NCBI GenBank assembly: GCA_964195485.1
Contig: CAXMPG010000082.1
Span: 282-64,281 of the forward strand
Direction: 5' to 3'
Length of the DNA stretch: 64,000 nt
Source: an uncultured Desulfobacterales bacterium
GTDB taxonomy: Bacteria; Bacteroidota; Bacteroidia; Flavobacteriales_G; Salibacteraceae
Below the pieces are notes generated by a model that was not told the origin of the DNA, did not search any database, and was given only the letters and a program-made list of their open reading frames with translations. Both the position numbers and the translations under genes were made by a program. Positions 1 through 64,000 of the stretch are shown here, one piece after another. Position 1 is the first letter of the stretch. Each line of letters starts with the position of its first letter.

Positions 1-1022
1 TGATTCAAGAGTTTGTGGTGGATCATTTATCTAACTGGCATATCCGTTTATCTCGTAAACGTTTTTGGCGTGGTGATTACGGACAAGATAAAATATCGGC
101 TTACCAAACAGTGTATACGTGTTTAGAGACTATCGCTAAAATTTCGGCTCCATTAGCGCCATTTTATAGTGATCGTTTATTTAAAGATTTGAATGCAGTT
201 TCGGGTAGAAATACGAGTCTATCGGTACACTTATCTTTATTTCCAGAGGTAAATGAATTAGCTATTGATAAAGAATTAGAAGAACGTATGGAGATTGCTC
301 AAAAGGCTTCTTCTATGATTTTGTCTTTGCGTAAAAAGGAAAACTTAAGAGTTCGTCAACCATTGCAAAAAGTAATGATTCCGGTACTAGACGATCATCA
401 AAAGGCACAAATTGAAGCGGTTTCAGAGTTGATTAAAACAGAAACCAACTTGAAAGAAGTAGCGTTCATGGAAGAAGATTCTACTATTTTGGTGAAGAAT
501 ATCAAGCCAAATTTTAAAACCTTAGGTCCTAAGTTTGGTCGTCATATGAAAGCTATTGCGAATGCAGTGAAAGAATTCGGTGCTGAAGAAATCGCTACAT
601 TAGAAACCAATGGAGAAATGGAATTAGCATTAGCGGCTGAAACGATTACCATTACCTTAGATGATGTAGAGATTAGCGCTCAAGATATTGAGGGTTGGTT
701 AGTGATGAGTGATGATAAATTAACCGTTGCGTTAGATATCAGCATTAGCGATGAATTACATCAAGAAGGTGTTGCTCGTGAGTTAGTTAATCGTATTCAA
801 AACATTCGTAAAGAACAAGGTTTTGAAGTGACCGATAAAATTAACATTACCTTAGTGCAACAAGATTTATTAAAAACAAGTGTTGACGCTAATTTCGACT
901 ATATTTGCTCGGAAACGTTAACAGAAAATCTTACCTTTATAGACTCCTCTTCTGATGAAAATGCGATTGACATTGAATTAGAAGAAGGGCTTACAACTCA
1001 AATCGTTGTAACTAAGATATAA
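1..1022 (+). CDS. ileS: Isoleucine--tRNA ligase, C-terminal part (starts before window)
   Basis: Anticodon-binding/C-terminal motifs LSNWHIRLSRKRFW, VRQPL, EGVARELVNRIQNIRK. The frame is open from the window start. Confidence 0.95.
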   Translation, partial: IQEFVVDHLSNWHIRLSRKRFWRGDYGQDKISAYQTVYTCLETIAKISAPLAPFYSDRLFKDLNAVSGRNTSLSVHLSLFPEVNELAIDKELEERMEIAQKASSMILSLRKKENLRVRQPLQKVMIPVLDDHQKAQIEAVSELIKTETNLKEVAFMEEDSTILVKNIKPNFKTLGPKFGRHMKAIANAVKEFGAEEIATLETNGEMELALAAETITITLDDVEISAQDIEGWLVMSDDKLTVALDISISDELHQEGVARELVNRIQNIRKEQGFEVTDKINITLVQQDLLKTSVDANFDYICSETLTENLTFIDSSSDENAIDIELEEGLTTQIVVTKI

Positions 1023-1042
1023 AGGAATAAAAATATACAATT

Positions 1043-1417
1043 ATGTCAGAAAAAAATAGATATTCAGACGAAGACTTAGTAGAGTTTAAAGAGTTAATTG
1101 AAGCAAAAATAGTAGAGGCAAAAAACGATTTAGTGATGTTGACCTCAGCTATTTCTCATGATAACAATGGCACAGATGATACTTCACCTTCATTTAAAAT
1201 GATGGAAGATGGTTCGGATACTTTGAGTAGAGAAGAGACTTCTCAATTAGCTGCCCGTCAGGAAAAATTTATTATCAGTTTAAACAATGCTTTGATTCGT
1301 ATTCAAAACAAAACGTACGGTATTTGTAGAGAATCTGGAAACTTGATTTCAAAAGCACGTTTACGTATTGTGCCTCACGCTACTTTAAGTATTGAGGCCA
1401 AAAACAGAATGGGATAG
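1043..1417 (+). CDS. dksA: TraR/DksA family transcriptional regulator
   Basis: ALIRIQNKTYGIC...RLRIVPHATLSIEAK C-terminus. Sits in the ileS-dksA-lspA order typical of Bacteroidota. Confidence 0.88.
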   Translation: MSEKNRYSDEDLVEFKELIEAKIVEAKNDLVMLTSAISHDNNGTDDTSPSFKMMEDGSDTLSREETSQLAARQEKFIISLNNALIRIQNKTYGICRESGNLISKARLRIVPHATLSIEAKNRMG

Positions 1418-1486
1418 TATTCCTATTTAAATCGGTTCAAGATTAAAAATCAAAATTACATAGCACGCTTAACCGCTCCAGCACTT

Positions 1487-2083
1487 GTGGCTGCTGCGGT
1501 TTTGGTGATAGATCAATGGAGTAAAATCTGGGTCAAGACCAATATGTATTTGGGTCAAGAGTACCGTATTGCCGATTGGTTTATTATTCATTTTACGGAA
1601 AACCCAGGAATGGCTTTCGGTATGGAGTTGGGCGGAGATTATGGTAAGATTATTCTTAGTGTGTTCCGTATAGTAGCCGTTATTGGAATAGGATGGTACA
1701 TTGTTCGTTTAAGTAAAGAAAACGCTCACAAAGGCTTTTTAGTGGCTATGGGCTTTATTTTTTCTGGTGCTTTGGGTAATATATTGGACTCTGTCTTTTA
1801 CGGACAAGTTTTTACCGAGTCAACCGCACATATTGCACAGAAAGTAGCCTTCGGAAACGGATATGCTGATGTGTTACATGGTAGAGTAGTTGATATGTTG
1901 TATTTCCCGCTTTTTGATGGTTGGTTTCCAAGTTGGGTCCCATTTTGGGGAGACGAATATTTTATGTTCTTTAGACCCGTATTTAACATTGCGGACTCAG
2001 CCATAACTGTTGGCGTTATCCTCATCATTCTTTTTCAAAAGAAGTTCTTTATGGAAGAGATTAGTTCAGAAAAGACCGAGTAA
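1487..2083 (+). CDS. lspA: Lipoprotein signal peptidase II (true start may be upstream)
   Basis: IDQWSK, ENPGMAFG, GALGNILD, VVDM and FNIAD motifs. Confidence 0.93.
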   Translation: MAAAVLVIDQWSKIWVKTNMYLGQEYRIADWFIIHFTENPGMAFGMELGGDYGKIILSVFRIVAVIGIGWYIVRLSKENAHKGFLVAMGFIFSGALGNILDSVFYGQVFTESTAHIAQKVAFGNGYADVLHGRVVDMLYFPLFDGWFPSWVPFWGDEYFMFFRPVFNIADSAITVGVILIILFQKKFFMEEISSEKTE

Positions 2084-2095
2084 CCTATACTATCA

Positions 2096-2626
2096 TTGAA
2101 TAGATTTTTTAAAACACCCTTAATTGTAGTACTTGGAGGTATTATAGTCTTAATGGTAATCACATTTGGTAATGTGTTATTTGTTAAGCGGACACTTTTT
2201 ATTGAAGGTGAATTTCTTGCTTTGGGCACCAATTTTTACATTCCTCTAATCATCACAATTCTATGTGTATTTGGATTGGTTTTTCAATTACGTACCTTGA
2301 GAATTATTAATCATACCGATGTAATTGAAAATGAATCCTTAGATGATTTTTTGAAAGATGGTTTCAAAACGAAGAAAAGGAGAGTCTCCATATTTCTTTG
2401 GGCTGGAGAAATAATTTTAGCCCTAGGCTTATCGTTCATGGTAATAGCAATTACCGCTTCTTATTTGGAACGCTATCCCCTAAATGAGTTGCCAGAAAAC
2501 GGATTGAAGTACATTGGACCAGTCTTAATGTTCCTCTTACTTGTGTTGTTATTAATAGATCTGATAATGGTAAAAAGATTCCTGAAGAAGAATAAAAATC
2601 ATCTGTTAAATATTTCAGGTATCTAA
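2096..2626 (+). CDS. Hypothetical membrane protein (about 4 TM)
   Basis: 176-aa ORF with four hydrophobic segments, 12 nt downstream of lspA. Confidence 0.65.
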   Translation: MNRFFKTPLIVVLGGIIVLMVITFGNVLFVKRTLFIEGEFLALGTNFYIPLIITILCVFGLVFQLRTLRIINHTDVIENESLDDFLKDGFKTKKRRVSIFLWAGEIILALGLSFMVIAITASYLERYPLNELPENGLKYIGPVLMFLLLVLLLIDLIMVKRFLKKNKNHLLNISGI

Positions 2627-2736
2627 TAATCAGATCGTTGAAAGTTTTTAACATTTCTTAAAACAAAACAGACGCTAATCCAGCCAATAAAATTGCTTTA
2701 ATTCCGTATCTTGTGGAACGAATATAAAGGGAGCTT

Positions 2737-2925
2737 ATGTTAAAATTAACGAAATACGTTTTGGAAAAGGTAAGCTTTGATAAGAAGCTATTTAAAAAAG
2801 AACTTATCAAGGCAACTAAAGCCTTAAAAAAAGAAGAATTGATGTTATTATATACTTGGGGCTTAGTGGAATTTGCATCTGAACACCAAGAAATGTTAAG
2901 AGAGGTCGTTGCACCTTTCATTTAG
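2737..2925 (+). CDS. Small conserved-type Bacteroidota hypothetical protein (LxKVSFDxxLFxKELxKA)
   Basis: 62-aa ATG ORF followed by an intrinsic terminator. The motif resembles a small Bacteroidota protein family (recalled, not searched). Confidence 0.7.
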   Translation: MLKLTKYVLEKVSFDKKLFKKELIKATKALKKEELMLLYTWGLVEFASEHQEMLREVVAPFI

Positions 2926-2954
2926 AAATCAATTAAAAAACAATGTTTAATCAG

Positions 2955-2986
2955 GCCTGAAAGGAATTTATTCTTTTCAGGCTTTT
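2955..2986 (+). terminator. Intrinsic terminator
   Basis: GCCTGAAAGGAAT-TT-ATTCTTTTCAGGC hairpin followed by TTTT. Confidence 0.75.
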
Positions 2987-3072
2987 ATGTTATAACTATT
3001 TCATCCCGAGGGGATTTTATATTAACCTAATTTTCATCAGGAGCTTGTAAATTCCCCTTGGAGAGGAAGTTA

Positions 3073-3153
3073 AGTCCTGAAGGGACGTTATTTGTTAACG
3101 ATGGACGAAGTCCATCGAAAAAAAAGGAAACAGCTAATAGTCCTGAAGGGACG
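3073..3153. repeat. REP-like composite palindromic repeat
   Basis: AGTCCTGAAGGGACG at 3073-3087 and 3139-3153, flanking the hairpin CGATGGAC-GAA-GTCCATCG at 3099-3117. Confidence 0.7.
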
Positions 3154-3166
3154 AAATAACAGCAAG

Positions 3167-4105
3167 TCACTCCAACTTAGTATCACTAATAAACCCAATA
3201 TTCTTTTTTAACCCAGCGTATTTAGCGCGCATTACAGGAGTTCCGGCAAAAACGTTTAAGAAAACTTCATCGGTAATTTCTTGCCAATCTTTTTTATCAA
3301 AACCTTTCCAACCCAGGTATCTATTAAAAGCAGGTTCTGGAGTAGGAAGCGCATTTTTTGTCCACGGACAAACATCTTGGCAAATGTCACAGCCAAAAAT
3401 CCAATCGTCCATTTGACCTTTAAACTCGTTTGGAATTTGGCTTTTTAGTTCAATGGTTAAATATGAAATACACTTTTTTGCATCCAGTAAATAAGGCGTG
3501 TTAAGCGCATCGGTAGGACAAGCTTCTACGCACAAATTACAGGTTTTACAGAGGTCTTTTACGGGATGTGTTTCTTCCATCTCCACATCAATAATGAGCT
3601 CCGATAAAAAAAACTGTGATCCTTTTTTACGATTCAAAATCAGGGTGTTTTTACCTACCCAACCTAAACCGCTTTTCTCGGCCCAGGCTTTCTCCATAAC
3701 TGGGGCAGAATCTACAAAGGCTCTGCCGCTTACTTCGCCAATTTCCTCTTGTATGAAATGAAGTAATTCAATCAGCTTTTTTTTAAGGACCTTATGGTAA
3801 TCTTTTCCGTACGCATACTTCGAAATTTTGTAGGTATCGTCTATTGTTTGCGGTAAAGCGGGTAAATATTCAAACCCAAGAGAAATCACCGTTTTAGCGC
3901 CTTCCACAAGTTTGGTAGGGTCGGTTCTTTTATCAAAATGATTGGCCATCCAAGCCATTTCGCCATGCGAATTTTGGTTTAACCAGTTTTCCAGTATAGG
4001 AGCCTGCTTTTCTAAAAAACCAGCCTTAGAAACTCCAAATAAAGAGAATCCTAATTGATTTGCTTTCTGCTCAATTTGTAAGCTTTGTGAAGCCGTTAAA
4101 ATCAA
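3167..4105 (-). CDS. queG: tRNA epoxyqueuosine(34) reductase QueG
   Basis: [34 protein letters not shown] and [11 protein letters not shown] Fe-S motifs. Confidence 0.95.
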
Positions 4106-5124
4106 AATAAAGAAGATTGATCGTATGGTCTATTTCTCCCAAGGTGTTTGTAGGCTAACTCGGTTACCTCTCTACCTCGAGAAGTTCTTTGCATAAAGCC
4201 TTCTTGAATTAAAAACGGCTCATATACTTCTTCAATGGTTCCAGCATCTTCTCCAACAGCGGTAGAAATGGTGGTTAAACCTACTGGGCCACCTTTAAAC
4301 TTATCAATAATGGTAGATAAAATTCTATTATCCATTTCATCTAAACCATGCTTATCTACATTTAGAGCATCTAAGGAGTAATGAGTGATTTTTAAATCCA
4401 CTTTACCGGTTCCTTTTATTTGTGCAAAATCACGTACTCTACGTAACAAAGAATTGGTAATACGAGGAGTGCCGCGACTACGAGAAGCAATTTCATGTGC
4501 CGCTTCGTGTTCAATGCCTACATTCAAAATATCTGCCGAACGGGTAACGATAGTAGCCAACAAATCAGAATTGTAATACGCTAACCTAGAATTAATTCCA
4601 AAACGAGCTCTAAGGGGCGATGTAAGTGAACCTGAACGTGTGGTAGCACCAATTAAAGTAAAGGGCTCTAGTTCTATCTGAACGGTACGTGCGTTAGGTC
4701 CCGTATCAATCATGATGTCGATTTTATAATCCTCCATAGCCGAGTATAAAAACTCTTCTACGATAGGTTTTAATCGGTGTATTTCATCAATAAACAAAAC
4801 GTCATTTTCGCTTAGGTTAGTTAATAAACCGGCTAAATCACCGGGTTTATCAAGTACTGGTCCTGAAGTGATTTTGATATCCACCCCCAACTCATTAGCA
4901 ATGATATTGGCAAGCGTAGTTTTTCCTAAACCGGGAGGGCCATGCAATAAAACGTGATCTAATGCTTCCTCTCTTAGTTTAGCTGCCTCAACGAATACTT
5001 TTAGGTTCTCCACCACATGCTCCTGACCGGTAAAATCGCCAAAAGATTTTGGACGTAATACCTTTTCCAAGTCTTTATCCGTCCCTGAAAGATGTTCTGG
5101 ATCCGCATCTAAGTATTCATTCAT
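4102..5124 (-). CDS. ruvB: Holliday junction branch migration helicase RuvB
   Basis: [30 protein letters not shown] and YEPFL motifs. ATG at 5124 preferred over GTG at 5130. Confidence 0.97.
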
Positions 5125-5129
5125 AGCCA

Positions 5130-5137
5130 CAAATGTA
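5130..5137 (-). promoter_or_regulatory. Bacteroidota -7 promoter element (TACATTTG) for ruvB-queG
   Basis: Exact TAnnTTTG, ending 5 nt before the ATG. Confidence 0.6.
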
Positions 5138-5239
5138 ATACACCTACTGTGGAGAGTAGGATGCTTTTTTTAGGAATTACTGGAATTTGATAAAATATTC
5201 ATCATTCTCATTTCTTTGAGCGATAATAGGTAACGTTTT

Positions 5240-5896
5240 CTAGTTGATTTGGTAAATAATGTTTTGTTCAAAAGTGAGTTCTACTGTATGAATTTCTTGA
5301 AAGTTCTTGGCATTTTTTAGCGCAATAGCTTGAATTTTTTCCAATTCGCAAGCGTCTGATAAAATCATGAGCACTTTCGTTTTTTCTGTATTTATTTCTT
5401 GAAGCTGAAGAAATATTTTTTCGAAAAATTCGAAATTCTCACCACAAAACCACGCCTTTTCTTCCAAATTGAAGGGTTTTTTAGGATAATAGGGTGGGTT
5501 TATAAAAATATAATCAAAATCGTTTCCGTCTAATTTCTCAAACAAATCAGAAAATACCGTGTTAATCTGTAAGCCTTGTTTTGTGCTCACTTCCTTTAAA
5601 GAATCAAGTGCTATTTGATTAATATCAGATGCGGTTGTAACTGCTCCTATGGATGCGCTTAAGACAGACATAATACCACTACCACAACCCAATTCAAGAA
5701 CCTTCTTTCCTGTTAGGTTCAAAGACGAAATGTAATCCAGAAACACCTTGGTACTCACCGTGTTTTTTGGAGAAAAAACTCCCGGATGAACTATGGTAAA
5801 CACATCCTTAAATTGATATTTACGGGGCTTTCTGTGATACCAAAAATGATATCGTTTGTAAAACGGATGTGCTAGTTTTTGGATAAATTTTTTCAT
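5240..5896 (-). CDS. Class I SAM methyltransferase, HemK/MTS-like (NPPY motif)
   Basis: PGVFSP, VLELGCGSG and INPPYY motifs. Confidence 0.85.
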   Translation of the reverse strand: MKKFIQKLAHPFYKRYHFWYHRKPRKYQFKDVFTIVHPGVFSPKNTVSTKVFLDYISSLNLTGKKVLELGCGSGIMSVLSASIGAVTTASDINQIALDSLKEVSTKQGLQINTVFSDLFEKLDGNDFDYIFINPPYYPKKPFNLEEKAWFCGENFEFFEKIFLQLQEINTEKTKVLMILSDACELEKIQAIALKNAKNFQEIHTVELTFEQNIIYQIN

Positions 5897-5906
5897 AGCA
5901 TGCTTT

Positions 5907-7427
5907 TTACTCCGAGTAAAACCCTTCTATTTCGGGTTGACGATATTTCCATATTTTTTGAAGAACCTTAATTTCATAGGGATATTTATAGAACCCACTT
6001 TTATATCTCCAATTGGATGCTAATTGTAATGCTTTCTTCTTATACCCGGTAATTCTAAAATCTGAAACTGTTGGAAATTTCCCATTTAGTACCGTTTCAA
6101 AATTCATAATCACATCGATCATATACGGTTTTAACCAAGGTGTAAGCGGATTTTTCCGTAAATCAAAGTTTTCCCAACTTGGCGAAATCCAATCTTCTAA
6201 GTTCGATGGAAATTCAAAACCTGCATCTAATATTTGTTGGTATAAATCAGACCCTTCTGTAGGTGTAGGACTATAAAGATAAATAATGATTTCAGTATTT
6301 GGATTAATTTCTTTTATCTCTTTAATGAAATTAATATCCCATAAAATCTGCTTATACACTTGCTCTTCTGTATCGGCTGGCATCCCCAAAACAAACGACA
6401 TCTCCGGGATAATTCCAACGTTTTTCATGCGGAGTGCAAAATCCTTTATCATTTTGCCAGATTGAGTACCGCCCTTATTCATTTGTTTAAGGACTTCATC
6501 ATTACCCGTTTCAGCTCCTAAGAAAATCATAGTACAACCGGCTTGTTTCATTAATTTCAACTCCTCATCAGAGTACAAGTTAATAGTATCAATTCTTCCT
6601 TCGCCCCAATACTTTATACCATCATTCAAAATGAGTTTAGAGAATTCAACGACCCGCTTTTTGGAAGTGAAAAAGTTGTTGTCGTGAAACTCAATGGCAT
6701 TAATACCATATTTATCCTTGAAAAATTTCACATCCTCATACATACCTTCAGCTGATTTGCCTTTCCAGCTGGCATTAAAAATAGGCACAATTCCGCAAAA
6801 TGAACAGCTAAACGGACATCCCATACTGGAATGGTAAGACAACGTGGTAGAGCCCATAAAGGTTTTAGCCAAATAATCTTTGAGGGTATACTGCGTATCT
6901 AAATACCCATAAGGAAGTGGAGGAAGCGCATCTTGATCTAACAGCGCCTCTTTAGCCGTTTTAATGACTTTCTGATTTTCATCCGTATAAATTAGATTCT
7001 TAATTTTAGGTAAAGCCTCTAAGTCATTCGCTGCAAGCGCATCTAATAAGGATGGGAAAGCCACATCACCCGGGCCATTTATGATGTAATCTACGAAACC
7101 AGAATCTAAACAAACCTGGTGCTGATTAGACGGAAAATACCCTCCCCAAATAGTCACAACTTCAGGGAAATCTTGCTTTATTTTTTCTGTAAACGGAATA
7201 GCTTGTCGCAATTGCGGTCCCGGCATAACAGAAGAACAAAAGTAGTGGTACTCTCCTGTTTTTAGTAGGTCTAAAATCCTGTTTAATGGGTCAGATTCTA
7301 GGTTTCCATCCACAAAAATATATTCATATTTATTATGTATAGATGCACCTACTTGTAGAATAGAATTCGGGATTCTATGCTTTGAATTGGCGCTTCTTGG
7401 ATTGAATATGATTAGTTTATTGCCCAC
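5907..7427 (-). CDS. B12-binding domain radical SAM protein
   Basis: N-terminal cobalamin-binding-like region (WGGYFPS, INGPGD), SMGCPFSCSFC, HDNNFF and LGAETG. Confidence 0.9.
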   Translation of the reverse strand: MGNKLIIFNPRSANSKHRIPNSILQVGASIHNKYEYIFVDGNLESDPLNRILDLLKTGEYHYFCSSVMPGPQLRQAIPFTEKIKQDFPEVVTIWGGYFPSNQHQVCLDSGFVDYIINGPGDVAFPSLLDALAANDLEALPKIKNLIYTDENQKVIKTAKEALLDQDALPPLPYGYLDTQYTLKDYLAKTFMGSTTLSYHSSMGCPFSCSFCGIVPIFNASWKGKSAEGMYEDVKFFKDKYGINAIEFHDNNFFTSKKRVVEFSKLILNDGIKYWGEGRIDTINLYSDEELKLMKQAGCTMIFLGAETGNDEVLKQMNKGGTQSGKMIKDFALRMKNVGIIPEMSFVLGMPADTEEQVYKQILWDINFIKEIKEINPNTEIIIYLYSPTPTEGSDLYQQILDAGFEFPSNLEDWISPSWENFDLRKNPLTPWLKPYMIDVIMNFETVLNGKFPTVSDFRITGYKKKALQLASNWRYKSGFYKYPYEIKVLQKIWKYRQPEIEGFYSE

Positions 7428-9000
7428 TTGTTAGCTCTATTTTTCTTAATTCGTAAAATCCAACGCCTCGGTTTTTATCCGACAAAAACACAATTTGGTT
7501 TTCGTTAACTCGTGTCGCCATCTTTTTATTGGAATGGTCAAAAGTAAGTTGCTGGTTTTGATAATAAATCTGATTGTCAATAATTTCCACATTCTGAGTG
7601 TCTGTGGCTTGTTTCTTTATAGTGTACTCCGCGCGATTCCTTGCCGAACTATTCCAGTAATAGTATACTAATTTGTCAGTATGAATGGAGTAATCATAGG
7701 TTAAAATAGGCATGGAGAAATCCGTATATCGCTTGGAAGTATCCGTGGTTTCAGGAAGAAACAAAAAATAAATCCCTCCAGAAATAAGTGCGGTTAATGT
7801 GATGGCTTTTAACGGGATTTGTGATCTAAATAATACCATCAAACCAATGAATAGCCCCACCATTAGATACAACCGAAGGTAGTTAAATGGAAATGCATAA
7901 TCGCCTTTAAATGACGCTAAAGTCAAGAACGTTAGCGTCAAAATAATCAATGATTTCCCCCATGTTTGAATTTCTAGTTTTCCAGTAGAGAAATATAAAA
8001 ATGCCAATACAAGAAGAGAATAGGTGCTACCGTAAGGAGAGCTAATGAGGCTAATAAATAACCAAAATGAAAAACTAAAAAAGGACCCTTTCACTTTTTT
8101 GGTAATGAAAATGGCCACGCTTACTAGGAATAATTTTACGGCAAACATTAATCCAAGTACGCTATTAAAATATTGGCCAAGCCCGGTTGGATTTTCAATA
8201 GCATCAAATACCAAAATGTGTTTCAAGAACATAAATAGCGATTGATAATTAGCTACATACGCCCCTGCAATTTCGCCATTGTTAAATCGAGGTAAAGCTT
8301 CTAGAAAGAAAAATGCCCAAGGCGCTAATCCGGTTACACTGATGGAAATAAGTGTCAAAATGGCAACGGAAAGCAGTAAGTATCCAACCGCTTTAAAATG
8401 GTGCTTAAACAATAGAAAACCAATTAAAACAATAGGGAATACCTTCAGCGAAATGGCTAATCCCCACCATAGTGCGGTTCTTATGAATTGATTTTTTTGG
8501 TAAGCCAAGAAGCCTTCGGAAAGGAGAAAAAACAGCAAAAAGTAGACCTGTCCAAAAAGTAAATTATTTTTAATAGGAACTAAAAATACGAGGGGGAAAA
8601 TCAAAACATATCCCCAATGAATATTCAAATGACTTGCCAATCGTTTTACGGAAACCATTAATAGTAAAAGGCTAATGAGGTTAAATACCAGTTTAGCTGT
8701 AGCAAGTGGTAAAAACGTAAAAGGGACAAAAAATAGTGCTAAAAATGGCGTGTTTGGCGCAAAACTTAAAAACTGATTTACGTATCCTAAATCAGCAACG
8801 GTTTGATTAAAATGGAACGGAAAATAAATTTCAGAAGTGAAAATTCCCTGCTTAATAAATAGTGCACTGAAATAGTAATTTCCAAAATCATGTGTAGGGA
8901 AACTATGCGGGGGAATGACATAGTATCCACCGATAATCACGAAAAAAATCAATGGTAAATTGGACTTAATCCAAAGCGTTATGTCTTTGAGATTAGTCAA
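7417..9000 (-). CDS. GT87/DUF2029-like polytopic membrane glycosyltransferase with soluble C-terminal domain
   Basis: HDFGNYY, PNTPF, FGQ, LKVFP and NYQS motifs with many TM helices. Confidence 0.7.
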   Translation of the reverse strand: MTNLKDITLWIKSNLPLIFFVIIGGYYVIPPHSFPTHDFGNYYFSALFIKQGIFTSEIYFPFHFNQTVADLGYVNQFLSFAPNTPFLALFFVPFTFLPLATAKLVFNLISLLLLMVSVKRLASHLNIHWGYVLIFPLVFLVPIKNNLLFGQVYFLLFFLLSEGFLAYQKNQFIRTALWWGLAISLKVFPIVLIGFLLFKHHFKAVGYLLLSVAILTLISISVTGLAPWAFFFLEALPRFNNGEIAGAYVANYQSLFMFLKHILVFDAIENPTGLGQYFNSVLGLMFAVKLFLVSVAIFITKKVKGSFFSFSFWLFISLISSPYGSTYSLLVLAFLYFSTGKLEIQTWGKSLIILTLTFLTLASFKGDYAFPFNYLRLYLMVGLFIGLMVLFRSQIPLKAITLTALISGGIYFLFLPETTDTSKRYTDFSMPILTYDYSIHTDKLVYYYWNSSARNRAEYTIKKQATDTQNVEIIDNQIYYQNQQLTFDHSNKKMATRVNENQIVFLSDKNRGVGFYELRKIELTSGQ

Positions 9001-10123
9001 TGTAATTTACTTCGAATGGTGATTTTTCGCGTACAGAACCGGAAGTGAGTAAACCCCTAACAGGAGCATGTTTCTCTATATCGTTCCGGTTATAACCAAG
9101 AGGTAAAAATGGAAACTCTGGGTAATTAAATCTAGTCTCATTGGTTAATAATTGCGTCACTTCGTTAATGGTCATGTTCCATTCATTCGCCAGGCGCATT
9201 GGGCTAGGCTGTTTAAACATAATGTACTGTAATTCCATTTGCGTATGTGCTTGTTTTTGGGAGAAGTCAACACCATCTGGTAAGAATGCCTGTTTTGAAT
9301 TCAGTTGACTTCTAAAATGAACTAACGTATCTTGGAGTTGTTGGAAGGTTAAGAACCCAGCATAATCATTTTGGGTTTTAAACATGGGGTTTACATTGCT
9401 TTCATGACACCACATGCACTTAGCGGGTTTTCCTGCATTACTAGCATCGGTCAACGCAGCAGAAATTCTTTGGCTATCTGAATCATAAATGGCGTATTTA
9501 AATTGGCCATTGTCCATCAATTCCATAGTTTCAAATTCTAAAATACTTCCCGTAATGGAGTCAATTTCGGTAGAGATAAAAAGTTGGTTTAAACCTTTCT
9601 GCTCAGAAAACTGAAGGGTACGATGATGGTCTGAAATAGAAGAATTATTGACGAAACCTGTTTCTGAAAGCAATGAGTAATTGGCCATTTGTTGGTCTAA
9701 TTTTGCTGGAATTCCTGTGATTCGGTAGTAATGGTTAGATGCGCCAATGAGCAAGGTGATGTAGCGGCCTAAGTCAATCGAGTTGTTTTGAATGTACTCC
9801 TGTGAACGGATAATGGATTGATGCAAGGCTCCAATGGATTCTTGTGCCTGAGTTGAAAAGCCTAAGGAGGCAGTTTTTAGCTGTATATTGTTACTACTTA
9901 CTTCAATTCCACTAGCGTTAGCATTGGTGTTATGCGCACCTACATGCGAAAGACACCAAAACAATCCGGTAAGGGCATCTTCTATATTTTCATTGGGGTA
10001 AGATGGGTTCCATTTTAGATTTATTTCTGCTGGATTTTGTGAAACCGGAGAAACAGAATCATGAATACAAGACCCTATGCTAAGGATAGAAATGACTACC
10101 AAAGAAGCAAATAAGATCCTCAT
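8993..10123 (-). CDS. Hypothetical lipoprotein with single CxxCH (putative c-type heme) motif
   Basis: Lipobox ILSIGS-C and KPAKCMWCHE. Confidence 0.7.
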   Translation of the reverse strand: MRILFASLVVISILSIGSCIHDSVSPVSQNPAEINLKWNPSYPNENIEDALTGLFWCLSHVGAHNTNANASGIEVSSNNIQLKTASLGFSTQAQESIGALHQSIIRSQEYIQNNSIDLGRYITLLIGASNHYYRITGIPAKLDQQMANYSLLSETGFVNNSSISDHHRTLQFSEQKGLNQLFISTEIDSITGSILEFETMELMDNGQFKYAIYDSDSQRISAALTDASNAGKPAKCMWCHESNVNPMFKTQNDYAGFLTFQQLQDTLVHFRSQLNSKQAFLPDGVDFSQKQAHTQMELQYIMFKQPSPMRLANEWNMTINEVTQLLTNETRFNYPEFPFLPLGYNRNDIEKHAPVRGLLTSGSVREKSPFEVNYID

Positions 10124-11487
10124 TTTGTGAATTGCATTAACAGCAAAGCCGCAAGCGATTTTGCCTTTCTTTTTGAAGCCTTTAGAAAGTTCTTTTCGGT
10201 ATAAGACTCCACTTCATTTACAATATAGCGCACCGCATAATCATAGTATTTACGCGAATACGTTCGGGTGAAATCAATATCTCTATCCGTACTGGATTGC
10301 CAATCTAATTGAGTGATTATTTTACTCGATATTTGTTCGTATAGCCCCGTTCCCTTTATTGGATAGGCTACTGTTATGGTAAAGTTATCTGGATTAGCCT
10401 CTTTTAAATACTGGACTGTTTTGTGAATATCCTCCACCGTTTCGGTAGGATAGCCGACCATAATAAAGGTGCCTGTTTCAATTCCAAATTCCTTGGTTCT
10501 GATGATCATATCACGCACTAAATTAATATCAACGCGCCTATCCATTTCATCAATTATTCTTTGCGAGCCACTTTCCGCACCTATCCAAATTTTGGCGCAG
10601 CCCATTTCTTTGAGCTGTTGCAAAACCGTATCATTTAAACGTTCTGCACGGGTAATAATTTCAAATGGAATCTTAATTTTTCGGGTAGTAAACTCTTTAT
10701 GTAACCCGGCTAACCACTTGTGATTTACTGTGAAAACGTCATCTACAAACCAGAGTGAATCCGGATTATAGGTGGTTATTAAGCCGGCTATTTCATCGGC
10801 AACCATTGCTGGAGAACGTCTCCGGTAACTTTGTCCATAAACCGCAGTACTGCACCATTTACAGGTGTACGGACAACCACGTTGGGTAGAAACGTTCAGG
10901 GTATTTGTACCATGATGCGCTTTCCAGGCAGTAAGGTATTTACTTAAATCAATCGCTCCCCGATCTGGTTCGGGGAATTCGTCCATGTCTTTTACTTTTA
11001 GACGGGCGGGATTGGTGATAAATGCATCATCCTTTAAAAATGCAATGCCGGTAATTTCGGTAATTGATATATTTTGAGTAATATTTTTACTCAATTCTAA
11101 CATGGTTTCTTCTCCTTCGCCTATAGCGATGATATCTGCCCCAGCGCGTAAATAATTCTCTGCATTAAACGTGACATCGGGTCCGCCCAAAACAATTTTT
11201 GATTGCTTTAGTTCAGATTGCGATTTCACCCATTTCATTAATCGAATGACATTTACTTTAGTCATTAGATTAGCGTAAATCGCTATGATTTTAGGTTGGT
11301 GTTTTAAAATGCTTTCTTGTAGAGATGCATATTCAGAAAACGTAGAATCAAACACGGTAACGCGCATTCCATACTTTTTCAAGTAGGCAGAAACGTAAAG
11401 TAAACCCAAAGGCGGATAAGGGCGCATAATTTTTTGCTCCAGCTCATCTTCCTTAATGAAATACCCATGTGTTAGTAAAACGTCCAT
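10120..11487 (-). CDS. B12-binding domain radical SAM protein
   Basis: YPPLGLLY, VLGGP, GEGE, RGCPYTCKWC, FVDDVF and IGAESGS. Confidence 0.92.
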   Translation of the reverse strand: MDVLLTHGYFIKEDELEQKIMRPYPPLGLLYVSAYLKKYGMRVTVFDSTFSEYASLQESILKHQPKIIAIYANLMTKVNVIRLMKWVKSQSELKQSKIVLGGPDVTFNAENYLRAGADIIAIGEGEETMLELSKNITQNISITEITGIAFLKDDAFITNPARLKVKDMDEFPEPDRGAIDLSKYLTAWKAHHGTNTLNVSTQRGCPYTCKWCSTAVYGQSYRRRSPAMVADEIAGLITTYNPDSLWFVDDVFTVNHKWLAGLHKEFTTRKIKIPFEIITRAERLNDTVLQQLKEMGCAKIWIGAESGSQRIIDEMDRRVDINLVRDMIIRTKEFGIETGTFIMVGYPTETVEDIHKTVQYLKEANPDNFTITVAYPIKGTGLYEQISSKIITQLDWQSSTDRDIDFTRTYSRKYYDYAVRYIVNEVESYTEKNFLKASKRKAKSLAALLLMQFTK

Positions 11488-12273
11488 TTATTTTTTCTGT
11501 AAGCAAATTAAAAAATGGTCTGAAACCGAAGCCAAATTTTGGCTTTTTTCTCGCTTTTTATCCATATTTTGTAATTTTAGTAGCGTTTTTGGTCTTTTTT
11601 GAAAAAACGGATTCAAATAAGAAGGTGGCACAAAAAACCCAACAGGCTGAACACGATTCGTATTAAACCCACTAGCCATTTTTATAATATGCGTAGGAGA
11701 ATAGTAAAAAGTTTTCACATCTCGCCCATCCACATTCGCCAAAACGCCCGATTTTGAACCTCTTCTAAAAGCTTTCGAAAATTGGAATTTTGCAGAGAAA
11801 TAAAGTGTTTCCCAAACGCAAAAACTTGGCATCATAACCAAAATTAGCTTTCCGTTAGGAGTGAGTTTATTTTTTGCATTAGCGAAAAAAGCCAAAAGTT
11901 CATTTGTATCCAAGCAATTCAACCCCCCGAAATTGGAGAAAATCAAGTCATACTTTTTTTCAACTTGGTGCGCGTCCAGCTGTGTGATGTCTAAAACCGT
12001 ACAACTCACGTTTGGTAAATGAGCTGTTTTTTGCGTAGCTATTTTCACCATTTCTGGCGAAATATCAGTAGCCAATACCGTGGCGCCCATTTCTGCTAAA
12101 TTCAAAGCATCTTGTCCTGTACCACAATTAATTTCAAGGATGCTTAAATTTTTGAAATCAGAAATACATTCCGAAATCCCATTAAAAACTAATTCACGTT
12201 GAGCCATGCCAATAGGCGAAGAAGTGAAGTCATCATCGTATTCGCGTGCGATATGGTCAAAACTAGTCGCCAT
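11488..12273 (-). CDS. Class I SAM-dependent methyltransferase
   Basis: ILEINCGTGQDA, DISPEM and YDLIFSNFGGLNC. Confidence 0.88.
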   Translation of the reverse strand: MATSFDHIAREYDDDFTSSPIGMAQRELVFNGISECISDFKNLSILEINCGTGQDALNLAEMGATVLATDISPEMVKIATQKTAHLPNVSCTVLDITQLDAHQVEKKYDLIFSNFGGLNCLDTNELLAFFANAKNKLTPNGKLILVMMPSFCVWETLYFSAKFQFSKAFRRGSKSGVLANVDGRDVKTFYYSPTHIIKMASGFNTNRVQPVGFFVPPSYLNPFFQKRPKTLLKLQNMDKKREKSQNLASVSDHFLICLQKK

Positions 12274-13721
12274 TATTTGGTGTTACTGAGCGTTTTTAAC
12301 CGGGCAGATAATTGATTAATGATTGGTTTGTAATAGGCTCTTTTTAGTAATGCTTTCGCTCCCTTAGGAGATAAAAATCCGTTTTCAGAAATAGACTGTG
12401 AAGCCTGTGCGTCTCTAAATATTTTGTGCACGTACCTATGCAGTGTTTTGTAATATTCTTGATTGAACGTGTTTTGAAACATCAACGCTAAATCATCCGA
12501 ATCGGTCCAATTTGCTTTTTCGCTCAATTGGGATTGCACCAAATCGTAAAACTTGGTTCCTGGTAACGGATACGATACACTCACTCCAATGTCATCGGGC
12601 ATAAAATCCAGTAACATTTGAATAGTAGCATCAATGTCTTCTTTCGTTTCATCCAAGTAACCAAACTGTAAAAAGTAGGCTACGCGTACTCCTTTCGACT
12701 GCAACAATTCCGTAGATTCTTTAATCTGCGCAATGGTTGTTCCTTTGTCCATCGCATCCAGTACTTTTTGCGAACCACTTTCTGCGCCAATCCAAGTTTC
12801 GTATAAACCAGATGCCACTAAAGCATCGATATTATCTTCTTTTAAAAGCAAATCAGCGCGACTTTGAATCTTGTATTTTATGGTAACCTCTTTGGATTTT
12901 AATTCGGCATTAAAATCCTGAACCCACCCTGGTTTGAGTCCAAAAATATCATCGCACATCCAAAATGTAGATACGCCAAATTCGTCACGCAACATTTTCA
13001 CTTCATCCACCACTCTTTCTACAGAACGGCTATTATATCGCTGTCCGTAAATGGGTTTTGCACACCAATTACAATGAAAAGGACACCCTCTGGTAGTGGC
13101 TATATTGAGTGCGAATTTATGTCCTTTGTTCTCCCAAACTTCACGGTAAGATTCGATATCAATCAAATCCCAGGCAGGTTGTGGTAAACTATCTAAATCT
13201 TTAATTACCGTTCTTTTACCGGTGTTAATTACCTTTTCGTTTTCTTTAAAACAAAGTCCTTTTACATCTTCTAGCGCCTCGCCTGATATCCAATTATTCA
13301 ACGTTTCCAATAAAGAAACTTCGCCTTCACCTAATAAAATTACATCTGCTCCATGGGTCAAATACTTTTCGAAATGATCGGTAGAGTCAGAGCCAGAAAC
13401 AATAATCTTACATCCGTACTTTTTAGCGATTTTCATCATTGCAAAAGCCGCTTCGCGCATCGTGGTAAGGCACATTTTGGTGAGGTAGTTAAAGCCATCA
13501 TCATAGAGTACCAAATACTCCGGTTTTTGCGCTGCAATTATTTTTTCAATTTCATCCGGCCCGTCTTTTAAACAGACATCAAAAAGAGAAACGTCATACC
13601 CATTTTCGCGTAAATGAGCTGCGGCATAAATAGTACCTAAAGGCGGATAGGGCATCCCCATTTCCCACTGTTTAGCGTCTAATTTATAGTAATAACTATG
13701 ACTGAATAATACCTTAGTCAT
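12273..13721 (-). CDS. B12-binding domain radical SAM protein
   Basis: YPPLGTIY, GEGE, RGCPFHCNWC, CDDIF and IGAESGS. Confidence 0.92.
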   Translation of the reverse strand: MTKVLFSHSYYYKLDAKQWEMGMPYPPLGTIYAAAHLRENGYDVSLFDVCLKDGPDEIEKIIAAQKPEYLVLYDDGFNYLTKMCLTTMREAAFAMMKIAKKYGCKIIVSGSDSTDHFEKYLTHGADVILLGEGEVSLLETLNNWISGEALEDVKGLCFKENEKVINTGKRTVIKDLDSLPQPAWDLIDIESYREVWENKGHKFALNIATTRGCPFHCNWCAKPIYGQRYNSRSVERVVDEVKMLRDEFGVSTFWMCDDIFGLKPGWVQDFNAELKSKEVTIKYKIQSRADLLLKEDNIDALVASGLYETWIGAESGSQKVLDAMDKGTTIAQIKESTELLQSKGVRVAYFLQFGYLDETKEDIDATIQMLLDFMPDDIGVSVSYPLPGTKFYDLVQSQLSEKANWTDSDDLALMFQNTFNQEYYKTLHRYVHKIFRDAQASQSISENGFLSPKGAKALLKRAYYKPIINQLSARLKTLSNTK

Positions 13722-14656
13722 TACGCATTTTTTAAGTGTAAATTACTGGAGGTCTGTGCTAAAACCTCTAGTTTAATCATGCGTTCATCATATCCATTAA
13801 GCACTCTTTTTTGAAAGTGACTTGGGTGATGTTTTGAAACCCGCTTGGTGGTATTTAACGCAATTTTAAAATCTTCCTCGTTCATATTATGGAACTTTCT
13901 TTTCCAACGTTTTAGCGTGATATTCATGAAGAAATCATCCATTATGTCTCCCAATTTGGTATCCAAAATGGGTTCGGTTATCTTTTGAAATACACTTTTT
14001 TCTACATCTTTCGCTTCAAAACATTTATCGGTAGGTTGCGTATAATATTCTTTTACCCAAGTGTTATTTGCTAACAAATCAGCATATAATTTGGTGTTAA
14101 TCATGGGTAATAAAGTGATTAGCTCCGTAGCTGTAAATCGGTTTTTCTGTTCAATTTCAAGCGTTTCTTCATCAATCAAATAGTTGATGCAGAAGTATTT
14201 TCTAGAGTTTAATAGAAATATTTTTTTGTATAAAATGAGAAGGGTTCTGGCCACCCATAACCGGTTTGGAGTGGTCACAATAAAGTAGTCAATATCCCCA
14301 TCTTCGCCCATGGTACCTTTGGATAAGGACCCGGAAATAAACACTCCTTTTACGTACGGAAACTTTCCGATGAGGGCTGATTTTTTGTAGGCCTGATCTT
14401 CATACTCTTTTGCCCGTAAATCATCTGCTTTCCGCTGAATGGCTAATAGTACATCATCGCGTAAAGCGTAAAACTCATCCAGTTTAAAAATGATTTTTTG
14501 GTCTATTAATACCGTTAATTGCGCAGCTAATTCTTCTTTTTTTGAGAAATGAGAATACCTCAAAATCTCCTCAAAATTTAAAGGAAAATTAAACACATCG
14601 TAATAGGCGAGCGCCTGTAAAATTCGAATAGTATGTGTTTGATGCGTAATATTCAT
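13721..14656 (-). CDS. Pol-beta superfamily nucleotidyltransferase-domain protein
   Basis: hG[S]-x-DxD signature: FISGSLSKG...DGDIDYF. N-terminal YYDVFNFPL region. Confidence 0.75.
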   Translation of the reverse strand: MNITHQTHTIRILQALAYYDVFNFPLNFEEILRYSHFSKKEELAAQLTVLIDQKIIFKLDEFYALRDDVLLAIQRKADDLRAKEYEDQAYKKSALIGKFPYVKGVFISGSLSKGTMGEDGDIDYFIVTTPNRLWVARTLLILYKKIFLLNSRKYFCINYLIDEETLEIEQKNRFTATELITLLPMINTKLYADLLANNTWVKEYYTQPTDKCFEAKDVEKSVFQKITEPILDTKLGDIMDDFFMNITLKRWKRKFHNMNEEDFKIALNTTKRVSKHHPSHFQKRVLNGYDERMIKLEVLAQTSSNLHLKNA

Positions 14657-14675
14657 TCATGTTGATTAGTGCTTA

Positions 14676-14683
14676 CAAACCTA
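14676..14683 (-). promoter_or_regulatory. -7 promoter element (TAGGTTTG) for the radical SAM operon
   Basis: Exact TAnnTTTG on the minus strand, about 20 nt upstream of the ATG at 14656. Confidence 0.55.
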
Positions 14684-15088
14684 CCCAAACTAAACAGAAT
14701 TTGAAACTGACCTTTGAGTAATTAATCAATTCTTATATAAGAAAATATTTACATGGGTTTTGATGCGTTGAATCACGCTATAAAAGCTAGTTCTGTGATT
14801 CGTTATACGTACTGATGTTTAGTTGTTTATGCTCTATTAAATCCCTGTTTTCAAGAGTTTTAGGATAGCTGGATAAAGGGATGTTGGTGAGAGTTTTCAC
14901 CCTAAAAGTAATGCCTCTAATATGACCTCTAGCAGAACAATTTGATGAAACTAGTCATCATTGGGTTTTTGAGGTCAAATAGGCAATAGAAAGTAGCTTG
15001 GAAAACATTTCTTACATCAATATTAAACTTCATGTGAATCTAGAGTATATCATGATAATTTCCGGTTTTTTAAACTCTAAAATACATA

Positions 15089-15096
15089 TACATTTG
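15089..15096 (+). promoter_or_regulatory. -7 promoter element (TACATTTG)
   Basis: Exact TAnnTTTG. Implies the gene starts at ATG 15114 rather than GTG 15096. Confidence 0.55.
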
Positions 15097-15113
15097 TGAC
15101 AAATACTTTAGTT

Positions 15114-16586
15114 ATGGATTTAGAGAAATATTTCGAACCGTTTCGTAATAATATCATTGGTGACAAACAACATTTTACCACCCCTTTTGGAGAAAAGAGG
15201 ATTGTTTATGCTGATTGGACGGCAAGTGGTCGTTTGTATGGTCCAATTGAAAAAGTGTTAAGTGAAGATTTTGGACCTTTTGTTGGAAATACGCATACGG
15301 AGACATCGGTTACTGGATGTACCATGACGATTGCATTTCACAAATCTTTAGAAATAATAAAGAATCATGTAAACGCTTCAAAAGACGATTATATTATTGC
15401 GTGCGAATCAGGTATGACAGGCGTGATTAATAAGTTTCAAAGAATTTTAGGATTTAAAATTCACGAGAAATATAAAGAACAAATTACGATTGCAGAAGAA
15501 GATAGACCGGTAGTTTTTATTACCCATATGGAACACCATTCTAATCATACTTCTTGGCTAGAAACCATTGTAACTTTAGAAATAATTCATGAAACGTCAG
15601 AGGGGTTACCTGATTTGGAGAACTTAAAAGTTTTATTGGCAAAATATAAGAATAGAAAAACTAAAATTGCCAGTATTTCAGCGTGCTCAAACGTGACTGG
15701 TGTGGTTCTTCCGTATTTTGAAATATCAAAATTAATGCATCAAAACGGAGGGGTTTGTTTCGTAGACTTCGCCTGTTCTGCGCCTTATGTAGATATGGAT
15801 ATGCACCCAGAAGATGAAGAAGCCGTTTTAGACGCTATTTTCTTTTCTCCACATAAGTTTTTGGGTGGTCCTGGAACTCCAGGAATCATGATTTTTAATA
15901 AGAAATTTTATACAAATCAAGTACCAGACATTTCAGGCGGTGGAACCGTTTCTTGGACCAACCCTTGGGGTGGTCGTCATTATTTTGATGATGTAGAAGT
16001 GCGTGAGGCAGGAGGTACTCCTCCATTTATGCAAACCATTCGTGCGGCACTTTCGGTGCGGTTGAAAGACAAAATGGGTGTAGAAAACATTATCAAACGG
16101 GAAGAAGAAATTCTAGAATCTATTTTTAATCGGATTTGTGGAATTAAGAACCTTCATATTCTAGCTAAGGATATTAAGCATAGAATGGGGGTGATTTCTT
16201 TTTATATTGATGATTTACATTTCAATTTAGGGGTTAAATTGCTGAACGATCGTTATGGTATTCAAATGCGTGGAGGTTGTTCTTGCGCAGGTACTTACGG
16301 CCATATTTTGCTTGATATTCCGCAAAAATTATCCAATAAAATTACCAAGCAGATTGATAAGGGAGATTTCACCATGAAACCAGGTTGGATTAGGTTTAGT
16401 ATTCATCCTACCATGACTAATGATGAGGTAAATTACATCACTATGGCGCTAAATGAATTAGCAGAAAGTCATAAAGAATGGGCTAACGATTACATCTACG
16501 ATGCAGATAGCAATGAGTTTTCACACAAAGAGGGTGAGGTTAATATTTCTGCTAAAGTAGATCGCATTTTTGATAATATTCTGTAA
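15114..16586 (+). CDS. Aminotransferase class V PLP enzyme (cysteine desulfurase/selenocysteine lyase-like)
   Basis: YADWTASGR, EHHSN, SPHKFLGG (PLP Lys) and RGGCSCAG (Cys). Confidence 0.88.
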   Translation: MDLEKYFEPFRNNIIGDKQHFTTPFGEKRIVYADWTASGRLYGPIEKVLSEDFGPFVGNTHTETSVTGCTMTIAFHKSLEIIKNHVNASKDDYIIACESGMTGVINKFQRILGFKIHEKYKEQITIAEEDRPVVFITHMEHHSNHTSWLETIVTLEIIHETSEGLPDLENLKVLLAKYKNRKTKIASISACSNVTGVVLPYFEISKLMHQNGGVCFVDFACSAPYVDMDMHPEDEEAVLDAIFFSPHKFLGGPGTPGIMIFNKKFYTNQVPDISGGGTVSWTNPWGGRHYFDDVEVREAGGTPPFMQTIRAALSVRLKDKMGVENIIKREEEILESIFNRICGIKNLHILAKDIKHRMGVISFYIDDLHFNLGVKLLNDRYGIQMRGGCSCAGTYGHILLDIPQKLSNKITKQIDKGDFTMKPGWIRFSIHPTMTNDEVNYITMALNELAESHKEWANDYIYDADSNEFSHKEGEVNISAKVDRIFDNIL

Positions 16587-16655
16587 TAGTATTGTTATCC
16601 AGTAAGGAGGATAAAGGTTTTATTACGACCATAGTTTTTATTTATTTATACATAA

Positions 16656-17051
16656 ATGGCAGGAAAAGTAGAGAATTTAGGTGGTGTGTTTATTTATTCG
16701 GCTGATTCAAAAAAATTAGCAGAATGGTATCAAGAAAATTTAGGCCTTACGCATGAAACTTGGGGTGATAGCGGAGTGTATTACATTTCATTTCCGTATC
16801 AAGACGAGGCGGGTGCGAAAAGGTATTTTGCATGGTCAATAATGCCTTCTAAAGAAAAGCTACCTTCTAAGTCACCCAAAGTGTTTACCATTAATTTACG
16901 GGTGAGTGATATTGATGATTTAGTTTCAAATTTAGTATCAAAAGGAGTAACTGTAAAACCTGTGGAAACGCATAATGAGGGTAAGTTTGCGTGGTGCGAA
17001 GATGTAGAAGGAAATCCCATTGAACTTTGGGAAGATGTGGTAAATAAATAG
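16656..17051 (+). CDS. VOC/glyoxalase family protein
   Basis: GGVFIY...WYQENLGL, INLRVSDID and GKFAWCEDVEGNPIELWE. Confidence 0.85.
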   Translation: MAGKVENLGGVFIYSADSKKLAEWYQENLGLTHETWGDSGVYYISFPYQDEAGAKRYFAWSIMPSKEKLPSKSPKVFTINLRVSDIDDLVSNLVSKGVTVKPVETHNEGKFAWCEDVEGNPIELWEDVVNK

Positions 17052-17059
17052 TGTTACTG

Positions 17060-18223
17060 ATGCGTATACTCTCATTCATAAAGAAGCCATCTACCATTGT
17101 AATACTGTTAACAGCTGTTATTATTGGCATAATTACCGCTCAAAACATTCTACTTTCTGATTTTGGCTTTGAGACTATTATGAAGTCGTTTTATAACAAC
17201 TACCTCATTTTTAAGAATTCTCATTTTCATCTTCTTTCGAATCAAAACCTATATGGTTCATATAATGGTATTCAAATTGATTATTTCAAATATAGCCCTA
17301 CTTTCTCATTGCTTTTTGGACTGTTTGCCTACCTACCAGATTATTTAGGTCTGTTCTTATGGAACGGATTAAACGCATTGGTTTTTTATGCGATTTGGCA
17401 AGTGAAATTCCCATTTGTAAAGAATAAATTTTGGATTTGGGCTTTTGTTTTATTAGAGTTTATTACCAATATCCAGAGCTCACAGAGTAACGGGTTAATG
17501 GCTGGTTTAATGTTATTAGCATATGTTTTCTTAGAGCGTAAAAACGTAGCTCTAGCTACATTAATGGTCGTTCTTTCTATCTACTTAAAGTTATTTGGCT
17601 TAGTCACTTTTGCGTTGTTTTTACTGTACCCTGATAAATTAAAAGCCATTGGTTATACTCTTTTTTGGATGGCCTTATTATTCCTATTACCTATAGTAGT
17701 TGTTTCGCCATCAGATTTAATAGCACAATACCAAAATTGGTTAAACCTATTGATTAACGACAAATCGGTGGCTTATAGTCCTTCTGTGATGGGGTGGTTG
17801 GAATCATGGTTTAACCTTCACCCTTCTTCTGGGGTACTTACTGGAATTGGGGTGTTATTATTCTTGATTCCGTTTGTAAAGATTAAACAATATGCGAACC
17901 CTATTTTTAGACAATTAATTTTAGCGTCTATACTTATTTGGGTCGTAATTTTTAACCATAAAGCGGAGTCTCCCACATTTATAATTGCGGTAACGGGGGT
18001 TGCCATATGGTTGTTTAGCCAAAAAATGAATAGGAATCATATGGTATTGATGATTTTAACGTTGATACTCACTCAATTATCGCCAACTGATATTTTTCCG
18101 GTATCTATAAGAGAAGGTTTTTTTCTACCCTATGTAATCAAGGTTTTTCCAATAATTTTAGTGTGGCTGAAAATACTGTATGACGCTACTTTTCAGGATT
18201 GGGAAGAGAAACTGGAAGCTTAG
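17060..18223 (+). CDS. GT87/DUF2029 membrane glycosyltransferase
   Basis: YNNYLIFK, FKYSPTF, QSN, LKLFG and FNHKAESPTF in a polytopic membrane protein. Confidence 0.8.
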   Translation: MRILSFIKKPSTIVILLTAVIIGIITAQNILLSDFGFETIMKSFYNNYLIFKNSHFHLLSNQNLYGSYNGIQIDYFKYSPTFSLLFGLFAYLPDYLGLFLWNGLNALVFYAIWQVKFPFVKNKFWIWAFVLLEFITNIQSSQSNGLMAGLMLLAYVFLERKNVALATLMVVLSIYLKLFGLVTFALFLLYPDKLKAIGYTLFWMALLFLLPIVVVSPSDLIAQYQNWLNLLINDKSVAYSPSVMGWLESWFNLHPSSGVLTGIGVLLFLIPFVKIKQYANPIFRQLILASILIWVVIFNHKAESPTFIIAVTGVAIWLFSQKMNRNHMVLMILTLILTQLSPTDIFPVSIREGFFLPYVIKVFPIILVWLKILYDATFQDWEEKLEA

Positions 18224-18249
18224 GTATTTTTTGAATTCCCCCTAACCCC

Positions 18250-18640
18250 CGGTCCTCCAAAACCATCTGGTATAAATGTACTGGAAGGCCTTATTAAATC
18301 ACGAAAAATTGATTTTATAGTTCTGCCATTAAACTTTGCTAAAACCGTTACGATTACTCCACGCTTAATCACTCTATAATGGGGTTTTTATGTTCCATTC
18401 TTGTCTTATAGTACGGTCGTTTTTTCTTTTTATACGGATACTTGTTTTCTAATGTCCCTTCAATATAACTTTCATCAACTTTGATAATTCCAGATAAAAT
18501 TTGATCCGATTCATTCATTGCTAATCTTAATCTTCTTTGAATAAAGTAAGCGGTATTTCGATTAACATCTAAGTAACGAACTAACTGCAAAGAGGAAATA
18601 CCTTTTTTTGCATCACAGATTAGGTTAATGGCTAAAAGCT
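18250..18640 (-). pseudogene. IS1595-family (ISXO2-like) transposase remnant
   Basis: Minus strand reads AKKGISSLQLVRYLDVNRNTAYFIQRRLRLAM...LSGIIKVDESYI, then a stop/frameshift and a further fragment (TIKSIFRDLIRPSSTFIPDGFG). No start codon and no zinc ribbon. Confidence 0.8.
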
Positions 18641-18760
18641 ACCAAAATTCCTTGTTCGTTATTCGATGTTATTTATTAGTCACGTTCTGACAATCATTTT
18701 GGTTTTTTTAGGGTTCTCGATAATTATCGGTAGGAGGGGATTGAAAAAAAATCTTATACA

Positions 18761-18806
18761 AAAAAAAAGACTATAAAATTAAGTGAGTGAAACCAATTTC
18801 ATAGCC
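18761..18806 (-). terminator. Putative minus-strand intrinsic terminator
   Basis: On the minus strand, GGCTATGAAATT..AATTTTATAGTC (two G-U pairs) followed by a long T run. Confidence 0.5.
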
Positions 18807-18874
18807 TTTAAGGGTTAAGCGTGTGTGTATTTTAGTGAAGAACCTTGTATTTTAATCCAACCATTAATAATCCA

Positions 18875-18946
18875 ATGGCAAAAGTGTTTCGGGTTAAACA
18901 GTCAGCCGAAGAAAACAATTTCCTTACGCAGCAAATGTATGCCTAA
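18875..18946 (+). CDS. Putative 23-aa small peptide MAKVFRVKQSAEENNFLTQQMYA
   Basis: ATG..TAA ORF with a plus-strand terminator 13 nt downstream. No homology evidence. Confidence 0.3.
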   Translation: MAKVFRVKQSAEENNFLTQQMYA

Positions 18947-18959
18947 CATGCTTTGAGTC

Positions 18960-18983
18960 AACCTATCCAGAGGATAGGTTTTT
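18960..18983 (+). terminator. Plus-strand intrinsic terminator
   Basis: AACCTATCC-AGA-GGATAGGTT then TTT. Confidence 0.55.
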
Positions 18984-19044
18984 GGACATTTTTTTATAAA
19001 TTCGGACTTATTTTAATGGGTTTTGACTTAAAGCAACGGTTTTT

Positions 19045-19734
19045 TCACAAAAACGGACTTTTACCTGAAGTTTTACTCGGGTCAATAACTACCCAAGAAT
19101 TGGCCATGGTGATAACCACAATTTCTAACAAAGATTGGGCATGTAATTTTTGCCTTAGATTAGTTATGTGAGCGCGAATGGCTGGCTCATTTTTTTCTAA
19201 CTCTTCTGAAATCTGCTTCACATTGTAATTATGACATAGCAATATTAATACGTGCTCTTCTCCTCCAGTTAATTTGGGCTTTGGTCTTGGAAATACGTGT
19301 TTAGGTTTGTTTACCCAAAACTCTTTAGGGATGTGATAATTAGGAGAATAACCCTGTTTTTTTACGTCAGAAATAATTTGATTAATGGTCAAGTTGTTTA
19401 ATTCACTGGGGTTGATGTAACCCGCCACTTTGTATTCTTGTAAAAAACCAATAAGCTCAGATGGTAGACTAGATCCTAGAATTATTACCGCCACTTCGCC
19501 CAGTTTTTTAAGGTTTTCTGGGCTACTTACTTTCATGAAGTTTAGTGCAGGCTTTAAAAATAAGAGGTGGTCATTGGTCGTTTTACTAAGTATAAAATTT
19601 TGGAGCTCTACATTCTTACTACCAATATATCCAATATCAAATTCAGAATCTTTCAATAACTGTTGAAAGTCTTGAAGTAAACTGGTCTTGCTTGATAATA
19701 TAGATAAATAGGTTTTCTGCATTCGTCTTTTCAA
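19045..19734 (-). CDS. LuxR-type HTH regulator with degenerate receiver-like N-terminus
   Basis: LTGGEEHVLILLC...VKQISEEL...IRAHITNLRQKL. No clear acidic pocket or phospho-Asp. Confidence 0.75.
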   Translation of the reverse strand: MKRRMQKTYLSILSSKTSLLQDFQQLLKDSEFDIGYIGSKNVELQNFILSKTTNDHLLFLKPALNFMKVSSPENLKKLGEVAVIILGSSLPSELIGFLQEYKVAGYINPSELNNLTINQIISDVKKQGYSPNYHIPKEFWVNKPKHVFPRPKPKLTGGEEHVLILLCHNYNVKQISEELEKNEPAIRAHITNLRQKLHAQSLLEIVVITMANSWVVIDPSKTSGKSPFL

Positions 19735-19936
19735 ATAAAGAAGTGCAAATTAGTAAAAGTGGGATCATTATCGGACTTAAATAATTGAATTATTGTTCGC
19801 ATTATTTTGCGTTCTGATTTCCAGTAAGAAAAAAAGTGAAATAATTTTTAGGGCGCTAAATAACCGCATAACCTTTAAAACTTACCGTTAACTAAAATTA
19901 ACACAACCACATTATATTAATGGTTAAAATTGTAGT

Positions 19937-20626
19937 GTGATAAAACTAACTGGTATAAACAAATCCTATAAAGTAGGTAACCGTAGTCTTCAAGTTTTAA
20001 AAAATGTAAACCTACATATTAAAGCGGGCGAAATGGTATCTATTATGGGATCTTCAGGTTCAGGAAAGTCGACTCTTCTTAATATTCTGGGTATTTTAGA
20101 TACCTATGATGATGGAGAATATTTATTAAATGATGCGCTTATTTTAGGAATGAATGAAACTAAAGCGGCACGTCATCGTAACAAGATGATTGGCTTTATC
20201 TTTCAATCATTTAACCTCATTACCTTTAAAAATGCAATGGAAAACGTTGCACTACCTCTTTACTACCAAGGAATGAGTCGTAAAAAGCGTAATGCTTTGG
20301 CTTTAGAATACCTAGATAGAGTTGGACTAAAAGAATGGGCAGAACACATGCCAAGTGAAATGAGTGGAGGTCAAAAACAGCGTGTAGCAATTGCGAGAGC
20401 ATTGATTTCTAAACCTAAAATTATTTTAGCTGATGAGCCTACAGGTGCTTTAGATAGTAAAACATCGGTAGATGTAATGAAGCTACTTAGAGAAATAAAT
20501 CAAGAAGGAATTACCATAATAATTGTCACCCACGAGAAAGATATTGCCGATGCTACGGATCGAAATATTGTATTAAAAGATGGTGAAGTAATGACGGTGA
20601 ATAAAGCCGGAGAAGTAATATCTTAA
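19937..20626 (+). CDS. ABC transporter ATP-binding protein (MacB/LolD-like)
   Basis: GSSGSGKST, MSGGQKQR, LADEPTG and VTH. Confidence 0.93.
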   Translation: MIKLTGINKSYKVGNRSLQVLKNVNLHIKAGEMVSIMGSSGSGKSTLLNILGILDTYDDGEYLLNDALILGMNETKAARHRNKMIGFIFQSFNLITFKNAMENVALPLYYQGMSRKKRNALALEYLDRVGLKEWAEHMPSEMSGGQKQRVAIARALISKPKIILADEPTGALDSKTSVDVMKLLREINQEGITIIIVTHEKDIADATDRNIVLKDGEVMTVNKAGEVIS

Positions 20627-20649
20627 ACAATCAAGTCAGAAAGAAGTCA

Positions 20650-21879
20650 ATGTTTGATATAGAAAAATGGCAAGAAATATTTGATGTGGTAAAGGCCAAT
20701 AAGTTGCGCACTTTCCTCACCGCGTTCTCGGTATCGTGGGGTATTTTCATGCTCATTATTTTACTTGGAGCAGGTCAGGGTTTACGTAATGGTTTTGAGG
20801 CGGAGTTTAAAGATGATGCTATTAATAGTGTGTGGATTCGTACTGGAAATACGTCAATGGCGTATAAAGGAATGAAACCAAATAGACGTATTCAGTTAAC
20901 GAATGAGGATTTTGATTTAATTAAAAATTCGTTTGAAGATATTGACCATATTACTGGTAGAGATGGTGGTTGGGGCGCTCAAATGGATTACAAAGAAAAA
21001 ACGGGTAATTTCCCGTATCGTGGGGTTCATCCAGATCATCAGGTATTAGAAAATACGATTATGATTACCGGTCGGTTTTTGAATAATACCGATGTAAGAG
21101 AAAAAACGAAAGTGGCTATTATTGGACAAGATGTGGTAGTTGAACTTTTTGGAAATGAAGACCCTATTGGTAAATATTTCTCCATGTGGAAAGTGCCATT
21201 TAAAGTTATTGGAACGTTTAATGATGAAGGTAGCAGATGGGAGAATAAGATGGTATATATACCAGTGTCTACTGCGCAACAAGTGTTTGGAGGGAAGCCT
21301 AACCTGGATCAAGTGATGTTCACTACCGGAACGACTCCCCAAGATAGAGTAACCCAAATTGTAGAAGAAACCACCCAAATGTTATCGGATAAACTGGTTT
21401 TTGACCCAAGTGATTCTAAAGCGATGTACGCGCGAAATAATGCGGAGGAATACAAAATGTTTACTGGAATTTTTACCGGAATTAATGCTTTCGTATGGAT
21501 TATTGGAGTGATGACCATTATTGCTGGAGTGGTTGGGATTAGCAACATAATGATGATTACCGTTAAAGAAAGAACCAAAGAAATTGGGATACGAAAGGCT
21601 TTAGGCGCTACACCAGGTTCGGTAGTTTCAATGATACTATTGGAGGCAGTTGTTATTACTACCATTGCGGGTTATACAGGATTGGTATTGGGCGTTTTTT
21701 CGTTGGAATATATTTCTACTTTAGCCAGTGAACCCGGTACATTTATGAACCCAGGTGTTGATTTTACCGTAGCATTAACTTCTACTTTAGTATTAGTGGT
21801 TGCAGGTAGTATTGCAGGATTAATTCCGGCTCTTCAAGCAGCCAAAGTAAAACCCATTGTAGCACTTAGAGACGAATAG
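20650..21879 (+). CDS. ABC transporter permease (MacB/FtsX)
   Basis: NKLRTFLT, VKERTKEIGIRKALGA and PIVALRDE. Confidence 0.92.
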   Translation: MFDIEKWQEIFDVVKANKLRTFLTAFSVSWGIFMLIILLGAGQGLRNGFEAEFKDDAINSVWIRTGNTSMAYKGMKPNRRIQLTNEDFDLIKNSFEDIDHITGRDGGWGAQMDYKEKTGNFPYRGVHPDHQVLENTIMITGRFLNNTDVREKTKVAIIGQDVVVELFGNEDPIGKYFSMWKVPFKVIGTFNDEGSRWENKMVYIPVSTAQQVFGGKPNLDQVMFTTGTTPQDRVTQIVEETTQMLSDKLVFDPSDSKAMYARNNAEEYKMFTGIFTGINAFVWIIGVMTIIAGVVGISNIMMITVKERTKEIGIRKALGATPGSVVSMILLEAVVITTIAGYTGLVLGVFSLEYISTLASEPGTFMNPGVDFTVALTSTLVLVVAGSIAGLIPALQAAKVKPIVALRDE

Positions 21880-21882
21880 CCA

Positions 21883-23124
21883 ATGTTTGATGTAGATAGA
21901 TGGTCTGAGATATACCAAACGTTAAGCAAGAACAAATTGCGAAGTGCACTGACTGCTTTTGGAGTGGTTTGGGGTATTATTATGCTAATTGTAATGTTGG
22001 GAGCGGGTTCAGGATTAAAGAACGGGGTTTCAAAAGATTTTGCAGGCAAGGTAGCTAATAGCGTTTTCGTTTGGTCACAATCGACTTCAATACCTTACAA
22101 GGGATTTAAAAAAGGAAGATGGGTTCGTTTAGATAATGATGATACGGAAGCTCTACGAGAAATCCCTGCGCTTGATTTATTATCACCAGGTTTACAGCTT
22201 GGAGGTTGGAGAGGCGCCAATAATGTGACATATAAGAGTCGTACAGGCGCATTTGAAATTAACGGTTTTGCACCTGAAGTCCAACATATTAAATTGCTTA
22301 AAATGCAAACAGGTCGTTTCTTGAATGATAGAGATATGGCCGAGGACCGTAAAGTCTGTGTGATTGGAAAAATTACTGAGGCAACCTTATTTCCAGAGGA
22401 AGAACCCATAGGTAAATACATCAAAATTAATGGCGTGTATTTTCAAGTAGTGGGTACGTTTCATTCGGGTTTAAAAGGAGATGATTCAGAAGACGAAGAC
22501 CGATCTATTTATATTCCGTTTACTACTTTTCAAAAAGCCTTTAATCAAGGTAATATGGTGCATTGGTACGTAATGACCAGTAAAAAAGGAATCAAAGTGA
22601 GTGTGGTAGAAGATGAAGCTAAAGCCATATTAAAACAACGACACAACGTTCACCCAAATGATCCTCGCGCAATTGGCGGGTGGAATATGGAGAAAGAAGT
22701 AGATAAATTCAACATGATTTTTGGCGGAATTCAGGCGCTTTCCTGGTTTGTTGGCGTATTGACTTTATTAGCTGGAGTAATTGGAATTTCTAATATTATG
22801 CTCATTATTATTAGAGAAAGAACCCAAGAAATTGGTGTGCGTAGAGCGCTTGGTGCGACACCTATAAACATTGTAGTTCAAATAGTTTTAGAGTCCATGA
22901 TTTTAACCCTGATAAGTGGAATAATAGGAATTATTATTGGCGTTTGGTTATTAGAATTTGCCGGGCCATATATTCAACACGATTATTTTTCAAATCCTGA
23001 AGTACAATTCTCCGTAGTCCTTGCTGCGTTTGGAATTTTGATTTTATCCGGAGTATTGGCAGGTATAATTCCATCGTTAAGGGCAGTAAAGATTAAACCA
23101 ATTGAAGCATTAAGAACAGAATAA
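21883..23124 (+). CDS. ABC transporter permease (MacB/FtsX)
   Basis: NKLRSALT, IRERTQEIGVRRALGA and PIEALRTE. Confidence 0.92.
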   Translation: MFDVDRWSEIYQTLSKNKLRSALTAFGVVWGIIMLIVMLGAGSGLKNGVSKDFAGKVANSVFVWSQSTSIPYKGFKKGRWVRLDNDDTEALREIPALDLLSPGLQLGGWRGANNVTYKSRTGAFEINGFAPEVQHIKLLKMQTGRFLNDRDMAEDRKVCVIGKITEATLFPEEEPIGKYIKINGVYFQVVGTFHSGLKGDDSEDEDRSIYIPFTTFQKAFNQGNMVHWYVMTSKKGIKVSVVEDEAKAILKQRHNVHPNDPRAIGGWNMEKEVDKFNMIFGGIQALSWFVGVLTLLAGVIGISNIMLIIIRERTQEIGVRRALGATPINIVVQIVLESMILTLISGIIGIIIGVWLLEFAGPYIQHDYFSNPEVQFSVVLAAFGILILSGVLAGIIPSLRAVKIKPIEALRTE

Positions 23125-23134
23125 ATATATTGAA

Positions 23135-24238
23135 ATGAAATTAGCAATAAGATTAGGAATTTTTGTAGCCATTTTAGGCGTGTTCGGGTATACCATGTAT
23201 TATTTATACATGAAAAATGAAGCACCAAAAGTGACCTATAAAGTAGAAATGCCTTTTGAAAGTGAAGTGCTTAAAAAAACAGTAGCTACAGGTTCAGTGG
23301 TTCCAAGAAAAGAGATTCTGATTAAGCCTGTGGTGTCTGGTATTATTGATAAAGTGTACGTAGAGGCGGGGTCAATGATTAAGAAGGGTGATATTATTGC
23401 ACGGGTAAAAATCATTCCAAATATGGTGAATCTAAACAATGCAGAAAACAGGGTTCAACGAGCTACTATTGATTTAGATAACACGAAAATTGACTATAAC
23501 CGGAATGAAAAATTACATGTGGATGGCGTTATTTCAAAAGCCGAATTCCAAGTGTTTCAATTGCGTTTAAAAAGTGCTGAACTAGAAGTGGGTGCCGCAA
23601 ATGATAATCTTCAAATTATTAGAGAAGGGGTAAGTAAATCAAGTAAATCGGCTTCAAATACATTGATTAAAAGCACGATATCAGGTATGGTGCTAGATGT
23701 TCCCGTAAAAGAAGGTAATCAAGTTATTGAATCAAACACGTTTAACGAGGGTACTACTATTGCATCGGTTGCAGATATGACAGACATGATTTTTCTAGGG
23801 AAATTGGATGAGTCGGAAGTGGGTAAAGTGACGGAAGGAATGGATTTAATTTTAACTATTGGCGCCTTACAGGATTTAACTTTAGGTGCAGTTTTAGAGT
23901 ACATCGCTCCAAAAGGGGTTGAAGAAAACGGAGCAATTCAATTTGAGATTAAAGCCAAAATTAATCCAGAAGATTTAGCGGCTAATTTTATTCGAAGTGG
24001 GTATAGTGCCAATGCTTCTATTGTATTGGATAAGGCTGACTCTACCATGGTTTTAAAAGAAAGTTTGGTGGAGTATGTAGGTGACTCCGCTTTTGTATAT
24101 GTACAAACGAAGCCGCAAGTATTTAATCGTACAGAAATCCAAGTAGGTTTATCTGATGGAATAATTGTAGTCGTAAAAAGCGGAATTACGTTAGAAAGTG
24201 AATTAAGAGGCCGAGAAGAAATGGAGTCAACGGATTAA
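23135..24238 (+). CDS. Periplasmic adaptor subunit (MacA/HlyD-like)
   Basis: N-terminal TM, lipoyl half motifs (IKPVVSGII, IKSTISGMV), helical hairpin and GLSDG. Confidence 0.88.
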   Translation: MKLAIRLGIFVAILGVFGYTMYYLYMKNEAPKVTYKVEMPFESEVLKKTVATGSVVPRKEILIKPVVSGIIDKVYVEAGSMIKKGDIIARVKIIPNMVNLNNAENRVQRATIDLDNTKIDYNRNEKLHVDGVISKAEFQVFQLRLKSAELEVGAANDNLQIIREGVSKSSKSASNTLIKSTISGMVLDVPVKEGNQVIESNTFNEGTTIASVADMTDMIFLGKLDESEVGKVTEGMDLILTIGALQDLTLGAVLEYIAPKGVEENGAIQFEIKAKINPEDLAANFIRSGYSANASIVLDKADSTMVLKESLVEYVGDSAFVYVQTKPQVFNRTEIQVGLSDGIIVVVKSGITLESELRGREEMESTD

Positions 24239-24276
24239 GTTGGCTCAGCGAAAATCATTCTCGAAAATCTAGATCC

Positions 24277-26223
24277 TTAGTTATCGAAATTCATTACATG
24301 GATATCTTTGAAGGACACAAAAAAGTGACATCCATTTTCTGAACGAAAAGTCAGTTTTCCGTGTAACTGTTTAGCTAATCCGGTAACTAACTGAAGGCCC
24401 AAGCTTTGTAGTTTATTAATGTCAAAATCACTTGGTAAGCCATCTCCATTATCTCTAACATGGAGTAAATAAAAATCGGATTCTGATTTTTCAATAGAAA
24501 CCTCTAATGTTGGATTCTTGTTGGTCATTCCGTATTTAAGAGCATTAGTAACCAATTCGTTAACCATCAAACCTAAAGGGATAGACGTGTCAATGTCAAA
24601 TGAAATATGTGGCACCGAAATAACGAGCTCAATATGCCCATCTTTGTTATAAATTTTGGTTATGTCTCCCACTAATTTCTTGATGTACTCATCAAAAAAC
24701 ATTTTCAAATCATCGTGCTGATATAATTTCTTATGAATAAGAGCCATAGCGTTTATTCTGTTTTTACCCTCTAAAGCAATAGCCCTAAAAGTTTCGTCTT
24801 CTATGGATGAAGCTTGCAGCTCTAATAAACTAGAAACTATCTGAAAATTATTTTTTACGCGATGGTGAATCTCCTTTAATAGGATTGCTTTCTCTGAATC
24901 TTTCTTCTGAATCTCATCCCGCTGTTTGGTTATTTGAATGTTTTTCTTCTCTAATTCTCGTTCTTTACTTTGACGAAGAACCAAATAGAAAATACTCAAT
25001 AAGAAAGAAAACCCGCCCAGAATAGCTATGATGAAATACATTTTGGTTTTTTCTTGTTCTTTTTCAAGCTCTATTTCTTGCTGTTGTTTAAGTTGTTTGG
25101 TTTCGTAACTAGCCAATGATTCTGCTAATTCTTCGGTGTATATTCTCCGGATAACCTTAATGGATGACTCGCTGTAATGATACGCGTTTTCGTTTTGACC
25201 TAGCCTGTTATACATCTTGGAGATTTCAAAATAGACGTAGTATAAATCGTTTAAATTTAAATCTTCCTTAGATTTCAAAATTAAATTCTTAGAAAAACCA
25301 TCTAAGTCGGTTACCTCAAACAGGTTAAAAATATAATCACTTTCTGGAGACGGGATAGTTACTGTACCTAGGTAGCCCGCAAAATAGGAGTAACTTAATA
25401 ATTTGCTTTTGGGATTATTATACACCTCCATTAACAGTTTTAAGGTCTCCTTTTCTTTATCTCCCTGGTACGTATACGCATTAATCAAATGGAATAGGGT
25501 AGAGGTGTGATAGTCACTATGGGTTTGATATTGATTATCTAATGCTAAAGACTCTTCACTTACCCGAATAAACTCATCTAAATCTCCTGTGGATATTAAA
25601 AAATCAGCGTAAAAATATAAAGAACAGATAATTAGATTTGTGTCTTTAATTTCTCGAGCTATTTTTTCAGATTCCAAACAACTTATCATTCCATCTTTGG
25701 CGTTTCTTTTAATTTGAAACATTACCAAATGATGCGTGTTAGCTAAAATTTTAGCCCTTTTAACATCGCGGTCATTTGGGTTAAACTGATCGATGTATGC
25801 TTCTAATTTTTGCTGCCTTTTTGTAGATAGTTCAATTTCACTAACGTCATCTAAATTGCTAATTATTAGCCAATTAATCCTAACGTACGGATAGTCTATT
25901 TGACTCTTAGATTCGGGTTCCTGAATATTGTTTTGAATGTACGTGTTTAATAAAACAAGATCTGTTTTTTCAGAATCTATAATGTGTTGAAAAAACCCTA
26001 AGTATTGAGAGTAAGAAACATCAGCGTTACTAGCAATAAGATTTAGGATAGTGCTGAATTCATTGGTAACATCTAAATGAGGGATATTGGCTTGGGCAAA
26101 TTCAATATCACCTTTTAAAATAGCGGCTTCTACTTCCGTTAATAAAGAGTCTTCTTGAGCGCTCAAGCTTGAAAGTAGGCAGAGATTAAAGAGTAAGGTG
26201 AGAGTAAGGAGTATGTGTTTCAT
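24277..26223 (-). CDS. Sensor histidine kinase (HisKA_2 type) with large helical periplasmic domain
   Basis: LLKEIHHRVKNNFQ, NELVTNALKYG, DNGDG and SLGLQLV, plus a signal peptide and one TM. Confidence 0.9.
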   Translation of the reverse strand: MKHILLTLTLLFNLCLLSSLSAQEDSLLTEVEAAILKGDIEFAQANIPHLDVTNEFSTILNLIASNADVSYSQYLGFFQHIIDSEKTDLVLLNTYIQNNIQEPESKSQIDYPYVRINWLIISNLDDVSEIELSTKRQQKLEAYIDQFNPNDRDVKRAKILANTHHLVMFQIKRNAKDGMISCLESEKIAREIKDTNLIICSLYFYADFLISTGDLDEFIRVSEESLALDNQYQTHSDYHTSTLFHLINAYTYQGDKEKETLKLLMEVYNNPKSKLLSYSYFAGYLGTVTIPSPESDYIFNLFEVTDLDGFSKNLILKSKEDLNLNDLYYVYFEISKMYNRLGQNENAYHYSESSIKVIRRIYTEELAESLASYETKQLKQQQEIELEKEQEKTKMYFIIAILGGFSFLLSIFYLVLRQSKERELEKKNIQITKQRDEIQKKDSEKAILLKEIHHRVKNNFQIVSSLLELQASSIEDETFRAIALEGKNRINAMALIHKKLYQHDDLKMFFDEYIKKLVGDITKIYNKDGHIELVISVPHISFDIDTSIPLGLMVNELVTNALKYGMTNKNPTLEVSIEKSESDFYLLHVRDNGDGLPSDFDINKLQSLGLQLVTGLAKQLHGKLTFRSENGCHFFVSFKDIHVMNFDN

Positions 26224-26392
26224 GAAAAACCCATTTAAAGATGTTAATTGAATTGTAAGTGACTATTCTCTTGAACTCAAATTAAGCGAATTAGCGTTAC
26301 AATACCTAAGTTTAAATATACTTAATAAGTTAGGACTATAGATGTGGGGCACCTTTAGGGTCTTTCAAAGAAATTGGAACGTATAATGGGTA

Positions 26393-27403
26393 TTAGTTAT
26401 TCAGATAAAATCTTCCGGCATTTTCTGTTGCTTCATCCATGTCGTGAAATTGAAAATGGGTAGTATCAACAAACTTTTGATTGCTAAATGAATTATGTGA
26501 AATGGCTGATTTAGCCGATTCTGAGGTGACAGCTGGTGCTGTTCGCGTAATAAATGAGCGCACTTTTTCAAGCCTCCAAGAAAGGTCTACCAAAATCCCT
26601 TTAACTAAAATAGACGGAGGTTTCACCCTTAATGAGTGCGCAATTTTAGTGAATAAATTTTTGTAACTCATGTTTTCACCAATTAGCAAAAACCGTTCGG
26701 ATTCAATGTCACTTTCCATTAATAAAAACATAGAGTCAGCTACATCTCTAACATCTACAAACGCATTTGAACCTCCAGTATAAAACTTTAATCCTTTTTT
26801 AATCGTTCCAAATAAAGTACCGCTGGAACGTGTTAAATCTCCAGGTCCTATAACTACACAAGGATTTACCATAACAGAAGGTAAGCCTTCCGCAACTCCA
26901 CGCCATACTTCGTTTTCGGCATAGTGTTTACTGATAGCATAGCTAGAAGAAACCTCTTCTTCATTCCAAGAGTTGGACTCCACAATAATCCCTTCGTCTT
27001 TAGATTTTCCTACGGCAGCCGTTGAACTTACGTAACACAGTTTTTTTATGCCTTTTTCAAGACATGCATTTACAACGTTCGTAGTGCCTTCAATGTTAAT
27101 TTTGTAGAGTTTTTGCTTTTCTTTTGGGTCAAAAGAAACCAATGCGGCCGTGTGGTAAACCTTACTCACTCCTTGCATTGCTTCTTCCAATGAAAGGATG
27201 TCGGTAATATCTCCAATAACCCATTCAATAGTAGCAAAAAGGCTTTCAGATTGGTAAAATGAAAATACTTTTTTTACCGTTTCTAAATCTGAATTGGTAC
27301 GTTTAAGCGCGCGAATGGAAGCCCCTTCTTTAGCTAGTTTTAGTAATAAGTGCGTGCCTATTAAGCCAGTTCCTCCAGTAACAAAAACGATTTCTTTATG
27401 CAT
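26393..27403 (-). CDS. NAD-dependent epimerase/dehydratase
   Basis: VTGGTGLIG, HTAA and YAISK. Confidence 0.88.
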   Translation of the reverse strand: MHKEIVFVTGGTGLIGTHLLLKLAKEGASIRALKRTNSDLETVKKVFSFYQSESLFATIEWVIGDITDILSLEEAMQGVSKVYHTAALVSFDPKEKQKLYKINIEGTTNVVNACLEKGIKKLCYVSSTAAVGKSKDEGIIVESNSWNEEEVSSSYAISKHYAENEVWRGVAEGLPSVMVNPCVVIGPGDLTRSSGTLFGTIKKGLKFYTGGSNAFVDVRDVADSMFLLMESDIESERFLLIGENMSYKNLFTKIAHSLRVKPPSILVKGILVDLSWRLEKVRSFITRTAPAVTSESAKSAISHNSFSNQKFVDTTHFQFHDMDEATENAGRFYLNN

Positions 27404-27408
27404 TATCA

Positions 27409-27416
27409 CAAAGGTA
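27409..27416 (-). promoter_or_regulatory. -7 promoter element (TACCTTTG)
   Basis: Exact TAnnTTTG, ending 5 nt before ATG 27403. Confidence 0.6.
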
Positions 27417-27609
27417 ATCTCAAAATGCTTAGCGATATATTCTCTTTGCGAATTTTGCTTGAAATAAAATAAAATTTCTTGAATTATAGCCCCAGATGAT
27501 AGTCGCTATTTAAGGATGAAATCATTCACTTTATTTTTTTCATAAAAAACACTATTTACGCCATTTTGGAAGCCATTTTCGCTTTAATTTGATGTATAAG
27601 TAATAAGTA

Positions 27610-28320
27610 ATGGATTCCAGTATTAAGAAAAATAAATACGCTGTAATTGGCTTAGGTCAATTTGGTAGTGCAATAGCAAGAACACTTACAGAAAGAGGTT
27701 CGGAGGTTTTAGCTATTGATATTGATAGTAAGAAAATTGATAATATAAAGGGCGTTGTTCGCAAGGCTATTCAATTAAATACGACCAACTTTCATGCGTT
27801 AGAATCTCAAAATATTGAGGATTTTGAAGCGATAGTAGTGGCTATTGGAAAAGATTTTGAAGCCTTATTGCTAACTGCTGTTCATTTAAAGGAATTAGGA
27901 GTAAACAGAATTATTGTTCGTGCTAACGGTCCGCAACAACGCATGATTTTAGAGCAAATTGGCTTTAATGAAATCCTTTCTCCAGAGCAAGAAGTGGGAA
28001 TTTCGGTCGCGGAAAGGTTATTGAATCCAAGTATCTTATCTTCGTTACAATTACGTGATGAATATGAAATTGTAGAAATAAAAGCGCCAAATCGTATTTT
28101 AGGCCGTAGCCTAGAAGAGCTTTCTCTGAGAGAGCGATTTAAACTTACGGTGGTTACCATTAAACGGGAGTATAAAAATGGGGTGAAAGAAAATGGCGAA
28201 CAAAAATTTGAAAAACATGTGCTTGGAGTACCTTCCCCATCCACTATTATTCAAAACGGAGATACATTAATAGTTTTTGGTAAGTCATCAGATATTGAGC
28301 AATTTACCATCAATAATTAA
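27610..28320 (+). CDS. TrkA/KtrA family potassium uptake regulatory (RCK) subunit
   Basis: VIGLGQFG TrkA_N domain and C-terminal TrkA_C (GDTLIVFG). Confidence 0.87.
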   Translation: MDSSIKKNKYAVIGLGQFGSAIARTLTERGSEVLAIDIDSKKIDNIKGVVRKAIQLNTTNFHALESQNIEDFEAIVVAIGKDFEALLLTAVHLKELGVNRIIVRANGPQQRMILEQIGFNEILSPEQEVGISVAERLLNPSILSSLQLRDEYEIVEIKAPNRILGRSLEELSLRERFKLTVVTIKREYKNGVKENGEQKFEKHVLGVPSPSTIIQNGDTLIVFGKSSDIEQFTINN

Positions 28321-28328
28321 ATTAATAA

Positions 28329-28928
28329 TTGAGTAATTCAACATCAAATATACTAAACGACAAATCGTTATTTGAATCTTTTTTCAAAGATCAATATGGT
28401 TCTTTGTGCCGATTTGCGTACGGTTTTTTGAAGGATAATGATGATGCGGAAGAAATAGTACAAGGATGTTTCGTAAAACTTTGGGAAGATCGAAAAACGT
28501 TGGTTATCGGTAATAATCCTAAACCATACTTATTCTCTATGGTGCGAAACTCATGTTTAAATCAGATAAAGCATATTTCTGTTAGAGAAGATTTCAAAGC
28601 CCATAATGAGCGTGAAATTATTGCTAGCGAGGCCATGGAGGAAGAAATAGACACCCATTCTTTGCAAGAAAAAGTAAGTGAAGCTATTCAGAAAATGCCT
28701 CCGCAACGGAAGCGAATTTTTGAGATGAGCAGGTTTGATGGATTGAAATATAAAGAAATTGCCGCCCATTTGAACATATCTGTAAAAACGGTTGAAAACC
28801 ATATGGGTAGCGCAATGAAGAGTTTGAGAGTAGATCTAAAAGATTACTTACACCTCGCAATAGTGGTTTATTTTATTGACGGACTAGGGGATTTTGTTTT
28901 TTCAATTGTCTTAACGGTGGCTTCATGA
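28329..28928 (+). CDS. ECF sigma-70 factor (FecI-like, Bacteroidota expansion type)
   Basis: AEEIVQGCFVKLWE, and MPPQRKRIFEMSRFDGLKYKEIA...TVENHM. Confidence 0.9.
   Translation: MSNSTSNILNDKSLFESFFKDQYGSLCRFAYGFLKDNDDAEEIVQGCFVKLWEDRKTLVIGNNPKPYLFSMVRNSCLNQIKHISVREDFKAHNEREIIASEAMEEEIDTHSLQEKVSEAIQKMPPQRKRIFEMSRFDGLKYKEIAAHLNISVKTVENHMGSAMKSLRVDLKDYLHLAIVVYFIDGLGDFVFSIVLTVAS
28882..28910 (+). promoter_or_regulatory. Putative ECF sigma promoter GACTAGGGG-N15-TTGTC upstream of fecR-like gene
   Basis: Same motif and spacing as at 32119-32147. Confidence 0.55.
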
Positions 28929-29923
28929 TGCACGAGGAGAAACATATAGACCAGCTGTTAATGGCATATTTGCTGAATGAGTTAGATACTAACGACATTC
29001 AGAAGGTAGAATTATGGCTTTCTGAATCGGATAACAATCAAGCTAAATTTGATGAGATTATTCAAATTTGGGAAGTATCAGAGAATGCGAAAGCGCACAA
29101 TTTTGATACCGATAAAGCATGGAATAAGGTTTCAGGTAAAATAGATTCTAAGCCATTTTATGCCGCTTCTTGGTTTCGACTAGCTGCGGCAATTTTAGTG
29201 ATTATTGGAGCAGCATCTACATTCTATAAAACATTTTCAACGATCGATTCCACAGAGTTGTATGCAGAAAACGAGGTGAAAATTGAAACTCTTGTGGATG
29301 GCTCTGTAATTACTTTAAACGAAAAATCAAGCATAAAATACCGCGCAGATTTTAACGAAGACCAACGAGAAATTTCGTTAGAAGGAGAAGCGTTTTTTAG
29401 TATTGAACGTGACGAAACAAAACCCTTCATTATTAACCTTGATCAAAGTAAAGTTACTGTTTTAGGAACGTCATTCAATATTAAATCGGAACCAGAAGAT
29501 AAATTAGTTCGCGTATTCGTGAAATCTGGAGTGGTGCTTTTTGAGTACCTACCTAACGACTCTTCCAATGCGTATTTATCGGTAGAGTTACATGCGGGAG
29601 ACAAGGTGGTCTACAATAAAGAAACGGGTGAATTAGAAGTTAGTGATAAAGGTTCTTCGAGTAATTTAGATATGTACTGGATAAATAAAGAGCTAATATT
29701 TGATGGTATTGCATTGCGTAAAGTAGCTAAAATACTGGAAGTGGTTTATGATGTGGAAATCACTTTTACAGAGGAACAATCAAAACAATGTTTGCTAACT
29801 GCTAATTTTCAAAATGCAGAAATAGACCAAATTATGTCGGTAATATCTACCACATTTGAGTTAGAGTTAACGCAAACGGGTAAGCAATATGTTTTAAAAG
29901 GGTTGAGCTGTGAAGAGAATTAG
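28925..29923 (+). CDS. FecR-family anti-sigma factor
   Basis: WLxES N-terminal domain, a TM, LVDGSVITLN, LEGEAFF and VLGTSFN. Confidence 0.92.
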   Translation: MMHEEKHIDQLLMAYLLNELDTNDIQKVELWLSESDNNQAKFDEIIQIWEVSENAKAHNFDTDKAWNKVSGKIDSKPFYAASWFRLAAAILVIIGAASTFYKTFSTIDSTELYAENEVKIETLVDGSVITLNEKSSIKYRADFNEDQREISLEGEAFFSIERDETKPFIINLDQSKVTVLGTSFNIKSEPEDKLVRVFVKSGVVLFEYLPNDSSNAYLSVELHAGDKVVYNKETGELEVSDKGSSSNLDMYWINKELIFDGIALRKVAKILEVVYDVEITFTEEQSKQCLLTANFQNAEIDQIMSVISTTFELELTQTGKQYVLKGLSCEEN

Positions 29924-31649
29924 TTTCTTGTTTTTTCTTTTCGTTTCTATCCAACTCAATGCACAGACTGGTAGCAGTTTCTACGTTAAGGTGAAGGTAG
30001 AAAAGGAGCCGATTAGAGTTGTTTTCAATCAAATTGAAACACAGTTGGGTTTGAAATTCTCCTACAATACACGCCTTATTAATGCAGATAGCATGGTGAC
30101 TTACGCCTCGAGTGGAACCCTTAAAAAAGTCATTTCAGAGTTATTTGATAAGAGAATTCAAGCTAAAGCCTTAGGTGATTATATTGTGCTTGTTCGGAGT
30201 AAGAAATCAGAGCGAAAATTGGATAAAGACAATCCTACTTCAATAGTTTTTAAAGGACAAGTTTTAGATACCCGAACTAAAGCACCAGTGAAAGATGCGA
30301 GTATATATGAAATTACCTCTCGCGTAAATGTGCTGAGTGATAGCTTAGGTAATTTTGAAATTACCATTGTCTCCGGTACAGAAAAAAACTTCACTATTGC
30401 TAAATCCGGATTTAAAGATGTGATACTTCCGGTTAATGTACGAACGGAGAATAACGTAGAAATTTTGCTTGTTCCTTTAAGGTCCAGTATTGGAGTAATA
30501 ACCAAATCTAACACCAATATTAAAATTGCAGAAGATCCTACGATTGTCCCAAAATTGGTGCCCCAATGGGGATTGATAATTGCGGATAACCTTCAAAATG
30601 TTAGAGAAAAAAGAATGGGACAAGTGTCGTTCGTGCCTTTGATTGGAACCAATTCGGGTGCGAGTGGGGTTATTGATAATCGGTTTTCATTTAATGTACT
30701 AGGAGGTTATAACGGGGGCGTTGAAGGTGTGGAGATTGGTGGTCTTTTTAATATTGTTAAAACCAATGTTTGGGGAATGCACATTGCAGGATTGACGAAT
30801 ATAGTGACTGGAAAGGTTAAAGGTTTTCAGGTGGCAGGTATTTCTAATATCATAGGAGGTACAGTGACCGGAATGCAAGTTGGTGGCATACTAAATCACA
30901 ATAAAAGTAAGTTTATTGGACTTCAAGTAGGAGGAATAACAAACTTGCAAAAGGACACTTTGATAGGGATGCAAGTTGCAGGGATTTACAATAGGAGTAA
31001 TAACGATTTAACAGGGCTTCAGGTAGCGGGAATTAGAAATTCCACCTATGGGAAAATGAATGGGGTTCAAATTGCTTTGGTGAATTATGCGTATCAAAAC
31101 AACGGCCTGCAAATAGGACTCATAAATGTTTCAGATACCGCAAAAGGGGCATCTATTGGGCTTTTTAACTACGTAAGGAATGGGTATCACCCTATCGCGG
31201 TTTTTAGTAACGAAGTGCTTAACGCTAACGTGGCATTTAAAACGGGAATGGATTATTTTTACACGACATATACTGTTGGAATAAATGTTTTTGAGCCACA
31301 TATTTTTGGTGTTGGTATGGGTTTCGGAGCAAAAATAAATACCTGGAAATGGTTATCTATTAGTTTTGACTTAACCGCTAATTATATCAACGAATTAGAG
31401 AATACAGAAGTGTATGATCCGGCCTTGAATTTACTAAATCGGTTAGATATAACGCTTGATTTTAACTTAGGTAAATTTTCATTAGTTGCGGGTCCTGCTT
31501 TTAACTTTCACGTTTCGCAATTAGGCTACACAGAAACCGGAACCTTTATTACCAATATTGCGGTTGACCCGTTTTACAAAGAGGTTATAAACCAAACCCA
31601 ATTACAATCTTGGGTAGGGGGAAAGTTGGGTTTAAGATTTTCTTTTTAA
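29910..31649 (+). CDS. STN + carboxypeptidase-regulatory-like + GxQxAGxxN repeat outer-membrane protein
   Basis: Signal peptide, IETQLGLKFSY STN-like segment, GQVLD..SDSLGNFEI, 15-aa repeats and a barrel-like C-terminus ending in F. Confidence 0.75.
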   Translation: MKRISFLFFLFVSIQLNAQTGSSFYVKVKVEKEPIRVVFNQIETQLGLKFSYNTRLINADSMVTYASSGTLKKVISELFDKRIQAKALGDYIVLVRSKKSERKLDKDNPTSIVFKGQVLDTRTKAPVKDASIYEITSRVNVLSDSLGNFEITIVSGTEKNFTIAKSGFKDVILPVNVRTENNVEILLVPLRSSIGVITKSNTNIKIAEDPTIVPKLVPQWGLIIADNLQNVREKRMGQVSFVPLIGTNSGASGVIDNRFSFNVLGGYNGGVEGVEIGGLFNIVKTNVWGMHIAGLTNIVTGKVKGFQVAGISNIIGGTVTGMQVGGILNHNKSKFIGLQVGGITNLQKDTLIGMQVAGIYNRSNNDLTGLQVAGIRNSTYGKMNGVQIALVNYAYQNNGLQIGLINVSDTAKGASIGLFNYVRNGYHPIAVFSNEVLNANVAFKTGMDYFYTTYTVGINVFEPHIFGVGMGFGAKINTWKWLSISFDLTANYINELENTEVYDPALNLLNRLDITLDFNLGKFSLVAGPAFNFHVSQLGYTETGTFITNIAVDPFYKEVINQTQLQSWVGGKLGLRFSF

Positions 31650-31662
31650 GTACGTTTAATCT

Positions 31663-32004
31663 TTATTTTGATGGCGGTGGTGTGCACATTGTGGTGACAA
31701 ATTTCAAAATAGCTTCCTGCGTTTTTGGATCAATATTAACTTCCTTTTTGTTCGCTTTTTTGGTCATCTTAGGTACAATTGATTTCCACTGTTCTGCCGT
31801 TTTTGATTGCGGGTTTTTTATACCATGACACGTGCTACATTTTGCCAGATACAGTGCTTTTCCTTCATTTAATTCGGCTAAAGTGTAGGTAGGGTACATA
31901 GCGGAAACACGGTCAACATCCGCTTGACTAGGGGTAGTTAAAACTTTTGGAGAACAAGCAACTATTGTTAATGCTAATAGCGTTATGATGGATAGTTTTT
32001 TCAT
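31663..32004 (-). CDS. Small monoheme cytochrome c lipoprotein
   Basis: Lipobox IVA-C, GKALYLAKCSTCH, and W..IV.KM as a possible axial Met. Confidence 0.8.
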   Translation of the reverse strand: MKKLSIITLLALTIVACSPKVLTTPSQADVDRVSAMYPTYTLAELNEGKALYLAKCSTCHGIKNPQSKTAEQWKSIVPKMTKKANKKEVNIDPKTQEAILKFVTTMCTPPPSK

Positions 32005-32118
32005 GATAAAATAGGTATCTATTATCCCGCGAATTTAGGAAATATATCAGAATGTTCTACGTGCATTTTTTGAAGGTTATTTTGTTTCTAGAAAAAAAAA
32101 TTATTTTTTTTGAAATCC

Positions 32119-32147
32119 GACTAGGGGTATTTAAAAGCTGAGTTGTT
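32119..32147 (+). promoter_or_regulatory. Putative ECF sigma promoter GACTAGGGG-N15-TTGTT
   Basis: Intergenic, about 30 nt upstream of the 32179 gene. Spacing identical to the 28882 copy. Confidence 0.55.
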
Positions 32148-32178
32148 TTCAAAGTAGTTCAAACAAAAACTACAAATT

Positions 32179-33345
32179 ATGAAAACAGCAAATAGCTTAT
32201 TTATCGGTTTACTTCTTTCCACATTTTCATCTGTATTTGCACAAGATGCAGACACTACTAAAACTACACCGGCACAAATAACATTTGGTTACCCATTGGG
32301 AAGTAATGGCCCAGAGTCAAAAAACATTTCAAACAACGTATCATTCAATATCCTATATGGTGTGAATGGCGGTTTAACGGGCTTTGAATTAGGAGGCCTT
32401 GTAAATGTTATTAATGGAGATGTTGTTGGGTGTCAAATTGCAGGAATCACTAATGTAGTAGATGGTCCCGTATTAGGCGTTCAAGTTGCTGGTATTGCGA
32501 ATGTAATTACGGATACTTTATACGGGTTACAATTTGCCGGTATAACCAATATTTCTCCTAAAAGCACTACAGGTGCACAGGTTGCAGGTATTCATAACCT
32601 AACAAACGAACGATTAATTGGTGCTCAAATCTCAGGTATCAGTAATGTGGTTTATGGAAAAACAGAAGGAGCCCAAATAGCGGGAATCCATAATTTAGCT
32701 ACGGATAGTATTACAGGAGTTCAAATATCTGGGATTTTTAATCAATCGTTGAAATCAACATATGGCGCCCAAATTGGGCTCGTTAACTCTAGTTATTTTC
32801 TTCAAGGTTTTCAACTTGGTTTAATCAATGTAGCTGATAGTTCTACGGGAGTTTCGATTGGGTTGATTAATATCGTTAAAAACGGATATCATGCGGTAGA
32901 GTTTTTTGGTAACGAAGTGATGTATGCTAATACAGCAATCAAATCGGGTACGGATCAATTTTACAATATATACACCGCAGGATTTCAGCCAGAAACCACC
33001 AATACTTTTGGATTTGGAATTGGGTTTGGTTCAAAACTCAAACTGGCCAAATGGCTTTCTATCAGTGCAGACTTAACGGTAAATCATATCAATGAATTAG
33101 ATAAGTTTGACTGGAAAGTGAATTTATTGAATAGAGCGGATCTTACTTTTGACCTAAACCTTAACAAACACCTGTCTGTAATAGTAGGCCCATCGTTTAA
33201 TGCGCACGTTTCAGAATTGGGCTACGAAAACACCGGTGAATTCACCACTAATATAGCGGTAAATCCTTTTTATACGGATAGTTACGAAGGTTACCAACTA
33301 CAAATGTGGGTCGGTGCTAAAGGTGGAATCCGTATTTCTTTCTAA
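32179..33345 (+). CDS. GxQxAGxxN repeat outer-membrane protein, paralog of the 29910 C-terminal region
   Basis: Signal peptide, 15-aa repeats, and NGYH..NEV..AN, LLNR.D and FTTNIAV segments shared with 29910. Confidence 0.75.
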   Translation: MKTANSLFIGLLLSTFSSVFAQDADTTKTTPAQITFGYPLGSNGPESKNISNNVSFNILYGVNGGLTGFELGGLVNVINGDVVGCQIAGITNVVDGPVLGVQVAGIANVITDTLYGLQFAGITNISPKSTTGAQVAGIHNLTNERLIGAQISGISNVVYGKTEGAQIAGIHNLATDSITGVQISGIFNQSLKSTYGAQIGLVNSSYFLQGFQLGLINVADSSTGVSIGLINIVKNGYHAVEFFGNEVMYANTAIKSGTDQFYNIYTAGFQPETTNTFGFGIGFGSKLKLAKWLSISADLTVNHINELDKFDWKVNLLNRADLTFDLNLNKHLSVIVGPSFNAHVSELGYENTGEFTTNIAVNPFYTDSYEGYQLQMWVGAKGGIRISF

Positions 33346-33393
33346 GGCAAAAAGCTTAACCAAACAAAATCAATCATACCAAAAAAATAAACT

Positions 33394-35742
33394 ATGAAAA
33401 TCAGAATCGCAGCATTACTATGGATAGTATTTACCATCCCATTTTTAGCATTTACTCAAGATATCACACAAACTGTGCGAGGTAAAATAATAGACAAAGA
33501 AACGAAGCAAACCATTATTGGTGCAAGTGTAATTATTGTGAATAGCAATCCTATAAAAGGTTCCAGTACAGATATTGATGGAAACTTCATCATAAAAAAT
33601 GTGCCCGTAGGCAGAGGGAGTATTCAAATTTCTGCATTGGGATACGAGGGCCAAACTTTGTCAAATATTGTTATTGAGTCCGCTAAAGAAACAGTCTTAC
33701 ATATTGAATTAATAGAATCATTTGAAATGTTGGATCAAGTGGTGATTACTGCAACTCGTGAAAATGGGGAAATCATTAACGAAATGGCTAGCGTAAGTGC
33801 AAAATCGGTGACGGTAGAAGAAACAGGAAGATATGCAGGTTCTTTGAATGACCCCGCGCGAAGTGTGTCTGCTTTTGCTGGCGTAGTAGGCGATGCATCA
33901 GGTAGTAATGACATTGTGGTTCGTGGAAATTCACCCCGTGGAATTCTATGGCGATTAGAAGGAATTGAAATCCCAAACCCGAATCACTTTGCCAATGAAG
34001 GTTCTACAGGTGGACCCGTAAACACGTTAAACGCTACTATGTTGTCTAATTCCGATTTCTTTTCAGGTGCTTTCGCTCCGGAATATGGGAATGCTTTGTC
34101 GGGCGTATTTGACACTAAATTTAGAACGGGTAATAATCAAAAAGCAGAGCAGTCTTTTTCTATTGGCGTATTAGGAACCGATGTGACTTTAGAAGGTCCT
34201 TTTAATAAAAACTACGAGGGTTCTTACTTGGTGAATTACCGCTATTCTACACTCGAATTAATGGACCGTGCCGGAATTTTAGATTTTGGTGGAATTCCAA
34301 AATATCAAGACGCATCTTTTAAAGTGAACCTTCCAACCAAGTCATATGGTAATTTTTCCATATTCGGATTGGGAGGGAAGAGTAGTATTTCAGAAACGCA
34401 AGAATCAGAAATAAACGACACCGTAAAAGTTACCGGAAGAGCAGATGTGCAAGATGCATTGGGTGTAATTGGCGTAAACCACAATTTTATGTTGAGTAAC
34501 AACAGCTATATTCATTCTTATGTTTCCATTTCAGGTACGAGTAATAAACTTTTTGATGAAAGTGTAGATGAAGCCACCGGTCAATATTGGGATTATTACA
34601 CGCAAAACTTTAGTAATACAACCATGCGTGCCTCTACTTCTTACAATCATAAATTAGATCGCAGAAACACTATTAATACAGGCATTATTTACTCACATAT
34701 GAAGTACAATATGCACTCTTCTTTAAATGAGGATAATACCGTGCCAATTGATTATGTCAAGGCTTCTGGAAAAACCAGTATGATTCAAGGATACGGGACA
34801 TGGAAACACAGAGTAACAAAAGATTTATCCGTAGTAAGTGGCTTACATTACACGCAATTATTACTGAATAATAACGCTTCTTTTGAGCCACGTTTAGGAC
34901 TGAATTTCAATGTAAATAAGAAACAAACTTTGTCTTTCGGAGCAGGGTTACACAGTAAGATAGAAAGTATTTCGGTGTACATGGCAAATGTAGAAGGCGC
35001 AGATGGAGCTTATCAAAATCAAGATTTAGAATTAACCAAATCAGTGCATTTAGTGGCTGGCTTCGGACATCAATTCAATGATTATTTGAGCTTTAAGTCA
35101 GAAGTGTATTACCAACATTTATATGATGTTCCAGTAGAAAACGATATCAACAGTGCGTTTTCAATGCTTAACCAATCCAGTAGCTACATCAATACGCCAT
35201 TGGTAAGTGAGGGTACGGGAACCAATTATGGACTTGAACTAACCTTAGAACGCTATTTTCATAAACAGTACTATTACATGCTAACCACTTCGTTATATCA
35301 ATCAAAATATACCGCCTTAGATGGAGTAGAAAGAGATAGTCGTTTCAACGCCAATTATGCAGGTAACGTAGTATTTGGTAAAGAGTTTCAGTTAAGGTCA
35401 GAAAAGAATAATAAGACCTTGGCTGTTAATATTAAAGCCTCATTATTGGGAGGGAACAGGTACACTCCAATTAATTTAGAGCAATCAATTATTGATGAGG
35501 AAACCGTGTTTGATACTGACAATGCTTTTGGAGCGAAGGGAGATGATGTTTTCTTTATGAACCTAGGAGTAACGTATAGAGTGAATCGGAAAAAAGTAAC
35601 CCATGAGGTGAAATTAGATATTCAAAATGTAACCAATAACCAAGCAGCGGTAGGTCGATATTACAATTCGGATAAGCAAAAGATTGAAGAGTATTATCAA
35701 TTATCACTTATTCCGAACTTGATGTACATAATTAAGTTTTAG
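33394..35742 (+). CDS. TonB-dependent receptor with carboxypeptidase-regulatory N-domain
   Basis: VRGKIIDKET, TDIDGNF, plug VRGNSP..IPNPNHF, GAFAPEYGNALSGV and a terminal F. Confidence 0.9.
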   Translation: MKIRIAALLWIVFTIPFLAFTQDITQTVRGKIIDKETKQTIIGASVIIVNSNPIKGSSTDIDGNFIIKNVPVGRGSIQISALGYEGQTLSNIVIESAKETVLHIELIESFEMLDQVVITATRENGEIINEMASVSAKSVTVEETGRYAGSLNDPARSVSAFAGVVGDASGSNDIVVRGNSPRGILWRLEGIEIPNPNHFANEGSTGGPVNTLNATMLSNSDFFSGAFAPEYGNALSGVFDTKFRTGNNQKAEQSFSIGVLGTDVTLEGPFNKNYEGSYLVNYRYSTLELMDRAGILDFGGIPKYQDASFKVNLPTKSYGNFSIFGLGGKSSISETQESEINDTVKVTGRADVQDALGVIGVNHNFMLSNNSYIHSYVSISGTSNKLFDESVDEATGQYWDYYTQNFSNTTMRASTSYNHKLDRRNTINTGIIYSHMKYNMHSSLNEDNTVPIDYVKASGKTSMIQGYGTWKHRVTKDLSVVSGLHYTQLLLNNNASFEPRLGLNFNVNKKQTLSFGAGLHSKIESISVYMANVEGADGAYQNQDLELTKSVHLVAGFGHQFNDYLSFKSEVYYQHLYDVPVENDINSAFSMLNQSSSYINTPLVSEGTGTNYGLELTLERYFHKQYYYMLTTSLYQSKYTALDGVERDSRFNANYAGNVVFGKEFQLRSEKNNKTLAVNIKASLLGGNRYTPINLEQSIIDEETVFDTDNAFGAKGDDVFFMNLGVTYRVNRKKVTHEVKLDIQNVTNNQAAVGRYYNSDKQKIEEYYQLSLIPNLMYIIKF

Positions 35743-35773
35743 ACCACCTTAATCGGACTACAATTTATAATTT

Positions 35774-35805
35774 CGCCAATGTTGACTTTTTAGCATTGGC
35801 GTTTT
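35774..35805 (+). terminator. Intrinsic terminator
   Basis: CGCCAATGTTG..TAGCATTGGCG then TTTT. Confidence 0.65.
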
Positions 35806-35820
35806 ATTAGAATCGATTTT

Positions 35821-36540
35821 ATGAATTATTATTTCATCACAGGAACAAGTAGCGGAATTGGTTTCGCATTAGTTGAACAACTATTACAACAAGAAAACAC
35901 TTTTGTGTACGGGATATCTAGACGAGAAAAATTTACCCATTCAAATTACCAGCATAGCAGTATAAATCTAGGAAATATGGATGAGGTTAGCGCCTTTGAT
36001 TTTCCGATATTAGATAAAGCAGATAGAATTGTTTTGATAAATAATGCCGGTCAATTGGGAGATATCAAACCTATTGGGAAATCAGATAATAACGCTATTG
36101 CCAATTTGTTTGCGGTGAATGTAACCGCACCGGCTATTTTGATGAATAATTTCATTTCTAGCTACGCAGACCTAAAAACAGAGAAAATCATTTTGAATGT
36201 AAGTTCTGGTGCAGGCAAAAATGCCATTGAAGGATGGGCTCCCTATTGTGGGTCAAAAGCCGCGGTTGATTTATTGAGCTTAACCACGTTTGAAGAACAA
36301 AAACGAGTGGAAAATCCAGTTAAGGTTTATTCAATCGCGCCTGGTGTGGTGGATACCGCAATGCAGGCTGAAATTAGAGGCTCTAATGAGTCTGACTTCT
36401 CTAAACATGCGCACTTTGTTGCGCTAAAAGCCAATAACGAATTAACATCTCCTACCGAAGTAGCGGAAAAATATTTAAGAATTATTGAAAATTCAGGCAA
36501 TTTTACTGACTGTTTGTTTTCGCTAAGAGATTTAAAATAA
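35821..36540 (+). CDS. SDR family oxidoreductase (sepiapterin/benzil reductase-like)
   Basis: TGTSSGIG, NNAG, YCGSK and APGVVDTAMQ. Confidence 0.87.
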   Translation: MNYYFITGTSSGIGFALVEQLLQQENTFVYGISRREKFTHSNYQHSSINLGNMDEVSAFDFPILDKADRIVLINNAGQLGDIKPIGKSDNNAIANLFAVNVTAPAILMNNFISSYADLKTEKIILNVSSGAGKNAIEGWAPYCGSKAAVDLLSLTTFEEQKRVENPVKVYSIAPGVVDTAMQAEIRGSNESDFSKHAHFVALKANNELTSPTEVAEKYLRIIENSGNFTDCLFSLRDLK

Positions 36541-36599
36541 ATCGGTAATTTGAACAGTTAAATGGTAATCTGTTGAATTAGGAAATTCGTTAAGTCGGT

Positions 36600-36641
36600 T
36601 TGATCCGTTGAGGGGAACGGGCGTTCGCCTCAACGGATCAA
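36600..36641. terminator. Long hairpin between convergent genes
   Basis: TTGATCCGTTGAGG...CCTCAACGGATCAA, a perfect 14-bp stem with inner GAACG/CGTTC pairing. Confidence 0.65.
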
Positions 36642-36649
36642 TAAAATAA

Positions 36650-36856
36650 TCATCCTTTCTGAAACTCCAAAATATCGCCTGGTTGGCATTCTAAAACTTC
36701 GCAAATGGCTTCAAGAGTAGAAAACCGGACCGCCTTAGCTTTACCTTTTTTAAGGATAGACAAATTTGCCATGGTAATTCCTACTTTTTCTGAAAGTTCC
36801 GTGAGACTCATCTTGCGCTTCGCAAGCATTACATCTAAGTTTACAACGATAGCCAT
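36650..36856 (-). CDS. XRE/Cro-CI HTH regulator (YozG-like)
   Basis: IVVNLDVMLAKRKMSLTELS...ANLSILKKGKAKAVRFSTLEAIC..L.CQPGDIL. Confidence 0.9.
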   Translation of the reverse strand: MAIVVNLDVMLAKRKMSLTELSEKVGITMANLSILKKGKAKAVRFSTLEAICEVLECQPGDILEFQKG

Positions 36857-37485
36857 TATATCGTGAGTTCTTGTTCTTCTTTCATTTCAATTCCCTTTAC
36901 AAACACATGGGCGAGTACCCACAATAGTAAAGCAAATAGAATAATTGAATCGGTATTATAAGCTTCTCCACCTATAATGATGGATTCAAAATCCAGTTGT
37001 TTTTCTAACATGGATTTGAGGATGCCCATATATACCCGTGAGAATACAAATAAACCCGCAAGTCCGTAGGCGGCATGCTTTAGATTATTGATGTTATCTA
37101 TTTCAAACAACAACCCATGGCGCAAATTACGGGTGAATTTTCGAAATTTCCACGTAATAAACCAGCCAATTAGAATAGCTAGTAACATTAGCTTGGCCAC
37201 TATTCGGGTAATGTAAATAGGGGTGTCTACAAAATAGAGCTTTCCATAGGCTTCTTCAATTCTTACCGGTAAATCAGCAGATTCAAGATGTAAAACACCC
37301 CCTTCAATAACCTCAATTGGAACGGGCATTTCTATGCGTAATTGAATGGGTTCAGTGAAAATATTAGTTAATAAAACTAAGTTGACCAAAACTATCACAA
37401 TGGTAAAGAATGTCATTACCCAGAAAACAAAACTGGTTAGCCAATGCAGTATTTTAATACTTAAAGGTGCTTTTTGCGTTTTCAT
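36856..37485 (-). CDS. DUF2975-like membrane protein
   Basis: F...NI..L, and VFVKGIEMKEEQELTI C-terminus. Stop overlaps the XRE start. Confidence 0.82.
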   Translation of the reverse strand: MKTQKAPLSIKILHWLTSFVFWVMTFFTIVIVLVNLVLLTNIFTEPIQLRIEMPVPIEVIEGGVLHLESADLPVRIEEAYGKLYFVDTPIYITRIVAKLMLLAILIGWFITWKFRKFTRNLRHGLLFEIDNINNLKHAAYGLAGLFVFSRVYMGILKSMLEKQLDFESIIIGGEAYNTDSIILFALLLWVLAHVFVKGIEMKEEQELTI

Positions 37486-37509
37486 AACGGATGTCTTAAA
37501 AGTGACACA

Positions 37510-37570
37510 CAAATGTATGTGTATTATTATTGACAAACAATATTTATTTATTGTTTATCAATAATAATAC
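37510..37570 (-). promoter_or_regulatory. Promoter (TACATTTG, 37510-37517) plus 22-bp inverted-repeat operator (37521-37570)
   Basis: GTATTATTATTGACAAACAATA-6nt-TATTGTTTATCAATAATAATAC, 21/22 complementary. Confidence 0.65.
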
Positions 37571-37696
37571 ATTGAGTATGGATAATTATAGAAGGTGAAA
37601 AATAAGAAAGTGTTAAATATGTTAGTACTCTGACATATGACAGTTTCAGGATAGTAATGTAATCACTACTTTAGCCGATCTAAATTTCTACACGCT

Positions 37697-40081
37697 ATGA
37701 GATATTTAAAAGGGAACGTTTTGTTCCTGGTATTTGCAATTTTGGCATTAAGCTTTCAAACAGCTCAAGCACAAGGTAACTGGTGTGGTCAGGTAGAAAT
37801 GGAGCAACGCTACATGGATGAACATCCAGAAAAAGTAGTCGAAATAGAAGCTTTAAGAGAACAAATGAATCAGGAAGCTTTAGCGGCTGAAAGTCATAGA
37901 GGGCCAAGAGCAATAAAGGTTATTCCGGTAGTATTTCATGTGCTTCACTTAAACGGCCCTGAGAATATTAGCGATGCGCAAATAATGGATCAAATGAGAA
38001 TCATGAATGAGGATTACAACAAGGGTAATGCTGATTTGAGTGATGTGGTAGCTTCTTTTGTAAATGTAATTGGTGATGTGGGTATTGAATTTAGGTTGGC
38101 TAAAATAGACCCAAACGGAAATGCTACTGATGGTATTGATAGGGTGTATTCGTCTAAAACCAATAGTGGAGGAGAATCTGCCAAAATTAATTACTGGAAC
38201 AGAAGCATGTATCTTAATATATGGGTGATTAAAAACTGGGACAGCACTATTCCAAGTTCCGTATTAGCTTATTCAAGAACGCCATCTGGAGCCAATAGTA
38301 TTCCGAGTAAAGATGGCGTAATTATTAAATCGATATATGTTGGGAGTATTGGTACTGGAAATCCAGTATACGCAAGAACGTTAACGCACGAAATTGGGCA
38401 TTATTTAAACTTATCACACACATGGGGAGCATCTAATAACCCCGGTTCTTCTGCTAATTGTAACAGTGATGATGGTGTTTCAGATACTCCAAACTGTGTT
38501 GGTACATTTTCATGTAATACGAGCACGCAATCGTGTGGTTCGTTAGATATGATTCAAAATCATATGGATTACGCAGATTGCACCGTAATGTTTACGGAAA
38601 AGCAAGGAATTAGAATGATTTCAGCGTTAAACTCTGCTATTGCACAAAGAAATAACTTGTCTACTCCCGCAAATCTTACAGCTACTGGAGTAAATCAATT
38701 AACATTGGCGAATTTTTCGGCTAATAAGTTGACCATTTGCCAATATGAAACGGTTGATTTTACCGACTTGAGTGAATATGATGCTTCAGCTTGGAACTGG
38801 ACTTTTGAAAATGCACAAACAGGAAGTTCAACTACGAGGCATCCACAAATCACTTATTCTCAACCAGGTGTTTTTGATGTGAATTTATCTGCCTCTAACG
38901 CCACCAATACGGTTGCGGAATCCAAAGTGGGGTATATTATGGTAAACCCAATGTTAGGAAATTTCGCTCCATTTGTAGAAGATTTTTCAACCGTTTCTCA
39001 ATTGAATAATGAAAATTGGTACGGGGTTAATGATAATGCGGATGCGTATGAATTTGTAGCAGATCCTGTAAACGGATTTTCAGCGTCACCATGTTTAAGA
39101 ATAGAAAATTTTGGAAATGCAAATACCTCTAAAGATGAGTTAAGATCAACCACTTTTGATTTGAGATTATTTTCAAGTGTGAGCGTTTCTTTTAAAGTAG
39201 CGTATGCACAAACAGCACCAAATGATTTGTCTAAGCTGATTTTATACGCCTCTAATGATTGTGGAAAAACTTGGGCCCCAAGATGGTCGGCTACCGGAAG
39301 TTCTATGGCTATTGCGGCAAATACACCCAGCTATTATACGCCCGCGGGGAACCAAGATTGGAAACCATATACCGTAACTATTCCGAGTAGTTTATTAGCA
39401 CAAACCAATCAATTCAAATTTGTTTTCGAAAACAAAAATGGCAACAACTTATACTTTGACGATTTTAGTATCAATGGACCGTATTTAGATGTGGCGCAAT
39501 TAAAATATCCTTTAAACGGAATGGCTAATGTTCCAAGTAATCAAGTGATTTACTGGAAAGCCATGGGCGGTGGCGTTGAATCTTACGAGTATCAAATAGA
39601 TTCTGATCCAAGTTTCACTTCCGGTAATTTACAAACGGGTATCAATCCTTACGTTACAATTACAGATGGTTTAGACACAGAGTTTACCCCTACTGGATTG
39701 GTAAACGGACAAAAATATTACTGGAGAGTACGTTTGATTATTGGAGGTCAAGCCAAGTCTTGGAGTAGCACTTGGAATTTTACAGTAGCTGCCAATGGGG
39801 TTTCTACCGAAGATATTTTATTGGCTAAATACCAATTAAAAGTATATCCAAATCCTATGAAAGATAACGGGTATTTATCTTTTACTATGCCAACAGGAGA
39901 TAATGTTCAGCTAATAATTACCGATGTATTAGGTAAGTCAAATCGCGTATTAGCGGATAATTATTATTCTGAGGGTAATCATTTATTTAATTTATCGGAG
40001 TTAAATTTAACTCCAGGTATGTATGTGTTAAACATGCGTATTGGAAGTGAATCTATTCATCAAAAATTTATTATACACTAA
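37697..40081 (+). CDS. M43 (pappalysin/ulilysin) zinc metalloprotease with PKD domain and T9SS type A CTD
   Basis: Prodomain CG, IPVVFHV, HEIGHYLNLSH, Met-turn NHMDY, PKD WTF..YSQPG and VYPNP...KFII. Confidence 0.9.
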   Translation: MRYLKGNVLFLVFAILALSFQTAQAQGNWCGQVEMEQRYMDEHPEKVVEIEALREQMNQEALAAESHRGPRAIKVIPVVFHVLHLNGPENISDAQIMDQMRIMNEDYNKGNADLSDVVASFVNVIGDVGIEFRLAKIDPNGNATDGIDRVYSSKTNSGGESAKINYWNRSMYLNIWVIKNWDSTIPSSVLAYSRTPSGANSIPSKDGVIIKSIYVGSIGTGNPVYARTLTHEIGHYLNLSHTWGASNNPGSSANCNSDDGVSDTPNCVGTFSCNTSTQSCGSLDMIQNHMDYADCTVMFTEKQGIRMISALNSAIAQRNNLSTPANLTATGVNQLTLANFSANKLTICQYETVDFTDLSEYDASAWNWTFENAQTGSSTTRHPQITYSQPGVFDVNLSASNATNTVAESKVGYIMVNPMLGNFAPFVEDFSTVSQLNNENWYGVNDNADAYEFVADPVNGFSASPCLRIENFGNANTSKDELRSTTFDLRLFSSVSVSFKVAYAQTAPNDLSKLILYASNDCGKTWAPRWSATGSSMAIAANTPSYYTPAGNQDWKPYTVTIPSSLLAQTNQFKFVFENKNGNNLYFDDFSINGPYLDVAQLKYPLNGMANVPSNQVIYWKAMGGGVESYEYQIDSDPSFTSGNLQTGINPYVTITDGLDTEFTPTGLVNGQKYYWRVRLIIGGQAKSWSSTWNFTVAANGVSTEDILLAKYQLKVYPNPMKDNGYLSFTMPTGDNVQLIITDVLGKSNRVLADNYYSEGNHLFNLSELNLTPGMYVLNMRIGSESIHQKFIIH

Positions 40082-40099
40082 TATCTATCACACCATTTT

Positions 40100-42490
40100 A
40101 TGAAGTATTTAGTTTGGTCATTTTTGACCTTCACCATGGCAATTTCGGGTTTTTCTCAAAATACCGTTTGCGGCACAGATTATTTTTTAGAGAAAGAATT
40201 CGAAAAGGATCCTTCCTTTCAAAATGTAGCAGAACAAAACTGGATGCTCAGTGACGGGCCATCTACGCAAGCCGAAGGAGCTAGAGCAGTGAAAATTATT
40301 CCGGTAGTATTTCATGTTTTACATGATAACGGAATTGGAAACATATCGTACGCGCAAATTTTAAGTGCTATGGATATGATTAATGAGGACTTTAGAAGAA
40401 CTAACGCAGATACCTTATTGACTAGGGCTGTTTTTGCGCCATTCGCAGCAGATTCAGAAGTAGAATTTAGATTGGCTCAAATAGACCCAGATGGTAATTG
40501 TACCGATGGGGTAGTTAGAATAGACAATCCAAATGCTTCGTATGATGCAGGTAACAATGTGAAATCTATTAGTAATTGGCCTTCTAATCAATATTTCAAT
40601 ATTTGGGTAGTAAACAACATTGAAAGTAGTGGCGTGAACGGTATTATTTTAGGTTACGCACAGTTTCCAGGTACCGGTTCTTGGACAAATTACGGAATTG
40701 TTATTAGAAATGATAGAGTAGGACGAACAGGAACTGCGGGAAGTGGTGATAGAACATTAACGCATGAAATTGGGCACTGCTTAAACTTGATGCATACTTT
40801 TCAATCTGGATGTGGTAGTTCGTGTCAATCTTCGGGAGACAGAGTATGTGATACTCCTCCAGTAGATTTTTCTACGCAAGCATGTAATAAGTCTTTTAAC
40901 CAATGTAGTAACGATGCTTCTGGTTCTAGTGTATATAACACGGATGTAGTAGATCAAATTGAAAATTACATGAGTTATAACGACTGTCAAAACATGTATA
41001 GCATTGGACAGAAAGTAAGGATACAAAATGCGTTAAATAACTTTAATACATTGGTTCAGCTAACATCCGCTAGCAACTTAACCAATACCGGAGTTTTAAA
41101 TACAAACCCGGGTATTTGTAAGGCAGAATTTGAGGTAAATAGTAATGTGATATGTGTAGGACAAAATCTTTCATTCTCAGATTTATCTTTCTTTAATCCA
41201 AAAACATACACATGGAAATTTGAAGGTGGAAACCCAAGTATTTCTAACATGAAAGATCCTATAGTTTCTTATAACACCCCAGGGCAATATAAGGTGGAGT
41301 TAACCGTAAAAGATTCGAATAATCAAACGGCAACAACGGTAAGAAACAATTACATAACGGTGCTAAAATCTAATGGAAATACAGCGCCATTTATAGAGTC
41401 ATTTGAGAATGCCACAAGCCTAAGCGAACTAAATTGGTTTACTGATTTTTATCCTCCAAGTTTCGGATGGGTATTGGCAAATAATGGCGGGTCAACAGGC
41501 CAAAGCGCTATTAAAGCAACAGCTTATAATAACTCGGGTAAAATTAGCGTGATTAGTGAAGCCTATGATGCAAGTAACTTAACAGATGCAGTTATTACAT
41601 TTAAACATGCCTATGCTCCAAGACCAAACGAATCAAACAACTATTTACGTGTTTACGTATCGGGAGATTGTGGATTAACTTGGAAAATACGCTACGTAAC
41701 GGGAGGATTAAATATGGCTACTCGCGCAGAAATGTCGGGAGCTTATACTAACCCGTCTAGTACAGAATGGAAATTAGATTCCTTTTCTGTTTCAACTATT
41801 TCTTTAACAGAAAATACACGTCTTAAGTTTGAGTATAATTCAAATGATGGCAATAATATTTTTGTAGATGACATTAGAATTACGGGAACAAACAGGGAAG
41901 ATATTATTCTGAGATCACCGCAAAACAACGCTTCAAATGTGTCTGTAAATCAATTGTTAAATTGGAACGCCACAAGCGCTGTTGATTACTATACGGTTGA
42001 AATGGATACGGATACCAATTTCAGTTCATCTAATTATGTAACGCAGCAATTAAGCTATATCTCTACCTCATCTAACGATGTAGATACGGAGTTTATGATG
42101 AACAATCTTACCGATGGAATTACCTATTACTGGAAGGTGACTTCTACTTTAAATGGCGTGGACACCGCATTTTCAGAAATTTGGAATTTCAAAGTTGATT
42201 CTACCGCATTGAGCGTAATTGATGTGCAAAACACCCATCTTTCCATGTCGATTTATCCAAATCCTGCCAGTGAAAATGTGAATTTAGATGTGGATTTGAA
42301 CACCGCCAGCCCGGTAACTATTTTGATGTATGATATTACTGGGAATCTGGTAAAGAATATTTTCAATGGAACGTTAACAAACGGAAAATCACATTTCAAT
42401 ATCCGTAGAGACGGATTAAGTCAAGGCGTATATTTAATTCAAGTTATTTCTGAAAATGGAATCAATACCGCAAGAGTGGTATTAGAGTAA
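40100..42490 (+). CDS. M43 zinc metalloprotease with PKD domain and T9SS type A CTD (tandem paralog)
   Basis: VCG, IPVVFHV, HEIGHCLNLMH, NYMSY and IYPNP. Confidence 0.9.
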   Translation: MKYLVWSFLTFTMAISGFSQNTVCGTDYFLEKEFEKDPSFQNVAEQNWMLSDGPSTQAEGARAVKIIPVVFHVLHDNGIGNISYAQILSAMDMINEDFRRTNADTLLTRAVFAPFAADSEVEFRLAQIDPDGNCTDGVVRIDNPNASYDAGNNVKSISNWPSNQYFNIWVVNNIESSGVNGIILGYAQFPGTGSWTNYGIVIRNDRVGRTGTAGSGDRTLTHEIGHCLNLMHTFQSGCGSSCQSSGDRVCDTPPVDFSTQACNKSFNQCSNDASGSSVYNTDVVDQIENYMSYNDCQNMYSIGQKVRIQNALNNFNTLVQLTSASNLTNTGVLNTNPGICKAEFEVNSNVICVGQNLSFSDLSFFNPKTYTWKFEGGNPSISNMKDPIVSYNTPGQYKVELTVKDSNNQTATTVRNNYITVLKSNGNTAPFIESFENATSLSELNWFTDFYPPSFGWVLANNGGSTGQSAIKATAYNNSGKISVISEAYDASNLTDAVITFKHAYAPRPNESNNYLRVYVSGDCGLTWKIRYVTGGLNMATRAEMSGAYTNPSSTEWKLDSFSVSTISLTENTRLKFEYNSNDGNNIFVDDIRITGTNREDIILRSPQNNASNVSVNQLLNWNATSAVDYYTVEMDTDTNFSSSNYVTQQLSYISTSSNDVDTEFMMNNLTDGITYYWKVTSTLNGVDTAFSEIWNFKVDSTALSVIDVQNTHLSMSIYPNPASENVNLDVDLNTASPVTILMYDITGNLVKNIFNGTLTNGKSHFNIRRDGLSQGVYLIQVISENGINTARVVLE

Positions 42491-42584
42491 ACGGATAGAG
42501 GCCTTACAGGGATTTAATTTATTGGATGATTCCCAAAAGCCCTTCCCCCTGGGAGGAGGAGGCTAAGGGGGATTGAAATCAATT

Positions 42585-42627
42585 AAAAAAAAAGCCTAGT
42601 AGAAAATCAAATTCTACTAGGCTTTTT
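42585..42627. terminator. Bidirectional intrinsic terminator
   Basis: A-run, AGCCTAGTAGAA..TTCTACTAGGCT, T-run, between convergent genes. Confidence 0.8.
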
Positions 42628-42648
42628 AATAAAATATATTACCAAATA

Positions 42649-44691
42649 CTATTCTGTAATCCCTTCTAAGTCAAATATAAAAGCATACTCTAAAGCGGTT
42701 TCTTTCAATCCTTCAAAACGTCCAGATGCCCCTCCGTGTCCGGCTTCCATATTGATTTTAAGAAGTAATTTATTATCGTCTGTTTTCAAATCACGTAGTT
42801 TAGCGACCCATTTTGCCGGTTCCCAATACTGTACTTGAGAATCATGTAAGCCACCAGTAACTAACATATTTGGATAGTTTTTAGTTTCAATATTATCATA
42901 CGGAGAATACGATAAAATGTAATCATACGCGGCCTTTTCTTTTGGGTTACCCCATTCGTCAAATTCACCGGTAGTTAACGGAATGCTTTCATCTAACATA
43001 GTGGTAACTACATCAACAAAAGGAACTGCTGCTACCACACCATTCCATAACTCAGGACGGTAATTAATGATAGCACCCATTAATAAACCACCTGCACTTC
43101 CGCCCATAGCGTAAAGATGTTCTGGGGTAGTATATTTTTCTTCAATCAGAAATTCGGCACAGTCAATAAAATCGTAAAAAGTATTCTTTTTATTCCTCAT
43201 TTTACCGTCATCATACCACGCACGACCTAGCGTTTGACTACCTCTAATATGGGCAATTGCAAAAACAAATCCTCTATCCAATAATGTTAAACGGGTAGAG
43301 CTAAACCCAGGGTCAATCGAATGTCCGTAAGAACCGTAAGCGTATAATAATAATGGGTTTCCTTCCGGCCGTTTCATATCCTTTTTGTACACCAAAGAAA
43401 TAGGCACTTTCTTGCCATCGCGAGCGGCAGCCATAAATCGTTTAGACTCGTATTTACTCAAATCATAGCCGCCAATAACCTCTTGCTGCTTTAACAACTC
43501 TTGCTCTCGGCTGTCCATATTGTAATCATACAAGCTCGAAGGAGTCGTCATTGAGGTGTATCCGTAACGTAAAACCTTAGTGTCGTAATCTCTGTTCACA
43601 GAACTGTAAACCATGTAAGCAGGGTCGTTAAACTTGATGTAATGTTCTTCGCTACCATCCCAAGGAATAATGCGCAAATTGGTCAGTCCATCTTGTCTTT
43701 CACCTAACACTAAATAATCCGTGAAAATCTCTAAATCTTCTAAAAGAACATCCTCTCTATGTGCAATAACTTCGGTCCAATTCTCTTTTTCCGTTTTGCC
43801 GATTGGCGTTTTCATTAATTTGTAATTCTTCGCGTTCCAGTTCGTAGATACGTACCAGTAATCTCCAAAATGAGCTACGCCATATTCGTGATCATCTTCT
43901 CTTTTTTGAAACATGGTAAATGCTTCGGTGGGCGTTTCAGAATTTACATACTGGAATTCTGTGGAAATAGAACTTCCAGAACCAATAATGATGAATTTTT
44001 TAGATTTCGTACGGTAAACAAAAGTGTTAAACGTAACATCCTCTTCATGGTAAACTAAAACATCCTCTTTTTGCGAAGTGCCTAAAACATGTCGGTAAAT
44101 TTTATGCGAACGTAAGGTATCATCTTTTTGAGAATAAAATACCGTTTTGTTATCGGCTGCCCAAGTGACTCCTCCAGTGGTGTTTTCTAAAAAGTCAGAA
44201 AGCATTTCACCCGTTTCTAAATTTTTAAAAGAGATGTGATAAATCCGTCTACTTACAATGTCTTCTCCAATAGCAACAATTTTGTTGTCATCGCTAATTG
44301 ATAAACCGCCTAAAGCGTAAAAATCATGTCCTTTAGCACGATCATTTTGGTCAAGAATAACCAACTCTTCGGTGTCTAAATGGTCCTTTTTTCTGCAATT
44401 GATAGAATATTCGTTTCCTTTTTCAAATTTGGAGTAATAAAAATACCCGTTTGACTTATAAGGTACAGATTGGTCATCTTCCTTAATTCTATTCTTCATT
44501 TCATGAAACAAGTTCTCTTGAAACTCATCGGTATGTTTCATTACTTTTTTAGTGTAATCATTTTCCGAATTAAGATAATCAATCACTTCCTTATCTTCTC
44601 TATCGTTCATCCAATAATAGGGGTCAACTCTAGTGTGGTCGTGGATTGTAAGGTCTTTGTTTACTTTTTTAGCTATTGGAGAATTGGTCAT
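42649..44691 (-). CDS. ptrB: Oligopeptidase B (S9A)
   Basis: RVDPYYW, YAYGSYG, GGSAGGLL, HDSQVQYWEPAKW and AGHGGASGRF. Confidence 0.92.
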   Translation of the reverse strand: MTNSPIAKKVNKDLTIHDHTRVDPYYWMNDREDKEVIDYLNSENDYTKKVMKHTDEFQENLFHEMKNRIKEDDQSVPYKSNGYFYYSKFEKGNEYSINCRKKDHLDTEELVILDQNDRAKGHDFYALGGLSISDDNKIVAIGEDIVSRRIYHISFKNLETGEMLSDFLENTTGGVTWAADNKTVFYSQKDDTLRSHKIYRHVLGTSQKEDVLVYHEEDVTFNTFVYRTKSKKFIIIGSGSSISTEFQYVNSETPTEAFTMFQKREDDHEYGVAHFGDYWYVSTNWNAKNYKLMKTPIGKTEKENWTEVIAHREDVLLEDLEIFTDYLVLGERQDGLTNLRIIPWDGSEEHYIKFNDPAYMVYSSVNRDYDTKVLRYGYTSMTTPSSLYDYNMDSREQELLKQQEVIGGYDLSKYESKRFMAAARDGKKVPISLVYKKDMKRPEGNPLLLYAYGSYGHSIDPGFSSTRLTLLDRGFVFAIAHIRGSQTLGRAWYDDGKMRNKKNTFYDFIDCAEFLIEEKYTTPEHLYAMGGSAGGLLMGAIINYRPELWNGVVAAVPFVDVVTTMLDESIPLTTGEFDEWGNPKEKAAYDYILSYSPYDNIETKNYPNMLVTGGLHDSQVQYWEPAKWVAKLRDLKTDDNKLLLKINMEAGHGGASGRFEGLKETALEYAFIFDLEGITE

Positions 44692-44946
44692 TTATGATAG
44701 AACGTTTTCGGTGTTTTTAATATAAGATGTAGTAAGAATGGCGAATGAAACACATAGTATTTAAGCCTCATTCTACTTTTTAATTCGGACAAATTACGGT
44801 CTTTTAATATTGGGATAAAAGTGAACCTTTGTTAATTAACACACTAATTACCCCGCAAGTACTTATAAATCCTAGTAAAAGCTTCAGGTGTTTTTAAAAA
44901 AAAAGCTATTTTGCGAATCAATAAATACCAAATCAAGGGCTTATTA

Positions 44947-47739
44947 ATGATTAAAGGATACTCTTATTTAAAAATTTTGTTACTTATTTTTCTTCCAGTA
45001 TTGGGGTTAATAGGAACGAATTCAGCGCAAGCTCAAGACCAAACCAACACCATTACTGGTAAGATAGTGGATAATGAGTCGGGTGAAACAGTTATTGGCG
45101 CATCCGTAATTATTAAAGGAACTACTATTGGAATAACCACAGATATTGACGGAAACTTCACGTTAACCACAACTAACCCCTATCCAATTGTATTGGTGAT
45201 TAATTCAATGGGTTACAACAAGCAAGAAATTACGGTAAAGGGTGCTGGTGAAAAGATTAAGGTTAAAATGAAAACCAGTGACGTGATTTTAGAGGCCGTA
45301 GAAATTGTAGATTCTAGAATTACTGACAAACAAAAAGAATCTCCTCTTACCGTTGAAAGTATGGATATTACAGGCATTAAAGAAGCGCCATCGGGTGATT
45401 TTTATGAAAGTTTAGGTAATATGAAAGGGGTAGATATGACCTCTGCTTCTATTGGAATAAAGGTGATTAACACCAGAGGGTTTAATAGTACATCTCCAGT
45501 ACGTTCTCTTCAAGTAATTGATGGTGTTGATAACCAGTCTCCCGGATTAAATTTTTCTTTAGGAAACTTTTTAGGCGCCTCTGAATTAGATTTAAAACGG
45601 GTAAATATTATTGCGGGTGCAAGTTCTGCATATTATGGACCTGGTGCATTTAATGGTGTAGTTGCCATGGAAACAAAAGACCCTTTTTACTTTCCGGGGT
45701 TAAGCGCATCTGTTAAAGTCGGTGAGCGAAACATGAATGAATATGCCGTTAGATGGGCACAAGTAGTAAAAACAAAAGACGGAAAGCCTGGAAGATTTGC
45801 GTATAAAATCAATGCGTATTACATGAAGGCTAATGATTGGGAAGCAGAGAATTACGATGCCGTTGATGGTTCGGATTGGTCAGCAGAAAACCCTGGAGGT
45901 TACGATGCCGTAAATGTATATGGCGATGAAGAGTTAGATGCACAATACACGTCTTCTTTTGGTAAATTAGGAAACCCAGGATTAGGAGCAATGGCTAGAA
46001 CGGGTTATAAAGAAATTGATATTGCAGATTATAACACCAACAACTTAAAATTTAACACCGGACTTTTTTACAAAATAACAGATTCTGTAGTCGTTAATTA
46101 TTCGTTTGCTTACTCTACGGGGACCACGGTTTACCAAGGAGATAATAGGTATAGCTTAAAAAACATCCAGTTTATGCAGAATAAACTAGAGGTTAAAAAA
46201 GAAGGTAAATGGTTTATCAGAGCGTATGCTACGAATGAAGATGCAGGTGATTCTTATGACATTGTAACTGCCGCTTTAAGAATGCAGGAAGAATCAGTTG
46301 ACGATACCGAATGGTTTAAGCAATACAAAACACTTTGGGGTACGACTTACAAAAGAGATATTGAAAGTGACCCGAATTACCCAGCGTATGATTTTTCATC
46401 AACTATTGATGAATGGGCAGCCAATGATTACGATCCTTGGTTCATTAACAATTTAGATTCATTATCAAGCTGGCACCAGGTGACTAGAGATGATATTGAT
46501 TCGGATCCTAGAAAAGGAAACGCACGAATTGAACCTGGAACTGCAGCCTATGATTCACTTTTGAGTGATGTGACTACGAGAACCTTTACAGAAAACGGAG
46601 CTCGATTCTTTGATAAATCTGCCTTATACCACGTTCAAGGAGAATATAAATTCACGCCTAAATTTTCTGACGTAATAGTGGGTGGTAATGTGAGAATGTA
46701 TAGACCAAACTCTCAAGGAACCATTTTTAGTGATTCAACGGAGAGTATTACCAATAATGAATTTGGCGTATTTGTTGGGTTAGAAAAAAGAGTCGCATCT
46801 AAGAAATTGAAATTAAATGCTACGATAAGAATGGATAAGAATCAAAATTTCGATTTCTTATTCTCTCCAGCCATTTCAATGGTATATACCATTAACAAAA
46901 ATCACACTTTAAGAGCTACGTTCTCTTCGGCAATAAGAAATCCAACTTTGGCTGATCAATATTTATATTACAATGTGGGTAGAGCTATTTTGTTAGGAAA
47001 CCTGAATGGGTATGATTCATTAATTACTATTCCATCTATTAGAGATTATGCAAGTTCTTTAAGTACCAGCGACTTGGTGTATTTCAATACGGACCCTATC
47101 CGTCCAGAGAAAGTAAAAACGATTGAGTTTGGTTATCGAGGTACAATATTCGATAAAGTATATCTGGATATGTCAGCATACAACAGTTGGTATGACGATT
47201 TTATTGGGTATGTAATTGGTATCGATGCAGAGTTTGATGTATTCAACTTTATCAGCGATGCGCAAGTATATAGATTAGCTGCAAATGCTGCCGGTCAGGT
47301 AACTACTCAGGGTGTTTCTTTAGGTGCAAATTATTTTTTCGCAAAGAATTTTGCCTTTAATGGAAACTACTCATGGAACAAATTACAATCGGGTGAAGAC
47401 GATCCAATTATTCCAGCTTACAACACGCCAGAACATAAATATAACTTAGGTTTTACTGGACGTGATTTAGCTTTTAAGAATTTTAAATCTGTTAAATTTG
47501 GATTTGGAGTTAACTATAAATGGATTCAAGGTTTTATATTTGAAGGATCGCCACAATTTACGGGGTTCTTACCTACGTATGATTTAGTTGATGCTCAGGT
47601 AAATGCGAAGATTAAAAAATGGCATACCACGATCAAATTAGGGGCTTCAAACCTTTTAAACAATAAAGTGTATCAAGTGTATGGCGGTCCAAGAGTTGGG
47701 CGTTTAGCGTACATCTCAGCACAATTTGAAATTAAATAA
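44947..47739 (+). CDS. TonB-dependent receptor
   Basis: Carboxypeptidase-regulatory N-domain, plug NTRGF..IDGVDN..GASSAYYG, and a barrel with PEKVKTIEFGY. Confidence 0.9.
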   Translation: MIKGYSYLKILLLIFLPVLGLIGTNSAQAQDQTNTITGKIVDNESGETVIGASVIIKGTTIGITTDIDGNFTLTTTNPYPIVLVINSMGYNKQEITVKGAGEKIKVKMKTSDVILEAVEIVDSRITDKQKESPLTVESMDITGIKEAPSGDFYESLGNMKGVDMTSASIGIKVINTRGFNSTSPVRSLQVIDGVDNQSPGLNFSLGNFLGASELDLKRVNIIAGASSAYYGPGAFNGVVAMETKDPFYFPGLSASVKVGERNMNEYAVRWAQVVKTKDGKPGRFAYKINAYYMKANDWEAENYDAVDGSDWSAENPGGYDAVNVYGDEELDAQYTSSFGKLGNPGLGAMARTGYKEIDIADYNTNNLKFNTGLFYKITDSVVVNYSFAYSTGTTVYQGDNRYSLKNIQFMQNKLEVKKEGKWFIRAYATNEDAGDSYDIVTAALRMQEESVDDTEWFKQYKTLWGTTYKRDIESDPNYPAYDFSSTIDEWAANDYDPWFINNLDSLSSWHQVTRDDIDSDPRKGNARIEPGTAAYDSLLSDVTTRTFTENGARFFDKSALYHVQGEYKFTPKFSDVIVGGNVRMYRPNSQGTIFSDSTESITNNEFGVFVGLEKRVASKKLKLNATIRMDKNQNFDFLFSPAISMVYTINKNHTLRATFSSAIRNPTLADQYLYYNVGRAILLGNLNGYDSLITIPSIRDYASSLSTSDLVYFNTDPIRPEKVKTIEFGYRGTIFDKVYLDMSAYNSWYDDFIGYVIGIDAEFDVFNFISDAQVYRLAANAAGQVTTQGVSLGANYFFAKNFAFNGNYSWNKLQSGEDDPIIPAYNTPEHKYNLGFTGRDLAFKNFKSVKFGFGVNYKWIQGFIFEGSPQFTGFLPTYDLVDAQVNAKIKKWHTTIKLGASNLLNNKVYQVYGGPRVGRLAYISAQFEIK

Positions 47740-47777
47740 TAATAACCAAAATCAAATAATAACTAAATAAGAAGAAT

Positions 47778-49511
47778 ATGAAAAGACTATTACTTTTAGG
47801 AGGAATTACGATGGGCTTAGTAGGAGCTTCCATTCAAACTAACGCACAAATGCGTTATATGGATGAGATTTTTACTGACGCTGAAATTGTAGTGGCAACG
47901 GATGTTACCTATGGTACCAACGTTGACTATATGAAAAACACCCAACTATTAAGCCCGGCATACTTAGGCGCTAATCAAGCTGGGATTATTGCGGAAATGA
48001 CCACTTTAAAAACGGCTTACCAAACAGGTGGTACTATTCCAACATCTCATTACATGCCATTTTCGTTAGATTCTAGCACAATGGTAAAAGTAAGTGACCT
48101 GAAAATGGATGTTTACTATCCAGATATGTCGGTAGATACAATGTCGGCTAGACCGGTAATTATCTATGCACATACAGGAAACTTTCTTCCTACTGGTGTG
48201 AATGGCGGACCTGCTGGGTCTAAAGCTGATTCAGTAGCGGTAGAGTTATGTAAGCAATGGGCAAAAAGAGGGTACGTAGCAATTGCTGCAAATTACCGTC
48301 ACGGATGGAATCCAGTTGCTACAGGTGCAACAGGTGAAATTATTCGTAGAGCTACTTTATTGAACGCGGTTTATCGTGCTATTCATGATATGAAGCAAGT
48401 GGTAAGAGTAACACGTGCAGACGCAAATAGTGCAAACCCATATAATGTTGATCCAAACAGTATTGCATTATACGGTCAAGGTTCTGGTGGTTATGTTGCT
48501 GTAGCATATAACACATTAGACAAAACTGCTGAAATGGCTTTACCTAAATTTTCGAATCCTGCTACCGGTGCTTCTTTCATTAATGAAGCTATTGTTGGTA
48601 ACATTGCAGGTGATGATGGTTTATTAAACATGTATTTTAATAACGGTGAAACTACAGAGATTCAAGCGTGTATTAATGCAGGTGGTGCTTTAGCTGATAT
48701 TAGCTGGTTAGAAGGTAATATTGAAGCTCCAATGATTTCAATTCATGCACTTAGAGATGCATTTGCTCCTTTTGATACCGGAACTGTAATTGTACCAACT
48801 ACAGGTGAAAACGTTGTAGATGTAAATGGTCCAAACATGTTTATCACGAAAGCGGTAGCTTTAGGATTAAACGATTCTTTTAAGAATACAACACTTTCAG
48901 ATCCGTATACTACTGCTGCACGTTCAAGATATGGTCAGTCATTTACGAATATTCCAACCATTAATATCAATGACCCAGTTGTTGTTGATGCTACTGCAGA
49001 AGGTTTATTTGCAATTGATTTTGATTATGGAAATGGTGCTCCTTGGGAATGGTGGTCTTTAACTGATCTTCAAAATTTACAAGGGTATTATGCCACTTTA
49101 GGAATTACTATTGATGCTGCAACAATTCATTCTAATGCATTGTTGACTAATTCAACTATGTCGAAAGCGCAAGCGTTAACTTTTGTTGATACTATTCAAG
49201 GGTATATTCACCCACGTATTATGAAAGCTATGCAAATTGGTGATTACAATGCGGTAAGTGTTAACGATATCGAAGTAAACAATGTATTTAGCATTTCTCC
49301 AAATCCAGCTAACACAGTAGTAACTGTAGCTAGTAAATTAGGAAATGTTCAAGGCATTACTATTTATGACATGACTGGTAAAGTAGTTTACACAGAGGTT
49401 TCAAACGTAACTACAGTTTCTGTTAATGTGAGTAATCTTCCTAAAGGGATTTACGTGATAAACGTAAGAACTGAAAAAGGTGAAAATGTGGAAAAACTGA
49501 TCATAGAATAA
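47778..49511 (+). CDS. T9SS-secreted alpha/beta-hydrolase-fold protein with atypical active-site motifs
   Basis: LKMDVYYP, RPVIIYAHTG, AKRGYVAIAANYR, VDPNSIALYGQGSGG and ISPNP...KLII CTD. Confidence 0.8.
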   Translation: MKRLLLLGGITMGLVGASIQTNAQMRYMDEIFTDAEIVVATDVTYGTNVDYMKNTQLLSPAYLGANQAGIIAEMTTLKTAYQTGGTIPTSHYMPFSLDSSTMVKVSDLKMDVYYPDMSVDTMSARPVIIYAHTGNFLPTGVNGGPAGSKADSVAVELCKQWAKRGYVAIAANYRHGWNPVATGATGEIIRRATLLNAVYRAIHDMKQVVRVTRADANSANPYNVDPNSIALYGQGSGGYVAVAYNTLDKTAEMALPKFSNPATGASFINEAIVGNIAGDDGLLNMYFNNGETTEIQACINAGGALADISWLEGNIEAPMISIHALRDAFAPFDTGTVIVPTTGENVVDVNGPNMFITKAVALGLNDSFKNTTLSDPYTTAARSRYGQSFTNIPTININDPVVVDATAEGLFAIDFDYGNGAPWEWWSLTDLQNLQGYYATLGITIDAATIHSNALLTNSTMSKAQALTFVDTIQGYIHPRIMKAMQIGDYNAVSVNDIEVNNVFSISPNPANTVVTVASKLGNVQGITIYDMTGKVVYTEVSNVTTVSVNVSNLPKGIYVINVRTEKGENVEKLIIE

Positions 49512-49531
49512 GTACTTTCTATAAAAATTTT

Positions 49532-49569
49532 AAACGGCTACCTCCTTTTGGAGGTAGCCGTTTTTTTTT
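49532..49569 (+). terminator. Intrinsic terminator
   Basis: AAACGGCTACCTCC-TTTT-GGAGGTAGCCGTTT followed by a T run. Confidence 0.85.
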
Positions 49570-49576
49570 GGAAATT

Positions 49577-49801
49577 TTATACGCCAGCTAAACTATTCGT
49601 TCTAGCAATAGCGTATCCGGAAACTAAAAAGGGAACGGTATAGGTAAGTAAAACTCTACTCCAATTGATTAAATCAAATTCAAATGCAAAAAGTAAATCT
49701 CCTTGGTTAATAAGGTTCAAAATCGACCCAACAAGAAGACTTATTTTTACGGCTCTAATAAGTACCGTTCGTGTACAGAATTGTTGAAACGTGATTTTCA
49801 T
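49577..49801 (-). CDS. nrtS: NrtS-family small membrane protein
   Basis: A.K.SL.VG.IL.LINQGD...LTY.VPF.VS.Y pattern. Confidence 0.7.
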   Translation of the reverse strand: MKITFQQFCTRTVLIRAVKISLLVGSILNLINQGDLLFAFEFDLINWSRVLLTYTVPFLVSGYAIARTNSLAGV

Positions 49802-49923
49802 ATTTCAAAAGCAAATTTAACTGGAAGTTGCTATTTCGAAATATTCAATAATGCTTTCAAATGTAATTGATACGACAAAACCTGAAAAATAGATGGTTGT
49901 ATCTTTGATTAAAAATAGAAAAT

Positions 49924-50286
49924 ATGGGAGATGCAGAAAAAAGACATTACGCTGTTTATGATGCGTATCAAAGAAAATTAACGCTAACTATAGAAGATAA
50001 AGTTATTGCTCAAACCATTAATGCCATCATTGTAAAGGAAGTTGGAACCGGTGTTTATGATCCCGTTTTTTATATTCCGAAAGAGGATGTGATTATCAAT
50101 CTAACTCCAGAAGATAGAACAAGTACTTGCCCAATTAAAGGCGAAGCTTCTTACTGGATGCCTGCAACACCAACAGATAATTATTTTGCTTGGAGTTATG
50201 AAACCCCAAACCCAAGAGCCAAAAAAATCAAAGGATATATTGCTTTTAATATGGCGTATATTACACTGATATCAGAACCCGTTTAA
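49924..50286 (+). CDS. DUF427 family protein
   Basis: PVFYIPKEDV, STCPIKGEASYW and AWSYETP..IKGYIAF. TATCTTTG promoter element at 49900-49907. Confidence 0.85.
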   Translation: MGDAEKRHYAVYDAYQRKLTLTIEDKVIAQTINAIIVKEVGTGVYDPVFYIPKEDVIINLTPEDRTSTCPIKGEASYWMPATPTDNYFAWSYETPNPRAKKIKGYIAFNMAYITLISEPV

Positions 50287-50345
50287 AGCGTGTTAGTGAA
50301 TAGACGTCTCGGGTATTATCCTTATTTTTAACAAAATTCCAGTAG

Positions 50346-51362
50346 ATGAAAAGTATCATACGTATTCAAAAGTTAGGTTTCCCATGGCAAACACAAGATC
50401 CATTTTTGTTTTGTGCCCATCATAGAGATTTGTACCCTGCTGGAAATGGAGACTTAGGCCCGGAAGCTAAATCACTTCAAGGAAGAAGAATTGGAGAGGA
50501 CTTTACGTTAAAAGAGGGTTGGAGAATGTATCACGGACAAACAATCCCTGGATTCCCTTATCATCCGCACAGAGGGTTTGAAACGATAACCATAGCCACA
50601 GAAGGTACTATTGACCATTTTGACTCCTTAGGGGCAAGCGGAAGGTTTAGTAACGGAGATGTGCAATGGATGACTGCGGGTAAAGGAGTACAACACTCAG
50701 AAATGTTTCCTTTGATTCATCCGGATAAAGAAAACCCGTTAGAAATTTTTCAAGTGTGGTTAAACTTGCCTAAGAAGGATAAAATGGTGGAGCCACATTA
50801 CGCGATGTTGTGGGCAGAAGATGTTCAGGTGGCTACGGTTAAGGATGTAAATGGTCTATCCACAACAATTACCGTAATTGCAGGAGATTACTTAGATACA
50901 AAAGCACCAAGACCTACGCCAAATTCATGGGCGAATAACCCAAGTAATGGCGTGCGCGTTTGGACCATCAAAATGGAACCAGAAGGAGAGTGGGCTCTTC
51001 CCAAAGCCCAAAAAAATGTAAATAGGACTTTGTTTTTTTACTCGGGTGATGAGGTCGTAATTGATGGCGAGAAAATAGGCGTTGACCACGCGATTTCGTT
51101 GGCGCCAGAAGAGGATATTACACTAAAATCCGGACAAAAAGAGGCTTGTTTTTTATTGCTTCAAGGAAAGCCAATTAATGAGCCTGTTGCGCAACACGGT
51201 CCATTTGTAATGAATACCTCACAAGAAATTCAACAAGCTTTTGCAGATTATCAGCAAACCCAATTTGGTGGTTGGCCTTGGGATAGACCTGATCCTACCC
51301 ATGGCTCAGAAAACAAGAGGTTTGCCATTTATGCGGATGGCACGGAAGAGAGAAAAATTTGA
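50346..51362 (+). CDS. Pirin family protein
   Basis: DPFL, HPHRGFETIT, QWMTAGKGVQHSE and GPFVMNT. Confidence 0.92.
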   Translation: MKSIIRIQKLGFPWQTQDPFLFCAHHRDLYPAGNGDLGPEAKSLQGRRIGEDFTLKEGWRMYHGQTIPGFPYHPHRGFETITIATEGTIDHFDSLGASGRFSNGDVQWMTAGKGVQHSEMFPLIHPDKENPLEIFQVWLNLPKKDKMVEPHYAMLWAEDVQVATVKDVNGLSTTITVIAGDYLDTKAPRPTPNSWANNPSNGVRVWTIKMEPEGEWALPKAQKNVNRTLFFYSGDEVVIDGEKIGVDHAISLAPEEDITLKSGQKEACFLLLQGKPINEPVAQHGPFVMNTSQEIQQAFADYQQTQFGGWPWDRPDPTHGSENKRFAIYADGTEERKI

Positions 51363-51405
51363 TGCTTTTAGATCTTAGGTTCTAGGCAAATAAGTATCTT
51401 GTGAC

Positions 51406-53853
51406 TTGATTATGAAAATCCGTAATTTCTTTTATATGGCAAGAAATCTATTGTTTACCGCTTTTTTTACGGCATTACTATTATTACTGTCCCCCACGTT
51501 TGGTTTTTCGCAAGATCTAACGAATCCAAAACAAGATAGTGCCAAATCAAATAAGATAATTTCTATTGACCAAATTTCTAGCGAAACAGAAACGCTACGA
51601 GGTAGAATTTCAAGCTTAGAAAAAGTTCTTCAGCCAAGTATGCAAACGCATGAGGTAGATTCACTAGTAGATTCAGCTTATATTGAAATTATGGTGAACA
51701 GGGATTCTCTGTATTCACAAATTTCAGATTTAACAAGACGAGACTTAAACGTTAGAAAAGTAGCTTGGAAAAATTATAGGTCTAAATTAAAATCGTTGCA
51801 AACGGTTCTAAACGATAGAACAAATGATATTTCTGAAGTAAATGATGAGTTAGTTGATGAATTAGAAAAATGGGCAATTACCAAAGGTGATTTAGCTGAA
51901 AATAATGAATCGGAAGATGTTTTCGCTAGTTTAGATACCATGATTCTTACGCTAAACTCCTTAATTAATGTTGCTCATGTTCGATTGGATAGCGTTTTTT
52001 CCGTCCAAAAAAAATTGACGGAATTAATACTAGTAGTAGATGAGGCCAATTCAGAAATCAACCGAGTAGAACGCCAAATTCAAAGAAATTATTTCGTCTT
52101 AGATAGTGATCCTATTTGGGTTGCTTCTGCGGTAGATACCATTCCGCTAGACTCTGCTCAAATGGACTCTGTGAACAAAGAAAGCATCTTTATTATTGGG
52201 GTAAAAAAAGACGTTGATGCATTGAAAAAATTTATAACGCTTAATTGGGAAACGTCTATTTTTCAAATGTTGTTTTTGCTGTTATTACTTGTAGTGATAG
52301 TAATTTTAAACAGGCAATGGCGCGTAATAGAAAGTGCTGGAATAGAGACGTTAGACCAGCAAACAAAAATAATTTTTGATAACCCAATAGCCAGTACATT
52401 AGCGGTAGGCGTATTAATCTCCGCCTATTTTTATGAAGCAGTGATTCCCGTATTTGGAGAGGCTCAAATACTCATGGTGTTATTTGCCACCATCTTTTTG
52501 TATCCGAAAGTAACCAGTAAAAAAATACGTGTGTTTTTATGGTTGCTATTGGTCGCTTACTTCATTGAAATTACAGACGTATACTTCATTCCGAAATCAC
52601 CTACCGTTAGGTGGCTACTTATTTTAGAAAGCGCTATTTTGATGGTTGCTATATTTTTAGGTAGAAGAACAGTGTTACAGAACGCACATAAATTTAAAAA
52701 AATTGGTTTAATATTTCGTTATGTGTTACCCATTTATGAGTTGTTTCTTGGCGTTGCAGTTTTAATTAACGTACTAGGAATGGTTAACTTAGCAAGTATG
52801 ATGGTGTATGGAGTATTGTTCTCTATTGTCCTTGGTATGGTAGTGTCTCTAGCTATAAAAGTGACTACCAGTTTTTTGGTGTTAATTTTTAAAATTCGGA
52901 AATCCAGAAATAACCACGTATTGTCTGTTATGGTAGAAGCCACTAATAAAAGGTTTCAGCCCGCATTAGTATGGATTGGTATAATTGTATGGATATTCTT
53001 TACCCTGAAAGGATTTGATATCTATAGTAATATTACGGAATGGGTATATGAAAGCTTAGAAATTGGATGGCGAGTTGGGGAAATGAGAATTTCTTTAGGA
53101 AGTATTCTAGCCTTTATTTTCTTGTTTGTAACCACGCTGTTAATTGCGAAACTTTTAGCGGCCATTTTTCAAGATGATTGGATGATTCAAACTCTTCCAA
53201 GAGGTGTGGCACCCGCAATATCTTTGTTACTTAGAATTTTTGTTATTGCCGTAGGTCTCTATCTTGCTTTTTCATCGGCTGGGTTTGATTTGAGTGAGTT
53301 AGGTTTCATATTTGGCGCTTTGGGTGTGGGTATTGGATTCGGATTACAAAACGTAGTATTGAATTTCATTGCAGGGTTAATTCTTGCTTTTGAAAGACCT
53401 ATCAACCTTGGAGATACTATTGAAGTAGATCAAGAAATGGGAATTGTAACCAGTATTGGTGTTCGTTCTAGTAATATCCGTACCTATTCAGGCTCAGAAG
53501 CTATTATTCCAAATGGAGATTTAATTTCCAAAAAAGTGGTAAACTGGACCTTGGCAAACCGTGATCGCAGAAGTAAAATATTAATGCGTACCGCTCCAAA
53601 TGCCGACCCTGAAAAGATAATTGAATTGTTTAATAGAATTGCTATCGATCAAGAAGTTGTTTACAAAGACCCAGCACCCAAGACTTATTTTTATGGGTAT
53701 GATGATTTAGGTAACCTCAGTTTTGCATTAATGTACTGGACGTCTTTTTCTGATACACTAAAAACGGATAGTGCCATAGCATTACATATATTTAAAACGC
53801 TTAAAGAAATAGGCGTAGAACCACCTATGCCTAATCAACGAAACTTTGATTGA
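51406..53853 (+). CDS. Large MscS/MscK-like mechanosensitive channel
   Basis: Periplasmic helical domain, many TMs, GALGVGIGFGLQNVVLNFIAG and IIPNGDL. Confidence 0.88.
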   Translation: MIMKIRNFFYMARNLLFTAFFTALLLLLSPTFGFSQDLTNPKQDSAKSNKIISIDQISSETETLRGRISSLEKVLQPSMQTHEVDSLVDSAYIEIMVNRDSLYSQISDLTRRDLNVRKVAWKNYRSKLKSLQTVLNDRTNDISEVNDELVDELEKWAITKGDLAENNESEDVFASLDTMILTLNSLINVAHVRLDSVFSVQKKLTELILVVDEANSEINRVERQIQRNYFVLDSDPIWVASAVDTIPLDSAQMDSVNKESIFIIGVKKDVDALKKFITLNWETSIFQMLFLLLLLVVIVILNRQWRVIESAGIETLDQQTKIIFDNPIASTLAVGVLISAYFYEAVIPVFGEAQILMVLFATIFLYPKVTSKKIRVFLWLLLVAYFIEITDVYFIPKSPTVRWLLILESAILMVAIFLGRRTVLQNAHKFKKIGLIFRYVLPIYELFLGVAVLINVLGMVNLASMMVYGVLFSIVLGMVVSLAIKVTTSFLVLIFKIRKSRNNHVLSVMVEATNKRFQPALVWIGIIVWIFFTLKGFDIYSNITEWVYESLEIGWRVGEMRISLGSILAFIFLFVTTLLIAKLLAAIFQDDWMIQTLPRGVAPAISLLLRIFVIAVGLYLAFSSAGFDLSELGFIFGALGVGIGFGLQNVVLNFIAGLILAFERPINLGDTIEVDQEMGIVTSIGVRSSNIRTYSGSEAIIPNGDLISKKVVNWTLANRDRRSKILMRTAPNADPEKIIELFNRIAIDQEVVYKDPAPKTYFYGYDDLGNLSFALMYWTSFSDTLKTDSAIALHIFKTLKEIGVEPPMPNQRNFD

Positions 53854-54386
53854 TTATGGCTAAAATCATAATCAAATACATCAAAACACCAGTAGGAGAG
53901 CTCATCTTAGGTTCGTTTAATAACCAATTATGTGTGGCTGATTGGCGTTACCGTAAAATGCGCTCGGCTATTGATTCACGAATAAAGAACGGTCTAAACT
54001 CTGATTTTGAAATAGGAATATCTGAAGTAGTAGAAGAAACCGAACAGCAATTAATTCAATATTTTGATGGATTAAGAACCAGTTTTGAGATCCCCTTATT
54101 AATGGTAGGTACAGATTTTCAAAAACAGGTGTGGAATGCCTTGATGCAAATCCCGTACGGTAAAACAGAAACGTATTTAGGGTTATCAAAGTCTTTAGAA
54201 AATGAAAAAGCCATAAGAGCCGTAGCTTCTGCCAATGGGGCAAACGCTATTTCTATAATTGTTCCGTGCCATAGAATTATTGGCAGTAATGGAGATTTAG
54301 TAGGGTACGCAGGTGGATTGCCAGCGAAGAAAAAGTTGTTGGAATTGGAAAACCCTATTCGGTTAAGCCAAATGGAATTGTTTTAA
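53850..54386 (+). CDS. ogt: Methylated-DNA--protein-cysteine S-methyltransferase
   Basis: GTDFQKQVW, IPYG, RAVA, IVPCHRII and GYAGG. Confidence 0.92.
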   Translation: MIMAKIIIKYIKTPVGELILGSFNNQLCVADWRYRKMRSAIDSRIKNGLNSDFEIGISEVVEETEQQLIQYFDGLRTSFEIPLLMVGTDFQKQVWNALMQIPYGKTETYLGLSKSLENEKAIRAVASANGANAISIIVPCHRIIGSNGDLVGYAGGLPAKKKLLELENPIRLSQMELF

Positions 54387-54398
54387 TACTTTGGTCAA

Positions 54399-55049
54399 AT
54401 GAAAAAGAAGAAAGAGCCAACATTAGCAGAATTAGAACGTGGTGTTGGGTTATTGAGTAGTGTTAAGATCGTGGTTAATGTACTTTTTGCATTGCTTATT
54501 TTTCAAGCTTTCTTAATCCTTCCAAGACCCGGTGATCCACTATTGGAATACAATACCCTCGAAGAAATATTTAGTGAACACATCATGAGTTTGCTCGTTA
54601 TTGTAGTCGGTTTAATATTGATTATTATTTACTGGATTCAGTTTAACCTCCTATTCGGAAATATTAAAAGAAGTACACCCTTACATGCCATATTAGCATT
54701 GACACAAGTTATTTTCTTAATGATTTATTTGTACTTCTTGCGTTTTGATATGGAATATGATGGATTGACATTAGCCCTTCAAATGGAAAGTATCTTTTTG
54801 GCTTTAGCCGGTTTTATTGGCGCTTTCAATTGGCGTTATGCAAAATCTATTGGGTTAACTTCTGAGCAAATTACAGCGAAAGAAGAGTTGGATTTATTCT
54901 ACAAAGTATTACCTGAACCTATAGCATCCGTAATTACTTTTCCTTTTGCCGTAATGGGTCCTGGAATCTGGACATTCGCTTTTTTGTCCATTATTCCAGT
55001 AACGTATATTTTAAAATTCATCCGTAAAAAGAAGGAGAATGCTTCATGA
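54399..55049 (+). CDS. Membrane protein, possibly DUF1211/TMEM175-like
   Basis: About 6 TMs and YWIQFN..F in the second helix. The channel signature is degenerate. Confidence 0.5.
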   Translation: MKKKKEPTLAELERGVGLLSSVKIVVNVLFALLIFQAFLILPRPGDPLLEYNTLEEIFSEHIMSLLVIVVGLILIIIYWIQFNLLFGNIKRSTPLHAILALTQVIFLMIYLYFLRFDMEYDGLTLALQMESIFLALAGFIGAFNWRYAKSIGLTSEQITAKEELDLFYKVLPEPIASVITFPFAVMGPGIWTFAFLSIIPVTYILKFIRKKKENAS

Positions 55050-55555
55050 AGGAAGTTTCAAAAACACGAATGATTATAGGAACTAGCGTTATGGTAATTG
55101 GCTTTATTAGTCCGCTATTTATCCCTATTGTTACTAGCGCTGATTTATCAACCGCTTGGAAAACAGGCTTGTCAGGAGCACTTGCCATTGGAATTCCTGA
55201 GATTTTCATGGTAATAGCGATTGCTATCATGGGTAAATCAGGATATGAATTTATTAAATCTAAAGTTGGCAATTTTATCCATCCCATTTTACCTCCGGAT
55301 CAAGTTAGTTTAACCCGGTACAGAATAGGATTGATTTTATTTATTACACCACTAATTGTTGGCTGGGCGTTTCCCTATTTAAGTAGTCATTTTGCTAGCC
55401 TCAACAATTTTCCTATTTGGTATTATGTCATTGCTGATTTGGTGTTTATTAGCAGCTTCTTTGTTTTGGGTGGTGACTTTTGGGATAAATTAAAGCGTTT
55501 ATTTAAGCATGAAGATACCGTGAATAAACTGGTTTCGTCAACCACCAAGTCGTAA
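55046..55555 (+). CDS. Membrane protein (transporter-suffix-domain-like)
   Basis: IPEIFMVIAIAIMGKSGYEFIKSK and SFFVLGGDFWDKL. Confidence 0.6.
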   Translation: MKEVSKTRMIIGTSVMVIGFISPLFIPIVTSADLSTAWKTGLSGALAIGIPEIFMVIAIAIMGKSGYEFIKSKVGNFIHPILPPDQVSLTRYRIGLILFITPLIVGWAFPYLSSHFASLNNFPIWYYVIADLVFISSFFVLGGDFWDKLKRLFKHEDTVNKLVSSTTKS

Positions 55556-55626
55556 TTCATTTATTGACGATGGATAAAATTGATTATGTAAATTTGAAAG
55601 TAGTAAAAGTCAGTAAATGTAAAATT

Positions 55627-56667
55627 ATGAGAAATACGTACCTATCAATATTAACAACTGCATTGATAATTTTAATGGCTAGTTGTACAAGTAATTCGGA
55701 GAATACAGAAACACAAAGTGAAGAAGTTGTGGCAGTCGAAAAAACTTCCCCTCCTATTGTAACCAAAGAAACTTTCCCTCAGGCATTTACAAATATGCGT
55801 CTTGGTGCAATCTTTAAAAAAGCAGGAGCGGTTAACACCTTCTTTGAGATGCCCGTACCAAGTAGTGTTCCGGAGGAACAATTTGTGGTTAGAATGAATA
55901 GGGATACCTATTACTCTGTATCTGTGATAGATATGTCAAGTGATGAGGTCTTCGTTACTATTCCTGAAACCAAACAATATGTTTCTCTTCAAGTAGTGGA
56001 TGAGAATCACGAAACTCAACCCATGATTTATGGCTCGGGCAGACATAAAATTACCGCTAAAACCACGCATGCATTTGTGATTGTTCGTGCGCTCGAGGAT
56101 AATGCGCGTAAAAACCTAATTATTGAAGCTGGAAGCGCGAAACCTTTCGTGGTGAAAGAATGGGATATGGAATCTTTTCTTGCTGTTGATAAAGCAGGTA
56201 ACCTAGATTTTAGTGATGGCTATGACCAAGCAAAGGCATTTAGTAATTCTGAAAGCGGACAAACGGCCTACATGAACTATGTAGGATGTGCCGGTGGCTG
56301 GGGAGGCGCTATGGTGGAAGATAATATCTATCAAACCAGTGACTATTTTGAAGCTGGTGGTTGTTATGAAATGACATTTACTGATCCACAAGATCTTTGG
56401 TTTTGGTCGGCAACAGTTTACAATGCAAACGGTCGTATTTTTAACGATGTTGCGAATATTTCTAGCGAAATGAACCCAGTGAAGAATGATGATGGTACTT
56501 ATACAGTGCGTTTTGGTTGTGAAGGAATGCCTAACAATATTCCTATTTTAGAGGGGAATACTACCGGGAAATTCAATGTGTTAATGCGTCATTATGGACC
56601 TAGTGAAATGGTGAGCAATAATGAAGAAGGATATAATGCGACTTTATTTATTAAAAAGGTAGAGTAG
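55627..56667 (+). CDS. DUF1254/DUF1214 lipoprotein
   Basis: Lipobox LMAS-C, VVRMNRDTYYS, FWSATVY and NDDGTYTVRFG. TAAATTTG promoter element at 55589-55596. Confidence 0.82.
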   Translation: MRNTYLSILTTALIILMASCTSNSENTETQSEEVVAVEKTSPPIVTKETFPQAFTNMRLGAIFKKAGAVNTFFEMPVPSSVPEEQFVVRMNRDTYYSVSVIDMSSDEVFVTIPETKQYVSLQVVDENHETQPMIYGSGRHKITAKTTHAFVIVRALEDNARKNLIIEAGSAKPFVVKEWDMESFLAVDKAGNLDFSDGYDQAKAFSNSESGQTAYMNYVGCAGGWGGAMVEDNIYQTSDYFEAGGCYEMTFTDPQDLWFWSATVYNANGRIFNDVANISSEMNPVKNDDGTYTVRFGCEGMPNNIPILEGNTTGKFNVLMRHYGPSEMVSNNEEGYNATLFIKKVE

Positions 56668-56718
56668 TAGTCTTCATTTAGATAGATCATTCTTTCTTTC
56701 AATTTTGGAACAATACGT

Positions 56719-58695
56719 ATGAAAAAGACACTACTATTTGTAATCGCAGCATTCGCTGCACTAAGTCAAACAAACGCGCAAAACGCATTAGATTTTGATG
56801 GATCAAATGATTTTGTACAAACCACTTACGCTGGAGTTTCAGGTACTGGCGCGAGGACTATCGAGGCTTGGGTAAAAACCACAGCCAATAGTCTACCTTC
56901 TTCATCAGGAGGCACTGGCCAAAAAGTAATTGTAGATTACGGCTCTTTTACTACTGGAGGAAGGTTCACTTTGAATTTGCTTTGGAGTAACTCAATCAGA
57001 ATTGAAGTGGGTGGTAACGGTTTGAGTGGAAATTTAGCTATAAATGATGGGGTATGGCATCATGTTGCCGCAGTTTATAACCCTTCTGCTACCAATAAAT
57101 ACAGCTTATACATTGATGGAACACTAAATATAGCGGGTAATTTAACCGTACTTGCAAATACTGGAACAACTCAAAATGTGATGATTGGGCAACGTATAGA
57201 TGGGATAAATAAATTTGACGGAGCTATAGACGAAGTACGGATTTGGAATGTAGCACGAACAGTAACTCAAATTCTTGGTAGTATGAACTCAGAGTTTTGT
57301 GTGATTCCATCATCGCTAAAAGCATATTATAAAGCAAATCAAGGTACTGCATCAGGAACTAATACCGGATTAATCACCTTAAATGATAACTCAGGAAATA
57401 ACAATAACGGAACGCTTACAAATTTTGCGCTTACTGGCGCTTCTTCTAATTGGGTTTCAGGAGTAACATTAACCTCTGGAAATCTCACAGGTGGAACTGC
57501 AAATATTTCAGGATGTGTGCCTTATACTACATTAGGGAATCAAATATTAACTTCCTCAGGTACGTATCCAGATACTTTGGTGTTGCCTTCAGGGTGTGAT
57601 AGTGCGTATACGTTAAATTTTACTGCACTTCAATCTTCATCCAGTACCATTACCACTACTGCATGTGATTCTTATACCACACCAGGTGGTGGCGTTATTA
57701 ATAGCTCTGGAGTACATTACGAAACCCTTGTGAATGCTATTGGATGTGACAGTGTAATTACCATTAATCTCACGATTAATAACTCTACTAGTTCTTCTAT
57801 AACCACAACTAATTGCAGCAGTTACACAAGCCCTTTAGGGCATGTATATACCATTTCAGGAACGTATATAGATACGCTTCAAAATGCCGCAATGTGCGAC
57901 AGCTTGATCACTATTAATTTAACGATCGTAAATTCATATAATGCTACGCTTATTGAAACAGTTTGTGATTCGTATACGTCACCTAGTGGGCAGGTATTTA
58001 CAAGTACCGGAATCTATTCAGATACGGTTAGTACTGGTACTCCATGTGATAGTGTGTTTACTATAAATTTAACGGTAAATCAAAGCACTACGAACACCAT
58101 TACAGCGTCTGCATGTGATGAGTATATTTCTAGTACTGGAACTAGTTATGCTACTTCCGGAACATATACCGAAACAATCCCGAATGCTATGGGTTGTGAT
58201 AGTGTGATTACCCTAATTTTAGACATTACCAATATTAATTCAGTGGTAACGGTAAATGGGTCAACACTAACAGCCGTTGTGATGGGATTGTCATATAGAT
58301 GGTTGGATTGTGATGATAATTATGCCCCTATATCTGGAGGAAATCAACGTAGTTACACACCTGCATCAAACGGAAATTATGCCGTTAAAATTACGGATGG
58401 AATCTGTGTGGATACTTCATTATGTGTGAGTATTAACAACGTGGGTGTAAATGAGGTAAGGAATAGTGATGCACTAAAAATATACCCAAACCCAGCCAGT
58501 AATAATTTGTTTATTCAAACCTCGACTGAACGTACAACGGTCTTTATTCAATCCATTTCAGGGGGCTTAATTAGAACGTTAGTAATTGAAAAAGGCACGC
58601 AACAATTTGACGTCTCGAATTTGAAATCAGGTTTATATTTTATCAACTACACCTCAAACAACAACGAGTATTTTGAGAAATTAATCATTCAATAA
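56719..58695 (+). CDS. LamG-like jellyroll protein with five 50-aa Cys repeats and T9SS CTD
   Basis: ALDFDG, TIEAWVK, WHHVAAVY, FDGAIDEVRIW, CDS repeats and IYPNP..KLII. Confidence 0.85.
   Translation: MKKTLLFVIAAFAALSQTNAQNALDFDGSNDFVQTTYAGVSGTGARTIEAWVKTTANSLPSSSGGTGQKVIVDYGSFTTGGRFTLNLLWSNSIRIEVGGNGLSGNLAINDGVWHHVAAVYNPSATNKYSLYIDGTLNIAGNLTVLANTGTTQNVMIGQRIDGINKFDGAIDEVRIWNVARTVTQILGSMNSEFCVIPSSLKAYYKANQGTASGTNTGLITLNDNSGNNNNGTLTNFALTGASSNWVSGVTLTSGNLTGGTANISGCVPYTTLGNQILTSSGTYPDTLVLPSGCDSAYTLNFTALQSSSSTITTTACDSYTTPGGGVINSSGVHYETLVNAIGCDSVITINLTINNSTSSSITTTNCSSYTSPLGHVYTISGTYIDTLQNAAMCDSLITINLTIVNSYNATLIETVCDSYTSPSGQVFTSTGIYSDTVSTGTPCDSVFTINLTVNQSTTNTITASACDEYISSTGTSYATSGTYTETIPNAMGCDSVITLILDITNINSVVTVNGSTLTAVVMGLSYRWLDCDDNYAPISGGNQRSYTPASNGNYAVKITDGICVDTSLCVSINNVGVNEVRNSDALKIYPNPASNNLFIQTSTERTTVFIQSISGGLIRTLVIEKGTQQFDVSNLKSGLYFINYTSNNNEYFEKLIIQ
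57511..58230 (+). repeat. Five tandem 150-nt coding repeats
   Basis: Cys codons at 57514, 57664, 57814, 57964 and 58114. Each unit ends in CDSxxTxxL. Confidence 0.8.
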
Positions 58696-58728
58696 TTTGT
58701 ACACTTGTATTTTTAACGAAAACAATCC

Positions 58729-59445
58729 ATGAAAAAAACGTTAGTGCTAATTGGACTATTATTTCTAGGTTTTACGGCAAAATCACAAATTCTTATTTCT
58801 ATAATTTTCGGAGATAAATTAAACTCACCTAATTTAGAATTTGGATTAGAAGGAGGAAATAACTGGTCTAATATCACCAATTTCCAATCAGGAAAACCGT
58901 TATCGAGCTTTAATCTTGGTTTTTACTTTGATTTCAAAATCAAGAATAATTTTTATATCTATACCGGTGTCTTAGTTAAATCAGATTTAGGAATAAGCGG
59001 GTTGCGAGAAAGTGATTTGATTGCAATTGGAGCAGATTATTACAAAGATGAAAACGACACTCCAGTAGAGGGAATATACGCGCAAAAACTAAATTATTTT
59101 TTAGTTCCAGTACTCGCAAAGTATAGGCATAAGACTAATATTTATGTGGAAGGAGGTCCTCAATTCGGTTTAATGTACAAAAGCTGGGTAGAGTTCAACT
59201 CAGACATTGAAGGTAGAGATGCCACGGTGAAAGAATACAATCGTGATTTGATTAATAAGATAGATGTTGGGGCCTTGATAGGTACAGGATATAAATTTAG
59301 AAATGGTCCCGGTTGGAGCGTTGGTGTCAAGTATTATTTTGGGTTTGTGGATGTCTATAAAAACGTAAGTGATACAAAGAATAGGTCTTTATTTGTTAAG
59401 GTTAACATACCAATTGGAAAGAATAAAAAGAAAGAGACAAAATAA
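58729..59445 (+). CDS. Outer membrane beta-barrel (porin family) protein
   Basis: Signal peptide, FGLEGG.N.S, YFLVPVLAKY, GGPQFG and alternating beta strands. Confidence 0.75.
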   Translation: MKKTLVLIGLLFLGFTAKSQILISIIFGDKLNSPNLEFGLEGGNNWSNITNFQSGKPLSSFNLGFYFDFKIKNNFYIYTGVLVKSDLGISGLRESDLIAIGADYYKDENDTPVEGIYAQKLNYFLVPVLAKYRHKTNIYVEGGPQFGLMYKSWVEFNSDIEGRDATVKEYNRDLINKIDVGALIGTGYKFRNGPGWSVGVKYYFGFVDVYKNVSDTKNRSLFVKVNIPIGKNKKKETK

Positions 59446-59454
59446 TTTAAGTAG

Positions 59455-60543
59455 ATGAAAATAATGAAAATTACCCGCGTATTAGTGCTGTTAATCTTGG
59501 TCGTATTCTTTGCTTTACCAGAGGTAACTGCGCAACAGTATTCTGGCAAAAAAATAAAAACAAAACATCAAGCATATACCGATAGTTTAAAAGCTATTAA
59601 ATACGACCGCATATTACCCATTTTGGGAGCTGGAGCATATAAACAAGGTTTTGATATACCCTATCCCTTGGGAGTGATGATTAACACGATAGCCATGCGC
59701 CAAGGTATTAGCATTGATAATATGCAACTTGGTTTAAAAACAGATAACCAAGACATACCTTTAACTGATGTTGGTTTTATTGAGTTTGGAGAAAATACCA
59801 ATACTTCTGTTTCTTATAATTTTAGACCAGATATATGGGTGCTTCCTTTCTTAAATGTGTACGGACTGTTTGGAGCTGGAAACACCAGTACCGAAGTCAA
59901 TTTGGTTGCGCCAATTCAAATGAAGTCGGTGGTAGATCAAAAACTTAGAACCACAGGGTTTGGAGTGATGGGTGCTGGAGGTATTGGTCCGGTATGGATA
60001 TCTGTAGATGCAAATTTCACATGGAATAAACCCGAACTTTTAGAAGAAGCCACTAAGGTTAATGTGCTAGGAATTAGAATGGGTCATAGTTTTGTGTTTA
60101 AAAAACAACCCGATAGAAACATCAATATCTGGGTTGGAGGAATGCGGGTACATATGGGCTCCGAAACGCGAGGTGAAATTACCTTAGGAGACGCTATTCC
60201 TTCAGAAACGTGGGATAGAAAAGACCAAATTGTTGGAGAGTATTATGATTGGTACAATGGATTAAATCCAAATAATCCTGTTGATCGTAAAAAAATAGAG
60301 GCTGCCGATAATACGCTTACTCCAATTATAGAAAGAATTGACGCGGCTGATGGCGATGCTATTATTCGTTATGGTATGGATAAGCAAACCAAACAGTTAT
60401 GGAATATGTCTGTGGGTGGTCAATTTCAATTTAGTAAAGCATGGCAATTACGTTCTGAGGTTGGATTTATTGGAGATAGAAAGTCCCTTTTAGTATCATT
60501 AAACTACCGATTCTTAGGTCCACGTAAAAAGGAATTTAGATAA
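59455..60543 (+). CDS. Hypothetical outer-membrane beta-barrel protein
   Basis: Signal peptide, DIPYPLG, DIWVLPFLNVYG and C-terminal SLNYRF. Confidence 0.65.
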   Translation: MKIMKITRVLVLLILVVFFALPEVTAQQYSGKKIKTKHQAYTDSLKAIKYDRILPILGAGAYKQGFDIPYPLGVMINTIAMRQGISIDNMQLGLKTDNQDIPLTDVGFIEFGENTNTSVSYNFRPDIWVLPFLNVYGLFGAGNTSTEVNLVAPIQMKSVVDQKLRTTGFGVMGAGGIGPVWISVDANFTWNKPELLEEATKVNVLGIRMGHSFVFKKQPDRNINIWVGGMRVHMGSETRGEITLGDAIPSETWDRKDQIVGEYYDWYNGLNPNNPVDRKKIEAADNTLTPIIERIDAADGDAIIRYGMDKQTKQLWNMSVGGQFQFSKAWQLRSEVGFIGDRKSLLVSLNYRFLGPRKKEFR

Positions 60544-60544
60544 T

Positions 60545-61072
60545 ATGAGGACACTCTTTTTAAGCCTATTTTTTCTTGTGGTAATTACACCAACAGCTAA
60601 GTCGCAAGAAACAGAGCCAGCAGAAGAACCGGAAAAAAAGCATTTAATATCGGCTTCATTTGGTTACACTTTTATTCCTAAAGCTACCTCTATTGGCGGT
60701 ACGGAGGCAAATGGCGTTTTCGTTCCCTCTATCGGGTTAGACTATTTTTATCGTCTGTCACCAAAATGGGAAGTAGGAACTATGATTGACTTAGAGCTTA
60801 GTGACTACCTAATATTTGAAAAGGATTTAGAAAGAGAAAAAGCATTGGTAATTGCTTTATTAGGTACGTACAAACTAACGAAACACATCAGCCTTTTTGG
60901 CGGAGGCGGAATTGAATTAGAAAAGCATCAAAATCTCGCTGTTTTTAGATTTGGTACAGAGTATATTCATTATTTCGATAAAGGATGGCTTCTTGGCCCT
61001 GGGTTTTTTTATGATTTCAAGGAAGGTTACGATACTTGGTCAATGGCGATTGCTTTTGGAAAAGAGTTTTAG
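60545..61072 (+). CDS. Hypothetical small beta-barrel outer-membrane protein
   Basis: Signal peptide, amphipathic strands and a terminal F. Confidence 0.65.
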   Translation: MRTLFLSLFFLVVITPTAKSQETEPAEEPEKKHLISASFGYTFIPKATSIGGTEANGVFVPSIGLDYFYRLSPKWEVGTMIDLELSDYLIFEKDLEREKALVIALLGTYKLTKHISLFGGGGIELEKHQNLAVFRFGTEYIHYFDKGWLLGPGFFYDFKEGYDTWSMAIAFGKEF

Positions 61073-61161
61073 TTATTACAATTAAAGAAAAAATAATATC
61101 CAAAATGTCTTTGGCCTTTTTGAAATCCCTACTTTTACCCTACAACTAAATATTTATTCTT

Positions 61162-62730
61162 ATGAGATTATATTCACCAAAGAACTGTCTAATCCTAGCA
61201 GCTTGTGTAGGATTGTTCACCTTCGGAATTAGTCAAAGCGCAGAAGCGCAAAAAAATAAAAAACCAAACATCCTTGTTATTTGGGGTGATGATATTGGAC
61301 AATCAAACATTAGTGCGTATACAATGGGCCTAATGGGATATAGAACTCCAAACATTGACAGAGTTGCAAAAGAAGGAATGATTTTTACGGATTATTATTC
61401 TGAACAAAGTTGTACAGCGGGACGTTCTTCCTTTATTTTAGGACAAAGTGTTTTACGTACTGGATTAAGTAAAGTAGGTATGCCAGGTGCGTCTGGAGGG
61501 ATTAATGAGAAAGACCCCACCATTGCTGAATTGTTAAAACCTTTAGGATATAGGACAGGTCAATTTGGGAAAAATCATTTAGGAGATAGAGATGAACATT
61601 TACCTACAAATCATGGTTTTGATGAATTTATGGGTAATTTATACCATTTAAATGCAGAGGAAGAACCGGAATTACCGGATTACCCGGACCCAGCAACATA
61701 TCCTGATTTTGCAAAACGTTTTGGACCAAGGGGTGTTATTCATTCATATGCTGATGGTAAAATTGAAGATACCGGTCCTTTGACTAAAAAAAGGATGGAA
61801 ACCATAGATGATGAAACTATTGAGGCAGCGAAAAAATTCATTACCACAGCAGTGAAATCTGGTGAGCCATTTTTTGTATGGTGGAACGGGACAAGAATGC
61901 ACTTTAGAACTCATGTAAAGGAAGAGCATAGAGGAATTTCTGGTCAAAACGAATATGGTGATGGAATGGTAGAGCATGATATGCACGTTGGGCAATTATT
62001 GGATTTACTTGATGAGTTAGGTGTAACAGATAACACTATTGTTCAATATGGAACAGATAATGGACCTCATAAAAACACTTGGCCAGACGCAGGTGTAAAT
62101 CCTTTTAGAGGAGAGAAAAATACGAACTGGGAAGGTGGGTGGAGAACCCCATCTATGGTTCGTTGGCCAAATCACATTGAGGCAGGATCAGTTTCTAATG
62201 AGATTATGTCAGGAATGGATTGGATGCCTACTTTTTTAGCCGCTGCTGGAAATGATAAGGTTAAGAATGAATTATTGAAAGGTAAAACAATAGGTGATAA
62301 AACCTATAAAGTACACTTAGATGGTTACAACATGTTGCCTTATTTAACGGGTAAAGAAGAAAAAGGTGCGCGTATTGAATTATTTTATTTTTCTGATGAT
62401 GGCGAATTAATGGCATTGCGATACAATGATTGGAAAGTAACTTTTATGAAGCAAAATGCTCCAGGAACGTTGGAAACTTGGTCTAAACCAATGGAAACTA
62501 TGAGAATTCCTTGGATATACAACTTAAGAAGAGATCCGTATGAATTTTCAACTGTAACGTCTAACACTTATTGGGATTGGTATTTAGACCATGTGTTTTT
62601 ATTATTACCAGCTTCAGAATATGTTGGAAATTTCATTGCAACATTTAAAGAATATCCTCCACGCATGAAAGCCGCTAGTTTTAATTTAGGAGATACAATG
62701 GATGCATTAACTGCCCCAGGAAACAATTAA
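61162..62730 (+). CDS. Arylsulfatase (Cys-type formylglycine sulfatase)
   Basis: PNILVIWGDD, SCTAGR, FGKNHLG, TDNG and EGGWR. Confidence 0.93.
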   Translation: MRLYSPKNCLILAACVGLFTFGISQSAEAQKNKKPNILVIWGDDIGQSNISAYTMGLMGYRTPNIDRVAKEGMIFTDYYSEQSCTAGRSSFILGQSVLRTGLSKVGMPGASGGINEKDPTIAELLKPLGYRTGQFGKNHLGDRDEHLPTNHGFDEFMGNLYHLNAEEEPELPDYPDPATYPDFAKRFGPRGVIHSYADGKIEDTGPLTKKRMETIDDETIEAAKKFITTAVKSGEPFFVWWNGTRMHFRTHVKEEHRGISGQNEYGDGMVEHDMHVGQLLDLLDELGVTDNTIVQYGTDNGPHKNTWPDAGVNPFRGEKNTNWEGGWRTPSMVRWPNHIEAGSVSNEIMSGMDWMPTFLAAAGNDKVKNELLKGKTIGDKTYKVHLDGYNMLPYLTGKEEKGARIELFYFSDDGELMALRYNDWKVTFMKQNAPGTLETWSKPMETMRIPWIYNLRRDPYEFSTVTSNTYWDWYLDHVFLLLPASEYVGNFIATFKEYPPRMKAASFNLGDTMDALTAPGNN

Positions 62731-62739
62731 AATAAATAT

Positions 62740-64000
62740 ATGAAGAACAGAAATTTGAGAATTATCACAACCCTAGTAATGCTAATGCTTACGGGGTTTG
62801 TGTTCGCACAGAAAAATAAGAAACCAAACATCCTTGTAATATGGGGTGATGATATTGGTTGGAGTAATGTTAGCGCATATAACCACGGAATGATGGGCTA
62901 CCAAACACCTAACATTGACCGTATTGCTAATGAAGGCGCAATGTTTACAGATTGGTATTCTCAGCAATCTTGTACCGCAGGTAGAGCCGCTTTTATTTTA
63001 GGTCAACACCCGTTTAGAACAGGTTTATTGACTATTGGAATGCCAGGTGCTACACAAGGTGTTCAAGAGAATCAACCAACCATTGCTGAATTACTTAAAA
63101 ATCAAGGGTATACTTCAGGTCAGTTTGGTAAAAATCACCTAGGTGATAGAGATGAACACTTACCTACCAATCATGGTTTTGATGAGTTTTATGGCAATCT
63201 TTACCATTTAAATGCGGAAGAAGAGCCAGAATCTTATTACTATCCAAAAGACCCTGAATTTCACAAAAAATTCGGTCCTAGAGGAGTTATTCACTCTTAC
63301 GCGGATGGTAAAATTGAAGATACAGGCCCATTAACTAGAAAGAGAATGGAAACTGCTGATGAGGAGTTTACTTCTGCTGCAATCGATTTTATTGAAAGAG
63401 CACATAAAGCGGGTAAACCTTTCTTTGTGTGGTTAAGTGCAACCAGAATGCACGTTTGGACACATTTGAAAGATGAAAGTACGGGTGTAACTGGTATTGG
63501 ACTTTATCCAGACGGAATGGTAGAGCACGATAAAGCTATTGGAACTGTATTAGCAAAGTTGGAAGAACTGGGTATTATGGATAACACTATTATCATGTAT
63601 TCTACGGATAACGGTGCGGAGAAATTTACGTGGCCTGATGGAGGAACAACGCCATTTGCGGGTGAAAAAGGAACAACCTGGGAAGGTGGTTTTAGAGCTC
63701 CTTGTGCTATTCGTTGGCCTGGGGTAATTAAGCCTGGTACTAAAGAAAACGGAATCTTTTCTCACGAAGATATGATGCCAACTTTACTTGCTGCGGCAGG
63801 TGTGCCGGATGTAAAAGAAAAACTTTTAACGGGGTACGAAGCAAACGGTAAAACATTTAAAGCACATTTAGATGGTTACAACATGATGCCTTACTTGAAA
63901 GGTGATGTGGAAGAATCTCCGCGTCACGAAATATTTTATTTTGATGCAGGTGGTAACTTAAACGCATTACGTTACGATAACTGGAAAATTCACTTCTCAA
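62740..64000 (+). CDS. Second arylsulfatase, truncated by window end (absent from ORF track)
   Basis: ATG 62740 reads MKNRNLRII...KKPNILVIWGDDIG...QQSCTAGR...FGKNHLG. The paralogous motifs continue to the window end. Confidence 0.92.
   Translation, partial: MKNRNLRIITTLVMLMLTGFVFAQKNKKPNILVIWGDDIGWSNVSAYNHGMMGYQTPNIDRIANEGAMFTDWYSQQSCTAGRAAFILGQHPFRTGLLTIGMPGATQGVQENQPTIAELLKNQGYTSGQFGKNHLGDRDEHLPTNHGFDEFYGNLYHLNAEEEPESYYYPKDPEFHKKFGPRGVIHSYADGKIEDTGPLTRKRMETADEEFTSAAIDFIERAHKAGKPFFVWLSATRMHVWTHLKDESTGVTGIGLYPDGMVEHDKAIGTVLAKLEELGIMDNTIIMYSTDNGAEKFTWPDGGTTPFAGEKGTTWEGGFRAPCAIRWPGVIKPGTKENGIFSHEDMMPTLLAAAGVPDVKEKLLTGYEANGKTFKAHLDGYNMMPYLKGDVEESPRHEIFYFDAGGNLNALRYDNWKIHFS

Follow-up and report, generated by a model that had tools for sequence, protein, structure and literature searches.

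A conserved nucleotidyltransferase and B12-type radical SAM cassette of Bacteroidota and its possible role in surface glycoconjugate assembly

Eight consecutive minus-strand open reading frames, occupying positions 5240-14656 of a 64,000-nucleotide stretch of DNA (hereafter the window), make up a single operon, in which two optional modules accompany a cassette of four widely conserved genes (Table 1). We rate the chances as about even that this cassette produces or modifies a methylated residue in a surface glycoconjugate that is polyprenyl-linked. The residue is most likely a single, fixed and unusual one, which would be C-methylated or rearranged, as well as O/N-methylated.

Table 1. Features of the operon and its surroundings, in window coordinates
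Feature	Position	Strand	Basis or location
g1, winged-helix and Pol-beta-fold nucleotidyltransferase (NTase), 311 aa, first core gene	13721..14656	-	PF01909
g2, predicted B12-binding radical SAM enzyme A (rSAM A), 482 aa, core	12273..13721	-	PF02310, PF04055
g3, class I SAM methyltransferase, 261 aa, core	11488..12273	-	Methyltransf_25, 61.9 bits
g4, predicted B12-binding radical SAM enzyme B (rSAM B), 455 aa, core	10120..11487	-	PF02310, PF04055
g5, lipoprotein with CxWCHE haem c motif, 376 aa, optional	8993..10123	-	motif and lipobox
g6, GT87-family GT-C membrane glycosyltransferase, 527 aa, about 10 TM segments, optional	7417..9000	-	PF09594, 76.4 bits
g7, radical SAM enzyme C (rSAM C), weak B12-binding domain, 506 aa, optional	5907..7427	-	PF04055
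g8, MTS/HemK-like methyltransferase with NPPY motif, 218 aa	5240..5896	-	PF05175, 56 bits
TAGGTTTG, Bacteroidota-type -7 promoter-like box	14676..14683	-	20 nt upstream of the g1 start codon
Hairpin, probable operon end	5143..5160		between g8 and ruvB
Divergent operon: class V aminotransferase-fold (496 aa), glyoxalase-fold (131 aa) and second GT87 (390 aa) proteins	15096..18223	+	Pfam

The coordinates and sequences bear out the eight minus-strand genes and each of the junctions given in the preliminary description of this DNA. Genes g1/g2 and g2/g3 meet in TAATG (at 13721 and 12273), g3 and g4 abut with TAA directly followed by ATG (11488/11487), g4 and g5 share ATGA (10120-10123), g5/g6 and g6/g7 overlap by 8 nt (TTGACTAA) and 11 nt (GTGGGCAATAA) respectively, and a 10-nt gap separates g7 from g8. 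The start codons of g6 and g7, TTG and GTG, agree with the N-termini of their homologues. The CxxxCxxC motif of the three radical SAM proteins, the lipobox and CxxCH of the lipoprotein and the GT87 domain, all named in that description, are likewise present. As the pattern TAnnTTTG is not enriched across the window (62 matches against 91 expected), it is the position of the promoter-like box that supports it; a sigma-70 scan carries no information on Bacteroidota promoters. No minus-strand terminator was scored downstream of g8, and the hairpin together with a separate TACATTTG box preceding ruvB fits an operon end at 5240. A search of positions 1-20000 against Rfam returned no riboswitch, cobalamin or other.

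The conserved core has the order NTase > rSAM A > methyltransferase > rSAM B. Of 86 related loci, which belong to Flavobacteriales, Saprospiraceae, Chitinophagales and Ignavibacteriaceae, about 77-80 keep this order; the set includes related genomes, whose loci do not count as independent samples. One optional module consists of the haem lipoprotein and the GT-C enzyme, the other of rSAM C and the NPPY-type methyltransferase. Co-occurrence of the genes across genomes, on which the preliminary description depends, is real for the four-gene core with optional modules and fails for a fixed set of eight. The NTase is found in at least 559 species and in 46 of 397 sampled high-quality Bacteroidota genomes (about 12%), with one match in each; carriers include the cultured marine and fish-associated genera Tenacibaculum, Flavobacterium, Dokdonia and Lacinutrix, and among cultured carriers are Tenacibaculum ovolyticum DSM 18103, Flavobacterium humi and bacterium SCSIO 12643. 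Sequencing runs listed with matching DNA come from marine sediment, seawater and brine metagenomes, and no RNA run is among them.

The NTase domain of g1 is recognized by the Pfam model NTP_transf_2 at 29.8 bits (cut-off 21) and displays the G[SG]...DxD signature of Pol-beta nucleotidyltransferases, G109, D121 and D123 being kept in at least 90% of 86 homologues; the invariant motifs FCxNY, NxFTAxE and SKHHPxxFQ lie outside the winged helix. In the predicted structure (pLDDT 83.5) the core aligns with ANT(4') at Z 8.6 over 113 residues and the N-terminal winged helix with DNA-binding winged helices at Z 9-10. The nearest solved folds in a Foldseek search include the protein AMPylators DrrA and MNT, a PDB sequence search with the NTase profile yielded marginal MNT matches only, and among language-model look-alikes of low score (0.75-0.78) are clusters of archaeal proteins that carry wHTH-type (AbiEi_4, HxlR) and MNT-like domains. 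The Pol-beta core with GS...DxD is common to g1, ANT(4'), AadA, LinB and the MNT antitoxins; however, g1 departs from the aminoglycoside and lincosamide enzymes and from MNT in its added winged helix, its family-specific invariant motifs, the absence of a HEPN partner and its biosynthetic operon context. Identity with an MNT-HEPN toxin-antitoxin system was rejected, as such proteins are expected to have about 100-150 residues and HEPN is absent from the window operon. The gene downstream of the NTase is rSAM A in about 80 of the 86 loci; a complex prediction for the two proteins (score 0.05) gave no verdict and is counted neither for nor against their association.

All three radical SAM proteins match PF04055 (57-67 bits; rSAM C 56.9 bits), with CxxxCxxC at residue 213 in rSAM A (CPFHCNWC), 205 in rSAM B and 204 in rSAM C. 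The B12-binding domain PF02310 (cut-off 32.1) is recognized in rSAM A (36.5 bits) and rSAM B (62.8 bits), and rSAM C falls below the cut-off (26.7 bits). The first two are paralogues with about 31% identity, and rSAM C occurs in 29 of the 86 loci. Mean column identity of rSAM A reaches 70% over 19 orthologues, a strong conservation as expected of an enzyme with one fixed substrate. No NCBIfam equivalog cut-off (BchE, HpnJ, HpnR, PhpK, MgmA, ladderane rSAM, AprD4, BzaD) is reached by these proteins: the best score is 173 bits against BchE (cut-off 481), followed by 139 bits for rSAM B against the PhpK family (cut-off 600), 101-136 bits against HpnJ (cut-off 577.6), 117-133 bits against the ladderane-lipid enzyme, also below its cut-off, and at best 114 bits against the MgmA family (cut-off 360). 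Models of RiPP C-methyltransferases give weak scores (ApyD 88-128 bits, rSAM_ocin_1 77-88 bits), and the nearest solved chain, 9CCB (MgmA), is matched at an E-value of only 1.6e-17. With scores so far below the cut-offs of characterized families, methylation is indistinguishable from ring contraction, dehydration or oxidation as the reaction of these enzymes. The genome encodes other B12-type proteins; CobS was not found in this metagenome-assembled genome, which is 81% complete.

The g3 family lies between the two core radical SAM genes in 77 of 86 loci. For g8, homologues keep NPP[YF] in 19 of 19 cases as an NPPY-type motif IV, and rSAM C accompanies g8 in all 19 loci that have it. The NPPY/NPPF motif marks methyltransferases acting on amino or amide nitrogen, and g8 is accordingly predicted from its sequence to be an NPPY-type N-methyltransferase. 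It is not PrmC, RsmC or PrmA proper by NCBIfam cut-offs (PrmC 50 against 199, RsmC 48 against 295, and 81 against 162 for the best model, PRK14968.1-3).

The lipoprotein g5, to which neither Pfam nor NCBIfam gave a match, retains the lipobox Cys19 in 22 of 24 homologues and CxWCHE in all 24. In its predicted structure (pLDDT 86.6), residues 136-270 resemble 8brk (Z 7.9), 7s5o (Z 7.0) and 6hiu (Z 6.7) in a wide structural search, the five best matches of which are all cytochrome c'-beta/P460 proteins of middling score (Z 5.1-7.9); Foldseek returned nothing below E 0.001. The central domain is tentatively predicted to adopt a cytochrome c'-beta/P460-like fold, with a predicted haem attachment. 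As in that family, CxxCH follows the beta sheet in g5, whereas the extra N- and C-terminal helical domains, the lipid anchor, the lack of a sequence-level match and a glycan-locus context in place of a nitrogen-oxide one set it apart. A GT-C gene accompanies the lipoprotein in 18 of 22 loci.

The wider neighborhoods of the cassette and its natural fusions assign the system to the assembly of envelope glycoconjugates, in keeping with the envelope attachment suggested as one option in the preliminary description. Its variable neighbors include GT4/GT1, GT2 and GT-C transferases (PMT_2, GT87 and a 516-aa family without a Pfam match), a fused ABC exporter, 10-TM flippase-like proteins, polysaccharide deacetylases, FkbM methyltransferases, SGNH/AlgX-like proteins, NKWYS and sulfotransferases. 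Families of these kinds occur in 45 of the 65 loci with at least 9 kb of downstream sequence, and an ABC exporter is present in 16 loci. A word-indexed database search, being of low sensitivity, missed the fusions of the NTase, which an exhaustive sequence search recovered: they join it to Bac_transf (phosphoglycosyl transferase), GT4, methyltransferase and SDR epimerase domains. At the genome level we found GT4 fused to the NTase, the NTase fused to rSAM A (L088), a double methyltransferase fusion, and two fusions of rSAM B with the lipoprotein (P0270 and P0271), which are 64% identical to each other, both lie in the canonical context and have as their linker the retained hydrophobic signal segment. 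The NTase family is also present in Wzx/Wzy/PGT loci devoid of radical SAM genes. The window operon itself has no cytoplasmic glycosyltransferase, phosphoglycosyl transferase or flippase, so that the glycan context derives mainly from other genomes, the two GT87 genes and the fusions.

From the observed gene content, conservation, neighborhoods and fusions we infer the following chemical steps. The NTase would attach a nucleotide handle to a precursor or a lipid-linked intermediate, or use such a handle as the source of a phospho-group that it transfers. Radical chemistry at C-H bonds would follow, performed by rSAM A and rSAM B at the cytoplasmic membrane face, where both would be held, while heteroatoms would be methylated by the class I enzymes. 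Once the product has been flipped, polyprenyl-phosphate donors would supply the sugars that the GT87 enzymes attach, and the P460-like haem lipoprotein would work beside these enzymes in the periplasm. There is a precedent in fosfomycin biosynthesis, where the cobalamin-dependent radical SAM enzyme Fom3 acts on a cytidylylated substrate: Fom1 supplies the nucleotidyl handle before an unactivated carbon is attacked. The same logic may apply here, and the fusion of the NTase to rSAM A fits nucleotidylation followed by radical SAM chemistry. However, the cytidylyltransferase of Fom1 has a Rossmann-like fold, whereas the present NTase is a Pol-beta enzyme with a winged helix, lacks any accompanying PEP mutase or phosphonate gene and is found in a glycan assembly context.

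The same enzyme types could serve other ends. One alternative, which we regard as unlikely, is membrane-lipid modification, with the B12-type enzymes methylating or cyclizing an isoprenoid or acyl chain, or, in the manner of HpnJ and calditol synthase, contracting the ring of a sugar head group; the head group would be built by the glycosyltransferases and the lipid flipped by the ABC exporter. HpnJ, the ladderane-lipid enzyme and HpnR are among the best NCBIfam similarities, the rSAM B-lipoprotein fusion puts rSAM B at the membrane, and a compact Tenacibaculum version (L057) comprises only the core, a methyltransferase, a GT4 and an MsbA-like ABC exporter. Moreover, some cassette loci pair a glycosyltransferase, a polysaccharide deacetylase and radical SAM enzymes, the gene mix with which HpnI-HpnK-HpnJ and the archaeal calditol synthase system remodel a lipid-linked sugar. 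Yet those three scores all lie far below their cut-offs, the loci lack hopanoid, sterol or ether-lipid genes, the present window lacks a deacetylase, and the phosphoglycosyl transferase and SDR fusions together with the Wzx/Wzy contexts point to polyprenyl-PP-linked glycan assembly. It is distinctly improbable that the winged-helix NTase is a locus-specific regulator or a protein-AMPylating factor, with the radical SAM intermediate carrying no nucleotide. Its invariable position as the first gene, the likeness of its N-terminal domain to DNA-binding winged helices, the presence of DrrA and MNT among its nearest folds and the domains of its language-model look-alikes would agree with such a role, but the protein is very highly conserved beyond its winged helix, the gene has no HEPN neighbor, and the fusions are to enzymes (phosphoglycosyl transferase, GT4, SDR, methyltransferase, rSAM A) and not to regulators.

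An exported, diffusible small molecule of aminoglycoside, nucleoside or phosphonate type, comparable to gentamicin or fosfomycin, is a product that we think very unlikely. Aminoglycoside pathways typically pair B12-dependent radical SAM C-methylases with N-methyltransferases of class I; in gentamicin synthesis several such enzymes (GenK/GenD1 with GenN/GenL) accompany each other, and here too they could jointly C- and N-methylate an amino sugar, a likeness drawn from gene types rather than from sequence comparison and joined by the amino-group methyltransferase motif of g8. The substrate requirement of Fom3, the PhpK-family score of rSAM B and the ABC exporters point the same way. Against this, aminocyclitol genes are absent, as are PEP mutase, 2-deoxy-scyllo-inosose synthase, NRPS and PKS, and the GT-C enzymes, flippase-like proteins, periplasmic lipoprotein and phosphoglycosyl transferase fusions are traits of the envelope and not of secondary metabolism; the products are probably envelope-bound. 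The released nucleoside-like metabolite envisaged in the preliminary description is disfavored by these fusions and by the GT-C and flippase context. Its observation that NRPS/PKS genes and a precursor peptide are missing holds, and the weak ApyD and rSAM_ocin_1 similarities leave a RiPP cluster, in which the B12-type enzymes would C-methylate a peptide as in polytheonamide and bottromycin, extremely improbable: no small-ORF family is common to more than 3 of the 86 loci, in one Flavobacterium locus (L005) only 41 nt separate the end of polA from the NTase gene, and polA lies directly upstream in many others, no protease, RRE or YcaO is present, and the fusions lead to glycan enzymes. A literature search found no paper describing this gene set, and we found no characterized pathway that matches it, as had been surmised.

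Returning to a glycan residue, a fuller scheme is conceivable, if rather doubtful: a new route to a surface-glycan building block, in which the substrate is tethered by the Pol-beta NTase and remodeled at the inner membrane face by cobalamin radical SAM enzymes, two or three in number, one of which is coupled via a single membrane-spanning segment to the periplasmic P460-like haem c lipoprotein working with the GT-C enzyme. If correct, the scheme would describe an assembly line of radical SAM and haem proteins not seen before for any bacterial envelope glycan, and it would give GT87 proteins their first function outside Actinobacteria. To our knowledge, cobalamin-dependent radical SAM enzymes have been described in the making of antibiotics, cofactors, pigments and membrane lipids, but not of bacterial surface polysaccharides or protein O-glycans. 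Occurrence of the cassette in about one in eight sampled Bacteroidota genomes would imply a widespread, B12-dependent and chemically uncharacterized surface decoration, with possible effects on recognition by phages and grazers, on the chemistry of marine polysaccharides and on vitamin B12 demand in ecosystems. The cassette also offers three uncharacterized enzyme families, the winged-helix NTase, the P460-like lipoprotein and the Bacteroidota GT87, whose function is directly testable in the cultured carriers.

The two GT87 proteins of the window score 76.4 and 62.2 bits against PF09594 (cut-off 25). In g6 the GT-C features of domain, TM segments and acidic residue are all present, H37-D38 of the first outer loop being conserved in the 10 GT87L homologues. 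GT87 is the PimE family, and we know of no characterized member from Bacteroidota. The GT87 of the operon is dispensable, as a close relative (L099) has deleted it, leaving a remnant of its 3' end. The divergent operon that carries the second GT87 may belong to the system, the linkage being weak because its arrangement is confined to close relatives (L006, L007 and L099); a short contig (L008) has the aminotransferase-fold gene alone. That gene was rejected as a recurrent partner, since a class V aminotransferase-fold gene near the NTase in another locus (L095) shows no more than a generic likeness to it (25% identity over 102 residues). Elsewhere, a small GT2, GT87 and a 10-TM protein are grouped, which resembles polyprenyl-phosphate-sugar/GT-C systems such as Ppm1-PimE, ArnC-ArnT and GtrA/B/Gtr*; unlike in those systems, GT87 is here translationally coupled to a haem lipoprotein and a radical SAM gene. 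Another contig of the same genome encodes a GT2 that is 62% identical to a GT2 clustered with GT87 elsewhere and adjoins a sugar-1-phosphate nucleotidyltransferase, which makes a supply of polyprenyl-phosphate-sugar donors plausible.

The operon is a composite of a conserved core and four optional genes. Its eight minus-strand ORFs follow one another in unbroken succession over 5240-14656, and the seven junctions read in the preliminary description are all reproduced, namely two TAATG overlaps, an abutting pair, an ATGA overlap, overlaps of 8 and 11 nt and a 10-nt gap. A motif check of the three B12-type radical SAM enzymes (rSAM A, B and C) likewise bears out its claim that each retains CxxxCxxC. 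The window (36% G+C) belongs to a Flavobacteriales-like MAG of 2.85 Mb, 81% complete, and DNA sequencing runs containing the stretch come from marine sediment, seawater and brine.

Genes of the operon in transcription order, with window positions
Gene	Position	Strand	Assignment
g1	13721-14656	-	NTP_transf_2 (Pol-beta nucleotidyltransferase, NTase)
g2	12273-13721	-	B12-binding + Radical_SAM (rSAM A)
g3	11488-12273	-	class I methyltransferase
g4	10120-11487	-	B12-binding + Radical_SAM (rSAM B)
g5	8993-10123	-	haem lipoprotein; 376 aa, without any family match
g6	7417-9000	-	GT87 (long GT87)
g7	5907-7427	-	Radical_SAM + sub-threshold B12 domain (rSAM C)
g8	5240-5896	-	MTS/HemK-like methyltransferase (NPPY methyltransferase)

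A TAGGTTTG box lies 20 nt upstream of the NTase start codon; this motif shows no enrichment across the window, and the reading of the box as a promoter is a purely positional one. The stretch between g8 and ruvB contains a hairpin (5143-5160), and ruvB is preceded by a TACATTTG box of its own (5130-5137), an arrangement that fits an operon ending after g8; ruvB and queG, which lie downstream, are housekeeping genes. The ruvB box overlaps the listed GTG start of that gene, and translation probably begins instead at the ATG near 5124. Directly downstream of queG, positions 3073-3117 (minus strand) match the Rfam Acido-Lenti-1 sRNA with 34.7 bits (E 1.2e-4), slightly below the gathering score of 37.

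A profile search of the genome collection recovered NTase homologues in at least 559 species; among 397 sampled high-quality Bacteroidota genomes 46 are matched, with one match per genome and a patchy distribution over families. When ORFs were called and clustered in 86 NTase loci, about 77-80 proved to have the order NTase, rSAM, methyltransferase, rSAM; the lineages represented are Flavobacteriales, Saprospiraceae, Chitinophagales and Ignavibacteriaceae. The remaining genes are less frequent: rSAM C occurs in 29 of the 86 loci, the haem lipoprotein in 24, the NPPY methyltransferase in 19 (all 19 also with rSAM C) and the long GT87 in 10. These optional genes fall into two modules, one pairing the haem lipoprotein with a GT-C enzyme and the other rSAM C with the NPPY methyltransferase. 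Cultured carriers of the cassette include Tenacibaculum ovolyticum DSM 18103, T. soleae, Flavobacterium humi, F. gelidilacus DSM 15343, Aureisphaera galaxeae, Parvicella tangerina and bacterium SCSIO 12643. The cassette is also present on contigs labelled as a Bifidobacterium breve MAG (L041) and a Methylacidiphilales MAG (L015), which probably represent mis-binning rather than transfer; the flanks of the former are Flavobacterium-type, consisting of polA and its upstream set.

The NTase model (pLDDT 83.5) combines a winged helix of the classic type (Z 9-10) and a long helix with a Pol-beta core, which structure comparison of the model places nearest to ANT(4') (Z 8.6), and a C-terminal part made up of helices. 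The g8 methyltransferase retains NPP[YF] in 19 of 19 homologues, a motif that marks methyltransferases acting on amino or amide nitrogen. In g5 the lipobox is conserved and GKPxKCxWCHE is invariant among homologues, and the central domain of its predicted structure resembles cytochrome c'-beta/P460 (Z 7.9, 7.0 and 6.7, with unrelated folds at 5.1 or less). rSAM B is fused to the haem lipoprotein in two proteins that share 64% identity and both lie in canonical context, with the hydrophobic signal segment placed between the two parts. This arrangement implies that rSAM B acts at the membrane, across from the haem domain in the periplasm. A GT-C gene accompanies the haem lipoprotein in 18 of 22 loci as against 10 of 51 loci lacking it, counts that are drawn from related loci and do not amount to a statistical test. 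None of the three radical SAM enzymes reaches a named NCBIfam equivalog; their nearest solved relatives, MgmA (9CCB; PMC11796369), AprD4, CysS, OxsB and TokK, are all distant, and the reaction type is not readable from sequence.

As judged from neighbouring genes and fusions, the setting of the cassette is envelope glycan assembly. Families of envelope-glycan type occur in 45 of the 65 loci having sufficient downstream sequence. The variable neighbours of the core include GT4/GT1 and GT2 glycosyltransferases; GT-C proteins of the PMT_2 and GT87 families and of a 516-aa family without Pfam match (weakly EpsG-like); a fused ABC exporter and 10-TM flippase-like proteins; polysaccharide deacetylases, an acetyltransferase, FkbM methyltransferases and sulfotransferases; and SGNH/AlgX-like proteins, NKWYS proteins and additional B12 and SPASM radical SAM enzymes. 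An exhaustive profile search detected fusions of the NTase to a phosphoglycosyl transferase (Bac_transf), a GT4, a class I methyltransferase and an SDR epimerase/dehydratase, the NTase domains of these four being 40-48% identical to ordinary family members; fusions found in genomes are GT4+NTase, NTase+rSAM A and a double methyltransferase. The NTase family is also present in Wzx/Wzy/PGT loci without rSAM, and together with the fusions this marks the NTase as itself a protein of glycan loci, to which the rSAM-methyltransferase-rSAM unit is joined. On another contig of the same genome, a GT2 that is 62% identical to a GT2 clustered with GT87 elsewhere adjoins a sugar-1-phosphate nucleotidyltransferase gene, which makes it plausible that the GT87 enzymes are supplied with a polyprenyl-phosphate-sugar donor.

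The best-supported reading, based on gene content, conservation, neighbourhoods and fusions, is that the cassette serves to make or modify a single, fixed and unusual residue in a surface glycoconjugate that is polyprenyl-linked. The NTase would attach a nucleotide handle or work as a LicD-like phospho-transferase; radical C-H chemistry by rSAM A and B would follow, and then heteroatom methylation by the class I enzymes. Where present, rSAM C and the NPPY enzyme might add further C- and N-modification, and the GT-C enzymes and the haem lipoprotein are predicted to act in the periplasm after flipping.

Rival readings make the NTase regulatory, the target a membrane lipid or the product a diffusible metabolite. 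With regard to the first, the NTase motifs GS...DxD, FCxNY, NxFTAxE and SKHHPxxFQ are invariant or close to invariant, which argues for an enzyme with a single conserved substrate. Among known systems, the cassette resembles HpnI-K-J, which remodels a lipid-linked sugar, GenK/GenD1 with GenN, whose product is a C- and N-methylated amino sugar, and Ppm1-PimE-type GT-C systems, and it may share with Fom1/Fom3 the logic of nucleotide handle first and B12-rSAM second. When membership in named enzyme families was tested, the cassette proteins belonged to none, and our literature search found no description of the cassette. A RiPP cluster is the weakest rival, because no small ORF family recurs in more than 3 of the 86 loci and because polA sits directly upstream of the NTase gene in many of them, ending 41 nt before it in one Flavobacterium locus.

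The close relative L099, whose NTase is 83% identical to that of the window, shares the neighbourhood throughout except for the long GT87. Between its lipoprotein and rSAM C genes lies a 70-nt remnant of the 3' end of this gene (L099:15736-15801, corresponding to window 7499-7568; 81% identity), which shows a recent deletion and hence that the long GT87 is ancestral at the locus and dispensable. In L099, L001 and L018 (the latter two also related loci) the aminotransferase-fold gene is separated from the NTase gene by a sulfotransferase-like gene (~270-290 aa) with divergent transcription; comparison of window 14657-15095 with L099:9020-9898, L001 and L018 revealed only 440 bp of intergenic sequence in the window, with no detectable remnant of it.

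The divergent operon (15096-18223), found next to the cassette in close relatives only, carries genes for an aminotransferase-fold protein of class V, for a protein with a glyoxalase fold and for a second GT87, and the two divergent promoter-like boxes lie ~400 bp from each other. Within 15089-15117 (plus strand) a TACATTTG -7-like box overlaps the GTG at which the aminotransferase-fold ORF was assumed to begin (15096); its actual start codon is probably an ATG ~21 nt downstream. Adjoining this operon, a block at 19045-25728 that is syntenic in L099 encodes a LuxR-type regulator, a MacB-type ABC system (ATPase, two FtsX/MacB permeases and HlyD adaptor) and an HWE/HisKA_2 histidine kinase.
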